64,000 nucleotides of DNA from Camelus ferus (lineage: Eukaryota). Positions 1 through 64,000 of this stretch are shown in pieces; positions within the stretch are counted from its first letter, which is position 1; the number at the start of each line of letters is the position of its first letter. The translations under genes were made by a program, and so were the position numbers. Below the pieces are notes generated by a model. That model did no database searches, was not told where the DNA came from, and saw nothing but the letters and a program-made list of their open reading frames with translations. The stretch is taken from NCBI RefSeq assembly GCF_009834535.1, contig NC_045704.1:9424001-9488000 (forward strand). The letters run 5' to 3'.

Positions 1-464
1 AAGTTACTCCTTGAGTTACCCCTTGTTCCTAGAATACAGAACTCTTACAACTCCAATAATAAAGAGACAAATAACTCAATTAAAAATGGGCAAAGGATCT
101 GAATAGATATTTCTCCAAGGAAGATATATAAATGGCCAATAAGTGCATGAAGAGATGTGCTTACATCATTAGCCATCAGGGAAATGCACATCAAAACCAC
201 CCACTAGGATGGCTATAATCAAAAAGTCAGATAATAACAAGTGTTAGCAAGGATGTACAGAGATTGGAACCCTCATAGACTACTGGTGAGGATGTTGAAT
301 GATGCAGCCACTTTGGAAAATAGTCTGGCACTTCTTTAAGAAGCTAAATATAGACTTCTGGTATGACCCAACAATTTGACTCCTAGGTATGTACCCAAGA
401 GAACTGAAAAAATAGCTACACACCAAAACTTGTATGTGAATGTTCATATGTCCGTAGTATTCAT
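1..464 (+). mobile_element. Old L1 (L1M-type) ORF2 3' end/3'UTR fragment
   Basis: aactcttacaactc-aataat...aactcaattaaaaatgggcaaaggatctgaatagatatttctccaaggaagatata...catcattagccatcagggaaatgcacatcaaaaccac...gattggaaccctca; classic L1 ORF2 end. Confidence 0.85.
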
Positions 465-609
465 NNNNNNNNNNNNNNNNNNNNNNNNNNNNNNNNNNNN
501 NNNNNNNNNNNNNNNNNNNNNNNNNNNNNNNNNNNNNNNNNNNNNNNNNNNNNNNNNNNNNNNNNNNNNNNNNNNNNNNNNNNNNNNNNNNNNNNNNNNN
601 NNNNNNNNN
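465..609. other. Assembly gap (N run)
   Basis: Run of n. Confidence 1.
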
Positions 610-622
610 AAGAAGCTGGGGG

Positions 623-775
623 TGGAAGGAGGGTAGAGCTCCATGGTAGAGTGCGTACTTAGCATGTACGAGGTTCAATCCCCAGTACCTCCATTAAGCA
701 ATAAATAAAAAACAAATAAACCCAGTACCTCCCTTAAAAAATTAAAAATAAATTAATAAAAAGTAAAAACCACTC
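623..775 (+). mobile_element. Camelid-type tRNA-derived SINE (vic-1-like), with internal deletion
   Basis: ggagggtagagctccatggtagagtgcgtacttagcatgtacgaggttcaatccccagtacctccatt + AATA-rich tail. Confidence 0.75.
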
Positions 776-1050
776 TTTAAAAAAAAGCCAGCCACAGAAG
801 ACCACATAAAGTATGGGTCCATTTATAGGAAATGTCCAGAATGGGTAAATCCATTGAGACAGAAAGTAGGTTAGTGGTTGTCAGGGGCTGTGCGCAGGGT
901 GGAGGGAGAGGTGACCAGTTAGTGGATTTTTGGGGTGATGAAAATGTTCTAAAATCACATTGCAGTGATGCACAACATTGTGAATACACTAAAAACTACT
1001 GAACTGTACACTTTAAAGGGGGGAATTTTATGATGTATGAGTTACATCAC
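776..1050 (+). mobile_element. L1MB-type 3' end fragment
   Basis: tccatttataggaaatgtccagaatgggtaaatccattgagacagaaagtagg...gatgaaaatgttctaaaat...tgtgaatacactaaaaactactgaactgtacactttaaa. Confidence 0.8.
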
Positions 1051-1183
1051 AATTTTTAAAAAGAGATACAAGATTTGTTTTGGGGGCTGTGCCACACCGG
1101 CTTCCAGTCAGTCTGCTATGTGCTCCCAAGGGCCTGCCTTCTGGGCGGCGCTCATCCCGGCCTCCCCTCAAGCTGCCCTCTCA

Positions 1184-5232
<4,049 letters not shown>

Positions 5233-5505
5233 GGTGCCCTTGGTCCCGGCCCGACCGGTCCCCCGGCCGCCCCCCCTGCGGCCGGTCGCCCCGTCTCTCC
5301 GGTGGGGGCCGGCGACTGCTCCGTTCCGGCCCCCCCGGCTGCCCCCAACCTCTCCGGGGGTCCCCAGGGGGCTGGGCTGGGCCCCCCCCAGTCGGTGGGC
5401 AGCGGAGCTGGGGGAGGGGGGGCTGGCCCGGGGGGGTCAGGCCCCGGGAGTCAGCATAGCCCGGGGGTGCTGCGCGGCCCCCCCTCCCCAGCCCGTCCCT
5501 GGCCG

Positions 5506-5741
5506 NNNNNNNNNNNNNNNNNNNNNNNNNNNNNNNNNNNNNNNNNNNNNNNNNNNNNNNNNNNNNNNNNNNNNNNNNNNNNNNNNNNNNNNNNNNNNNN
5601 NNNNNNNNNNNNNNNNNNNNNNNNNNNNNNNNNNNNNNNNNNNNNNNNNNNNNNNNNNNNNNNNNNNNNNNNNNNNNNNNNNNNNNNNNNNNNNNNNNNN
5701 NNNNNNNNNNNNNNNNNNNNNNNNNNNNNNNNNNNNNNNNN
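5506..5741. other. Assembly gap (N run)
   Basis: Run of n in GC-rich BRSK1 5' region. Confidence 1.
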
Positions 5742-7009
5742 GGGCGGGCCTGGGAGCTGGAGGGATGGAGACGAGGTGGGAGGATGCAGGGAGGGATGGA
5801 GGGATGCAGAGAGACGATAGAGGGAGAGAGATGCGGAGCACACAGGCAGGAGCAGAGTGGGAGCTCCACAAAGGGAGATGAAGCCTGACCCAGCGAAGGA
5901 GAAAGAGACAGATGACAAGAAACAGGGCTGGGGCAGGAGAGATGGTGGGGGAACACAGAGGCAGGCAGAGACAGGAGAGAACGAAGGAGAGCAGGAGGAA
6001 CAGAGAGACAGGGAGATGGAAAAAGGACAGAAGGTGGTGGAGAGAGACACAGAGATGGAGGAAAGCAGAGATAGAAATGGAGAGAGACAGAGGTGAAGGG
6101 AAAGAGAGTTGGAAAGACAGGGAGTTCGGGGGAAATAGAGGCAGAGGGAGATGGAGAAACAGATGGAAAGAGAGAAGGGAGAAAACTGACAGGGAGACAC
6201 ATGGAGTAATTTAAGGGAGAGACAGAAAGATGGGAGAGAAATGAAGGAAAATAGAGGGATGAGGCAGAGGGGCAAGACGTAAAGGTGAGGCTGGGGGAAG
6301 ATGGGCAGGGGGAGGATGGCGGGTCAGAGGGCAGGGGAAAGTGGGAGAGATGGAAAGGGACAAGGGGGAGGGACAAAACAGAGAGACAGGTAGAGGGAGA
6401 GTGGAGAGAGACAGAGATGTAGAAAGGGAGAGCTCCTGAGAGAGAGAAACAAAGAGGGAGAGACAAGAGGACCACAAAAGATGGGGAGGTCTACGCAGGT
6501 GGAGGGCTGAATGGTGGGGGGAGATGGGACAGACTGGAGGGGCAGAGGAAGAAGGAGACAGAAGCAGAGAGAGGGAAAGAATTGGGGTTATTGCTGCTCC
6601 AAGACTCATCTCTGTTTCCCCAGACCCCCAGGCCCCCTTTCCGCACTAGCATCAGGGCCCATATCCATCTATAGCCTAGGGTGCGTGTTTTCAGATCATC
6701 TTGGTTCCGTATCTTCATTTAGGATCCTCAGTCCTACAGAGAAGCTTCCAGAACCCCTTGAGGTCCCTGTGTATTTTTTTAGGCCCTTGTCTATTCTCTT
6801 TGCCCAGCACAGGATTCCCTAGATCTTCATGTGGGCTACACTATGATCATACATACCCACTAGAGCACATCGGCGGAACTGTGCACAGCTAGATTTCCGT
6901 GTAATCTGGGATTCCCCTATGTCAGACTCCCAAGGGTGTTAGGCACCCATTGTATCCCCAGATCACCTATCCAGTGTATCTATGAGCCTTAAATCTCCTA
7001 GTCCACCAC

Positions 7010-7470
7010 TTTCATTCTGTGAATCTATACTGAGCGCCATATCTGAGCCAGACACTGTTCCCAGTGGGGAGGGCACAACAGTGAACCAAACTGACAAAAA
7101 TCCCTGTGCTGTGGAGCTCCCACTACAACGGATGAGGCGGGTGATTGATATGTAAGATAAGCAATCAGAACATATGGTATGTTACAGAGTTGTGATCAGT
7201 GACAAAGAGGAGACTAAAGCAGGGAAGGGGGACAGGAAGGCTTTGTGGTGTGCGGGATGATTTTTGATACAGTGTCAAGTGAGGTCTGGTCAGTGAAGGA
7301 ACACTGAAGGACAATGAGAGTCAGAGCCATGTGGATAAAGTGCCAGGAGCCTTCCAGGCAGAGGAAACAGCAGTGCAAAGGCCCTGTGGCAGGTGTGTGC
7401 CTGGTATGTTATGGGAACATTAAAGGGGGCAGTGAGGGGGCATGAGGTGGGGAAACACATCACATAGGAC
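7010..7470 (-). mobile_element. L2 LINE fragment
   Basis: tactgagcgccatatctgagccagacactgtt...aacagtgaaccaaactgacaaaaatccctg...gaggaaacagcagtgcaaaggccctg. Confidence 0.65.
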
Positions 7471-7799
7471 CTTAGAAACTGGGTGATTATATGTCCTGGC
7501 TTATGCCTACTATTCTGTAATTGTTAAAAGGGTCTGTTTTCATTCTGAAGTGTCTTGCTATGGATGAAAAAATTATACGATCACCCTTCTAACAGTATTG
7601 TTGTAAAGGCTATGGCCTTTATAGGGTACCTGGGGGGGTTTTCATCTAGGCCACCATTATATTATATGTATATTTATATATGTAATGTTATATGCAGTTA
7701 CATGTTATATATACATATATGATAAGTGGTATTATGTATAATAATATATGTTAATAGTATTATCAATAGGTGGACATCTACATAGCTGTACTTAGGTAT

Positions 7800-8104
7800 A
7801 GTAGGCTGCATTATGGACGCCCAAAGATGTCCACATCCTAATTCCCAGAACCTGTAAATACGTCACCTTACATGGCAAAAGGGACTTTGCAGATGTGATT
7901 GAGCTAAAGACCTTAGGTGGGGATATTATCCTGGTTATTTAGGTGGGTCCTCAATGTAGTTACAAGGGTCCTTATGAGAAGGAGGCAAGAGGATCAGAGT
8001 CAGAGGAGGAGCCAGGATAAGGAAAGAAGCAGATGCTGAAGTGATGCAGCCACAATCCAAGGAATGCAGGAAGCCTCTAAAAGCTGGAAAATGCAAGAAA
8101 GCAG

Positions 8105-8105
<1 letters not shown>
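7800..8105 (+). mobile_element. MLT1 (MaLR) LTR fragment
   Basis: cccaaagatgtccacatcctaattcccagaacctgtaaatacgtcaccttacatggcaaaagggactttgcagatgtgatt...agcctctaaaagctggaaaatgcaagaaagcagatt. Confidence 0.8.

Positions 8106-8109
<4 letters not shown>

Positions 8110-8139
<30 letters not shown>
8110..8139. repeat. (AC)n microsatellite
   Basis: ~15 perfect AC units. Confidence 0.95.
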
Positions 8140-8140
<1 letters not shown>

Positions 8141-8559
8141 GCTTACATGTTTGGTTTTCTCATCTCTGTCCAGAAGATCACCCAGCACATCCCAGACCTA
8201 GCAGTGTGCTCAATATATTTGTGGCTGTGGGCTCCACCAGAGTCGAGTACAATGTTCTACTAGAGAGGAGGGCCTCTGACGTCAGACTAGAACAAGAATT
8301 TCTTAAAGCCCAGCCCAAAGCCAACACCTCCACAGACGAGGCACATTCCCAGATCTGAGCCCCAAATCTGATGCAGGCAGGCCTCCAGAACCTAAACATT
8401 GCCTGGGCGTTTTACTTCTAGGCTTCAAGAATCCCCTTTTCTGCACCTCGCAGGACCCAGGGAAGTTTCCACTAGGGAAATGCTGGTTGATAAAAGGGCG
8501 CCAAGAACAGGCAGCCTCCTTTGTAGAACGGGGAAACTGAGGCCAAGGGAGGGATGGGC

Positions 8560-9300
8560 TGGGCCAAAGGCTGCCTGGATCAGGTATTAGCGGGGAGAAC
8601 GCCAGGCTCCAGTAAAAGACCGGATGGGGGCACAGGTGTCCGGAAGAAGGCCCCGAAGGTGCGGGACCGCACAACTGCCAACCATGGGGTGGGGCAGGGC
8701 CAGGAAGGGGGCGGGGCTTAGCTGGGAGAGGACGAAAGGTCTAGAACAGGGGCGGAGCCTGAAGTGGCGGGGAAGGGCAGAGTTTAGAACTGGGGTAAGG
8801 GGCGTGGGTGTGGACGAGGTCAAGCTAAAGAGGAGCCAGACCTGGGGCAGGGCCTACACTGGGAAGGGGTGGAGCTTGCAATGAGGATGAGGAGGTGGGG
8901 CTCACTAGGGGCGGGGTCCGGGCCTGGGGCGGGGCTTAGGTGGGAGCGTGAGCATGAGGGGCGTGGCCTGTGTGAGGGGTCTGGCCGGGCCAGGTGGGAA
9001 GGATTTAAGAGCCGGGCAAAGAGGCCTCCCGCCCAGCTACGGCCCGAAGTCGGGTGGCTGCGCCAGGAACTTCCGGGTGGGACCGTGCGTATTTCCGGTC
9101 AATATGGCGGCGCCCAGCATGGTCAGGTGCAGGCGACTCTGTCTTTAGTAGCGGCGGCGACACAAGGCCCAGGGAGGTGAGGTGCGCCCCGCTCTGGCTC
9201 CTTTTTTCCGAAAGAAGGGAGGAGACTTATTGCTAAGAAGACCAAGGGGAAGGCTTGTTGCTGTGCAGGCCGTGGGTTGCTAAGAGACAGGAACGCCTGC
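8560..9300 (+). promoter_or_regulatory. HSPBP1 promoter and non-coding exon 1
   Basis: Multiple GC boxes (ggggcgggg), ETS sites (acttccgg 9069, tttccggt 9092), YY1-like aatatggcggc 9101-9111, donor AG|gtgagg at 9176/9177; exon 2 acceptor cagcag at 9497-9502. Confidence 0.75.
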
Positions 9301-9595
9301 AGTGGAGATGGGGGAGGGGTTGCTAGGGAGAGTGGGTGGGGCCTGTTGCTAGGGAGAGAAGGAGGGGCTTCTTGTAACTTTGGGGAAGGGTCCTGTTGGT
9401 GTGAAGGAAGGAAAACGGGCCGTGGTGAAGGGAGGTGTGGACCCAGTGGTTTGGGGTCATGGGGGGCCTCCGAGCTCCCCTAAAACGCCGCCTTCTCAGC
9501 AGACCCCCAGGAGTCGACCGGTCAGGACGCCAGAGCTACCTCAGCGGTGACCATCCCCTACCACAACACATTCTTACCTTCTTCGCAAACTGCCC

Positions 9596-12500
9596 ATGGC
9601 GGAACAAGGCTCTGGGGGCAGCCGCCTTCCCCTGGCGCTGCCCCCAGCCTCCCAGGGTTGCTCGTCTGGGGGCAGCGGCTCCTCCGCAGGGGGCTCGGGC
9701 AATCCCCCGCCACCACGAAACCTCCAAGGCTTGCTGCAGATGGCCATCACGGCGGGCTCTGAAGTGCCAGACCCCCCTCCAGAACCCATGAGTGAGGAGG
9801 TAAAGGGTGGGGACCTAATGAGCTGGGGTGAGAGGTGTGGGGACAGAGATATGTTGGGAAGTGAGCCCTGGGGAAGGGCGGGAGTCCAGGGGTGAAGGCT
9901 TAGTAGATTGTATTTTTTGTGCTTGATGGAGTTATTGTAGACTGAAGGTCGGATCTCTGGATCCCCGCACTGTGCTGGGAGGCAGAATATCTGCTGGGAG
10001 GCAGAATAGCCTCATGGTGAAAAGTAAAAGCGAGGGCTCTCCAGAGCCAGACAGACCTGGATTCAGCATTTACAGCTGTGTGACCTTGGGTATATCACTT
10101 CATCTTCCTGAGCCTCAAGTTTTTCATTTGCAAGTTGATGCTAATAATAAGATTCACAATGGTACTTCCCAGGGCAGTTCTAAGGTTCCAGTTGAAGCAG
10201 AACACCACACAGGCGCATAGCCAAGTGCTCCTGAAGGCAGCAGAGTGTTATTAAGAGCACAGGCTCTGTGGACAGACTACTTAGGTTTGACTTAAGGCCA
10301 TGCAGATGGCTGACTGTGTGACCTGGGGCAAGCCACACCTTTCTGTGCCTCTTATTTTCTCATCTGTGAAGTGAGGATAACAATACTTACTAAACAGTCT
10401 TATGGTTACTGGGAGAAAGAGGGTGAGAAGGGATAAATTTGAGAGTTTGAGATTTGTAAATGTTAACAACTATATATAAAAATAGATAAAAACCATTTTT
10501 TTTCTGTACACCACAGGGAACTATATTCAATATCTTGTAATAACCTATAATGAAAAAGAATATGAAAACGAATATATGTATATATGTATGCATGACTGGG
10601 ACATTATGCTGTACACCAGAAGTTGTAACTGACTATACTTCAATAAAAAAAAGAAAGAAAAGAAAACAATAATACCATGGAGGGTTGTTTTGGACATTAA
10701 CAGCAATATTTGTTACATATGATGCTTACTTGGCCATGGTGATTACAGTATACAAAACACTGTGCTAATTCAGTTACAACCACAATGTCGTTGAACCTTT
10801 AGGACAGTAAGGAAGGAAACAGGCACAGAAAGACAAACATCTTGCCCAAATTTATCCAGGACTGCGACTACAGAGCCTTCATATAAGCACTTAACATGGA
10901 GCCTGGCCGAAAAAAAAGCTAGTGGTCAATTCTCAGGGATGCTGTTCAACACCCAACGATGCACAGAATGGCCCCCACCACAGAACCGTCCAGCTCAAAG
11001 TGTCAGTAGAGACGAGGCTGAGAAATGCAGGTCCAGCCTGGACCTCTTCCCTGAACTTGAGGCAGCCTTAGGCATGTCATGGGTCCCTCAAACTTAGATG
11101 TTCAGGAATGAGCTCTCATCCCCATTCCTCCTGCTCCACACCTGCTTCTCTTGCCATCTTCCCCATCTTCTTCTAGTTGTGCAGGACAGAAACCAAGGAT
11201 TCCCTGACATCCTCTTTTTCTCTCACACCCCATAACCAGTCTCTCCATAGGTCTGTTGTCTAGAAAAGAGTCTGTCCATAGAAAGGGTGCTCGACAGATA
11301 ACCTGTTGGTGGCAGAACAGTCAGCTCTCTGTTGGCTGTTACTATTAGTGACCGTCACTCATGCGTTAATTACTGATACATTTTGCTTCTTTCCCCCACC
11401 CTCCTACCCCACCTTGTCCCCCAGAGGCGCCAGTGGCTGCAGGAGGCCATGTCGGCCGCCTTCCGGGGCCAGCGGGAGGAGGTGGAGCAGATGAAGAACT
11501 GCCTCCGAGTGCTATCCCAGCCCACGCCCTCCTCGGCTGGTGAGGCTGAACTGGCCGCTGACCAGCAGGAGCGTGAGGGGGCCCTTGAGCTGCTGGCTGA
11601 CCTGTGTGAGAACATGGACAATGCTGCAGGTACACCCAGGCCCTCTCCGGTGCGGGTCCGGCTGCCAGGGTCCTACCCCTTTGGCCTCCTGATCTCTTTT
11701 CTGTCTCTTGCCTCCTCCTCAGCTCCGGAGTCTTACTGCAGCCCAGCCCCTGTCTTTTGTCTCAGGGACCATAATCCAGCCTCTTTCCCAGCCTCCCAGC
11801 CTCCAGCCTCACCCTTCCAGTCTGCCTCCGACTCGGGCCCCTAGTGGGACTGCCCTGTCCCTCCCTCCTTGGTCCCCATGCTACCCCATGTAATGATGAT
11901 ACCAGGTTCAGTCTACCATCTCCCTGATGCTATATGAAACTGGCCGTTTCGCCCTGGTCTGCTGGGAATCCATTGCCACCCCCTAGAGTAAGAGACAGGA
12001 GGTGGTTCTGATGGGTTACTCAGATGAGGCTTTCCCGAGGGGTGACATCTGATCAGAGACCTGAAGTGAGGGTGTGAGTCATGCATGGGATGAGCTCTGG
12101 AGAAAGCAGTCCAGGCAGAGGGATCGGCCAGTGCAAAGGCCCTGAGGTAGGAATGTGCCTGGCACATGCGGGAACAGCCGGAAGGCCAGTGCAGCAGAGT
12201 GGAGTGAGTGAGGGACAGGGGTTAGGAGGTGACGCTGGGCATACAGGGCCTCGTGGGCCATGGTGGGTGCGGCGGATTTTATTCTAAATGCCCTGGAGCC
12301 AGTGGAAGGACGAGTCACCACCTCCACTTGGAGGGGCGTGGTGTAGTCATTGAGGGCGTTGATTGTCTGTTCTGGACGTTTCATGTACCTGGAATCATAG
12401 ACGTGTGACCTTTTGCAACTGGCTTCCATCACTGAGTGTGACGTTTTCAAGGTTCTTCCATGTCAGAGTCTGTATCGGAACTTTATTCCTTTTTGTGGCT

Positions 12501-15500
12501 GGCTGGTACTCCCGAGTGTGGATAGGCCACATGTTATTTACCCATTCATCAGATGATGGGCATTTGGGTCAATTCCCCTTTTGGTTGCTGTGAGTAATGC
12601 TGCTGTGAACACTGGCATACAAATATCTGTCCAAGTTTCTGCTGTCGATGCTTTTGGTTGTATGTGTAGGAGCTGTCACATGGTAACTCCACGTTTAACT
12701 TGTTGAGGAACTCTCAAGCTCACCGCCACTGCTTTATTTACGAAAGCAAGTGGTGGGCTGTTGCTCGGTGACCTCTGGTCTGGCGTGTGCTTCTCCCGCA
12801 GGGGATGTTCCAGTTGTCACAAAGACGGGGAGGTCAGAACTGGCATTTAGTGGGCTGGAGCCTGGGACCCTAACCCTCCAAATGCTGATGTTGCACACTG
12901 GCCTTGGAGGGACCCCCCCAAGTTGGGAGAGAGCAAGCCTTTGGAGGCAGGCTCCCCTCAGCCTCACCAGGTGTGTTAGTCCATTTGTGCTGCTGTAACG
13001 AAGACCGCAGACTGGGGGCTTAAAGCACAGAAGTCTATTCTCGCAGAGGCTGGAAGCCCGGGGGTTGGTTCCTTCTGAGGCTTGTAGCTGGGGGTCTTCT
13101 TGCCGTGTCCTCTTGTGGTCTCTCCTGTGCACGTCTGTGTCCTCGCCTCCTCTTTTGATAAGGGCACCAGTCATATTGGATTGAGGCCCTGTCCTGTGAC
13201 ATTATTTCGCCTTGATCACCTCTTTAAAGGTCCTGTCTCCAAGTGCCATCACATCCTGAGGCCCTGGGGGTTAGGGCTTCAACATAAGTTTGGGGGGGGA
13301 CACAGCTCAGCCCATCACACCTGGCCTATCTGCTCTCTTCTCTCCACACAGACTTCTGCCAGCTGTCGGGCATGCACTTGCTGGTGGGTCGCTACCTGGA
13401 GGCGGGGGCCGCAGGGTTGCGGTGGCGGGCAGCGCAGCTCATCGGCACGTGCAGCCAGAACGTGGCGGCCATCCAGGAGCAGGTGCTGGGCCTCGGCGCC
13501 CTGCGCAAGCTACTGCGCCTGCTGGACCGGGACACCTGCGACTCCGTGCGTGTCAAGGCCCTCTTCGCCATCTCCTGTGAGTGTCCCGGGGGCTGCTGGG
13601 CAGGAGCTCAGGTCCCCAGGGGCCAGCACCAGCCAGCGGATCTGCTTGAGGGTAGAGGGAGAGGGCTCTTGTTTGTTGATTTATTTCCAGTACCTGTCGG
13701 GACTCTGCTGGGCACTGGGAACAGAGCTGCGAGCCCAGCGCACCCTCTGCCGGTCAGAGAGCCAGACCCTAAGCACACAGGCCGAGGCCCCGCTCGAGTG
13801 CTGTAGGCCCGTCGGAGCTCTCGGCCTTGGCACTGTTGACATCGGGGGCCTGATCGTTCCTTGTCGTGGGGAGGGGGGCAGCTCTTGAGGGGGCTGCTTG
13901 AGCGTCCTGGCAAGCATGGCAGCGGGCTTCTCCCAGAGAACACAGTCCTGAATGCTGGTTAGGAGCAACGGAAACTACAATGTCCTTTATCTTTTTGTTT
14001 TTATTTTTGTACCACTTAGAACATACCCCTATCTTGTCCCTCCCCCTTTCCATCTCCCCACTGCACTGGTAACCACTACTTTGTTCTCTGTATTTGTGAG
14101 TCTATTTCCTTTTTTGTTGTATTCAGTAGTTTGTTGTATATTTTTAGATTCCACATGTAAGTGCTAACAGTATTTGTTTTTCTCTGAACTGTGTACTTTA
14201 AAAAGGTAAATTGTACAGGCTATGGAATTATATCTCAATTAAAAATACTTCAACGTAATGCTTGCAAAGCCTGGCCCATAGAAATCAATGATGATGATGG
14301 TGATGATGGTGGTGATGTGGTGATGGTGACGGTGGTGACAGTGGTGACTATGACTGTGACCTCAATGCCCCAACTTCCCCCTCACCCCTACCCCCAGGCT
14401 TGGTCCGGGAGCAGGAGGCTGGGCTGCTGCAGTTCCTCCGCCTGGACGGCTTCTCCGTGTTGATGCGGGCCATGCAGCAGCAGGTGCAAAAGCTCAAGGT
14501 CAAGTCGGCATTCCTGCTGCAGAACCTGCTGGTGGGCCACCCTGAACACAAAGGTGGGGCAGCCAGGGCACGGAGCCTGGGTGCTTCCTGAGGTGGGGGC
14601 GTGAGGTGGGGGAGTGCATGGGTGAAGGGACCGCCCATCTGACTCCTGTGGCCCTTCTCCAGGGACTCTGTGCTCCATGGGGATGGTCCAGCAGCTGGTG
14701 GCCCTCATCCGGACAGAACATAGCCCCTTCCATGAGCATGTGCTTGGAGCCCTGTGCAGGTGCGCTGGGGCCTGAGAGGACGGCACCCCCTCTCGGGGGT
14801 TAAGGGTATCAGGTCAGAGGGGAGCAGGAATCCCAGGGCTGGCCCTGTCTGAGCCCATTTCCTCACCTTAGGGGCTAAGACAGCAGCCTGGGGAGGAGGG
14901 AGAGTCTTTCTTACACACATGCTCCCCTGCGCACACAAGAAGTACAAGAAGAGTAGAGTCTTAAGAGAGTGACAGAATGGACAGCAGAGCGAGCAGGCAG
15001 CAGCTCTCATGTGTGGCGCTGGCGCCGGGCCAGGCACTATGTTAAGTGCCCTTTTTTGTGCAAGTCTCATCAAAGTCCCTGAGGTAGGGTGGGGAGGGGA
15101 CGTTAGTGAAGTCCAAGTTGCAGATGGGGAAACCAGTGCAGCATGGGGAGCCACTTGCCCAGGCTCCCATGGGAGCAGTGGGGGGTGGGCCCATGCAGAG
15201 GGAGGCCCCAAGGACCGCTCTTCTGTCCCGCAGCTTGGTGACAGACTTCCCCCAGGGCGTGCGGGAGTGCCGGGAGCCTGAGCTGGGCCTGGAGGAGCTT
15301 CTGCGGCACCGCTGCCAGCTGCTGCAGCAGCACGAGGAGTACCAGGTATGGCACTGCTGGCAGGGCCGGGGCGGGGCCAGGGGCCCTGCCTTCCTGGCCT
15401 CTGTGGTTCCAGTCAGCAAATGTCCACTGCCCCCTCCCTGTGCCATGTGCTGTGTTAGAACCCGGGGGGTGGTGGGGAGGATGAGAGGCTGGGAGTTTCT

Positions 15501-18500
15501 TAGAGTAACGAATTCACTGAATTATTATCCAAATTATTTACTACCACTATTTATGTCATATCATTCAAATATTTAATAATCAAATACTTTATTAGATTGA
15601 TAAATAACAAGTAAATGATAAATAGCAACCAATTAAACATTCAAATAAATAGATAAGTAACAAATATGTGATAAAGAACAGCTCATTAGCTATTTAATTA
15701 GATTAAGGGTAATAAGTGGTAGATAACAAGTAATAAATAACTCGCTAGATAGTTAAATAATAAGTAACAAGCGGCAATACAACTCAGAGATATTTAATTA
15801 TATAGATATTAAGTTACAAGTGATAAATAACAACTCTGATATTTAATTAAATAGATAAATAACAAATAAGTGATAAAGAGCAACTAATTCTACATTCAAA
15901 TAATCAGTTAATTATTTAAACAACTAAGTGATTTAGTTAACTGTACTTCAGTGATTTAGTCATTCGTAGAGGTACTAGCCAGGCGTTAATACTTCAGCAA
16001 AGCCCAGCACTGCAAACGTGCTGCGCTTCTGGGACCTCGGTTCTGCTGAGTCCATTCCTCTATGGACACCATCAAGAGGCGTGCCGGGCACTGGGTGTGT
16101 CGGAGTAGGGGTGACTGGGAGAGGCACAGTGCCCGCCCCCAGGTGCTCGCCCCCAACCTTGTCACAGGAACCCATGGAGATACGTGCCTGTGGGCCATGG
16201 GGCAGGGGGTGCCCTGGTCCTGTCTGGCCTCAGGGAGCATGTCTGTCATTGCTCAACACATCCGTGTGTTTGTTCCCTGAGCCTCTGGTGTGCCAGACCC
16301 TGGTACCAGACCATGAGGGTTGACCTGGTAAGGGAGGCTTCATGTGAACTATCCAACATGCCTTTTCTCTGTTTTCAAGAAAAAATTTTAACAGTTTTAT
16401 TAAGGTATAATTGACATATATGGGAAGTGTGCAGTGTGAGAAGTTTTGATGTATGTGTACACCTGTGGAAACTGTCATTTTTCCATCTCTCACATTCATC
16501 AGGGGTGGGTCACCCACGGGCCAGGCCCCGACCTGGGTACTAGGGATTTAGTGAGGAGCAAAGGGATATAGCTGTGGTTCCCACGGGGCAACAGAAAACA
16601 TACACTCGTATGTATATTTACAAATACAAACACATCTATTGTGTGTGTGTATATATATATGCATGCAAGTATAATGTCTAATATATGTGTGTGTATATAT
16701 ATATATATATATATAAAACTTAAGCTATACTGTGGTGTATAATATGACATCAAAGAGTTAGAACTATACTAAAGAAAAATTAAACTAGTGACAATGGTGG
16801 GCAGTGATATTTTAAGTAACATTGTGCATTAGTTTTCTAGGGCTGTTACAGATTACCACAAATTGGGTGGTTTGACACAGAAACTTAGTCCTTCACAGTT
16901 CTGGGGACTAGACGCCTGAAGCCAAGGTGTCAGCAGGGCTGTGCTCCCCCTGAAGGTGCTAGGGAAGAATCCTTCCTTGCCTCTTCCAGCTTCTTGTAGT
17001 TGCTGGCAATCCTTGGCATCCCTTGATGAGATCCATCACTCCAATCTCTGCCTCTGTTTTCATGTGGCTTTCTTTCTCCCCTGTGTGTCTGTGTCTGTGT
17101 CTTAGAATTCTTTCCAGATAGGTAAACAGAGGTCTGCTTTAATTTCAGTGTAATTCAATATTACAATTGCAGAGGAGAGGGTGTAGCTCAGTGGTAGAGT
17201 ACATGCTTAGCATGTACGAGGGCCTGGGTTCAATCCCCAGTGCCTCCATTAAAAGTAAATAAATAAACCTAATTAGCTACCCCCTAAAACAAAACAATGA
17301 AACAAAATTTTTTAAAAATGTATAACTGCATATTTCCTAAGGTGACTAGATCATTGTTTAGTTGGTCCTCTTTTGCAGGTATGTTTGTGGGCCCCATGTA
17401 GAGTTTAATTTCACTAATGCTTTTTGAATGGGTCCCATAGTCACGTGGTTCAAATTTCAAGATGCACAAGAGGGTAACAGTGAAAAGTCTCCCTCCTACC
17501 CCTGCCCCTAGCACCCAGTCAGTACCTCTCCCGGTTCCTCAGGTGGCCTTCCTAAGATATCCTGTGCACATACAAGGAAATGTGTATAGAAAGTCTTTTC
17601 CTCTTCCTCTCTTCATTTTGTGCAATTTCAGCCAATCCTGACCTCCCTTCTGCTCTTGCTGTATTCCCTTTCACACCGTCTCCAGGAGTGCATTTCCTGT
17701 CCGTGCCTATGGCTCTATCGTCTTTCCTCATGTAGCTGCACAGTAGGGAGAGCCTCTGTCATGTAACCGCCCCTCTCCATGGACGTGGAGGTAGTTTCCA
17801 CCCTCTCACTACTGCCAGCTCTGCTAAAAGAATAACCTTTGACACATATTACTTTATATGTGGGAGTATGTCTACAGAACAGTTTCTAGAAAGGAAAAGA
17901 CTGGGTTAAGGTAGATTAAAGATGAAGTTACAGGCTTAGGGGCCATGTCCTTAGCTGTTGGCCAAGTTGCTCTCCATAGAAGTTGGACCAGTCGACACGC
18001 CAGCCGTGAGGGTGCCTAGCTTTCCCACATCCTGGCCAGGACAGGGTGCCTCAAGCCGTTTGACCTTTTTTTCAAACTGATTAATGTGAAAAGCACTATT
18101 CCAGTCCAGCTTACATTGTACATTCTCCAGTTTACATTCTCCCATGAGTGAAGCTGGGTGTCTTTTTCCTTTCTTGTGAACTACTCATCATATCCTTTTC
18201 CCATTTGTCTACTGGGTGGTAGTTGTTGCAATTGATTTATTGAAGCTCTTGAAGTATTAAGTTTGTTAGCCCTTTGTGATGAGTTGCAAATATTTTTCAC
18301 TGCTAATTGTTTTTCTTTCATTTTCGTTTCTGGAATCTTATTGCCATGTAGACAACTTTAATGTTTATGTAGACCAACCTCTCCCGTGCTTCTTTCTTGG
18401 TTTCTGGCATTTGTACCCATGGAAGGGGTTTTAAGTAGAAATTAGTAAAGGTTGGTCATATCTGGGAATTAGAAATAGCCTGAGGGGGCTGATGTGAGGA

Positions 18501-18807
18501 CAGACCAGAAGGGTGCGAATGGAGGCGGAGAGACCCTGGGTTCTAGTTCAGTAGTCCAGAAGTGAATGAGAAGAGAAACAATGAGTCATGTATCTCAGCG
18601 GATGTTGAAGAACCCTGGCAAGCTGCTGGGGTGGGGGGCAGGAGAGAAGAGGAGCCATTTCTGGATGCAGGGTTGCTGGAGGCAGGGCCTGGCCTTTGCA
18701 CTCAGGGCCCCCCATCTTGCCCCCTATTGCAGGAGGAACTGGAGTTCTGCGAAAAGTTGCTACAGACCTGTTTCTCCACCCCGACGGACGACAGCATGGA
18801 TCGGTGA
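9596..18807 (+). CDS. HSPBP1: Hsp70-binding protein 1 (nucleotide exchange factor), complete CDS, 357 aa
   Basis: Coding exons 9596-9799, 11425-11629, 13352-13576, 14398-14553, 14663-14759, 15234-15345, 18733-18807 (sum 1074 nt). Translation MAEQGSGGSRLPLALPPASQGCSSGG...PRNLQGLLQMAITAGS...RRQWLQEAMSAAF...EREGALELLADLCENMDNAADFCQLSG...EELEFCEKLLQTCFSTPTDDSMDR*. GT/AG and phases consistent. Confidence 0.97.
10395..10655 (+). mobile_element. Cetartiodactyl L1 3' end inserted into a MIR
   Basis: cttatggttac...gggataaatttgagagtttgagatttg...gggaactatattcaatatcttgtaataacctataatgaaaaagaatatg...gactatacttcaat + A tail; MIR halves on both sides. Confidence 0.85.
12972..13315 (-). mobile_element. MaLR (MLT1/MST-type) LTR
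   Basis: tgtgttagtccatt...tgctgctgtaac...ggggttagggcttcaacataagtttggggggggacacagctcagcccatcaca. Confidence 0.75.
16822..17100 (-). mobile_element. MLT1-type LTR fragment
   Basis: tgtgcattagttttctagggctgttacagattaccacaaattgggtggttt...cacagttctgggg...ccaaggtgtcagcagggctgtgctcc. Confidence 0.75.
17172..17318 (+). mobile_element. Camelid-type tRNA-derived SINE (vic-1-like)
   Basis: ggagagggtgtagctcagtggtagagtacatgcttagcatgtacgagggcctgggttcaatccccagtgcctccatt...aaataaataaacctaatt; A and B boxes plus A-rich tail. Confidence 0.85.
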
Positions 18808-19035
18808 AACCCGGTGGCTTCTCACCCCTTCTCGGTGGGAACCCCAGGCCTCTTGCCTCCTCTCACTTACTGGGCCCTCTCTCAAAGGAAAGCAGGGCCT
18901 TGTTGGTGCTGGGCTGGGGCGTGCCAGCCTGTCTCCGCTCAGCCCCCTGGAGGGGCGCTGAGAAAGGGGCTGGCTCCGTGGACCCCTCTCATGCACTCAC
19001 TCCATTCCCCTTTCTCGTGTCCACACTGCTCTTCC

Positions 19036-19041
19036 AATAAA
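19036..19041 (+). terminator. HSPBP1 polyadenylation signal
   Basis: AATAAA 229 nt after the stop codon, followed by GT/T-rich sequence (ggtgtttttct). Confidence 0.8.
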
Positions 19042-19327
19042 GGTGTTTTTCTCCACCTCCTTCACTGCCACCTTTGTCACCTCCCCTGGAGGGTGCTGTG
19101 GGAAGGGAGGAGAGGCACGATCTTAGGGGACCTGGGGAGCCCTGGACGGGACGGCAGCGGGCAGAACCTAGGAATAATAAAAGTGTTGCTCTCTAAAATC
19201 AAGACCCATTGTCTCCTTTTGTCTTCCCTGCCTCTCTCTGGAGAGGGAGTGTGGGGGACACCCGTCCTTCTTAGGTCTCCATTGTCTAACTCTCCTGTTT
19301 GAAGAATCCCTACCTTAGACGTCCGCA

Positions 19328-19407
19328 CCGCCCCGCCTAAGGCGGAGGCCATATTCTTTCCCAGCATGCTGTGCAGGGGCGCATCACGTGACTTCAACTC
19401 CGCCAAT
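19328..19407. promoter_or_regulatory. Intergenic cluster of promoter-type motifs
   Basis: GC box 19328-19337, GCCATATT 19348-19355, TTTCCCAGCATGC 19357-19369, TCACGTGAC 19384-19392, CCAAT 19403-19407. Confidence 0.55.
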
Positions 19408-21439
19408 CAGCGCTCACTGTGCCTGCCTGGGGACCGTGCTGGCGAAGGCGGGAGCGAGTGCTAGAGGTCTGGCGGTCCAGTGCCAGGGATGGAGGCACTC
19501 AGCCTTTTTTCCAGCCTTCTCAGAGATGGGGGGGCGGGCCTGGGACAAGGGAAACTGCCTCACCTCCTTTAATAAATTCCTTTTCAGTTTAGCCAGAGGT
19601 GGTTTCGTTTACAACCAAGAGTCGTAACTAATGATATATTCCAGAGGAGGAAGCTGAGCCCAGAGTGGTTGATCCGTGGACAAGTTCATAGCCTAGATTT
19701 AGACCTGGGCCAATTCCAAAGCTGTGCTCCTCTTCCCTGTATCCTGGTTTCCTAGCCCCGTTTGATGCCAGTCTAATTCCTCTCCTGTGGAATTTACTTG
19801 TATGGAGAGATTGATTATTTTCACTCCCCTTCCCAAATTCAGGATAAATCGAAAGGTAGCTACAGGATCTGAAAATTGGAGATCAACTATCATCTGCATC
19901 ACTTTTAAAGCAGATCTGAGAAAGCGGCACTCGTCTTGCTGACACGTCAGCCCAGCATTAGACATGCTTGTGTGCCTGGTCACAGGCAGTACTGGACATG
20001 CACAGTCCTTCCCCTTGGGTGCAGGCACCAGGCTGGAACAGTGGGCAGGCTGGTTTTGAGAGGAGAGAGAGTTGGGGGCTAAGCCACGAGGCCCATCCGT
20101 TCCACTAAGTCATTCCTCAGCCCCTGGAAGGGGTGGAGAGGCCAGGAAAGACAGTCAGCAATAGGAGTTTCTCCATGTGAAAACGTGAGGAATGAGTGTT
20201 CTCACCAAACAGTTTAAGAAGCTCCTTCCAATTCTAATACAAATAACAGCATCGTCTACCTGTGTGCTCTGACAAGACTTCAGTCCTTAAAGCCTCTGTA
20301 GCTTTTCCAGGTTCTAGGAGATCGACCTTGTCAGCTTCTCAGGTTCCATTTGGTGCTTAAAGCCCAGTGCCTGAGCTTATGTGTTAGAACAGTGTGGCAA
20401 CCATGCGATCGTACTGTGGAAAAAAGCAAGCAAAATGCTGCATAAACAATGAAAGAACCTGACCTAGAAGATGACTCAAGGAACAGAAGAAAGTGTCTCA
20501 CTACCGCTTTAAACTATAAGAATAGGAACCTGGGTCCATTTAAAAACAAGACCTCAAAGATGACAAAGACTGTTAAACCTAAAGAAACAAACTGAGGACT
20601 GTGGTAATTAATAAGTTAGATGGTTCTGCATTTTGGCACTCTCTCATCCCACCTCCGTGAGAGAAGTACACTTTCTCACTCCATGGTGGTGGGGTGTAGC
20701 TGTCTGCCCCATGACTTTGGGCTTGACCATGTGACTTGCTTTCACCAATGGATGGTAGCCAATGAGGCAACCTGAGACTTGAAATGTGCTAACACAACTG
20801 GTCTTGGTCTGAGGTGCTTTTGTCTTTTCTTCTGAGATGGTGCCCTGTGATGTCCACTGGTGCCCAGAGTATAAAAAACATGGGAAACAGAACAGTCCCG
20901 CCAAACTTCACACATGCAGCTCTAAGCTGTGAACATAATAGGTTGTGGTTGCCTGTCACTCAGCAGTAGCTAACTGATACAAGGACCAAAAAGTATCACA
21001 TGCAAGAGATACACTGGAAATGGCAAGGACCAGAAGAGACACGGCTGTAAAATCAAATTACTGACATGTGATAATCAGTGAATACAGGTGGATATGACAA
21101 AGAATAAAGCAACTAGAAAGAAGCTAACGGATGTGAAGGACAAAAGCATAACAGACATCCTTGAAATAGAGAACTGGAACAATAAAACGTTCCTGAAATG
21201 AAAAAGGTAAGTCTGCCGGTTAAAAAGAAATAATGCTAAGTCCTTATACACACTCAGCGCTGACCCTTACAGTGGGCCTGTGACATGGGCACGGAAATTC
21301 TGAGGCTCAGAGCCAGATGGGGCCTTCATGATCACGGATACACAGTCTAGGAGAACCCTTCCAACAGGGTTCTGTCTGTTCAGTCCATGCTGTTAGAGGA
21401 TTTTGTGCAGCAACTGGCAACAGTAACGACACGGCCTCA

Positions 21440-22520
21440 GTACAGGCCTAGAAGTGGGACTTAAGTCAGCCGGAGGCACCGAGAAGTAAGGCGTCGAGAA
21501 AGAACGCGGCGGGACAAAAGCGCCTGGCCTTGGTTGAGAAAACCCGGGATGGACTCCCCCGGAGCTGATCCTGGAGCCAAAACAGGAATATGATTGGAAG
21601 AGACAGGATAGCAAGCGGATTTCCAAACGGAGCGAGGGGAAAGAAATCCTGGAGCAGGACATTCTGTGGACTTTGGAACGGAATCGCAGAAAAAAGCTGC
21701 CCGAGTATGCAGTGGGGCCTGCGCATTGGGTTTATTCCGGGAGGGACCATTGGCACAAACCTGCGCAAGCGCACTTGCGGCGGAGGTATTCTGGCTGGGC
21801 GGGGTCCGCAGCGGCTGGCCCAGCGCGCACGCGCGCTGCAGGGCCCGGGCGTGCGGCCTCAGCACACCTGCGCACCGAGACGGCGGCGGGAGGGCGGGGC
21901 CTCCTGCGTGCCCCTGCGCTAGGGGGATTGTGGGATAGTGGCGGACGGAGCCGGGCGTCGGAGGCCCTGAAGTGGACTGGAAAGCCCGGGGACAGCGCCG
22001 GTTTGGGGAAGGGGACGGTGGAGGAAGTGGGCCTCGGCTTCCGTCGGCCGTTGCTCAGCACTGTGGCCTGTTCGGACTGCGGAGTAGGACGTCTTCCCTG
22101 ACTGGCCTTTGCTTTCCCGCGGGGCGCCGGACCGGGCCGGGGAAACCGGGGCGACTTCCCGGCTGAGGGCCTGCGCGGGCCTCGCGACCCCGCCAGCCTC
22201 TCTCAGCCGCCTCGCCTGCGGGTCCCGGACTCCCGCCGCCTCCCAGCCGGCGCTGACCCCCGAACTCTGGAACTCGGCGCGCAAGGGCCCCCCACAGGCC
22301 CGAGAGCGCGTGCGCGAGCCCAGGCGCCAGCGCGCGACCCCCGCCGCCGCCCCCGCCTCCACATACCGGGCCCCTGAGCAGGGGCCGGAGCCGCCGGCGG
22401 CGGGGCGGGGGGGGCGCCCCGATGAGCCCAGAGTGCGAGGAGCCGCCGCCGCCCCCCTGCGCAGGTGAGCGGGCCGCCCCGGGACCCTCCCCTCCCACGA
22501 GAGCCCCGCCCAGGCTCCCC
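21440..22520 (+). promoter_or_regulatory. PPP6R1 CpG island, promoter and non-coding exon 1
   Basis: Dense CpG, NRF1-like tgcgcaagcgca 21762-21773, ATTGG boxes, GC boxes; donor cag|gtgagc at 22464/22465. Confidence 0.8.
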
Positions 22521-23791
22521 TCGAGTTTCTTCACCCCGTCTTTTTCGGACTCTTCCCCTCCTACGTGGGAGCTCCTCTCTACCCCAGTCTCTTCTTCTCA
22601 GCTCCTCCGAGTCTCCTAGTCTCTTCTCCCAGCCCCCGAGTCTCTTAGTCTCTACTCCCTCAGCCCCTCTCGTCTCTTAGTTTCCCCCTCAACCCCCCTC
22701 TCATCTCTTAGTCTCCCCCAGCCCCTCCGATTCTCCTGGTCTCTTCCTCTTCAGCCCACCCCTCCTTCCCCTTTCAGGCTCATAGTGGCTTCCCCCTCTG
22801 ACCCCCCCTTACCCCTAGGACTCCACCCCCACTCTCTTACTCCTCTGGCCGCCTCCCCAGGACACCCCTCACCCTCCCTGTCTCTGCCTCACCCCCTCCT
22901 TCCCGCCGCCTGCATCCTAGACTCCACCACTTCTGTAACTGTCACTCTCGGGCTCAGGAGGCCAGAGTAGTGGGGCTTTCTCTTCACCCTGACCGGGGCT
23001 CTCCTGCCCCGCTGCCTCTGCTGTGAGGAGGATAGGGAGCCAGCCTAATGTGGAGCAGCCACCTCTCGATCCCCCATCTGTGAGATGAGGTCGGCTGAGG
23101 GCAGGGTGGGGAGGCTGGTGCTGGGCACAGAGGGAGGGAGGGAGGGAGGCACCAGCCTCAGGCCCTGCCCTGGGGAGACAAAGGCAGAGCAGGACAGTCA
23201 CAATTGCTGGTGTAGTGATAGAGGTAACCCAGCGCGTTGCGGGAGGCCACAGAGCGGAGAGACTGGTGAGACTGGCTCAGCGGGTGGCTTTTTCTGTCTA
23301 GGAAGGATGAGTAGGAGTTGACAGATGGAGAGTGGGAAGAAGGGCCTTCCGGGTGGAAGGAACAGCACGTGCGAATATGTGAAGGTGGGAACCCAGGAGG
23401 AGTCTTCGCGCCTGGAGTGCAGATGTGCTGGGAGGGAGGGGCGGGCTCCTTGGTGGGGCTGCTTGTCCAGGCCCTTGAACGCGACCTGGTTAGGGTCATT
23501 CTTGCTCACTGTGTCACGGACCTGTACATCTGTGCTGAGGACACAGCCGTTACTAGTAACACCAGCCTGAAAGGCAGATGTTTCTGGAAAGGAAGATGTG
23601 TTGTCAGGTGTGGGACGGGCTTCAGAGTTGTAAAAACTTCAGCAGGGTGTAAGTGGCGCTGACAGCAGTGCTTTCCTCACAGGGAGGTCTGGGGATTCAG
23701 CGTGTAGACGTCTGCAGCAGAGGGCAGGGCACAGGAAGTACCTCAGGATCCGAGGCTTTTAGGGTTATTATTTGGTTTAGGATTATCTATT

Positions 23792-24032
23792 GCAGTGGTT
23801 TTCAGCAGGCCGCCCGGGGAGGGGGGAGGTTGTATCCCCAGGGGACATTTACTAATGGTGGGAGACACTTTTAGTTGTCACAGTTTGGGGGCTGCTACTG
23901 GCAGGCATCGAGGGGATGGAGGCCGCGGGCGCTTCTCAGCATCCTCCGATGCAGAGGACGGCCCCCGACAGTGGCCCACCGCAAGGGTGTTTTCCCGCCC
24001 CAGTTGTCAGCAGTACGGTGGTGGAAAAACCC
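23792..24032 (+). mobile_element. MER20-like hAT element
   Basis: cagtggtttt...ccaggggacattt...gagacacttttagttgtcaca...tgctactggca...gaggccg...cagcatcct...aaaaaccctg. Confidence 0.75.
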
Positions 24033-27000
24033 TGCCCTCTTGCTTGGATGTTATGTATAGCTGTGGCTTACTTGTTCTGTTGCTACCGTGAGCAGCTCTG
24101 TGTTGTGAGCTGTGTGTTTTTATTTACTCTTGTGTTTTTGGTAGTTACTTTTGGTGGGATACCTCCTGTTTCTTTCCAGTAGGGGAGAATCTTACCCCCA
24201 GCCCACCCAGCCACCCACCCAGTGTTTTTTCAGGATCCATGGCCAAGTGACCTTAGCTGGTCACCTTCACCTCAGGACTCCAGTTTTCATTAATTTGAGA
24301 AGTAGCTCTAGCAGTGGGCCTGACCTTATGCTACGTCCTGGGAAATTGGCATCTTGCTGCGGGAGGCAGGTGACCGAACAGGCAAGTCCTGTCACCGAGC
24401 GCTCAGATGCTGTCATAGTATGACCACGGAAGCTGTGGAAGTGTGGAGCAGGCCCCTCACGCAGTCAGGGGAGGCTTCCTGGAGGAAGTGGTGTCTGCGC
24501 TGAAGCCTGAAGGACCCAGAAGGAGCTGGCTAGTCAGGCCCGAAGAGTTGGAGGGAAGGCAGAGGGAGCAGCCGAGCCAGGGCAGAGGCGAGGGCGCAGA
24601 GGAGCAGTCAGGTGTGGCGGGAGTGTTGTGTGCCATGCGGGTTGCAGCAAGAGGTGAGGTGAGAGGCCTGGACGCCTTGGTGAAAATGAGAAGCCTTCCC
24701 CACATCCCTGGGCTCCTGCTCAGCTCTTGGGCAGGCTCAGCGCCTGGGGGGTGGGGACACACCCTCCTTTCCAGGCTGAACCACCGTTTTGCCTCTGAAC
24801 ATCGGCTTTGTGGCTCTTCCAGAGGAAGTGCAGTCTTACAGTGACCGTGAGGTGTCTCTCAGGAGAGAGACTGAGGCTCAATGGGGTTAGGTCCCTGGTC
24901 TAAGGCCACAGAGATTGGAGTTTGGAGAGGCAAGATTGGAACCCAGGCCTTTCTGACTTTGGATCACCCTATAACACTCACACATCCCTCTGTTTTCCAA
25001 GGGCTGTTTCAAAATATATTCATTGCATTTTTCCTTGTCCCCTTTGAACCTGTGACCAATCCAGGAGATGGCCCAGGATGTGAGCTTTCAGGCCCCTCCT
25101 CAGTGCTTAGCTAGGTGTCCAGTTCTCTTCTGTTTCCTAATTAATCCATCCCCTGGGGTTGGACCAGAGCTGCCACCTCCCCTGGGAGAGTGTGTTCTGG
25201 GGTTAGAAGGGAAGTGGTGCCCCTAACTGCCCCCTGCCCCGCTTTCCCGAGAAGAGAAAGTCCCAGCCCCTCATATCTCGTGTGGCCTTGGCCAAGTCCC
25301 TCTCCTTCTCTGGCCTCAGTCACCCCTACTTCCATACGGGTGTCCTGCCACTTACCTTGCTGGGTACGTGTTGGGTTCTGCCATTACCATTGTCCCGTTC
25401 CTGGAATCGGAAGCCCCCCACCCTGCTTTTCAGATTTGGCTGAGAGCTGGCTGTGGCTCGCGGGGATTTAGAAGGCAGTGGTCTCGCTGTCCTCTGACCT
25501 GCTGGGTCCTGCAAGGGCTGGAGGCTGGCCAGCCAGCAGTGGGTTCTCCCCTCCTGGCCTGTGTCTCATTCAAGTGGCCTGTGGGCCTGTGGTGGCTGAG
25601 GGCAGCAGCGTCAGCAGGCCGTAGATGGCCTCTCCCAATGCTAGAACCCCTGCTGAGCCTAGGGCATCTCAGGTGGCTGCCCCGAGGCCCTCACAGAGGG
25701 CTCTGCACACTTGACATCCACTTCCGGGTGCTTCAGGGCCAGGGAGGGCGAGGAAGGGGTGGCAGATAAAGGATCAGCCCACAGGCTCCCTCGCAGGCGG
25801 GGAACAGACGGTGGCAGCAGCAGTGGCAGTGGGGATGCTCTGTGGGAGCTGCAGTTGGGCCCCATCTGAGCCCGGGCAGGGTCAGGGGCTAGAAGCCTCC
25901 TGAGGGGGTCAGCTGGTGTCGGAGGCCTGAGGACAATGCAGCAAAGCAAGAAACCCGAGGTGGTGGTGCAGAGCTGGCGGAGGGGGTGAAGGACGGGACG
26001 ATGGCGGGGCGGGTAGGTAGTTTTCGTTTTTAATGGCTTCCTTTCTCATTTAGTTTCCCCTTCTTCCGTTAGCAGCCAGAGTCATGGTTTTCAAACGGTC
26101 GCTAAAAACCAGTGGTAGTCACTTCCGTTTTCTTGAAGTTTGCTACAAGTTGCAAAGAGTGGGGGCAGCGGGGTGTGTGGCGCCCGCCAGAATATTTGAG
26201 TGAGCTCTCTTACTCAGGCAAAAGGGGCATCTTTCCTGGGTCTTCTGTTTTTAACGCCATCACCCTGGGTGGTGGCTGCTCCTTCCCTCCTACTCAGAAG
26301 TGTCGGGGCTTCAGCCTGGCTTCAGGGACAGATAGGGAGGGCCAACCTTTGCTTAGCACCTGCTGTGTGAGGCCTACGGCCTGACCTGGCTGTTCTTATA
26401 ACATGGCCCTTCCTTATGGCGGTGCTCCCATTTCACAGATGAGGAAGTGAGGCGTTGGGGTGCCACGTGCCCGCCCAGGTTCGCCCCCTTAGAGACTGAG
26501 AATGAAACCCACCTCTCCTGTCTGGAAGTTCCATTAAGTGGGAAGGTGGGACTGACTGCCAGGACTTGAGGCTAGAGTGAGTTAAGAGTTTGTGGCGGGG
26601 AAGTATTCTCTTTCTCTTTTTTGTGTGTTTTCTTTTTTCCAGTTCTCTGTCTGCATTTCATTCTGTGCAGACCTCGAGAACTGATGTTTGTAGAACTGCC
26701 ACTCAGCTGCATCTGATCCTTGCAGCCTCCTCTGATTTTCCGAGGGACCTGAGGTTCTGAGACGTTCAGGGGCTACCTGGTTTCTGATCCCTCTAGAGTC
26801 CGCGCTCTGCAGGCCCCTCACACCCTGCTGCCTTGTGACAGGGGCCCCCGGCCCTCCCCGCCACACTCAGTTCTCTGGCAAGCCAGCTTTGGAAGGGAAG
26901 CCCGACCTGCTGTCCAAGGCAGACAGGGAGGGTTGGGGCGGGGGTGCATAGCCTGTGCCCTCTGCCCAGGTGCTTTGGAAGTGGGTGGGTAGGCCTCAAC

Positions 27001-30000
27001 CGTGAGAGTTTCCTCCTCCAATCCGGAGGGCAGGGCGCTGAGTCCCGTTGTGCTGTGGTCCGTCCCTGCAGGCCCCATGCCCTCCTCTGTCAAACGGGAT
27101 TAATAGCAGTGCTGCACCTAGTCATGGGGCACCTGCTGAGCTCAGAGACCACGTGGGTGGTGAGGGCGGGGAGGGGGGACCTGGGCGTGCACCCGGGTTG
27201 GAGGGTTGGAGCCTGGCTGTTTGTCAGCTCGGGGTGTCTTGGAAGCAGAGCAAGGCCCAGGCCTGGCCCTGTCACAGCAGCCTCAGGCAGCTTTGGTTTT
27301 GTGTGTTTTTGGTAACGGTTTTCTGTTGATACATAATTCATATGCTGTGTACGACTCATCTATTTAAAGTGCACAGTTCAACAGTTTCTAGTCTGTTTTC
27401 AAAGTTGTGCAACCATCAGTCACGACAATGGATTTTTTAAATTGAAGTATAATTGACAAATAAAATTGTATACAATTGATTTAAGAACTTTTTTTCCTTT
27501 TAGAGCATTGTTTTCCCGAAAGAAAACCCCACACCCACAAGCAGTCATTGCTCACCTTTCTGCCCCCCAGCTCCTGAAAACCATTAATCTGCTTTCTGTC
27601 TCTATGGATTTGCCTCTTCTGGACGCTTTGCGTAAATGGAAATATGTGACATGTGGTCTTTGATGCCTGGCTTCGTTCACACTGCCAGGGCGGCCTTTTA
27701 AACTCGAATCTCCTTACTTACCCTTGCACGAAAGTCTGCGAAGTAGGAATAGGTGGTGGTCTCTGTGGGTCCAGGCAGCAGCTGCCTCTTGAGGTGATTC
27801 TGGTCCCAGGTCCACCCAGCTCAGGAAACCTGCCCAGGCCTGCTGTGGAACCTGGTGGCTGGGGAGTCACCTTCCATGAGCCATAGTTTTCTCACCTGTG
27901 GTGTGAGCCCTGTCACAGGCTCGTCATCGAGTGGAGAGGATGGTGGGAGGTCCCTCAGGGGCCTGGGATCTGGCAGAAGTGGGGAGTTGCCCTGTGCAGA
28001 GGAGGGTCTCTGGGCACTTGCGGAGTCGGGGTGGGTCTCACTTCCTTTTGGAGCAAGGGTCCTCACTCAAACACAGGGACACACACTTAGCCCCTGGTTC
28101 CGTCCATGCTCCTTCCTCCCCTCCCCACCCTACCCGGTGCCCCTGAGTGTGGCTGGGGGGAGCAGAGTGGGAGCGACTCCCTATACCGATGCCCTGACAG
28201 GTGTGTCAGCCTCCGGGTTCAGGGGCAGCGTCCTTGGGAAAGCTTCATGGTTTGCGGATGGCAGTGGGTGTCTTCCACTTGACTTTGCTGAGCACACATG
28301 GCACGCCAGGCTCTGTCCGAGGTGCTGTCCAGGGTGCTCAGCCCAGCAGGGAGGGTTCTCTGTGTTGTCCGTTGTCCCACAGGGCACATGCAGCATTAAG
28401 TGCTGTACAGGTCTGGACACGTGTCCCATGGCTGGTGGGTAGAGTTGGGGCTGAGGGACTGCTCCAGCCCTTCTGGGAGATAAATGCTTGGCAGGAAACC
28501 CAGTTATTGGGACACCCCAGCCGGGTGAGGCAGCAAGAGCGAAGTCCTGAGGGGAGCCCAGTCTTGATGTGTTCTGGAAACAGAAGAGAGGGCAGGGTGG
28601 TCAGAGCAGGTGAGGGCCGTGTGTGAGGGAGGCGGGAGTAGCGGTCAGCCAGGGCGGGGCTTAGAGGTATTGTAAGCGGGCAGTGGGAAGCTGGGGAGGT
28701 CCTGAGCACAGACGAGATGGAGTCAGATTTTTCCTTTCAGCGAGCTCCATCTGTCTGCCTGTGGAACGGGGTGTAGAGAGGTGCAGGGAGGCTGGGAGAG
28801 ACCGTGGGGCCTGGTTGGGGTGGTGGCCCTGCAGGTTGAGAGAAGGTGTGGGTGTTAATTATGTTTTGGAGGGAGGGTCTCCAGTGCCGGGATCTGGATG
28901 GGGAGGATCCGGGGAAGCCTCTGGATTTCTGGTGGCCCCCCAAAAGCTGAATGTCACAGTCAGCAAGTGATGGGGGTGTGTGTGTGGGAGGCCTGGGCCC
29001 AACCTTCCTCCCTGAAGGCAGAGGCCTCTACTGAGTAAATGCTAGACTTGGAACCTGGTGTCCTGTTAAGGCCCCCAAGGGCCAGGAAGGAGCTGGCCTT
29101 CAGCTGCCTGGAGGTGTTGGCTGGTAAGTGCTGGGCTAGGGAAGACTGTAGGCAGGGTGGAGCCAGTGCTGGTGCAGACCTGGGCCTGAGCTCACCCCCT
29201 TGTTCTGTACACACTTATTGCTGGTGGCTGGCCTCCAGTGAATGGGCCGAGGCCTCTGCACCCTTAGAAATTACCTTCTGGGGCTTGGGTGCCCACTCCA
29301 CAGTTCACCAGCACCCAAACCTTGAGGCTGTCCATTTCTTCCTTGGGGCGGTCGTGAGAGTCGGAGGAGATAATGGGCTGAGAATGGTGTCAGGTGCAGT
29401 CAGCACGGTTTGTCCGCCTTGTGTGTCTGGTGTGTTGGCCATGGACTGGCCCCGTTCCCACAGATCCAGGTGCCTGAATGACTGGTATGGTGCTGGGGCA
29501 GCGGTGTCACACAGGGCCTTCTTGGGGGCTGCAGGCTGTGAAGGAGATGCACCCCAAAATGGCAGTCCTGGGGTGACGTGTGAGGAGCCAGGCCAGAGCT
29601 TCCTTGGGGAGAGGGTGGCACCAGGGGAGGTGGCCTGGCCTCGGTCGACGCATGGTGTCGGCAGGTGTGAGGGAGCCTGGTGTGCAGATTCAGGGAGAAC
29701 TGTGAGTACTGGGGGGACAGGAGGTCCTGGGTGGACGGCAGCTGGGAGGCGGTCAGGGGCCCTTGGGGTCTTGAGCTCGGAGCCATCTCAGGGCATCCTG
29801 GGGGAACAAACAGATGTTCAAGTTTGTGTTTCAGGAAAGCATCCTAAATGGGAGTGGGCTGCAGGGCTAAGGGGGCAAGTCCCTGAGTGCTGTTGGACAG
29901 GACCCGTGAGGCCTGTGGGACGGGGGGCTCTCAGGTGCCCCCACGTCTACTGCCTGCCTGGGGCCGGCGTTGGCTGCCATCTTCCAAGGTCATGGCTCCT

Positions 30001-31411
30001 CCACTCCATCTTCAACCATAGTCAGCCAGGGCTTAGGAACTGGCATGACTCTTGGCAGGATTGTTGCAGATTTAGAGCCAATTGTTCCTGGTCAGTGAGG
30101 AGTCACCCTGGGGGCAGGGAGGAGATAAGTGAGGCTCCTGAGGAAGCTGGAAGGGAGAGCTGGGTGCTGGCAGCATCTTGAAGGAACTGAGGGTCAGAAG
30201 ACCAGTTGCCTGCCTCTAGCCGTGTGTACCCTCTGTCTCCACCCTGGCTTTCAGCTCCAGCTGCTTCCTGAGTTGAGCATCTTTCTTCCCTGGGCTGGTG
30301 CCCCGTCTGTGGCTGGCGTGCTTTCCATGATTGGGATGCCTGGGGCAGGGCTTTGTAGGAGAGGGACTGGCACACGGGTCTGGGAGGTGCCCAGCATGGG
30401 CACTGCGACCACTCAGTCTTTCTTGGCCTGTGCCTAAGGTGGTCTTCACGAGGCAGATGAGGAGTGTGAGCTGTGGTCAGCACCTGCGCGATGCTCGGGG
30501 GTCCCAGCTCACCTGCGTGTGGGTTGCCTGCCATATAGTGGGGTGACCACAGCCCCTCAGAGGGCCATAGGCACAGTGGACATGAGGAGTGGACGTCAAG
30601 TGGCCTGGGAGCTCGGGGTGGGTCTCCACTGTATGGTTTAGGCTGGGGGCCTGTAGACCTCTACAGAGGAACGGCCCAGTCCATGCTCATCAGGGGCTTG
30701 GACCCACCTGGTTCCTAGTGAGTGCTCCCCCCGAGATGCTCCTAAGGCCAGGTGGGCCACAGCCGGCATGCGGGATCTCCAGTGCTGGCCAACGAGCTGC
30801 CATCTTCCAGGTAGAGGACACTGGCCTTGCTGTCCTCCCTGCTGAGGTGGTTCCCCATCCTGGTTGCTTTGGGCTCTGGTCAGTGGCTATTCTGGGAGCT
30901 GCCACCCCCTCCCTTTGAAGTTTTCCTCTTCCTGTCTTGGCACTGGGTATGGAGGTGCGTGTGCGTGCGTGCGTGTGTGTTTGTAGTGTCCAGGCAATAG
31001 CCACAGACTTCTTTCCCTTTGCCACCGCCTCGCACCCTGCACACAGCATGGAGATTGCTCAGCTGGATGGCGTCTTAATTTGTTGAGTAAATAAGATTGA
31101 AGCGAGTCTGATGCCAGAGGTTCCAGGATGAACACAGTTCCAGCCCAGATATGGGGGCAGTGGACACAGGCCTTGTGGGGACAGGATTGTGGTGGCTCTG
31201 CACAGTGTCAGGCTGTTTTCTGTGGGCCCTGGGTGTGGTCACAGCCAGGGGTCTTCACCGGGCCTGGTGGGGGCTGCACAGTAGGCAGGATAGTCACCTG
31301 CAGGTTGGCCCTTGCAGGCTGTCCTGGTCATCTAGGTGACAGGTGCTGAGAGGTGGAGGGTGGCAGGTGCAGTCGGAGCCCGTGTGTGACAGCCCCTACC
31401 TGCAGGGCGCC

Positions 31412-34400
31412 ATGTTTTGGAAGTTTGACCTGCACACGAGCTCACACCTGGACACACTGCTGGAGCGGGATGACCTGAGCCTGCCGGAGCTGCTGGATGA
31501 GGAGGACGTGCTGCAGGAGTGCAAGGTTGTCAACCGCAAGCTGCTGGACTTCCTGCTGCAGCCTCCGCACCTGCAGGCCATGGTGGCCTGGGTCACCCAG
31601 GAGCCGCCGGCCAGCGGCGAGGAGCGGCTGCGCTACAAGTGAGCCTTGCCCTGTCGGTCCCCAGTGGCGGGACACCGTTTTTATTACAAGACATCCCAGA
31701 TGTCTCCCAGGTGGAGGGATGGGCAGGGCAAACCTGAGAGTCCTCCCAGCCATGAACAGCATTGGGCAGCCTGTGTCATTGGCCCACAGCCTACCTGCAT
31801 TTTACTTCCCGAGGTCTTATTCAGTTGGATATTTGCTCTCTCTGTGGAGTGTGGACAGCACGAGGCCTCTCCCACCCCACGTCCCCAGTGTCCAACACGG
31901 TGCCAGGCTAGGGCATGTCCGTGCCTGCTGCTGCGGGCTCCTCTGCCCTTCACTCCCACCCTGGGGTCCTCAGGTGTGCCAGGCAGGGAATTGTCTCCGT
32001 AGCAGGGGGCTTCTGTCTGCCTAGGTCGCTACTGCCCTTGGGCCCTGCTCAGTCTGTCCTGGACAGCCCTTCCTGTCCGCCTCCTGGTTCCCTGATGTTG
32101 CCCTCTGTCCAGCCCCTCACACTAAAGACATGCACATGGTCCTCACGAGTGCTGCATCTTCTGTCCCCGAGGCCTTGAGCCAGACTGGGAGAGAGTGCTC
32201 TGTCCCCCTTTGCCCTTTGTAAAGTGGAGGTTGGGTAAGGTGGTGCTAGCTGCTTACTGTGGGGCCTGGTGCACAGTGGGGACCTCTGGTGGGGCCAGCA
32301 GAGTGTCCCCCATGCCTCCCGAGGTCCATCTTGTCAGTTTCCCAACCCCATGTGTGTCTTCTCCCTCCTTCGCTCTGTCCATCCAACATTTCTGTCCCCC
32401 TGCCCACCAAACTAGAACGTCCAGGGGCCCCATGGACTGGGCTCTGGCTCACAGTAGCAGGGAGCTGCCATTCTGACATGTGTGTCGGGCTGCCCCTGGG
32501 GTCCCTATCTTGTTCCAAGGAACCCACTTCTCAGGGCCCCTATAGTTTACGGGGCCAACCTGGAGCATGTTGTGGTCACCTGAGGCCCTGGGTGGTACAC
32601 TGGGCAGAGCTGCCCTCTCCCTGTGTGAAGGTGTCTTGGGGATGAAGTTAGATCATACAGAGGTCACTGGGGCCTGACCTGGGACAGACTGGAAGGTCAG
32701 GGGTGGAAAGACAGATGTTGGTAGAGGGTGGGCTCCAGGCTCAGGAGGCTGGATGCTGCCTTGGAGCGTGAGGAGCATGGGTGGGCTCCAACTGGGAGGC
32801 AGGGTCTTGGCCTCCGCCCCCACCATGCCCTCCCCAGCCCTTTCTGGGTGTGACAGGTATCCCAGCGTGGCCTGCGAGATCCTGACGTCAGATGTGCCCC
32901 AGATCAACGATGCCCTGGGTGCGGACGAATCCCTCCTGCACCGGCTCTACGGCTTCCTGCAGAGCAGTGGCAGCCTCAACCCGCTGCTGGCCAGCTTCTT
33001 CAGCAAGGTCATGGGCGTCCTCATCAACCGCAAGACGGACCAGGTGCCAGGGGCCCTGGGATGGGCAGGTGGGCAGGCGTGGGTTCAGGGTCCTGCGCTG
33101 ACGTGCTGGGTCCCTGTGTCCCCAGCTTGTGTCCTTCCTGCGGAAGAAGGACGACTTTGTGGACCTGCTGCTGCAGCACATCGGCACCTCCGCCATCATG
33201 GACCTCCTGCTGAGGCTCCTCACCTGCGTGGAGCGGCCGCAGCTGAGGCATGACGTGGTCAACGTGAGTGCTGGCTGCCTGGAGTGCAGGCTGGTGAGGC
33301 GGGGCCGGGGGCGGGGTGGCTGTGGGTGGGGTCAGTGAGCACAGCCCCTCCTTCTCACCACAGTGGCTGAACGAGGAGAAGATCATCCAGCGGCTCATTG
33401 AGCAGATCCACCCGTCCAAGGACGACAATGTGAGTGCAGCCCAACCACCTGGTGTTCCCAGTCTCCTCTCTGCACCAACTTTGTCCACCCCCAACTCCTT
33501 CCTTAAACCAGGGGATGAGAACAGGGAGCCTTTGGAGCCATGTATGTGGGGAGGGGGCACCTGCTGAGAACAGAAAAGGAGTTTACACACATGGGACATT
33601 TCTCAGGAACCAGGAGCTTGGCCCCATCATTTGAGGGGTCTGGGGTCTGAAGAAGGTCCTCTGGCCTTGGCCCCTCACTGCTGCCCTTCCTGGGACACCC
33701 GCCCCCCATTCCCTCTGTTGCTGGCTCTGTGCCCTGGCGGCTCTTCCTGTCTTGCGCCTGGACCAGCCCTGCCTGTCCTTCAGAGAAGCTACCCAGGGGC
33801 CTTGCACCTGTCCCCCAGCCCACTGGCTTTCAGAGTGGAGGGCTACAGGCGCAGGTAGTCAGCACCAGGCACCAGGTCAGCGCCTGGCCTGGGGAAGTGA
33901 TGACTGTCCGGGCCTTTGTGGCCAAGGGACGAGGGGCATCTGCTGTGAGCCAGGCGGTGGGCACCTGTGAGGGGCTCTGCTGTGCGACGAGGGGCACCTG
34001 GCTGTGTCTGCGTGGATCGAGGGTTTGTGTGGGTGGGCCCTGGCAGCTGCCTGTTGGTGAGACTCAGAGCTCTGCTCCTGCTCCTCCTTGTATTTGTTCA
34101 CTTTGCAACAACTATTTTGAGACATAAAATGAATACCATACAACTCACCGATTATAGAACTCACCCATTAAAAAATCAGTGGCTTTTAGAGTATTCACAG
34201 GGTTATGCAGCCCTCACCGTGTCGATTTTAGAATCTTTTTCATCACTCCAGAAAGGAAACCCTATACCCATTAGGTTCTATTCCCCCTTCCCCTCCCAGC
34301 CTCCAGCAACCACCAGGCTGCTTTCTGTCTTTGGGTTTGCCTCTTCTGGACATTTCATGTAAATGGATCACGTGATAGAAGGTCTTCCTTGACTGGCGTC

Positions 34401-37400
34401 TTTGCCTTAGTACCAAGTTGTTTGTGTTCATCCAAGTTGTAGTGTCAGTGTTTCATACTTTTCTTAGGCTGAGAAACGTTTCGCTGTGTGGATAGACCAC
34501 GGTTGCTTATCCATTCTTCAGTTGGTGGACCCCTGGGTGGTTCCCCTCTTTCGCTACTGGGGATGGTGTGGGGTTTGTGTGGGTGTTTCCTTTTCCAGGA
34601 AACCTTCCTTGGTTTCCCTTCCTTTCTGCTGTCTCTCCCTTTCCAGCGTTTAGTGCCTCGTGTTCTCTCTCTCGGCATTTGTGTCCCTGTGTCTCTGTGA
34701 CTCTCTGTCCTCAAGAGCAGGTGCCCTTCAGCTTGTGGGACTTCCCGACTCCAGGGCTGGGCCAGGGTCCTCAGTTCTCTCTCCCTCCACAGCAACATTC
34801 CAATGCATCCCAGTCCCTGTGCGACATTATCCGCCTGAGCCGGGAGCAGATGATCCAAGCACAGGACAGCCTGGAGCCTGACCAGCTATTGGCCACCCTG
34901 GAGAAGTGGGTCTGCGGGTGGTGCCCAGGGGTGGGGTGGGGAACAGTCCTGGGGGCCTTTCTCCCTGATGTCTGCCTGCCCCTGCCCTAGGCAGGAGACA
35001 ATTGAGCAGCTCCTGAGCAACATGCTGGAGGGGGAGCAGAGCCAGTCCGTCATCGTGAGCGGAATCCAGGTGCTGCTGACGCTGCTGGAGCCCAGGAGGC
35101 CCAGGTGAGCTCTGCGACCCCTCGGAGCCCCGCCATCCTGCTCAAGGGTTGAGGGTTGCAGGGACACAGCCTCCATGAGTGGTGTCCCCTTCCTGGTGGT
35201 CGCTAGGGTCCCAGAGTGGAGTCCTTCATTCCTGTCTGACAGTAGAGGAAACAGACTGAGTAGACTGCCTGTAGCTTCAAGCTGGCCTTTGGGATCTGGG
35301 CTCCCAAGGGGAGCAGCTTCTCATTACCTCCCAGGCGTGCTCCATACATTCGCACGTGTGCACATGCACGTGCACAGGCCATCTGGGCAGTTCACTCTGC
35401 CCTCCACTGTCCCTGCTGCAGGTCCGAGTCCGTGACCATGAACAACTTCTTCAGCAGTGTGGACGGGCAGCTGGAGCTCCTGGCCCAGGCAACCCTGGAC
35501 AGCGCCTCGTCCAGTGTGGGAACCCTGCATGCCCTGCGCCCGCGGCTTGGCCACTTCCACCAGCTCCTGCTGGAGCCACCCAAGGTGGGCCAGGTGGGCA
35601 GGGGAAGGGTGGCAGGAAGGGCGGCCGCTTGGTTCGGGCAGCACTGGGGCAGGAACTGAGCCACCTCTACTCCTGCAGCTTGAGCCGCTGCGCACGACGT
35701 GGGGCAGCCTGGCCCCGCCACTGGGCAACATGCGGCTACATGTGGTCAAGCTGCTGGCCAGCGCCCTGAGCGCTAATGACGCAGCTTTGACCCAGGAGCT
35801 CCTGGCACTGGACGTGCCCAACACCATGCTGGTACTGGAGGGGCCGGGGGTGGAGGAGGCTCCGAGCTGGGGGAGGGGATTAGAGGCAGGGGCCACTCAG
35901 AACCAGCCTGTGCCCCTCATCCCAGGACCTCTTCTTCCACTACGTGTTCAACAACTTCTTGCATGCCCAAGTGGAGGTGTGTGTGAGTACGATGCTGAGC
36001 TCCGGGCCTCCTTCTGACAGCAGCTCTGACACACCTGCTCAGAACCCTGTTGTGAAACATGTGAGCTGGGGCTCCCGGGTCCCCCCTCAATCCCCAGGGG
36101 TGGGCTCTGCCCCAGGTCTGCCCCTCGCCTGTTGTGCAGCCAGGCCATTCATGTGCTGGGGGCTGGGGGTGAGCCTTATCCTTGGGTCCTAGGAAAATAG
36201 AGGGTGACGTGCGGGAGGTGAGTGGATGTGGTGACTTCATGAGGCAGCAGGTGTCTTGGGAGACCGGGAAGGACGCTCCCAGGGTGATGGCCACTGTGAT
36301 ATGGGGAGTGCCTCCTTGGATGTAGCCCAGGGCCTCTGGGCTCCTGTCCACTGTGGCGTATTGTGTTTGGACAAGCAGGAGTGGGAGGCAGGCAGAGTAA
36401 CTCTGGGATTTGCTGTCTAGACTGAGTGGGTTTCTGGGTGAGCAGAGGAGGAGACTTGTGCACATGCGTGCTGTGCACTTCTCGCAGGGGAGAGGCTGGG
36501 GTGCAGAGCCGGGGGGCGGGGTGCAGCCTGGCCCACCCGCACCCTCACTCTCCCCCACAGCTGCTGCAGCGTTGCTGCCTGGTGGAGCGCATCCTGACAT
36601 CCTGGGAGGAGAACGACCGCGTGCAGTGAGTGTCCCAGCTTTCCCAGGGGGCGGGGCGGGCGCGGTGGGCCTGTGTCCATCTGTGGCCTCCCTCTTGCCA
36701 GGTCCGCCGGGGGCCCTCGGAAAGGCTACATGGGCCACCTGACGAGAGTGGCCAACGCCCTGGTGCAGAACTTGGAGAAGGGGCCCAACGCCGAGCAGCT
36801 GGGGCAGCTGCTGAAGGGTGAGGACTGGGGCTGGGGTGGGGCTGGGGTGGGGCAGGGGCAGGTGGGGGCCAGGGCCTCTCGTCCTCACGGCTGCCCCTTC
36901 CCACTGAGCAGAGCTGCCAGCAGAGCAGCAGGAGCGGTGGGAGGCCTTCGTGTCCGGACCCCTGGCGGAGACCAACAAGAAGAACATGGTGGATCTGGTG
37001 AGCCCACTGCGCCTGCGCTCACCCACTACAGCCCTCGCTGATTGTCTTCTTGGCCCAGCGCGGCCACCCGAGTCGCTGACCCCCTGCCCGCCCTCTGTCC
37101 CAGGTGAACACGCACCACTTGCACTCCTCCAGCGACGATGAGGATGACAGGCTCAAGGAGTTCAGCTTCCCGGAGGAGGCGGTGCTGCAGCAGGTGGGGG
37201 GCCGGGCCAGCCCTGCTCTGCTCCCCCTCTCCCCGGCCCTGCTCTGCCCCCTCCCCCTCGCCCTGGCCCTGATGCGCCCCCACCCCCCGCAGGCTTTCAT
37301 GGACTTCCAGATGCAGCGCATGACCTCAGCCTTCATCGACCACTTTGGCTTCAACGATGAGGAGTTTGGGGAGCAGGAGGAGAGCGTGAAGTGAGTGTGC

Positions 37401-40400
37401 TCCCTCCATGTGCAAGGCCAGCGACAGGCGGGGCTGGCGGGGAGGGGGCGGAGGGCGGGAGGCTCCCTGTGATGCGCTCCCCTGCTGTCCTTTGTGCGTG
37501 CTCCCTGCTGCCCAGCCTCGGGCCTCCTCTCAACTGCCTGGCTTCTTGAGGAGTGGGCTGTGGGGAGGTGTGTAGGGCACGGGGCAGCTGTGCGGACAGG
37601 GGCTGCACAGAGCCACAGCCCCCAGTCACAGCGGGTCTGCCCCTCCCCTCCAGACGCCTTAGGGTGATGGGTGGGGTGTTTTTATCCAGTGACCAATCCT
37701 GATTATGTATTGTACAAAGCTTTGATACTGATTATCTCTGACGTTGCTGTCATGAACTGTTTTTATTGTCTGAATTTTCTGCCGCAGACATCTGAGGAAA
37801 CTATAATTTTTAGTGTTTTATAAGTTTCACGAGCGGCCTTGTGGCAGCAACAGGCAGGGCTGGTGGTGTGTGAGTCTGTGGGAAGCCCTGGGCAGGGTGG
37901 GAGCAGAGCAGCCCGTGGACGCGTGTTGGGCCCTGGGCATGCTCTGTGAGTGGCACAGCCAGTGCTGTCAGAGCGGAGGAGGGTATGTTACTGTGAGGGT
38001 GAGTCTGTGACACCTGAGGGAAAGTGGAACAGCCACCAGAGGGCATGCTGTGGAGGCAGTCCTGAGTTGGGTGGTGACAGAGAAAGGCCCGGCGGGCCCC
38101 TCGGGCTACTCGTGGGGGCCAGGCAGCTGGCCTTGTCCGTGTTGTCAGTTTGGTCACAGGTACCTCTGGGTGTTACCCAGTTACATGCTGTGACCACCCA
38201 CTTGGGGCTCAGGAACCCATCTATAGCTAGGGAGACAGAGTCTCAGCACTGTCACACAGCCCAGGGCACTCACTGGTCACTGTGGGAGGGTCAGCTGTGG
38301 TCTGTGGTAGCCACAGTCAGACCGAGGACCCCTGGGATGAAGAGCTGAGGATGCAGCGTCTGCTGTTGCTCTGCCTGGCACGGTGTGCGGCGGTAGGGGC
38401 GCTGGAGAAGACGCCCCCTGTCCTGGGGGGACAGAGACACTTAGTGCATGGCCTTGGTGTGGCTGGCTGCCCTTTGGGGATGAAACTGTGTTACCTCTTC
38501 TGTCAGGATAAATTCCAGTGAGGTTGAAAACGTTAAATGTGAAAAAAAAAATCCGAGCTACAGACTTGAAGCCTTCTAGAGGGCAAAGTGGGTGAACGTC
38601 TTCATAATCTCAGGGCTGAAGGTGCTACCAAGGCTGCCTGCTCTGCCCGGCCCGCTGTGCCCGCGGGCTGCCCCCTCTCCCGTGACAGGGGCAAGAGTGC
38701 CTGCCTTTCTGGTGGGCGGGCGTCCGGCTCGTGCTTGGACCATGGCTTTGACGAGTCAGCACTCGGGAATTGTTAACCAACTTCCGGAGTCGGCGAGACA
38801 AGTGATAGCCTGGGATAGTCCCGAGGCGGGCCCGGGCCGCCAGGTGCTCTTTCCACAGAACGGGAGGAGGAGGATGCCCCAGGAGAAACGGGGTGAAGTT
38901 GCAAACAAAACGAGTAGGAGGCTGTTAACGTTGCATCCTCTGTGGGTGGGAGTTTGAATTGACAGATCTCTTTCCACAATTTGTGTCAATATTTAACATG
39001 CGTGGATTTAATTCCACTTCTGTGAGGCTTTCTGAAAGAATTGAGTGGTGGAGGCGGATGCTGACACTGAAAGGCCTGAGGTTAGAGATGAGGAGACGGT
39101 GCTTCTACCACCCTTGCGTCCTAGGGTCCACACAGGAGCGGTTTTATTTCAGCTCCAGACTGACCCTCTTGGGGCCAGGGGTGTGCTTTGGTGTGACCTG
39201 TGTCAGGCTGTGTCCAGTAAAGTCACTGTGAACACTGAGCTGTCACCCGGGAGGAAGTGTGTGCCTGTAAATAAATATCCCGCCCAGGTTATGATCTCAG
39301 ACCCTAAAAACAACCCATCCATCTGGGTTCTGTGTCCTTTATTTTACAGCGGAGAAAACAGGTTCAGGGGCCTTTGTGTGGAACCTCGCACGGCTGGGGC
39401 CGTGCAGGTCAGGCAACTCGCTGCTCTCCACTCTGCACGCATGCATGCCGCGGAGCGAGCTGCAAGGGCTGATTGGGGTTGCAGATCGGTTTTATCGAGG
39501 AGATGTACTCGCAGGCACAGGGCCGAGCGGGTGGCATCCAGCGAGGGGAGGGCGGCGGCGGCCCCTCACTGCCCCGTGCTTCTCCCGCAGCGCGCCTTTT
39601 GACAAGACAGCCAACATCACCTTCTCCCTCAATGCCGACGACGACAACGTGAGTGCCTCCCCGACCCTGGATGCTGGCAGGGGCTGCGGGCGGTCAGCGC
39701 CTCACCCTCCTGCCCCTGCCCGCAGCCCAACGCCAACCTCCTGGAGATATGCTACAAGGACCGGATCCAGCAGTTTGATGACGACGAGGACGAGGAGGAC
39801 GAGGAGGAAGGCCAGGGCTCTGGGGAGTCCGACGGGGAGGATGGCACATGGCAGGGCAGCCAGCTGGCCAGGGGGGCCCGCCTGGGCCAGCCCCCAGGCG
39901 TGCGGTGAGTCCTCTCCAGAACCCCAAGCCTGGCACAGCAAGGCTGCAGGGCCCATGGGAAGTGGTCTTCACCAGCCAGGGGGAATTAGAGTGTTGTGTG
40001 TGTTAGTTGGGATGCTTTCAGTTTGGAGTGATAGAAACCCAACCCAGATTGAGTTCAGCTACGAAAGGAATAGGCTAATGGCTTGTGTGTGGCTGCAACT
40101 ATAGGCAGGTCCTTCAGGTACAGCTTGGTCCAAGTGTGCTTGGAACCAGTATCTCCACCCCCCCAACCCTTCCCTCCACTCTGCTCTCCCCTGCGGTAGC
40201 TCTCACCTAGGTGTTCCAAAAAGGGTGGTGAGGTGTCCTGTCAGCTCTCTTCCCCCTCATTCCGGTGAAGTGAGAGAGGATGGTCGTCCCTCCCTCAGTC
40301 CCAGCGTGCGGGTCAGTAATCAGTACTTTATTTTTAACTCGTACTGGCTGGCCCCAGAGTCACTAAATGCACTCAGGCAGCAAAGACTTGCCAGTGTGAA

Positions 40401-43400
40401 TACCGACTCAGGGCCTGCAGCTTGACCCCTGTGGCTTCTGACCTGAGGATTAGAGTGATCTTAATTGATGTGTGACCAGCATACAGACAAGTACACGGAT
40501 CCTAAGTGTCCGGCCACGTGGACACCCCTTTGCTGACGTCCAGAGAAGGGAGTGGAACCATCCCTGTACCCGGATGCCCTTCCTGGCCTCTGGCGTTTCT
40601 AAGAGGAACACAGTCCTGACCTCTTGCCCTGTAGATTTTGCCTTTTTTTGTTCTGTGTGTGATGCCCATACCTCTGGTAGGTGTGGTGGTTTGTCATTGT
40701 CATCTGCTGGGTGTGTCACTGTGTGACTGCCAAGTTGGTTTGCACTTAAGTGTGTCATTGAGAAGTCAAAGGTCCTGATTCATCCGTGTTTCCTTCTGAG
40801 AGTTTTATAGCGTCAGCTCTTAACATTTCGGTGTTTGATCCACCTTGGGCTGGTTCCTTGTATGTGGTGTGAGGTAGGGGGCCAGCCTCATTTGTTTGTG
40901 TGCAGGAATGCCAGTGTCCCAGCATCACCTGGTGAAGACTCCCCACTGCATGGTCCTGGAACCTTTGTCAAAAATCTTTTGACTGTAGGTGCAAAGGTTT
41001 ATTGTGTGTCTGTCCATGGCGGGGCTACCCTGTCTTGATTACTGTTAGGTTGTAGTGAGTTCTGAAATTGGAAGTGTGAGCGTCCCCAGCTTTGTTCTTT
41101 TGCAAGTTGTATTGATCATTTGGGGTCCTTTGAGATTCAGGGTGAATTTTAGAATGAGCTTGTCCTTCAGTGAAGACACCAGCTGGGATTCTGAGAGGGA
41201 TTGCCTTGAATCTATAGGTCTGTTCGCGGAGTGTTGCCATTTTAACAATATTTCACCTCCCAGCTGCTAAATAGAGGATGTGTTTCCGTTTATTTAGGTC
41301 TTTATTACTTTTAATGGTGTTTTGTGGTTTTCAGAGTGTAAGTTTTCTGCTGCTTTTGTTAAATTTATTCCTAAGCGTTTTGTTCTTTCTGATGCAATTC
41401 TGAGTGAAATTGTCCTGTCAAAGTCGTTTTGAAATTGTCTCAAGTGTATAAAAATACAGTAGCCTTTTGTATGTTGATCTTGTTTCCTGCATCCTTGCAA
41501 AATTTGCTTGTTCTAACAGTTTTAGAGGATTCATTAGGTTTCTGTGTACAAAATCACGCTTTCTACAATTAGAGATAGTTTTGCTTTCTCCTGTCCAAGC
41601 GGGAGGAGCAGGCCCCTGAGTTACGTTCCTGATCTGGGGGACATCGGGTCTCCCCCGTTGAGTGTGGCATGGCTGGCAGGTTCTGGAGATACCCTCCCAG
41701 GTTTCCAGGCTCAGGAATCTCCCTCCGCCCCGTCTGCTGAGTGTCTAGCTCGCTTTCACTGTGTGCAGACGAGCCGCTTCTGGTCCTGGCTGCTGGGGAC
41801 TGTGGAGCCACAGCGTGCATTCAGCATCTTGGGAACCTCCAAGTTTGCTTAGCGGTTCCCCGTTGGATGCATAGGCTGGCCAGACCTTCTCCATTGTCTC
41901 GAGTCACCAGCACTCGGCCGTTCTGTTTGGAGCAGCTGTGCTGCAGGACATTGCTTTCAGCCGAAGACACGGCGGTGATGAAAGTCCACCCGAGTCTGTC
42001 GTGGAGGAGGAGCGCAGAGTCAGCCTTCCCTGAGAGGGCCGGCCGCTCCTGCTGAGGGCTGCGTGGGCCTCTCCGCCCTTGTGCTGGTGGCCTCGCTCTC
42101 CCCCGAGGGTGCTCGGGTTCCCACCTGCCTTCCCGTATTGGGAGTGGGACTCTCTAGGCATCTTCGCACACCCGGGGCACAGTCCCGTGGCCTCTCCACT
42201 GCTCCCTCCCTTCCACCCCTTTGATTCCCTCAAGACCTTTGCTTGAGGCCAGCCCTGGGGGTTCAGGAGGATGGGATGGGAGCATTCCCCCTGCCCAGCA
42301 CAGTGGCTGGCTGACTGACCGGCAGTTCCTGGGGCAGGAGCAGAGGCAGCACAGACAGTGAGGAGGAAGAGGACGACGACGAGGAGGAGGACGAGGATGG
42401 TGATGGCCGGGCGGCTCGTGGTGGGGCCGGGCCCCCCTCCTACCCCAGCCCTTGCCCCCAGCCTCCGGGTGGGTGAATATGCAGGGTGGGGCGTGGTTGG
42501 GTGCACACAGGCTGCCTGCCTGCTGTGCTCACCCCTCCCTGCTCTCCCCTGCCAGGTCCCGGTTGGACAGCCACATTTGACCCAGTGCCTATGGATGCCC
42601 CGACCGGCCCCCAAAACTGCAGGGAGAAGGAGCCGCATTCTGGGCCCCCCGCCCCACAGGGCGCCCACGGCATGCCCCTGGACCTCCCTGCCTCGAGCCC
42701 AGCTGGCCCTGTGGCCCCCAGTGCCCTGCAGCTCAGGTGAGGCTGGCGAGGAAGGTGGGCTCCTGGGTCCTCGTTGCCTTAGGCTCCAGTGCCAATCCCA
42801 TCCGCCCTCGGGCTCCTGTTCTTACCTGCTAGGTCTCAGGACCCCGCCCCTCCCCCAGCACCTCAGGAAGCCACAGACGGCAGCAAAGTAGCGGAGCCCT
42901 TGGGTGAGCCCCCCCGCCCCCCCCCGCCCTTGTGCCCTGGCCTGGTGCGTACCTGTCCTGAGGAGCATGGCTGGCCTGAAGCTCACTGAGTCTCACGTCT
43001 CTGGGCCCTTCTTCTCTGCACAGCCCCTTGCCAGGCCTTGATCAGTGTCGGGGACCTCCAGGCTACCCTCAGAGGGACACACTCCGTCCCCAGCTCCTTG
43101 GACAGGTAACTGGCTGGGAGTAGCTGCCGGGGGCCAAGTAGGGGAGGTGGGTAGAGCCTGGCCCCTGGGTCCTCCCTGTCTCAGGGCCACTCCACGTGGC
43201 TCCTGCAGGACGCCCCACCCCTCTTCTGCGCCACTGCCCCAGAGCCTCAAGGCAGCTGGAGGTCTAGGGCTGCGCCTGTGCTCACACTGGTCACCAGAGA
43301 GGATCGTGGGTGGGAGGGCTTCCAGCAGGGTCAGAAGAGGGCAGGGCATGTGTGGAGTCTGTGTGTGTCCCAGCTGACCTTGACACAGGGTTCTCTGAAT

Positions 43401-43869
43401 ATGAGAGATGCCCTCGAGCTGTGCAGTCCTTCCCTGGCTTACACACCTGGGCCTAAGGGTGACTGCAGGGTGTCGGGGACAGTAGGTAACCTTCAGATGC
43501 CTCCACAGTGCAACCAGAGACCCTGCTACCTCTGTCCCAGCCTCCGGGGCCCACCAGTCCCCCCAGACCACAGGTGGGGAGAAGAGCCCAGAGCCTTTGG
43601 GGCTCCCCCGAAGCCAGAGGTGAGTGTGGTGCAATGCCACGGGGCAGCTGGTGTTCAGTGGGGGAGGCACTGACTCTTCCCGTGTCCCTCTCCCCCAGCA
43701 GTGCCCTGGACCTCGAGCCGCTCTTGATGCCCAACGGCTCTGCCCCAGGAGGGCCGGCGTCCCCGGGCTCCCAGTGAGTGGTGGGGGCTGGGGGCTGCGG
43801 GTGGGCTGGGCCTGGGTGGGCCGGGGCATTGGGCTCCTCACACAGGTCTCCCTCTCGGTTCCCAGGTAA
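31412..43869 (+). CDS. PPP6R1: Protein phosphatase 6 regulatory subunit 1 (SAPS1), complete CDS, 880 aa (879 with the distal NAGNAG acceptor)
   Basis: Coding exons 31412-31638, 32857-33043, 33126-33263, 33364-33429, 34793-34905, 34991-35104, 35422-35584, 35679-35831, 35926-36060, 36561-36625, 36702-36817, 36912-36997, 37104-37193, 37293-37390, 39591-39648, 39726-39904, 42338-42468, 42556-42736, 42833-42903, 43024-43105, 43509-43619, 43699-43773, 43866-43869 (sum 2643 nt). Starts [38 protein letters not shown] (SAPS family), acidic tracts in the C-terminal half, ends [15 protein letters not shown]. Non-coding exon 1 donor at 22464/22465. Confidence 0.96.
38033..38045 (+). promoter_or_regulatory. 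Candidate CTCF site in PPP6R1 intron 15
   Basis: CCACCAGAGGGCA matches the CTCF core consensus; motif match only. Confidence 0.35.
40770..41580 (-). mobile_element. Old L1 ORF2 fragment
   Basis: Minus-strand translations resemble L1 ORF2 pieces ([12 protein letters not shown]..., FTLNLKGPQ..., KRLGINLTK...LHSENHKT). Confidence 0.8.
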
Positions 43870-44745
43870 CTGCCTGGTTCCAGTGGTGGCGGCCAAATCC
43901 TCCATACTCCACGTGGACCCTGCCCGGGTGGGGGCAGGGCAGATCCCATGATGGCCCTGATGCCCCATCACCCCATCCCCACCCCACCCACTCTATGCCC
44001 TCTCTGGACTCCCGGGAGGCTGGTGCCAGGGAGACAGGCCCCGATCCACCCCCATTTGCACTGAGAAAAGAAATTTCGGAGTATTGTCTCCTAGAATAAA
44101 GATAGAATCGAATAGAGAGGAGAGTTGAAGGAGAAAGAGACCTATATTATATATTATATATATATATTGAGGGAGGAGAGAGTGGGTGGCCAGAGAGCCA
44201 GAGGAAGCAGGGCTGGGCGGGAGGCAGCTTGGACCTGCACCCTGTCCCACTGGGACTGCTGTGGTGGGGGTCCTGAGGTTGCCACCACCCTCCCCTCCTG
44301 CCGTGCCCCCCACTCTCGGGTGCAGACGCCCACACCCACACTCGGCCTTTCAGCTCAGGTCCACCTTGGGGGAGGGCCCGAGTGGGGGTCGTGCCTTTGC
44401 CCAAACCCTCTCACCCTGGACCCTGCACTTTGACCCAGGCTGGGAGCTAAAAGACCCTCCACCCGGCCCAGCCAGCTCTGTGGGACCCCGGGGCCCTGGT
44501 CCCAGGGGCCTCCCCGGTGACATTCCCACAGGGCCCTGATGCAGTTGCCGAGCCCCACCCCCCATCTCCTATAGTCCCTGGGGCGGGGCTTCGGCGAGGG
44601 TCTGGCTGGGGTCCCCCTCCTACTCCTTAGGGTCTGGGGTCCAGCCCAGCTGCCAAGTGACCTTGTCCCAGCTCCCTCTCCCCAGGCTGACGTGAGTGTG
44701 TGTGTGTTCGTGCCGAGCTTCTGTTTCATATTGCAAATATAAACA

Positions 44746-44751
44746 AATAAA
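44746..44751 (+). terminator. PPP6R1 distal polyadenylation signal (proximal candidate AATAAA at 44095-44100)
   Basis: ttgcaaatataaacAAATAAAagaag at the end of the GC-rich 3'UTR. Confidence 0.7.
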
Positions 44752-45680
44752 AGAAGACAGTTTAAGACTCCTGTTGCTCAGACCTTGGGCCCTGGGATGT
44801 GGGTTCAAGGAACCCGAGATACTCCTGCACCACTGGATTGGGACCTTCGGAGCGTGGAATTAGGGCCTTCAGCCTCTGCACTGCTGGAGGGGTAACTTCT
44901 GCTCACACCTGGAAGGGTTTCCTGGAGGAGGAGCTAAGCACTACGCAGCCTCATGCGAGACTGGTTCTGGCAAGCCCACCCATGTCCACACACGCGGGAC
45001 CTGGGATTTGGCGAGTGAGCTTCCAACCGGTCCCCTTTCTCACCCCCCCAACCTCCCCGGCCATGCTGCAGAAGCCACGTCCCCTGAGCCCTTTCTCCTT
45101 GGTGGAACAGTGGTGGCTGGGGCAGCCAATGAGTCAGACAGGCGGGTGCCCAGTGTTCTGTGCCTTCCAAGGGGAAGGTAAAGAACACACCTGGCTGGAT
45201 GTGCCTGGGAGCCTTCCCCGGAGCCGGGGGCGGGCATGGACGACAACCTCCTTGTCCAGCTCCTGTTTGTTCAGTGAGCGTTGGTGGTGGAGGCACTGAG
45301 GCGGGTGCAGGGTGGTACGGGCTCCCGAGGGAAGGCCAGGCTGGGGCACAGCGAGGTGGGGAGAGTCTCCGACCTGTCTCTTGGTTCTGGAGGGGTGGTC
45401 CTCCCCTCCCCTCTCCCCCTTGCTCATGAAGGGGAGGACACTGGAATCCTGCACCCCTTTCCCTTTTGACCAACCAGGTAAAGGACAATGGGAGGGGCAT
45501 TTGCGGCCATGGCCCCCCAGGCAGGGAGGAAGCCGGGGGAAACCAGGCTGTGAAGGAGGAAAGACCCCTGGGTCCCAGTGGGCTCCTTATCAGCAGGTGC
45601 CAGGCAGGGCCATCCCCAGGGTGGGGACAGCATCTCCCTGGGCCCTGTTACCAGTCTCAGAGTCCACAGGACACAACTCT

Positions 45681-45695
45681 GGTTAATGTGTAACC
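45681..45695 (+). promoter_or_regulatory. HNF1-like palindrome in the TMEM86B proximal promoter
   Basis: GGTTAATGTGTAACC, 13/15 compatible with GGTTAATNATTAACC, 68 nt upstream of the ATG. Confidence 0.5.
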
Positions 45696-45762
45696 ACATG
45701 CTGTCCCCTCTACCCCGAAAGCCCTGGTGCCCACATGCAGGCCACTCTAGGTCTAGGCCGAC

Positions 45763-47313
45763 ATGGATGCCCGGAAAGAGGGGCCGCCCCGAAAACCTTG
45801 CTTCTCAGCTCAAGTGAGAGCCATCGAGGGGGTTGAGGGTGGGCTGGGCCTGGGCTCCAGGAATCCAAGTGACCTGGAGGAAGAGGGGGACTGGGTTCTG
45901 TGAGGCAGACGTCCTGGTGCCTGTGCAGCTGCTCCCTACCCCGGACAGCAGTCTGGGTCCCTGAATGGGGCTAGGGTGGAAGCTCAACTCCTGGTTGGGT
46001 GGGGCCTGGTCCCGGGGGCTGGGGGCTGGGCTGAGCTCCGGAGGCTCAGCGGCCCCCTCATCCCCCGGAGCAGCCTCATGTGGTCAGGTGGCTGAGCCCC
46101 TTCTTCCTCACCTGTGCCGTGTACTTCCTCCTCTGGATCCCTGAGGACCAGCCATCCTGGGTCGGCGCCCTGGTCAAGTGCCTGCCCATCCTTTCCCTGG
46201 TGGTGTTCCTGTGGACTGTACCCTCCGGCGGGGGCCACCACTTTCTCCTGCAGGGGGCCCTTCTGTGCTCAGCCGTGGGGGACGCCTGCCTCATCTGGCC
46301 TGAGGGCTTCCTCCACGGTGAGTGGGGGTGTGTTGGGGCTGTGTCGTGTTGTCCTTTTCAGACCCCAGGCTGGGGGGTAAGGGGTGGCTCCCTAGTAGAG
46401 CACCTGCCGAGTGTGTGAGCAAAGGCACTGGGGAACAGCAGTGAGGGAGACGCACCCAAACCCCAGCCCCCATGGAGCTCTCCTTCCACTGAGGGCAGGG
46501 GCAGTGTGAGTGCCGTGGAGGGAGAACGCAGAGGGCATCCAGGGGTCAGGGTCGCGGTCTCAAGTAGGCTGGTCAAAGCCATGTGCCCTTCATTCCAGGG
46601 AAGAACCTTCCAGGCAGAGTGACCAGCAAGTGCAAAGGCCCTGGGCTGGGAGTGTGCCTGGTGGGTGGAGCTGATGGGAGTTGGTGGACACTCCTGAGCA
46701 GAGTAAGGACAGGATGCAGGTTGCACTGCAAAGTTGTTCTGAAGCCAAGGGCAGGAAGCAGGGGGACCGCCAAGGAGGCTGGCACCGTCATCCCAGCAGC
46801 GTGGCCAGCGTGGCCAGGGCGGGAACTGGTGTGTAGGATGCCCTTTCTGTCAAGCTCTGAGGGCAGTAGGGTGGTGTGGGGAAGCGGAGGACCCGGCACC
46901 TTACTGGGTGCTCCCACCCGTCTCCTCCAGGCGTGGCTGCCTTCACCTTGGCCCACCTGCTCTACCTCTGGGCCTTCGGCCTCACTCCCCTGCAGCCCGG
47001 CCTCCTGCTGCGTATCGTCCTGGCTTGCATCCTGTGTTACTGCCTCCTGCTTTGGCACCTCCCACCCAACATGGTCCTGCCCCTGATGGCTTACTCCCTA
47101 GTCCTGGCCGCCATGCTGTGGCGTGGCCTGGCCAGGGGCGGGAGTGCCAGCTGGGGTGCCCTGCTCTTCATGCTTTCGGATGCTGTGCTGGCTTGGAACA
47201 CCTTTGCCCAGCCCCTGCCCCATGCCCGCCTGGTGATCATGACCACCTACTATGCCGCCCAGATGCTCATCACCCTGTCGGTCTTCCAGGGCCCCAGGCT
47301 CAAGTCCACCTGA
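45763..47313 (+). CDS. TMEM86B: Lysoplasmalogenase TMEM86B (YhhN family), complete CDS, 226 aa (225 with the distal acceptor)
   Basis: Exons 45763-45813 ([17 protein letters not shown]), 46071(or 46074)-46317 ([30 protein letters not shown]...[15 protein letters not shown]), 46931-47313 ([17 protein letters not shown]...[42 protein letters not shown]...*). YhhN-type motifs GD, AH, SD, TYYAAQ; syntenic position. Confidence 0.95.
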
Positions 47314-48027
47314 CTGGGGGCCAAGACAGGCAAGTGTCCGCACCCTCCCCTCCTCCAAGGACCTGGGCCCCCAAGACCAGCGAGGCCAGAGAAATACCCT
47401 TGGGGGCAAGAGCCAGGCCTGCAGACTCCTGTCTGCGGTACTGGTCTATCTGGAGACACATGGGAACCGTTGGCAGAAATTCAAATGCACCACCGAGTTC
47501 CCACTCAGTTCTGATTCCAGATTCCAGGCCCCTCAACCAGATCTACACTGGACCCTCCTCGGCCTCCCGCTTTCCTCTGTGATCCCGGTGTGCCTCCCCT
47601 TCCCTCTGGCCTGGATCTCTTTCTCTTGCCTAAGTAAAGCGGGCATTGAAGCTGTGACATCTGTTATTTGGGGAAGGGCGTGAGGGCAGGGAGGATCACA
47701 ATAACAGCAAATGGTTCTTTTCCCTTTTTTGCCCACAAAATTGACCATTTTAATCACTTCTAAGTGTACAGTTCAGTGGCATTAAGTACTTTCACAGTGT
47801 TGTGGATTGAACACTTGCCATGAAATCTACACTCGGAACACGTTTGCTGTGCGGTGTTGTTACCTATACCTACAGCAGACCCCCCGTGGACCAGTCCTGG
47901 TGCCAGGGCTTAGGGGACATGGAAGTGCCCCCTCCCCCCGCAGGGCCTGTTGACGATGGGGGGATTCATTATACCCATTGGACAGGTGAGGATTTTACAG
48001 ACTGAGAGCAGGAGGAGACTGGTCAAT

Positions 48028-48420
48028 ATGTTAGTTTCCTATGACTGCAAATTACTCTAAACTGGATGGCTTAAAACAACAGCAACTTGTTCTGTCACAG
48101 TTCTGGAGGCCCAGAAGTCCAAAATCAAGGTGTTGTCAGGCTGTCCTCCCTCCAAGGCTCCAGGGAGGGTCCTTCCAGCCTCTTCCAGCTCCTGACGGCC
48201 GTACCCAGCCCTGGAGCGCCTTCATTTCACGTGGCATCCTCTCCCTCTGTGAGTCTGTCCTCTCCTAAGGACACCAGTTGGATTCAGGGTCCACCCTAAA
48301 TCCGGGATAATCTCATTTTGAGATCCTGAACTTAATTACATCTCCAAAGACTCTGTTTCTAATTAACATCACGTCCATAGGTAGTGGGCCCTGACTTGGG
48401 CACGTCTCTTCGGGGGACGC
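48028..48420 (-). mobile_element. MLT1-type LTR
   Basis: tgttagtttcctatgactgca...aaactggatggcttaaaacaacagcaactt...cacagttctggaggcccagaagtccaaaatcaaggtgt...tcctctcctaaggacaccagt...cttaattacatct. Confidence 0.8.
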
Positions 48421-50029
48421 AGTTCAGTGCACTGCAGTCACATGCAGTATCAGGAGAGAGAGTTGAGGAGGTGAGGAAACTCAAAGATGAGGGGAGCTTG
48501 GAGGAAGGGGTAGGTAACCACGTGGTGGGAATAGAGTACCGAGGAAGGAAGAAGCCGAGCGTGGCAGCTCACTGCCCCTCTCGGCCTCAGGTTCTGCGTG
48601 TGAGGGCAGGAAGCAGTCAGAGCTGCTCTCCAAACCCTGCTCAATTTCCACATCCATGATTTGTTTTTAAAAGGACCCTTACAGCAGAGAGGAGACTTCT
48701 ATGTCTATGATGTGCGTTTAAAAGGGCCTCATAGCAGAGAGGAGTCTTCTACATTCATGATGTGCTTTTAGGGACCCTTCAAGCTCACCCTTTTTTAGTG
48801 GCTGCCCCATCTTCAGACCAGGATCCCCACTCACCCTAGAGGAAGGTCTCAGCCCAGATGAGGCAGGTGATCAGGGTGGGGTGCCCTGCTCTTCGCAGTC
48901 TCAGATACCATGTTGTCCTGGGATGCCTGCCTTCAGCCCCAAACCCAGCTGGCGGCGATCACCACCTCCTGCGCTGCCCTGGTCCTCATCACTCTCATCC
49001 ATTAAGGGTGCAAGGCTCAGGATAGATTAACTGGGGTGGGGGTGGGGTGGGGGGTAAATGAGTGAGCACCCTTCCCCCTCCTAAAGGGCTCCCCAGAACA
49101 ACCTCCCACCCCTAGGGAAAAGTACTGAGGTGTGATATTTCCAGCCACCATCTCTCTGAGCACCACGTTCTGTTGTTTTTTTTTTTTAAATTGAGATGTG
49201 ATCAACACATAACATTGTGTAAGTTTAAGGGGTACTAGTGTTGATTTGATACATCAATACACCTCAGTATGATTACCCCCTTAGTCTTAGCTGACACCCC
49301 TATTGCATCACAAAATTACCTTTCTTATTTGTGGTGGGACCAATTAAGATCTAGCCTTTTAGGAGCTTTGAAGTTTCTAGTATAATATTGTCGACTATAA
49401 TCACTTATACTGTGACCATGTTCTGCTCAAAGGCGTTTATGTCCAATTCCTGGAGAAAAAAATGTTACGATCGCAGCTTTACAGACATATACTTCATATA
49501 CCAACTGCCCATTTAAAGTGTGCTTGTCAGAGGTTTTCAGTATGTTCGTAGAGTCATGCCCCTATCATAATGACCTTAGAACATTTACGTCATCCCAAAA
49601 GAGACCTCGTACCTTTTAGCTGTTGCCTCCCCAGTCACCCATCCTCTTCAGCCCAAGGCCACCACCAGCATAGTTCATCTTTAAACGTTGGCGTGATCAA
49701 TCATTTGGGTGGTTACCAGATGTTTCACAATGATAAATGATTATGACTCTGCGCTCAGTTCCGGTATGGGGCTCTCTCCGCACACCATCAAGCAAGTCTC
49801 CAGCACCACCAGCTGGGCATCCTACAATTCAACTCAATCCTGACATTATCCCACAGGTTCAGGACTCATTCCTACAGGGCTTCCCCTTTCCCCTCTGTCT
49901 CCACATGTTCACCAACCCAGCAGGCTGAGCATAAACTGAGACCAGTCTGGGTCTGGGTGACCTGACCCCTAGTTCAGGGTCACTCCAGTTTCATTTCCAC
50001 ATGGAGTTCTGGCCTTTCCAGTGCAAGTC

Positions 50030-50177
50030 TTTTTTTTTTTTTTTTAAACATGTAGTCTTTTTTTAAATTTATTTTTTGGGGAGGTAATTAAGTTTATTTC
50101 TTATTGGAGGTACTGGGGATTGAACCCAGGATGTCATACGTGCTAAGCAGGCTCTACCTCTGAGCTACACCCTCTTC
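50030..50177 (-). mobile_element. Camelid-type tRNA-derived SINE (reverse)
   Basis: T-rich tail then ggaggtaattaagtttattt...ggaggtactggggattgaacccagg...gtgctaagca...ctctacctctgagctacaccctc. Confidence 0.85.
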
Positions 50178-50972
50178 ATCCGTACCACCACCCCACACCA
50201 TGCAAATTCTTCACTTGACCGCATCCTACTGTTGTGCTCAGACTCACCCTGAAGTCATCTCCCCCTCCGGGACAGAGGCGTCCTGTGTGTCACACTGTGG
50301 TTAACTTCCCAGTCTGTCTCACCGCAGCGCGAGCTTGGCCAGGCCTGGAAGAGTCCGTTTGCCCTTGGAGTCCCTGGGGCTCATTCAGTCTGCGGTCCCG
50401 CCTGCAGGAAGCTGCAGGTGTTGGGTGAACACACCTGCAGGGAATGGCTTCAAGAGAATGAGCAGATACGCTTCAGTTCTTGAACCACACAGGGAGAGGA
50501 AAGCATGGGGCAGAGGGACCGACTGACAGTCACAGGACAACAAAAGTGGTGAGGAACTCCTGGGAATGCTGACGGGGTCACAAATGGGTGGTGGAGGGAG
50601 ACAGGGTTGGCGGCTGGGCCTGGCTGCAGAGGGGATAGCCATGGAGTCCGTAGAAAGAGAGTTTGGCTCCTCCTGCGGGTAGACCACACAGAACTGAAAA
50701 CAGATGATGTGAAAATTCAAATGACATTATTTGTAACAGCCAAAGGGTGAAAACCCAAATGTCCATCAGCTGGTGGCTGGAGAAACAAGTTGTCATCAAT
50801 TCCGTATGGTGGAATATTATTCGGCCATGAAAAGGAGTGGAGTATAGCTTTTGGGTGATTCTTGTGTCAACATAGTTTCATCAGTGGTGACAAATGTACC
50901 ACTCTGGTGGGGTTGTTGACACTGGGGGAGGCTGTGCATGAGTCGGGGCAGGGGTGTATTAGAAATCTCTGT

Positions 50973-51262
50973 GCAGACATAGTAAGCAATTTTATGGTTA
51001 CCAGGGGAAAGGGGGTGGGAAGGGATAAATTTGGGAGTTTGAGATTTGCAAATGTTAATCACTGTATATGAAAATAGATAAAAAACCAATTTCTTCTGTA
51101 TAGCACAGGGAGCTATATTCAATATCTTGTAATAACCTTTAATGAAAAAGAATATGAAAACAAATACACATATGTATTTGCATGACTGGGACATTATGCT
51201 GTACACCAGAAATGGACACATTGTAACTGACTGTACTTCAATTGAAAAACAACAACAACAAA
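50973..51262 (+). mobile_element. Young cetartiodactyl L1 3' end nested in an older L1, with TSD
   Basis: ttatggttaccaggggaaagggggtgg...gactgtacttcaattgaaaaacaacaac; flanked by agaaatctctgt (50961-50972) and agaaatctttgt (51263-51274). Confidence 0.85.
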
Positions 51263-51689
51263 AGAAATCTTTGTACCTTCCACTCAATTTTGCTGGGAAC
51301 TTAAAAGTGCAGACAAAAATAACTCCATCACGGACAGCAAACTTTTCCTGTAAAGAGCCAGGTAGTAACTACTTTGTGGGCCCAGAGGCACAATGAGGAA
51401 GGATATTATGTAAATACTTAATAAAAGAGAAGACAAATTTCCACACTTTTTAAAAAAAAATCAATGAAGTTAAAAATAGAAGATCGGTAACTGAGTGCAA
51501 TTTGTTATAATACCAATGAAAATGTTTTAGTCTGCTGGGGCTGCCTTAACAAAGTACCACACATTGTGTGGCTTAAGTAGCAGAAATGTCTTGCAGTCAG
51601 TCCTGGAAGGCCAGAAGTTCAAGATCAAGGTGTCAGCATGTGTTGGATCCTGCTGTATGATTCCACTTATATAACATTGTTGAAATGGC

Positions 51690-51935
51690 AGAATTTTTTT
51701 TGTTATTTTTAACGATTTCTTTAAACTGAGGTGTAGTTAATTTACAATGTTGTGTTAGTTTGAGGTGTACAGCCAAGTGATTCAGTTTTATATACATAGA
51801 TATATTCTTTGTGAGATTCTTTTCCATTATAGGTTATTACAAGATATTGAATATAGTTCCCTGTGCTATACATTATAAACTTATTTATCTACTTTATATA
51901 TAGTAGTTAGTATCTATTAATCCCATATTCCAAAT
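51690..51935 (-). mobile_element. Cetartiodactyl L1 3' end (reverse)
   Basis: tagttaatttacaatgttgtgttagttt...ttccattataggttattacaagatattgaatatagttccctgtgctatac. Confidence 0.8.
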
Positions 51936-53305
51936 TCATCCCTAGTAGATAGTATTTTTGAATTTTTATTTTTATTAAGCACTACATAATACATGAAAAA
52001 CCTTCTAGCAGGGGTAAGTGAGAACCACCGAGTTGTTTTTTCATCAGTCAGGAAAATGCCTCCTCAGGCAATCGGTGTTCTCCAAATCCTTCAGTACATA
52101 GCACCCATTAACCCCAGGGATACGCCTCCCTCTTTCCATCAAAGTCCGCTGAGATGATAAAGGGCAGTCCTTTTTCTAAATAGGGGACCTTCAGATACCT
52201 GTGAGTCCAGAGCTGTCCAGGAGCAGGTAGCTGCTGTGTATTGCGGTAGATAGTGTTTTTAATTCCATTTCAAAAGCAAGAGGACAGAGACACAGTGAGG
52301 TTGGATAAGGTTCAAGATGGCATTGGTGATTAGTGACAAGCATGCTGTTTGCAGTACCCACACTCTTCACTTTCAGACTGTATGTGAAATGCAGGCGGCC
52401 TGAGAAGCCCCTCCGACGCTGGAGGTCTAGGGATGAACCAAAAATAAACATGGCCTACGGTTTCTCAAAGGCTTTAAAAGAACCAGGCATTGCTCTAAGA
52501 CTTTATATATGAACTCACTTACTCCTCACAGCATATTTACAAGGGGTTGTGCCCATTTTGGTAGATTAGGAATCTAAGTCACTGCAAATTTAAGCCACTT
52601 GGCTCAAGGGCCTGGGTAGAATGTGGCACGTGCCTCCGCACATACGGACAGTCTGGCATGTGTTGTAGAGACAGCACAGGTCCTGACGGAGCTAAAAAGA
52701 CAGGTCTGACCCAGCATGTTGACCCTTGAATCCTAAGGGCTAGCAGGAAGGGGCACCTGGCAGAGCAGACGGCATATGCAAAGGCCAGGAGGCAGAATAT
52801 ACTGGGCTCATTTGGTGACAGCTGCACGGATTTGGGGGAGGCAGGGAGAGGCTGAGGGGCCAGTGCCTGCCTCAGGGCGCAGGAGAGTAGACCCCCCACC
52901 TGGCTTTGGTGTGTAACTGTCCACTTGAGAGGGATGGACACATCTTTCTTCCGGCACCCCCTCCCACTCTGAACATCTGGGACATGTGTTGTGCATGCAT
53001 ACATCAGCGGGAAGAAGTGCCCTCATCTCTTACCCGCGCAGGATAAAGTGAAGCGAGGCAGGGGCTGCAGGGGAGACCCTGTGGCCAGGAGAAGCCAGAG
53101 CTTCCAGAGGTGAGGACCAAGGCTGAGGGCGGGGGTGGGGCTAGGAGTTCTCCGGCTGGAAAGCCTCTACTTCCTCCTCCTCCCTTCTTGCCCTGGCCTA
53201 TGGCCTTACTGCTGGGCTGGGAAAGGGGAAATTCTTGCGTTTAAAGTCCAGCAGGTGGAAGGTCCTGGGCTAGGACACTTGGGTCCCCTGGCAGTGTCCA
53301 GAGAC

Positions 53306-56300
53306 ATGACCGGGGCTGGCAGAGGCCTCAGGGCCTTGGGGAGCCTGGTGCTGCTGGTGAGTGCTCCCAGACTCAGGGTAGTGGGGGTGGGGGGGTCCTC
53401 TGAGAGGAGCAGAGGGGGGCCAACTCCTGGGTCCCAGGAAAGAGGAGGCTGGGGTCCCAGAACTCAGGTCCAGAGTGGGGAGGGACTGATAATTCCCTGG
53501 AGAGGAAGCAAGTTTCTAGGTTGGGGGAGATTGCTGGGGAGTCGGACACCCGGGCTCTTAGACATTGCTACTTCTGCGGTGAGAGTGAACTCAGGTTACT
53601 GGCAAGACACAGGTAAGCTTACGAAGACTCAGGAGCCTCGGCCCCCAGCCCGCTCCTCCCTCAGACCCAGGGGTCCAAGTCCCCAGCCTTTTCCTTCAGA
53701 CTGGATGTCTGGCTCCTGGTCCCCAACATCAGTCTCTTCTTTCATTCCCAGTTTGTTGGTTACTTCCTTGCCTTAGTCTTCTAAGGCTGTATTTTTTCAG
53801 GAAGTGAAACCATTAAGTTTATCTCTCTACCATATCAGTGAAGCCAATCCCAGCTCCTGGGTCCCTGGAGTCCTGCCCCTTCCCCACTCCCCCTGCCCCC
53901 AACACAGGGCACACCCAGAGAAGACAGACATACTATGGGATGACCTTTGTCAGAGCCCAGCCTGCAGGAGGAGAGTCTGTGTGCTGTCCCTCCTCTCCTT
54001 CAGGCAGTGTGACTCGCAGGGTCTGAGCAGAGGACGGGAGGGTCTCTGGCTGGCAGACTCACTGGGGTCAGGGGAGGTGAGCTTCGGTGTCTGATTCCCC
54101 CCCTCTTGGATCTCTCCAGGGCCTGTGCAGCTGGACAGGGGCCAGGGCGGACGGTGAGTGACCCCTGTCTGAGTTCACTGCCCACACAAAGCCATTGCAC
54201 CCTCAAGTCCCGTGAGCTTCCAGAGGGAGGTCTCCATGGTGGGCACAGCGATCCCCACCTGGCTCCGATGGAGCTAGTCCTTTCTGGACACGAGGCAGGA
54301 ACTGGGAGCAGTGGAAGGGACACTCCTGATCTGCTCCCTGCTCACAGTGAATTCTTCTTCCCCATTCTCAGCCTCCAACCCAGTCGTAAACCTGACTGTG
54401 GAGGCCTGGACCAGCAGCTCCATCACCCTACGCTGGGAGGCCCCCAGTGGCCTGGACCAGCAGAACTACACCTACTGGGTCCAGTGGACCGGACGAGATA
54501 ACAAAACCGAGAGCCGAAACACGACAGACACCGTTTTCACAGCGGAGGGACTTGACCCTGGCTCTTCCTATGAATTTTCCGTGTGGGTGGAGAAGGATGG
54601 ACTCACTAGCTCCAAGAAGACCCTCAAAACCACCACAGGTGAGAGGCAACCACTGTTTTTCTTTTTTTCCTAAAGGAAGGTGGCAGGCAGTGACTGAGAA
54701 CACGCATGAGAACTCGGCAGGCCCGTAGACCGACAGAAACATATGGGAGCCACGCTTGTGGATCCAAGGTTTCTATGAGCCACATTGCATAAGTCAGAAC
54801 AGGTGAAACCAATTATACAGAGGTATTTTACTTATCTGAGTAGATCCAAGACAGTATTGCTTCGACATGTAATTGATGAAAGAAAGACAGATGAGCACAT
54901 TCTAAGTGCTCAAGGGCTCTGTTGCGGGGCTCCCAGTCTCCCACTGGGTTTGTATCTACCCTAATGATCATTGGGAGGGCATTTCCACTGTTGCAGAAAT
55001 TCCACTGGAAAGCACTGGTCTAGATCCTTGCTCCCCAAGTGTGGTCCGTGGGTGGGCTGCGTCAGCATCTCCTGAGAACTGGCTGTAAATGCAGAATCTC
55101 AGTCCCATCCTAGACCTCCTGAGTCAGAACCTGCCTTTTAGCAAGATCCCCAGTGACACGTATGCACATGGAAGTCTGGGAAGCACTGTCTAGACCCCAC
55201 ACCCCGTATCTCCTGGACCCGTAGTTCAGGCAGGACTGGGAACTGACTTTGAGGGTCAGCAATGCCCACTGACTGTCCCCTCGTTTACTCCCCTGCTGAC
55301 ACTGAATCTTTCTTCTTCATTTCTCAGCCCCCAACCCCATCAGGAACCTGAGTGTGGAGACTCAGACCACCAGCAGCATCACCCTGAGGTGGGAGGTGCC
55401 TGAGGGCCCTGACCTTCAGAGCTACACCTACTGGGTCCAGTGGTCTGGAGAGGGAGACGCAATTGAGACCGGACGCACAGCCAACACCAGTTTCACAGTG
55501 GAAGGACTTGAACCCGGGACCTTGTACAACTTCTCTGTGTGGGCAGAAAAGAATGGAGTCAACAGCTCCCAGGTGACTCTCAATGCCACCACAGGTGAGA
55601 GGCAACTCTTATTGTGATTCTTTTTTTTTTTTTTAATGCGGGGTTGATGATAGACGATGGTGCAGAGCTGACAGGAGAATGTGGCACACTCCCTAGCCCA
55701 GTGTCTCTTTGGATCACGATGAGAGAGATGAAGAAAGAATATCCATAGGGTTGTGCGTTGGGATCAGTCAGGCTCTAGGACTCTAGAGAACACAGACCAT
55801 AACACTAGGGCGTATCCTCCTGAGCAACCAGGGCTGTGCAGGGGAGTCTTGTTACTGAGTTCTGGGGGGATTAGGTGCTGTGGAATGTGGACACTCTGAC
55901 CCTCTGACTCTTGTTCTCCTACTTCCCAACTATGTCACGGGCTTGAGGATGGAAGCTCAGACCATGAGCTCCATTACCCTGAGGTGGACAGCTCCTCTGC
56001 TCTAGACCTCCACTGTCCAATATGGTAGCCCCTAGGCATTGGTGGCTATGTACATTTAAGTTCATTAAAATTGCATAAAATTGCATAAAATTGCAGGCTT
56101 CGTTCCATATTTTAAATGCTCAAGAGCTCCGTTGAGGGGCTCCCAGTCTCCCACTGGGTTTGTATCTACCCTAATGATCATTGGGAGGGCATTTCCACTG
56201 TTGCAGAAATTCCACTGGAAAGCACTGGTCTAGATCCTTGCTCCCCAAGTGTGGTCCGTGGGTGGGCTGCGTCAGCATCTCCTGAGAACTGGCTGTAAAT

Positions 56301-59300
56301 GCAGAATCTCAGTCCCATCCTAGACCTCCTGAGTCAGAACCTGCCTTTTAGCAAGATCCCCAGTGACACGTATGCACATGGAAGTCTGGGAAGCACTGTC
56401 TAGACCCCACACCCCGTATCTCCTGGACCCGTAGTTCAGGCAGGACTGGGAACTGACTTTGAGGGTCAGAAATGCCCACTGACTGTCCCCCCGTTTACTG
56501 CCCTGCTGACACTGGATCTTTCTTCTTCATTTCTCAGCCCCCAACCCCATCAGGAACCTGAGTGTGGAGACTCAGACCACCAGCAACATCACCCTGAGGT
56601 GGGAGGTGCCTGAGGGCACTGACCTTCAGAGCTACACCTACTGGGTCCAGTGGTCTGGAGAGGGAGACGCAATTGAGACCAGATGCACAGCCAACACCAG
56701 TTTCACAGTGGAAGGACTTGAACCCGGGACCTTGTACAACTTCTCTGTGTGGGCAGAAAAGAATGGAGTCAACAGCTCCCAGGTGACTCTCAATGCCACC
56801 ACAGGTGAGAGGCAACTCTTATTGTGATTCTTTTTTTTTTTTTTTAATGCGGGGTTGATGATAGACGATGGTGCAGAGCTGACAGGAGAATGTGGCACAC
56901 TCCCTAGCCCAGTGTCTCTTTGGATCACGATGAGAGAGATGAAGAAAGAATATCCATAGGGTTGTGCGTTGGGATCAGTCAGGCTCTAGGACTCTAGAGA
57001 ACACAGACCATAACACTAGGGCGTATCCTCCTGAGCAACCAGGGCTGTGCAGGGGAGTCTTGTTACTGAGTTCTGGGGGGATTAGGTGCTGTGGAATGTG
57101 GACACTCTGACCCTCTGACTCTTGTTCTCCTACTTCCCAACTATGTCACGGGCTTGAGGATGGAAGCTCAGACCATGAGCTCAATTACCCTGAGGTGGAC
57201 AGCTCCTCTGCTCTAGACCTCCACTGTCCAATATGGTAGCCCCTAGGCATTGGTGGCTATGTACATTTAAGTTCATTAAAATTGCATAAAATTGCATAAA
57301 ATTGCAGGCTTCGTTCCATATTTTAAATGCTCAAGAGCTCCGTTGAGGGGCTCCCAGTCTCCCACTGGGTTTGTATCTACCCTAATGATCATTGGGAGGG
57401 CATTTCCACTGTTGCAGAAATTCCACTGGAAAGCACTGGTCTAGATCCTTGCTCCCCAAGTGTGGTCCGTGGGTGGGCTGCGTCAGCATCTCCTGAGAAC
57501 TGGCTGTAAATGCAGAATCTCAGTCCCATCCTAGACCTCCTGAGTCAGAACCTGCCTTTTAGCAAGATCCCCAGTGACACGTATGCACATGGAAGTCTGG
57601 GAAGCACTGTCTAGACCCCACACCCCGTATCTCCTGGACCCGTAGTTCAGGCAGGACTGGGAACTGACTTTGAGGGTCAGAAATGCCCACTGACTGTCCC
57701 CCCGTTTACTGCCCTGCTGACACTGGATCTTTCTTCTTCATTTCTCAGCCCCCAACCCCATCAGGAACCTGAGTGTGGAGACTCAGACCACCAGCAACAT
57801 CACCCTGAGGTGGGAGGTGCCTGAGGGCACTGACCTTCAGAGCTACACCTACTGGGTCCAGTGGTCTGGAGAGGGAGACGCAATTGAGACCAGATGCACA
57901 GCCAACACCAGTTTCACAGTGGAAGGACTTGAACCCGGGACCTTGTACAACTTCTCTGTGTGGGCAGAAAAGAATGGAGTCAACAGCTCCCAGGTGACTC
58001 TCAATGCCACCACAGGTGAGAGGCAACTCTTATTGTGATTCTTTTTTTTTTTTTTTAATGCGGGGTTGATGATAGACGATGGTGCAGAGCTGACAGGAGA
58101 ATGTGGCACACTCCCTAGCCCAGTGTCTCTTTGGATCACGATGAGAGAGATGAAGAAAGAATATCCATAGGGTTGTGCGTTGGGATCAGTCAGGCTCTAG
58201 GACTCTAGAGAACACAGACCATAACACTAGGGCGTATCCTCCTGAGCAACCAGGGCTGTGCAGGGGAGTCTTGTTACTGAGTTCTGGGGGGATTAGGTGC
58301 TGTGGAATGTGGACACTCTGACCCTCTGACTCTTGTTCTCCTACTTCCCAACTATGTCACGGGCTTGAGGATGGAAGCTCAGACCATGAGCTCCATTACC
58401 CTGAGGTGGACAGCTCCTCTGCTCTAGACCTCCACTGTCCAATATGGTAGCCCCTAGGCATTGGTGGCTATGTACATTTAAGTTCATTAAAATTGCATAA
58501 AATTGCATAAAATTGCAGGCTTCGTTCCATATTTTAAATGCTCAAGAGCTCCGTTGAGGGGCTCCCAGTCTCCCACTGGGTTTGTATCTACCCTAATGAT
58601 CATTGGGAGGGCATTTCCACTGTTGCAGAAATTCCACTGGAAAGCACTGGTCTAGATCCTTGCTCCCCAAGTGTGGTCCGTGGGTGGGCTGCGTCAGCAT
58701 CTCCTGAGAACTGGCTGTAAATGCAGAATCTCAGTCCCATCCTAGACCTCCTGAGTCAGAACCTGCCTTTTAGCAAGATCCCCAGTGACACGTATGCACA
58801 TGGAAGTCTGGGAAGCACTGTCTAGACCCCACACCCCGTATCTCCTGGACCCGTAGTTCAGGCAGGACTGGGAACTGACTTTGAGGGTCAGAAATGCCCA
58901 CTGACTGTCCCCCCGTTTACTGCCCTGCTGACACTGGATCTTTCTTCTTCATTTCTCAGCCCCCAACCCCATCAGGAACCTGAGTGTGGAGACTCAGACC
59001 ACCAGCAACATCACCCTGAGGTGGGAGGTGCCTGAGGGCACTGACCTTCAGAGCTACGCCTACTGGGTCCAGTGGTCTGGAGAGGGAGACGCGATTGAGA
59101 CCACACGCACAGCCAACACCAGGTTCACAGTGGAAGGACTTGAACCCGGGACCTTGTACAACTTCTCTGTGTGGGCAGAAAAGAATGGAGTCAACAGCTC
59201 CCAGGTGACTCTCAATGCCGCCACAGGTGAGAGGCAACTCTTATTGTGATTCTTTTTTTTTTTTTTTAATGCGGGGTTGATGATAGACGATGGTGCAGAG

Positions 59301-62300
59301 CTGACAGGAGAATGTGGCACACTCCCTAGCCCAGTGTCTCTTTGGATCACGATGAGAGAGATGAAGAAAGAATATCCATAGGGTTGTGCGTTGGGATCAG
59401 TCAGGCTCTAGGACTCTAGAGAACACAGACCATAACACTAGGGCGTATCCTCCTGAGCAACCAGGGCTGTGCAGGGGAGTCTTGTTACTGAGTTCTGGGG
59501 GGATTAGGTGCTGTGGAATGTGGACACTCTGACCCTCTGACTCTTGTTCTCCTACTTCCCAACTATGTCACGGGCTTGAGGATGGAAGCTCAGACCATGA
59601 GCTCAATTACCCTGAGGTGGACAGCTCCTCTGCTCTAGACCTCCACTGTCCAATATGGTAGCCCCTAGGCATTGGTGGCTATGTACATTTAAGTTCATTA
59701 AAATTGCATAAAATTGCATAAAATTGCAGGCTTCGTTCCATATTTTAAATGCTCAAGAGCTCCGTTGAGGGGCTCCCAGTCTCCCACTGGGTTTGTATCT
59801 ACCCTAATGATCATTGGGAGGGCATTTCCACTGTTGCAGAAATTCCACTGGAAAGCACTGGTCTAGATCCTTGCTCCTCAAGTGTGGTCCGTGGGTGGGC
59901 TGCGTCAGCATCTCCTGAGAACTGGCTGTAAATGCAGAATCTCAGTCCCATCCTAGACCTCCTGAGTCAGAACCTGCCTTTTAGCAAGATCCCCAGTGAC
60001 ACGTATGCACATGGAAGTCTGGGAAGCACTGTCTAGACCCCACACCCCGTATCTCCTGGACCCGTAGTTCAGGCAGGACTGGGAACTGACTTTGAGGGTC
60101 AGAAATGCCCACTGACTGTCCCCCCGTTTACTGCCCTGCTGACACTGGATCTTTCTTCTTCATTTCTCAGCCCCCAACCCCATCAGGAACCTGAGTGTGG
60201 AGACTCAGACCACCAGCAACATCACCCTGAGGTGGGAGGTGCCTGAGGGCACTGACCTTCAGAGCTACGCCTACTGGGTCCAGTGGTCTGGAGAGGGAGA
60301 CGCAATTGAGACCAGATGCACAGCCAACACCAGTTTCACAGTGGAAGGACTTGAACCCGGGACCTTGTACAACTTCTCTGTGTGGGCAGAAAAGAATGGA
60401 GTCAACAGCTCCCGGGTGACTCTGAGTGTCGCCACAGGTGAGAGGTAGCATTGTGCACTCTCTTGGGTGAGATTATGAACTGGCCAAGATGGCACCTTCT
60501 CTGGGCTAATGGGAGTTGTAGTTTGAGGCGACCTGCGGTGCGTCCGTTCGGGGGCAACAGAAACTGAGGGAATAAGAGGTGTTTTGTTTTGGGGAAGAAG
60601 AGGATGAGCTAGTTCTCAGATTACTGGCACGACTGGTGGGGAGTGGGGACTTAGAAAACCGCCTTGGATGGAGCCTACTGATTCCTCCTATCCGTTCCAC
60701 CCAGATCCAAGCCCCCCCTCCATCGTGTCCTGCATCAGCGCTTCGGGGGGCTACGGGGTCATCCTGACCTGGTCCTGCCCCCCGGGAGGCTATGAGGCCT
60801 TTAAAGTGGAGGTGGGCAGGCAGCAGTTTTCCCAGAGCGGATCCTCCTGTGGGAAGGGCGTGTCCTTGTCGGGACTCAGGCCGGCTCAGGCCTACGCAGC
60901 CACCGTCACAACCATCTGGGATGGAAGGGAGGCACGGTCTGCCTCCATGACCTGCCGCACTGAGAGCACAGGTGAGCAGAGCCCCACAGGTACAGAGAGC
61001 TACAATGACATTCTCTCAGACCCCGTCAGGCCCTGTTGTGAAGGAGTCTCACCACCCCATGGGGTCCTTTTTGTTTATGTTTTGTTTCCTGCTTTCTGTA
61101 AAACAGCTCCTTTGAGATGTCATTCATATAACCTGTAACAGTCCACCCATTTAAAGTGTGCAACTCAGTGGCTTCTAATATACTCATCATCATTATACCA
61201 TCATCGTTGTTAATTTTAGGATATTTTTTTTACCGTATTTGTATTACCCCTTAAGCCATCACCCCCTAGTTTCGCTAATTCCCCACCAGCCAGCCATTGT
61301 CTGTCTGTAATCTATTTCTGTCTCTATAGATACGCCTCTTCTGGACATTTCCAAAAAAAAAAACCAAAAAAAAACCACACAGTATGTGGTCCTCTGTGAC
61401 TAGCTTCTCTCACTTAGTATAATGCGTCTAAGGTTCATCCATGTTCTAGCGTGTGTCAGCACCTCATTACTTTTTATTGCCGGATAATATTTCATTGTAC
61501 AGATAGAATGCGTTTTGTTTATCCATTCATCCATGGATGGACCCTACTTTTTGGCTGTTCTGAATGGTGCTCTGGACATTTGTGTGCACATTTCTGTGTG
61601 GGTGTGTGTCTTCGTTTCTCCTGGGTGTATACCCGGAAGTGAAATTGTTAGATCATGTGGTAACTCTGTGTTTAACCTTTTGAAGAACTGCCAAATTTTT
61701 TTCCAGCACTGGTCGCATGATTTTTCACTCACCAATGGGACATTTGAAAAAGTCTGAACCTCAGGAAATCTTTGCTCATGTACCGTTGACCATGGTCATA
61801 GGCCTCCCTGGGCCCCCGTCAGTCAGCGCCTAGGAATCAGAGCCTCTTAGGAGATGGGGTCTTTGATCTGGAGACACTGGAGTTTGGTGCACTGAACATG
61901 GGGTGCTCTTCCAGGCTGGGCTTGGTGGTCCCACTGTCCAGGGTACTCTTGCTGAGACAGGTCCTCGTGGATCTTGGGCTGGATCGCTCTTTCTGGTGGG
62001 GACTGTCCTGGGTATTACTGTAGGGTGTCGAGCAGCATCCCCAGCCTCCACCCGCTCGATGCCGGTGGCACTGCTGCTGAAGTTGTAAGAACCTGAAAGT
62101 GTCTCCAGACATTGCCCGATGTCTCCTGGTGGGCAAAACCACCCTCAGTGAGGATCGCTAGTCTAGACCAAGGAAGGGGAGAGTCACTCTAAAAAGCAGA
62201 TTAGTTGGGAAAGTGATGTCTTTGGACCAGGCTCCTGGGAGGAAAGGTTGAGTGGGAAATAGGGCTTTATGCAGAAGCTTTCTCCTTTCCCTTCTCTGCC

Positions 62301-62665
62301 CTCGCATCTACCCTGCAGACCCTCTGATCACAGTCTGGGTTAGGACAGAGGTAGCAGAGATAGGACACCAGGAGAGGTGACCCAGACTCTAACAGCCCCT
62401 CATGCCTCCTTCCTCCAGTGGTCATCATAGGAGCCATCGTCGGTGTCCTCCTGTTTCTCATCCTGGTGGGCTTGTTGGTTTTCTTCCTGAAGAAGGGGTG
62501 AGACTCAGCTCAGGACTTACTGGGTGCCTGGAGGGTGGGGGTTGCGGGAAAGGTGAGGACCCCTGGTTCCGGCCTCTCTCCCCTCCCCAGCCTTTCACCC
62601 TAATGTCCTTTTCCCAGGTGTAAGAAGAGTGAGAAGAAACAGGCACACAGGGATCTGATCTGCAG
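53306..62665 (+). CDS. PTPRH: Receptor-type tyrosine phosphatase H (SAP-1), partial: signal peptide, 7 FN3-type exons, TM and juxtamembrane; phosphatase domain lies beyond window end
   Basis: Exons 53306-53356 ([17 protein letters not shown]), 54120-54153 ([11 protein letters not shown]), 54372-54638, 55328-55594, 56538-56804, 57749-58015, 58960-59226, 60171-60437, 60705-60971 (all 267 nt, phase 1-1), 62419-62497 ([27 protein letters not shown]), 62618-62665 ([15 protein letters not shown]). Confidence 0.95.
54372..54638 (+). CDS. PTPRH: PTPRH FN3 exon 1 (unique, outside the array)
   Basis: [41 protein letters not shown]...[18 protein letters not shown]...; ctcag|CC acceptor, ACAG|gtgag donor. 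Confidence 0.93.
54720..54940 (+). mobile_element. MER33-like hAT-Charlie fragment in PTPRH intron 3
   Basis: agaaacatatgggagccac...gagccacatt...aacaggtgaaacc...cgacatgtaatt...cacattctaagtgctcaa resembles MER33 consensus segments. Confidence 0.6.
55025..55188 (+). mobile_element. MER5A-like hAT element (five copies, one per array unit)
   Basis: aagtgtggtcc...cagcatctcctgagaact...aaatgcagaatctc...agacctcctgagtcagaa...ttttagcaag...aagcactg; TCTAGA on both sides. Confidence 0.75.
55328..55594 (+). CDS. PTPRH: PTPRH amplified FN3 exon, copy 1
   Basis: 267 nt, [89 protein letters not shown]; intact splice sites. Confidence 0.92.
55923..56005 (+). pseudogene. Truncated FN3 pseudo-exon (also at 57134-57216, 58345-58427, 59556-59638)
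   Basis: TT CCC AAC TAT GTC ACG GGC TTG AGG ATG GAA GCT CAG ACC ATG AGC TCC ATT ACC CTG AGG TGG ACA GCT CCT = [24 protein letters not shown], colinear with the start of the FN3 exons. The preceding pyrimidine tract ends ...cctac (no AG); in-frame TAG follows, then a MER3-like element. Confidence 0.8.
56008..56150 (-). mobile_element. MER3-like hAT-Charlie DNA transposon fragment (repeated in each full array intron, +1211 bp)
   Basis: ctgtccaatatggtagcccctagg...ggctat...ttaaaattgcataaaatt...ttttaaatgctcaa resembles the reverse-complement MER3 consensus; preceded by a TCTAGA hAT-type target site. Confidence 0.7.
56538..56804 (+). CDS. PTPRH: PTPRH amplified FN3 exon, copy 2
   Basis: 267 nt, ...[22 protein letters not shown]...[10 protein letters not shown]...; intact splice sites. 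Confidence 0.9.
57749..58015 (+). CDS. PTPRH: PTPRH amplified FN3 exon, copy 3
   Basis: 267 nt, reads identical to copy 2; intact splice sites. Confidence 0.88.
58960..59226 (+). CDS. PTPRH: PTPRH amplified FN3 exon, copy 4
   Basis: 267 nt, ...QSYAY...[10 protein letters not shown]...VTLNAAT; intact splice sites. Confidence 0.9.
60171..60437 (+). CDS. PTPRH: PTPRH amplified FN3 exon, copy 5 (divergent 3' end)
   Basis: 267 nt, ...QSYAY...[10 protein letters not shown]...[11 protein letters not shown]; intact splice sites. Confidence 0.9.
60705..60971 (+). CDS. PTPRH: PTPRH membrane-proximal Cys-containing FN3-like exon
   Basis: [38 protein letters not shown]...[28 protein letters not shown]...SMTCRTEST; matches the last ectodomain module typical of R3-family PTPs. 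Confidence 0.92.
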
Positions 62666-63030
62666 GTGAGTGGAAGGTTTGGGAGAGCATCTGAAAGACT
62701 CATTGTCAAGGTCAGATCCTGGGGTGTTTGCTGGTCACTGGGTAGGTCAGAGGGCAGGATCAGTGAATCCCCCCCACAAGCCTCAGAAGGGGCTAATGCT
62801 GTCTGTGGCAGGGATCACAATGCATCTGCCACTCCCCATTCCCTGAGAGCCTGGACTGGTGGCCGTGAAATTGGTGTCAGTCTCAGCTCTGGGACGTCCA
62901 TTCATTCATCCAACAAAACAGTAACGGAGCCCCTGTTAAGTGTCAGGTGCTGTTCTGGGTGTTGAGGAAACAGTGAATCTACCAAAGATTCCTGCCCTTT
63001 TGGAGCTTACATTCTAGCACAAGGAGCCAC

Positions 63031-63418
63031 TAATAAAGAAGTTGGTAAAGGTTGTGACTAGTGTCCCAAAGAACCATCTTGCCTGAGTTAGAATTCAGGC
63101 TTCTTTTATACTAAGAGGGGTGGGGAGTAAATTCACACACCTCCTGTTTCACGTCAGCCTCCAGAGGGGAGGTGTTGATTCCTTCCTTCCTGCAGTCATT
63201 CACAGGGGGGCCTGGTCAGGATGTTTCCTGTGAGCCCAACAAAGGTATTTTAGCTCAGTGCTGGTTACCTGGGAGGCAGGGTTCCCAGAGATGGGCCATT
63301 ATGTGTAATTTAAGCTTATAGGCAGCATCCCTTTGGTGATGAACTTGTGGCAAATGCAAAAAGGTTAAAGTAAAAGAAACAGACCAATATGGAGTCAGGT
63401 TTGTTCTTCCCTATTACA
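63031..63418 (-). mobile_element. ERV1 solo LTR, MER41-like
   Basis: Minus strand starts tgtaatagggaagaacaaacctgactccatattgg; internal ttcctgcagtcattcac...ggtcaggatgtttcctgtgag; boundaries approximate. Confidence 0.55.
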
Positions 63419-64000
63419 ATCCAAACAAGAGGTAGTTATGTCTTGGAATGGGAAATGGTGAGAGGTAATCAGATTCAAGGCAGTGTTTGAGTGTTTAAAC
63501 AGCAGATGTGGTTAGAGAATGGAAGTGCAGTGTGGGGTTCAGAGAGGGCTCAAGAGTGACTGCAAGGAATTTAGCCTGAGCTCCAGGAATACTGGAAATG
63601 TTGTTGCTTGAGATGGAATGACCATGGGGTGGAGGGTGGGGGAGCTTTGGGAAAGTATTGGGAGCTCGGTGGTGGACACGCTGAATTTGAGATGCTTGTT
63701 GGACATGCAAGTGAAGACAATGATGAATGGTCAGGTGGATAAACAGATCCATGGTTCAGGAGAACGTTTGTGCAAAGGTCTCCATTCTCTGACTCCTCCT
63801 TAGTTGGGTCAGTGACACCAAGTGTCTACGTGAGAATGATCCCCAGGGATCAAGAGAGGAGAGATGGGACAGAGAGTAAAGGGAAGCTGGGAGACCAGCT
63901 GTGACAGCCTGGGTACAAAAGAATGAGGCGTCAACTGAGGGCGTGGCCATCCGAGGCAGATGCATGAGGCAGAGCAAACACTAGTGACGGGGAAGATGAT

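What the first reader, a model, noticed from the sequence alone, without database searches (positions are those of the whole stretch)
54896..60445. Recent five-fold tandem amplification of one FN3 exon in the PTPRH (SAP-1) ectodomain
Seen: five in-frame 267-nt phase 1-1 exons repeat at a 1210/1211-bp period together with their introns, which are near-identical. Only one unique N-terminal FN3 exon and one membrane-proximal exon flank them, giving 7 modules. Established: human PTPRH has 8 mutually divergent FN3 domains and is an apical microvillar phosphatase of gut epithelium. Inference: in this lineage most ancestral FN3 exons were replaced by a single recently expanded module, so ectodomain length could be a coding VNTR that varies between alleles, individuals or camelid species.
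Basis: partly seen in the sequence, partly recalled or inferred. Interest (0 to 1): 0.85.

Follow-up and report, generated by a model that had tools for sequence, protein, structure and literature searches.

The report
Turning-over FN3 exon array in PTPRH
A camel gene for a gut-surface phosphatase (PTPRH) carries five nearly identical copies of one domain-coding exon in a row; the array is old and keeps being reshuffled, as in most mammals, so it is a real but not camel-specific feature.

Summary
At 54896-60445 a 1210/1211-bp unit is repeated 4.6 times at 98.3-99.9% identity, with no assembly gap. Each unit holds a 267-nt phase 1-1 exon plus intron. That gives five intact FN3 exons between one unique FN3 exon and one membrane-proximal FN3 exon of PTPRH.

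- The array is not a recent camel event. The same flank and unit junctions occur in dromedary (4 exon copies, two assemblies) and alpaca (3 copies).
- The inter-copy intron architecture is also found five times in hippopotamus.
- Units are more alike within a species than between species, and species-specific changes are shared by all units. This is concerted evolution by unequal crossing-over and gene conversion. Only the last step (units 2 and 3, 1 nt apart) is recent.
- The premise that human FN3 domains are mutually divergent is wrong: human modules pair at 95% and 84% identity.
- Of 149 mammalian PTPRH proteins, 90 have a module pair at 90% identity or more. Module number ranges from 1 to 13.

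Copy number differs between camelid assemblies (5/4/3). I found no paper describing this pattern.

The parts
53306..53377 (+). PTPRH exon 1: start codon and signal-peptide start (24 codons), followed by a GT donor
   Evidence: Identical over 24/24 residues to dromedary PTPRH P0226 residues 1-24
54120..54153 (+). Small exon 2 (34 nt). It sets phase 1 for the FN3 exons.
   Evidence: Exact match to P0226 residues 25-35; ctccag| acceptor and |gtgagt donor
54372..54638 (+). Unique N-terminal FN3 exon, 267 nt, phase 1-1. About 72% nt identity to the repeated exon.
   Evidence: Pfam fn3 E = 1.8e-9
54896..60445 (+). Tandem array of 4.58 units of 1210/1211 bp. Each unit has 432 nt of upstream intron, the 267-nt exon and 512 nt of downstream intron. 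The last unit stops 8 nt after its exon.
55328..55594 (+). Repeated FN3 exon, copy 1 (5 N-glycosylation sequons)
56538..56804 (+). Repeated FN3 exon, copy 2 (6 sequons; identical to copy 3)
57749..58015 (+). Repeated FN3 exon, copy 3
58960..59226 (+). Repeated FN3 exon, copy 4 (4 sequons). Its exon haplotype is closest to the dromedary copies, at 2-4 nt differences.
60171..60437 (+). Repeated FN3 exon, copy 5. Its last ~25 nt are diverged, and part of this divergence is shared with the last dromedary copy.
56066..56095 (+). 10-bp motif TAAAATTGCA x3 near the 3' end of unit 1. The same triplet is at 57277-57306, 58488-58517 and 59699-59728. Every dromedary unit has it x2 and every alpaca unit x1.
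60705..60971 (+). Membrane-proximal FN3 exon, 267 nt, phase 1-1, 4 Cys, no sequons
   Evidence: 98.9% identical to P0226 residues 480-568
62418..62498 (+). Transmembrane-segment exon (part mapped by exact peptide match). The next exon piece is at 62619-62663.
   Evidence: Exact 8-mer chain to P0226 residues 569-595 and 596-610

Best explanation
This is the FN3 stalk region of PTPRH (SAP-1) in a Camelus genome that is about 1% diverged from dromedary. The stalk is encoded by a tandem array of 1.2-kb units. Each unit carries one symmetrical (phase 1-1) 267-nt exon that encodes exactly one FN3 domain. Because every unit is in frame and the units are near-identical, misaligned recombination between units adds or removes whole domains without breaking the reading frame. 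Gene conversion keeps the copies alike. The array is ancient, at least as old as the camelid-hippopotamus ancestor, and it has been homogenised repeatedly. Different camelids now carry 5, 4 or 3 copies that look 'recent'. The same process operates in PTPRH across mammals. Shown here: the anatomy, the shared junctions, within-species likeness exceeding between-species likeness, and the differences in copy number between assemblies. Inferred: the recombination mechanism, inclusion of all copies in the mRNA, and any functional effect. The likely effect is a change in the length and N-glycan load of the ectodomain on the gut brush border, since each module carries 4-6 sequons.
For: Anatomy. Gene identity: named PTPRH orthologues; exact peptide matches to dromedary PTPRH. 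Same array in other camelids: dromedary L001 has 3.6 units and 4 exons, alpaca L002 has 2.6 units and 3 exons, and a second dromedary assembly L003 also has 4 exons. All junctions are identical in the three species. Concerted evolution: substitution differences per 100 sites over the first 705 unit positions are 0-3.0 between units within the window and 4.1-5.2 between window and alpaca units, while the flanks are 96.1-96.4% identical to alpaca. There are 25 substitutions plus indels fixed in all nine Camelus units against all three alpaca units, and 5 substitutions fixed in all window units against all dromedary units. The 10-bp motif count is 3/2/1 in every unit of the respective species. 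Antiquity: the junction probe spans five hippopotamus introns at about 77% identity. Generality: 90 of 149 PTPRH proteins have a module pair at 90% identity or more, and module number ranges from 1 to 13. Species-specific clades include hippo 6/7, mouse 5/5, porcupine 12/13, pika 6/6 and Tasmanian devil 10/12, and there is a camelid-only clade of 12 modules with support 0.999. Genomic periods differ by lineage: 1.2 kb in camelids, 1.45-1.75 kb in hippo, 2.17 kb in warthog and 2.72 kb in Peromyscus. FN3 fold. Weak expression evidence: RNA runs hold all sampled words of the copy-2 exon. Several RNA runs hold only 0.10-0.18 of a genomic stretch of which exons make up about 0.22. The dromedary and alpaca gene models include every copy.
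Against: Units 2 and 3 differ by a single base, so an assembly error of one unit either way cannot be excluded. Splicing of all five copies was not observed directly. The two dromedary assemblies agree at 4 copies, so no polymorphism within a species has been shown. Many of the orthologue proteins used in the survey are automatic gene models from assemblies of mixed quality, so individual module counts may be wrong.
Confidence: 0.85

Rival explanations
1. The assembly miscounts the array: it is real, but the count of five is wrong by one unit or more. For example, unit 2 or unit 3 may be an artefactual extra copy, or further copies may be collapsed.
For: Units 2 and 3 differ by 1 nt in 1211. 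No read evidence could be obtained. Older assemblies plainly mishandle this locus: alpaca has a 664-aa model, and dromedary GCA_000803125.3 carries many indels and yields a 670-aa model.
Against: Units 1, 4 and 5 each carry private variants, and units 2 and 3 are told apart by a real base difference. There is no gap in or near the array. The array is only 5.5 kb, which a single long read could span. Two independent dromedary assemblies resolve the homologous array to the same count.
Confidence: 0.2
2. A truly recent, camel-specific five-fold amplification of a single exon from a single-copy ancestor.
For: Very high identity between units. Unit 1 is slightly more diverged, as expected for a founder copy.
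Against: Alpaca and dromedary have identical junctions. The same inter-copy intron architecture occurs in hippopotamus. Alpaca unit 1 differs from unit 2 by 16 of about 400 nt in the upstream intron, about as much as either differs from the Camelus units. So the duplication is at least as old as the camelid split.
Confidence: 0.03
3. The array turns over neutrally. The FN3 stalk is under weak constraint, so the number of modules drifts and has no functional meaning, and some copies may be skipped in the mRNA.
For: pN/pS between copies is about 1 or higher (camelids 1-2.7; hippopotamus 1.08). Module number ranges from 1 to 13 in mammals with no obvious pattern. A human isoform lacking two modules exists (959-aa against 1121-aa isoforms). 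Knock-out mice are reported to have no morphological gut defect (PMC9900141).
Against: All 12 camelid copies keep open frames and canonical splice sites. In the window the exons carry 13 variable sites in 267 nt against 6 in 913 nt of intron (Fisher p = 2e-5). Eleven of the 13 change the protein and four make or break N-glycosylation sequons. That is more than neutral drift predicts, although the sites are not independent. The excess is not seen in alpaca or Peromyscus.
Confidence: 0.4

Closest known systems
Human PTPRH (SAP-1) internal two-FN3 duplication and the isoform lacking two modules
   Same: Same gene. Same ~89-residue module per exon. Module pairs are 95% and 84% identical within the human protein, and isoforms differ by whole modules.
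   Different: In human the duplicated block spans two modules, and only one extra block is seen. In camels a one-exon unit is repeated 3-5 times at over 98% identity.
LPA kringle IV type 2 coding repeat (recalled from general knowledge, not tested here)
   Same: In-frame tandem repeat of exon-plus-intron units, each encoding one protein domain. Near-identical copies. Number changes by unequal recombination.
   Different: The LPA unit holds two exons in about 5.5 kb, and its copy number is known to vary widely between people. Variation within a species is not shown here for camel PTPRH.
DMBT1 SRCR-domain exon array and transmembrane mucin repeats of gut epithelium (recalled from general knowledge, not tested here)
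   Same: Heavily glycosylated surface or secreted proteins of the gut lining. Their repeated domain exons vary in number and evolve by concerted evolution.
   Different: Different domain type. PTPRH couples the repeat stalk to an intracellular tyrosine phosphatase, and no microbial ligand is known for it.
Other R3 receptor phosphatases (PTPRJ, PTPRB, PTPRO, PTPRQ)
   Same: Ectodomain made only of FN3 repeats, with one exon per repeat. Chicote et al. 2017 (PMC5336234) note 'high variability in FN3 repeats'. The model matches the solved fourth FN3 of PTPRJ with TM 0.87.
   Different: That paper does not describe near-identical within-species repeats or lineage-specific homogenisation. I did not test whether PTPRJ, PTPRB or PTPRO behave in the same way.

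Membership tests
PTPRH (R3 receptor tyrosine phosphatase) orthologue | Ectodomain composed only of FN3 domains, one per phase 1-1 exon | tested here: met
   Seven 267-nt phase 1-1 exons. Pfam fn3 hits. AF2 model with FN3 fold.
PTPRH (R3 receptor tyrosine phosphatase) orthologue | Closest named relatives are PTPRH rather than PTPRJ, PTPRB or PTPRO | tested here: met
   Exon 1, exon 2, the membrane-proximal exon and the transmembrane exon match dromedary PTPRH exactly or at 98.9%. The membrane-proximal module finds only proteins named PTPRH as its best hits.
PTPRH (R3 receptor tyrosine phosphatase) orthologue | Single transmembrane segment followed by one PTP catalytic domain | tested here: inconclusive
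   The transmembrane exon is present at 62418-62498. The catalytic exons lie beyond the window end. The orthologous dromedary and alpaca genes carry PF00102.
PTPRH (R3 receptor tyrosine phosphatase) orthologue | Conserved neighbourhood (TMEM86B - PTPRH - SYT5 - DNAAF3) | tested here: inconclusive
   A C2-domain gene lies just downstream in L001 and L002, which fits SYT5. The gene order is taken from PMC9339297. Upstream genes in the window were not annotated.
Concerted evolution of a tandem array | Paralogous units are more alike within a species than orthologous units are between species | tested here: met
   Distance matrix. Camelid-only and alpaca-only module clades.
Concerted evolution of a tandem array | Common origin of the arrays (same junctions), so likeness is not due to independent duplications | tested here: met
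   Junction sequences are identical in three camelids. The junction probe spans hippopotamus introns.
Concerted evolution of a tandem array | Species-specific mutations have spread to all units | tested here: met
   25 substitutions fixed in Camelus units against alpaca units, and 5 in window units against dromedary units. The 10-bp motif count is 3/2/1 in every unit of each species.
Coding VNTR (copy number polymorphic within a species) | In-frame tandem units, so any copy number keeps the reading frame | tested here: met
   Phase 1-1, 267 nt, all open.
Coding VNTR (copy number polymorphic within a species) | Different copy numbers among individuals or alleles of one species | not testable with these tools
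The only within-species comparison, two dromedary assemblies, shows 4 and 4.
Coding VNTR (copy number polymorphic within a species) | All copies are included in the mature mRNA | not tested
   Indirect evidence only: RNA runs hold the exon words, and gene models of relatives include all copies.

The most novel reading that the evidence does not exclude
The FN3 stalk of PTPRH is a pan-mammalian, fast-turning-over coding exon array of 1 to 13 modules. Its length and N-glycan pattern are shaped by diversifying selection at the gut surface, making it an FN3-based counterpart of mucin or DMBT1 repeats that is wired to a phosphatase. On this reading, camel populations carry length alleles, and module diversity is actively maintained against homogenisation. 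In the window, exons vary about 7-fold more than the introns around them, and four of the eleven amino-acid changes make or break glycosylation sites.
Probability: 0.25. Interest if true: 0.7.

Novelty: new member of a known kind. Interest (0 to 1): 0.45.

Why it matters
Tandem domain-exon arrays that grow, shrink and homogenise are a known kind of gene architecture. I found no paper saying that PTPRH is one, and reviews still describe it as having a fixed 'eight FN3 domains'. The data here show that the stalk length of this gut brush-border phosphatase differs several-fold among mammals, and by whole modules among three camelid assemblies.

This has three consequences:
- It affects orthologue annotation, because collapsed or frameshifted models are common at this locus.
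- It affects how results from mouse or human are carried over to other species.
- It bears on ideas in which ectodomain size or glycan load controls access of R3 phosphatases to their substrates or ligands.

It also gives a compact 5.5-kb locus in which unequal crossing-over and gene conversion can be followed across a dated phylogeny.

Tried and rejected
1. Read depth and junction test. I laid two DNA runs, one RNA run and one sister-species run on the left flank plus one unit (window 53100-56105). No second call was available, so copy number in the animal and exon-to-exon joints in RNA remain untested.

2. A single-module search of the representative library mostly returned giant multi-FN3 proteins. 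PTPRH orthologues had to be picked out using the membrane-proximal module.

3. Six literature searches pairing PTPRH with tandem duplication, tandem repeat, positive selection, VNTR or concerted evolution, gene conversion, and structural variant found nothing on FN3 array turnover. The hits concerned cancer, an upstream 188-bp human insertion or gene order.

4. I tested whether 'exons vary more than introns' is general. It holds in the window. It does not hold in alpaca or Peromyscus californicus (1/270 against 22/2425). Warthog has too little variation to judge. I therefore do not present it as a property of the gene.

5. Pairwise pN/pS values are mostly above 1, but they rest on 0-3 synonymous changes per pair. 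I do not claim significant positive selection from them.

6. The junction's presence in hippopotamus shows that whatever created it is ancient.

7. The spliced window protein was never submitted to any search, because it has no reference and may not be typed in.
Full report
**Observation**

- The repeat finder gives five copies starting at 54896, 56106, 57317, 58528 and 59739, spaced 1210, 1211, 1211 and 1211 bp apart.
- A lag-identity scan shows near-perfect periodicity from 54896 to about 60445, which is 4.58 units.
- The only N runs in the window are at 465-609 and 5506-5741, far from the array.
- Units 2 and 3 differ by one base in 1211. Units 2-5 differ from each other by 1-9 bases. Unit 1 differs from the rest by 16-21 bases, six of them in its first 30 nt.
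- Each unit carries a 267-nt exon: 55328-55594, 56538-56804, 57749-58015, 58960-59226 and 60171-60437. All have the same polypyrimidine-AG acceptor and GTGAGAGG donor, an open frame and phase 1-1.

**Gene model**

I mapped the dromedary protein P0226 onto the window by exact peptide matches.
- Exon 1 is 53306-53377.
- A 34-nt exon 2 is 54120-54153.
- The unique FN3 exon is 54372-54638.
- The five copies follow.
- The membrane-proximal FN3 exon is 60705-60971, also 267 nt and phase 1-1.
- The transmembrane exon starts at 62418, and the gene then runs off the window.

The module matches Pfam fn3 at E = 8.5e-13. It folds with pLDDT 93.8 into seven strands. It superposes on FN3 structures, including the fourth FN3 of PTPRJ, with TM 0.87-0.89.

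**Identity of the gene and of the genome**

The flanks of the array are 98.7-99.3% identical to the Camelus dromedarius assembly GCA_036321535.1 (locus L001). They are 96.1-96.4% identical to the Vicugna pacos assembly GCA_048564905.1 (locus L002). The window therefore comes from a Camelus genome that is not dromedary. That it is a two-humped camel is my inference.

**The array is shared, and its copy number differs**

- Dromedary L001 has 3.6 units and four exon copies, with a period of about 1203 bp.
- Alpaca L002 has 2.6 units and three exon copies, with a period of 1187 bp.
- A second dromedary assembly, GCA_000803125.3 (L003), also has four copies, although it is riddled with small indels.

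Three junctions are the same in all three species:
- left flank into unit 1 (gacagatgag|CACATTC);
- unit into unit (ggttc|CAyATTTTAA);
- last exon plus 8 nt into the right flank (GTGAGAGG|TAGCATT).

A single ancestral array therefore predates the split between Old World and New World camelids.

A 520-nt probe centred on the unit-unit junction aligns without a break to five introns of hippopotamus PTPRH at about 77% identity. Inter-copy introns of this architecture therefore already existed in the common ancestor of camelids and hippopotamus.

**Concerted evolution**

If the copies had simply diverged since that ancient duplication, copies within a species would differ by more than the species do. 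The opposite is seen.
- Over the first 705 unit positions, units within the window differ by 0-3.0 substitutions per 100 sites, and units 2-5 by 0-1.3. Window and alpaca units differ by 4.1-5.2 per 100.
- Twenty-five substitutions and 15 indel columns are fixed in all nine Camelus units against all three alpaca units.
- Five substitutions are fixed in all window units against all dromedary units.
- Only three sites keep a unit-1-specific state across all three species.
- The 10-bp motif TAAAATTGCA near the unit end is present three times in every window unit, twice in every dromedary unit and once in every alpaca unit.

New mutations have therefore spread through the array after each speciation. 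This is the signature of unequal crossing-over and gene conversion. The edges are less homogenised, as expected. Unit 1 keeps its own first 30 nt in all species. The 3' end of the last exon carries changes that are shared between the window and dromedary.

In alpaca, units 1 and 2 differ at 16 of about 400 upstream-intron sites but at none of 267 exon sites. This shows old intron divergence alongside a converted exon.

The single difference between window units 2 and 3 points to a very recent last event. This event accounts for the extra copy relative to dromedary, if the assembly is right.

**The phenomenon is general**

I cut 149 mammalian PTPRH proteins into FN3 modules with a purpose-built HMM.
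- 90 proteins have at least one pair of modules at 90% identity or more, and 106 have a pair at 80% or more.
- Module number ranges from 1 to 13.
- The highest counts, 12-13, are in porcupine, hedgehog, Tasmanian devil and wallaby. Bovids have two.

Examples:

| Species | Near-identical modules |
|---|---|
| Pika | four at 100% |
| Peromyscus californicus | seven at 97-100% |
| Bobcat | five at 100% |
| Warthog | three at 99-100% |
| Dog | three at 96-99% |
| Mouse | five at 88-95% |
| Orangutan | three at 100% |

In a human isoform, modules 2 and 4 are 95% identical and modules 1 and 3 are 84% identical.

In a tree of 154 modules, the amplified modules form species-specific clades with good local support. 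All 12 amplified camelid modules form one camelid-only clade with support 0.999.

At the DNA level the arrays have lineage-specific periods: 1.2 kb in camelids, 1.45-1.75 kb in hippopotamus, 2.17 kb in warthog and 2.72 kb in Peromyscus.

**Exon against intron variation**

Within the window, the five units carry 13 variable sites in the 267-nt exon and 6 in 913 nt of intron (odds ratio 7.7, Fisher p = 2e-5).
- Eleven of the 13 change the protein.
- Codon 48 has four states among the camelid copies (G, R, T, M), with all three codon positions varying.
- Residues 16, 54, 85 and 87 create or destroy N-glycosylation sequons, so the modules carry 5, 6, 6, 4 and 5 sequons.
- On the model, these residues lie mostly in loops, on the C' edge strand, or at the linker end of strand G.

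Several caveats apply.
- The sites are not independent.
- Five of the 13 sit at the unhomogenised 3' edge of the last exon.
- Pairwise pN/pS values of 1-2.7 rest on very few synonymous changes.
- The exon excess is absent in alpaca and in Peromyscus.
- In hippopotamus pN/pS is 1.08.

I read this as weak or absent purifying selection on the module surface. Diversifying selection is possible but not shown.

**What could not be done**

The decisive test of copy number was my single read-laying run, on the left flank plus one unit. I therefore have no read depth, no spanning reads and no exon-exon joints.

The indirect evidence is as follows.
- Many DNA runs of the same organism hold 0.90 of the sampled words of the flank plus unit 1.
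- More than a dozen RNA runs hold all sampled words of the copy-2 exon.
- Several RNA runs hold only 0.10-0.18 of a genomic stretch of which exons make up about 0.22, as spliced RNA would.
- One run of a second organism also holds the exon.
- The dromedary and alpaca gene models include every copy.

**Literature**

Six full-text searches found no description of near-identical or lineage-specific FN3 arrays in PTPRH.
- A review states 'just eight FNIII domains' for SAP-1, and it reports no morphological gut defect in knock-out mice (PMC9900141).

**Verdict**

It is best described as one instance of an old, continually homogenised domain-exon array in PTPRH. It is not a recent camel-specific replacement of ancestral exons.

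Copy number differs between camelid species assemblies. Whether it varies within species is open.

The broader pattern across mammals appears unreported and is of moderate interest. The kind of mechanism is well known.

Noticed in passing
window 51834-52428: A 595-bp segment 0.9-1.5 kb upstream of the PTPRH start codon is present in the window and in alpaca. It is absent from both dromedary assemblies, so it is a dromedary-specific deletion in the likely promoter region. Its first 110 nt resemble two other places in the window (10429-10543 and 51021-51135, about 79% identity), which suggests a repeat element end.
   Followed up: partly
window 56066-56095, 57277-57306, 58488-58517, 59699-59728: The 10-bp motif TAAAATTGCA is tripled in every window unit, doubled in every dromedary unit and single in every alpaca unit. 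This small expansion has spread through each array, and it explains most of the difference in unit length.
   Followed up: yes
window codon 49 of repeated exon copies 2, 3 and 5 (e.g. 56684-56686): Three of the five modules carry a lone cysteine (R49C, CGC to TGC at a CpG) on the C' strand of an otherwise cysteine-free FN3 module. All three alpaca copies have the same cysteine and no dromedary copy does. This may be a parallel CpG change or an old variant that has been retained. Unpaired extracellular cysteines could allow disulfide-linked dimers.
   Followed up: partly
L003 (Camelus dromedarius GCA_000803125.3) 4604-8927: This older dromedary assembly has the right number of units but dozens of small indels in them (87-98% identity to the window unit, with 10-44 gap openings per unit). 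This explains the truncated 670-aa gene model P0299.
   Followed up: yes
L004 (hippopotamus) 12936-16367: A second, separate tandem duplication lies downstream of the main FN3 array in hippopotamus PTPRH. Its period is 1714 bp at 99.1% identity, and it holds two further FN3-like exons that are only 52-54% identical to the camel module.
   Followed up: no
window 465-609 and 5506-5741: There are two N runs of 145 and 236 bases, far upstream of the finding. I left them as they are.
   Followed up: no

Follow-up and report, generated by a model that had tools for sequence, protein, structure and literature searches.

In the MHC, introns are reportedly homogenised while old lineages of exon 2 persist, a pattern said to have been described by Cereb et al. 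1997 and Bergstrom et al. 1998. The array of repeated camel exons described here resembles it in that flanking non-coding DNA is homogenised by recombination and a short coding stretch keeps older lineages that cross species. However, strong dN>dS and allelic polymorphism support the exon signal in the MHC, whereas the camel array shows no significant excess of non-synonymous changes, its copies are paralogues within a single gene, and two interior tracts only are involved. A related discussion is available (PMC3024992). In the KRTAP1 repeats (bioRxiv 10.1101/282418) the coding part is homogenised while the flanks radiate, and short-tract gene conversion has been invoked; these repeats share with the camel array a contrast between coding and flanking DNA in a tandem family but its direction is reversed. 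The general model is that of concerted evolution of tandem repeats, which is driven by unequal crossing-over and by gene conversion of short tracts, as in mammalian gene pairs (PMC2720389). As in that model, copies of the camel array are closer within a species than orthologues are between species, the signal is mosaic with sharp switches, and copy number varies among relatives, the camelid assemblies having 5, 3, 4, and 3 units. Unlike in the general model, the repeat in camels is one exon plus one intron within a single gene and the older tracts happen to fall on the exon. PTPRH (SAP-1) is an R3 receptor-type tyrosine phosphatase with an FN3 ectodomain built from phase-1 exons and a single PTP domain, and its FN3 loop patterns appear to be species-specific in human and mouse (PMC5336234). 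That account does not describe how these FN3 exons were amplified in tandem, in a lineage-specific way, and became mosaic in camelids.

The window, which is the whole stretch of 64,000 nucleotides that was analysed, is identical to the Camelus ferus assembly GCA_009834535.1. The gene that carries the array is PTPRH, the gut phosphatase SAP-1 of the wild camel. All best homologues are named PTPRH, the protein P0282, named PTPRH of Camelus ferus, equals the exons of the window, and over 8 kb there is no difference between locus L004 and the window. P0282 has 1003 aa with six fn3 stretches and a Y_phosphatase domain at 740-973, this PTP domain falling outside the window. This agrees with what is expected of PTPRH, an R3 RPTP, namely, an ectodomain of FN3 domains only, a single transmembrane segment, and one PTP domain. 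In this two-humped camel, the N-terminal FN3 exons of PTPRH form an array of five units of 1210/1211 bp each, in which exons E1 to E5 are all 267 bp long and of phase 1 with AG/GT borders (Table 1). Against Pfam fn3 (PF00041), E2 scores 46.6 bits and E4 scores 47.4 bits, both above the gathering score of 25. An AlphaFold2 model of the array FN3 (pLDDT 92.6) predicts the seven-strand beta-sandwich of an FN3 domain, with strands A6-13, B18-23, C34-41, C'47-51, E55-58, F66-75, and G83-88. On this model, the residues that vary among the array exons are 17 (A-B turn), 28 (B-C loop), 34 (start of C), 49/50 (C'), 55 (start of E), and 82 and 86-88 (G). Intron I1 holds a relic of an FN3 pseudo-exon (55925-55996) and a (TAAAATTGCA)3 repeat (56066-56095). 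The older exon FN3a was used as a paralogous outgroup. According to protein models, copy-number turnover of the FN3 exon array in PTPRH is also seen in pika, pig, and hippopotamus.

Table 1. Positions in the window of the PTPRH array, its parts, and the adjoining exons
Feature	Position	Strand	Remarks
Older FN3 exon (FN3a), first FN3 domain of PTPRH	54372..54638	+	71% nt identity to array exon
3' part of intron upstream of E1, left edge of array	54926..55327	+	homologous to 3' part of array introns
Unit-1 tract	55260..55474	+	8 differences from units 2-5 in 215 bp
Array exon E1 (FN3)	55328..55594	+	S17, P28, G49, R50; 5 N-glycosylation sequons
Array intron I1	55595..56537	+	943 bp, T14
Array exon E2	56538..56804	+	majority exon type of the window: N17, T28, R49, C50; 6 sequons
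Array intron I2	56805..57748	+	944 bp; A at 57183
Array exon E3	57749..58015	+	identical to E2
Array intron I3	58016..58959	+	944 bp
Array exon E4, chimera	58960..59226	+	A34, T49, R50, R55, A88; 4 sequons
E4 tract	59058..59220	+	six sites, all in the dromedary state
Array intron I4	59227..60170	+	944 bp; A at 59605, T at 59878
Array exon E5, last copy	60171..60437	+	3' end 60414-60431 unlike other copies
Next PTPRH exon, membrane-proximal FN3-like domain	60705..60971	+	adjoins array downstream

The first-pass annotation had claimed that the exons of the array are more variable than its introns and that they differ mostly non-synonymously, and every one of its counts was reproduced. Introns I1 to I4 have exactly three variable sites, namely, T14 versus T15, C/A at 55972/57183/58394/59605, and C>T at 59878. 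Among E2 to E5 there are ten variable sites, eight of them non-synonymous; E3 and E4 differ at six sites (five non-synonymous) and E1 and E2 at four, all non-synonymous. All five exons taken together have 13 variable sites, of which 11 are non-synonymous and two are synonymous. Full alignment thus left the count of three intact for I1 to I4 but not beyond, as the partial intron upstream of E1 has four further differences within its last 68 bp. The Fisher test of site density in exon versus intron that had been proposed as a check (13/267 versus 3/944) gave p=7e-7, with p=0.005 for the interior exons alone, but this per-site test is inflated because the 13 exon sites are grouped in three tracts (for such clustering, the E4 tract has P=2.4e-4 and the unit-1 tract P=1.5e-5) and therefore two or three events are counted as 13.

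Independent new mutations after a very recent amplification, biased towards the exon by faster mutation of CpGs, would be one way to explain this contrast and, in fact, 6 of the 13 variable exon sites have CpG versus CpA/TpG alternatives. However, none of the 14 intron CpGs varies whereas 6 of 8 exon sites that are CpG or decayed do so; thus, the contrast between exon and intron is a matter of history and mutation rate is not its driver. In addition, the sites are significantly clustered, and the outgroups give the CpG-poor states as ancestral so that the changes create CpGs and are not CpG decay. Since the variant states are common to other species, which indicates shared ancestry, we count this explanation as already refuted and leave it next to no probability. 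A chimera of E1 and E5 with one crossover was also considered for the interior exons and rejected: E2 needs several switches and the E4 states are absent from both E1 and E5.

It could also be argued that the pattern is an artefact of assembly or polishing, either because introns were falsely homogenised or because collapse of the repeat produced consensus errors that pass for exon variants. The array does collapse in short-read contigs, the number of units varies across assemblies, and the private states of the E1 unit (55281 T, 55305 A, and 55471 G) are present in this assembly only and have no second witness. Since copy number differs even between the assemblies of two-humped camels (5 versus 3), the picture of the array depends partly on assembly quality. 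On the other hand, an independent C. bactrianus assembly has the same states at all six E4 sites and at the E5 sites, and it has 59878 T in its last array intron. The E4 states match the dromedary, unlike random errors. They were also found in other individuals. The first set of Logan contigs, in which the array collapses and the majority path is followed, was uninformative for minor variants but a second Logan query with the E4 exon alone retrieved runs with contigs holding the E4 states. All sampled words of the E4 exon were present in eight further runs, and in each of the four runs examined the contigs agreed with E4 at every exon position that they covered, which is positions 1-243 in X39 and X42 and essentially the whole exon in X25 and X26. 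The E4 chimera was also seen spliced in two runs provisionally typed as RNA. The depth of the collapsed repeat contigs was 3.4-4.6 times that of the unique flank in three runs, and the values of 4.6x and 3.9x in run X1 are consistent with five exon-side and four intron-side copies. The recurrence of the E4 states in a second assembly and in contigs of other runs rules out consensus errors in the exon, which was the refutation that the first-pass annotation had foreseen. The mosaic structure and the variants are real, and an artefact is an extremely improbable explanation.

The anatomy of the unit, including the intronic FN3 relic, is the same in dromedary (4 units), vicugna (3), and C. bactrianus (3); an older dromedary assembly (L005) was left out because of frameshifts within the array. 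The introns of the window diverge by 0-0.2% among themselves, by 1.4-1.7% from those of dromedary, and by 3.7-3.9% from those of vicugna, and 11 intron differences between the window and dromedary are fixed. At the PTPRH locus, C. ferus and C. bactrianus diverge by 0.09-0.13%. By these comparisons, units within a genome are closer to each other than to units of another genome, as would be expected from concerted evolution, and paralogous units are closer than orthologous ones inside dromedary and inside vicugna as well.

The unit-1 tract differs from the other units at intron positions -67, -46, -37, and -22 and at exon positions 49, 81, 144, and 147. The states 49G, 81C, and -37C are ancestral, being common to dromedary and/or vicugna, and -46T, -22A, and 144G are private. 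Because 333 bp of the upstream flank (54927-55259) are identical to the other units, an edge effect is rejected for this tract. As an explanation for all exon variants, a pure edge effect fits the 3' end of E5 only. There, 254G, 256G, and 261G are common to the last copy of dromedary, 261G also to vicugna, and the intron after E5 is unrelated to I1-I4, which makes E5 the right edge of the array.

The 5' part of E4 is of the window's majority type (49A, 81A), while its positions 99-261 are of the dromedary exon type, with 59058 G, 59093 G, 59104 C, 59106 C, 59123 G, and 59220 G. The tract is 163-192 bp long and its limits are 59040 (exon position 81) and 59233 (intron +7). When W4 was compared with W3 and D1, 6 of 6 sites in the tract, which are consecutive informative sites, and 0 of 16 outside it sided with D1 (Fisher p=1.3e-5). 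E4 therefore carries a run of discordant ancestry with sites of host ancestry at both ends. This pattern of a gene-conversion tract was repeated in the independent Bactrian assembly (L003). By its states, the tract is a member of the lineage of array copies that filled the whole dromedary array. A donor was sought in the same genome but the tract states are in no other unit of the window; without a dromedary-type donor copy in this array, a remnant and a re-import of the tract look alike, and the donor may be an allele or a lost unit. The first-pass annotation had suggested patchy conversion from older FN3 paralogues together with homogenisation of introns. Conversion and homogenisation are supported by the E4 chimera and the 11 fixed intron differences from dromedary, but an older paralogue is wrong as the donor, as FN3a has the non-E4 state at 99, 134, 145, 164, and 261 and, at 147, a base (A) that differs from both alternatives. 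The intronic FN3 relic was rejected as a donor too; it spans the first 25 codons only.

Alternatively, hybridisation could have brought in the E4 tract from dromedary recently, with gene conversion between the alleles as the next step. Over 163 bp, the tract is the same as dromedary exon 1, and in the older C. bactrianus protein model, P0283, the array exons are fully dromedary-like, so such haplotypes may circulate in domestic Bactrian camels. However, zero differences in 163 bp fits old ancestry too, as about 0.5-1 is expected at background divergence. Moreover, one and the same chimera (49A and 81A plus the tract) is found in the penultimate unit of the array in C. ferus as well as in C. 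bactrianus, and it is present in several other individuals. Since it is common to wild and domestic camels, its origin probably lies before or around the split of C. ferus and C. bactrianus and not in hybridisation under domestication. We regard recent import as very unlikely.

We consider it likely that whole units were homogenised by concerted evolution and that short older tracts of the gene-conversion type remain. The array with its distinctive intron, which has a dead FN3 exon inside, would be older than the camel/llama split and would have evolved in concert by unequal crossing-over and gene conversion. Once the two-humped lineage had separated from dromedary, homogenisation would have acted on whole units of 1.2 kb, and it is for this reason that the introns would be nearly identical. 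Three short stretches of older ancestry would have stayed in, or would have been copied back into, the young units. The unit-1 tract would be retained ancestral states, the exon-4 tract would be of the exon type that came to occupy all of the dromedary array, and the 3' end of exon 5 would be the old right edge of the array. Two or three events at the level of tracts, and not many independent exonic substitutions, would then account for the apparently greater divergence of exons compared with introns. We infer short-tract gene conversion as the mechanism, and the position of the tracts on the exon can probably be explained without selection. Both interior tracts overlap the 267-bp exon of the 1211-bp unit, and since the chance of this is roughly P=0.15 for two tracts, selection on tract position keeps some probability.

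Diversifying selection was the other cause that the first-pass annotation had proposed. If the copies were kept different because the extracellular surface of FN3 is under diversifying or balancing selection, conversions that erase exon differences would be removed while introns homogenise freely, and what is selected would be the glycan pattern or the binding surface that a brush-border glycoprotein presents to gut contents. Several observations agree with this, among them that both interior tracts lie on the exon, that the chimera holds the same unit in C. ferus and C. bactrianus, and that pN/pS is 1.2-2.4 and thus above 1 in every pairwise comparison. Between species, array exons differ by 8-10% in amino acids and the remaining protein by 0.7% (dromedary) and 4.5% (vicugna); pN between the majority window exon type and the dromedary type is 3.9%, a 6-12-fold excess over the divergence of the local background (0.33-0.62%). 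Several changes create or destroy N-x-S/T sequons, and the predicted sequons per copy are 5,6,6,4,5 in the window (26 in five copies) versus 3,3,3,4 in dromedary (13 in four). However, the ratios of non-synonymous to synonymous sites fit the 77% expected without constraint (11:2, p=0.41; 20:3 across camelids, p=0.20; binomial tests of low power) and, at this low power, dN is not significantly greater than dS, as diversifying selection would require. With the last (edge) copy set aside, the exon excess is absent in the dromedary and vicugna arrays: the interior copies of dromedary have 2 exon versus 5 intron variable sites, and in vicugna there is no difference between copies 1 and 2. Heterogeneity is therefore no general trait of camelid arrays. 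The dromedary-type diverged block runs into the intron (+7 to +13), which is unexplained by selection on the protein, and 5 of the 6 changes that define this type turn A/T into G/C, which biased gene conversion fits better than protein selection. The evidence for selection comes from two independent interior events only. Selection as the cause is not demonstrated and we consider it unlikely. That heterogeneity is maintained, two-humped camels keeping at least one dromedary-type FN3 copy among glycan-rich copies because mixed FN3 surfaces are advantageous, is in our view quite unlikely; such a copy is predicted to have no glycan sequon at N53 or N86 and no unpaired Cys50.

The camel PTPRH array is a clean new example of an already known process. 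It carries a lesson in method, namely, that a per-site p as tiny as 7e-7 can be obtained from two or three tract events, and the arrays of sister species provide a means of telling new mutation from older ancestry. To our knowledge, the ligand and function of the SAP-1 ectodomain are poorly known, and the natural variants of the FN3 domain are usable material for probing its role. In camelids, the PTPRH ectodomain is an exon array with fast turnover and a variable number of copies, in which predicted glycan sites differ two-fold between sister camel species. If heterogeneity is maintained, the advantage could be, for example, against gut microbes or lectins that bind the brush-border phosphatase. 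If this is true, then mammalian PTPRH FN3 arrays in general would be a fast, selection-steered, and copy-number-variable interface.

The tandem array is built of units with one 267-bp phase-1 exon bordered by AG/GT (E1 to E5) and a 943/944-bp intron (I1 to I4). The array exon encodes an FN3 domain; it scores 46.6 bits against Pfam fn3 (cut-off 25), and the AlphaFold2 model of its domain has seven strands with a pLDDT of 92.6. Translations of the array exons are found in P0282, the receptor-type tyrosine-protein phosphatase H of Camelus ferus, and across 8 kb the locus of this protein model, L004 (GCA_009834535.1, CM020776.1), does not differ from the window. Therefore, the gene is PTPRH (SAP-1) of the wild two-humped camel. 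At 60438-60971 the camelid array directly abuts the membrane-proximal exon, and the FN3 domains that are found between the N-terminal repeats and the membrane-proximal domain in pig and hippopotamus PTPRH are absent in camelids except for the intronic relic. This relic was also found in the dromedary, vicugna, and Bactrian arrays, and the variable intron site at 55972/57183/58394/59605 falls within it. The (TAAAATTGCA) repeat at 56066-56095, and at the equivalent place in each unit, has three copies in the window and two in dromedary and vicugna, the extra copy being a 10-bp gain of this lineage that all four window introns now share.

Features of the PTPRH array and its surroundings
Feature	Position	Remark
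Tandem array	54926-60437	period 1210/1211 bp
FN3a, older FN3 exon upstream of array	54372-54638	71% nucleotide identity
Array exons E1 to E5	55328-55594, 56538-56804, 57749-58015, 58960-59226, 60171-60437
Dead FN3 exon relic, first 24 codons, in every array intron	55925-55996, 57136-57207, 58347-58418, 59558-59629
Membrane-proximal exon, 3' of array	60705-60971
Unit-1 tract	55260-55474	8 differences in 215 bp
E4 tract	59058-59220	six differences spanning 163 bp

The first-pass annotation had claimed that the array exons are more diverged than the array introns, and our own alignment confirmed this. There are three variable sites in I1 to I4 and ten in E2 to E5, eight of them non-synonymous; E3 and E4 differ at six sites (five non-synonymous), and E1 and E2 at four, all non-synonymous. 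E2 and E3 do not differ, and all five exons together have 13 variable sites. The Fisher test of exon versus intron variable-site density gave p=7e-7, but this is per site, and since the sites are clustered in tracts they are not independent and the effective events are two or three. Upstream of E1 the intron is the same as in the other units for 333 bp and then has four differing sites in its last 68 bp, and four further differences follow in E1 as far as exon position 147. The private differences of E5 are at exon positions 244-259, and the adjoining intron is unrelated to I1 to I4. Such clustering is very unlikely under independent mutation (P=2.4e-4 and 1.5e-5). That both interior tracts (~200 bp each) touch an exon by chance has a probability of roughly 0.15, as estimated from unit and exon lengths. 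CpG hypermutability was rejected as the cause because all 14 intron CpGs are invariant whereas six of the eight exon CpG-or-decayed sites vary.

Orthologous loci were reached by protein searches in dromedary (L001), vicugna (L002), and an independent C. bactrianus assembly (L003), which have four, three, and three units, respectively, compared to five in C. ferus. In P0283, an older protein model from C. bactrianus, there are just two array exons, both dromedary-like; such differences in unit number and type may reflect real polymorphism or assembly collapse. In an older dromedary assembly (L005, GCA_000803125.3, 3035-6900) the array has a great many frameshifts and stops, which are most likely long-read errors left uncorrected. 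Unit anatomy, including the relic, is identical in the dromedary, vicugna, and C. bactrianus arrays and therefore the array is older than the Camelini/Lamini split. Window introns diverge by 0-0.2% among themselves, by 1.4-1.7% from dromedary (11 fixed differences), and by 3.7-3.9% from vicugna. Units are thus far more alike within than between genomes, which is concerted evolution. The PTPRH models P0020, P0184, P0161, and P0010, including those of pika, warthog, and hippopotamus, have three to six identical or near-identical N-terminal FN3 repeats, and therefore lineage-specific amplification of these exons seems to be recurrent in mammals.

Positions 99 to 261 of E4 do not differ from dromedary exon 1, yet the exon retains the two-humped-camel-specific 49A and 81A. 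In the triplet of unit 4, unit 3, and dromedary unit 1, six consecutive informative sites group with dromedary and the remaining 16 with unit 3 (p=1.3e-5), and the limits of the tract, exon position 81 and intron +7, give a length of 163-192 bp. E5 shares 254G, 256G, and 261G with the dromedary last copy, 261G being also in vicugna, and its tract is the old array edge. E1 has the ancestral states 49G and 81C, found in all dromedary and vicugna copies, and -37C, found in vicugna only, along with three private changes seen in this assembly alone. Patchy gene conversion, one of the two explanations first offered, is thus supported by the E4 mosaic within homogenised units, but the donor proposed then, older FN3 paralogues, had to be corrected. 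Ordinary concerted evolution, in which conversion tracts are short, is the probable mechanism.

Consensus errors do not account for the E4 and E5 variants, whose states recur in the independent C. bactrianus assembly, those of E4 also in other runs. L003 holds a unit that matches E4 at all six sites and at 49A and 81A, an E5-like unit, and a last intron with the same T as at 59878. Eight further runs contain every sampled word of the E4 exon, and contigs from two animals (X39 and X42) have no differences from E4 over the covered exon positions 1-243; the X42 contig also shares -130G with L003. In the X39 contig, E4 exon states occur together with -130G, -67C, and an inserted C at -51 (58829, 58892, and 58908), of which the latter two are intron states like those of dromedary; this contig may represent another mosaic unit or else a collapsed repeat whose consensus is chimeric. 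X25 and X26, provisionally typed as RNA, gave a 297-nt contig with the E4-type exon head to tail, which is the exon-exon junction expected from spliced tandem copies. The array was collapsed in the first run set, where the repeat contigs were 3.4-4.6 times as deep as the unique flank, in agreement with four to five units.

The other explanation first offered, diversifying selection on the array exons, is unproven. It is favored by a pN/pS of 1.2-2.4 in all pairs, but since 77% of sites are non-synonymous, the non-synonymous to synonymous ratios of 11:2 (p=0.41) and, across all camelid copies, 20:3 (p=0.20) are what is expected under no constraint. With the last (edge) copy set aside, the dromedary units have two exon and five intron variable sites and the first two vicugna units do not differ. 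Since neither shows an exon excess, such an excess does not characterise these arrays in general. The array exon does evolve fast: the window majority type differs from the dromedary type at 8-9 of 267 bp compared to 0.33-0.62% for the rest of the locus, and amino-acid divergence between these species is 8-10% in the array and 0.7% in the remaining protein. By comparison with vicugna, FN3a, and other mammals the dromedary-type states are derived, and five of the six changes are from A/T to G/C. The diverged block in dromedary runs on into the intron from +7 to +13. Of the 11 fixed differences between window and dromedary introns, five are within 20 bp of the intron start (L001 +7 to +20; window equivalents 56811-56824) and, since they abut the diverged block of the exon, the hyper-diverged segment in dromedary spans the exon/intron border. 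Derived GC-ward states and a block reaching into the intron would be explained by protein selection no better than by a recombination-associated, GC-biased process.

A functional meaning of the differences in N-x-S/T sequons and in Cys50 is possible. S17N creates a sequon while S55R, T88A, and N86S each remove one. The copies have 5, 6, 6, 4, and 5 sequons in the window, 3, 3, 3, and 4 in dromedary, and 4, 4, and 3 in vicugna. The unpaired Cys50 is in the window majority type, the E5 type, and all vicugna copies and not in E1, E4, or dromedary. On the AlphaFold2 model the variable residues are in the A-B turn, the B-C loop, the starts of strands C and E, strand C', and the end of strand G.

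In the MHC, introns are homogenised while one coding stretch keeps old lineages, and this is the closest named pattern to that of the camel PTPRH array. A related discussion is found in PMC3024992. The pattern in KRTAP1 is the reverse (bioRxiv 10.1101/282418). A survey of R3 phosphatases (PMC5336234) described species-specific PTPRH FN3 loop patterns but no such exon arrays. The camel PTPRH array is a clean new example of a known process, namely, concerted evolution with short conversion tracts.
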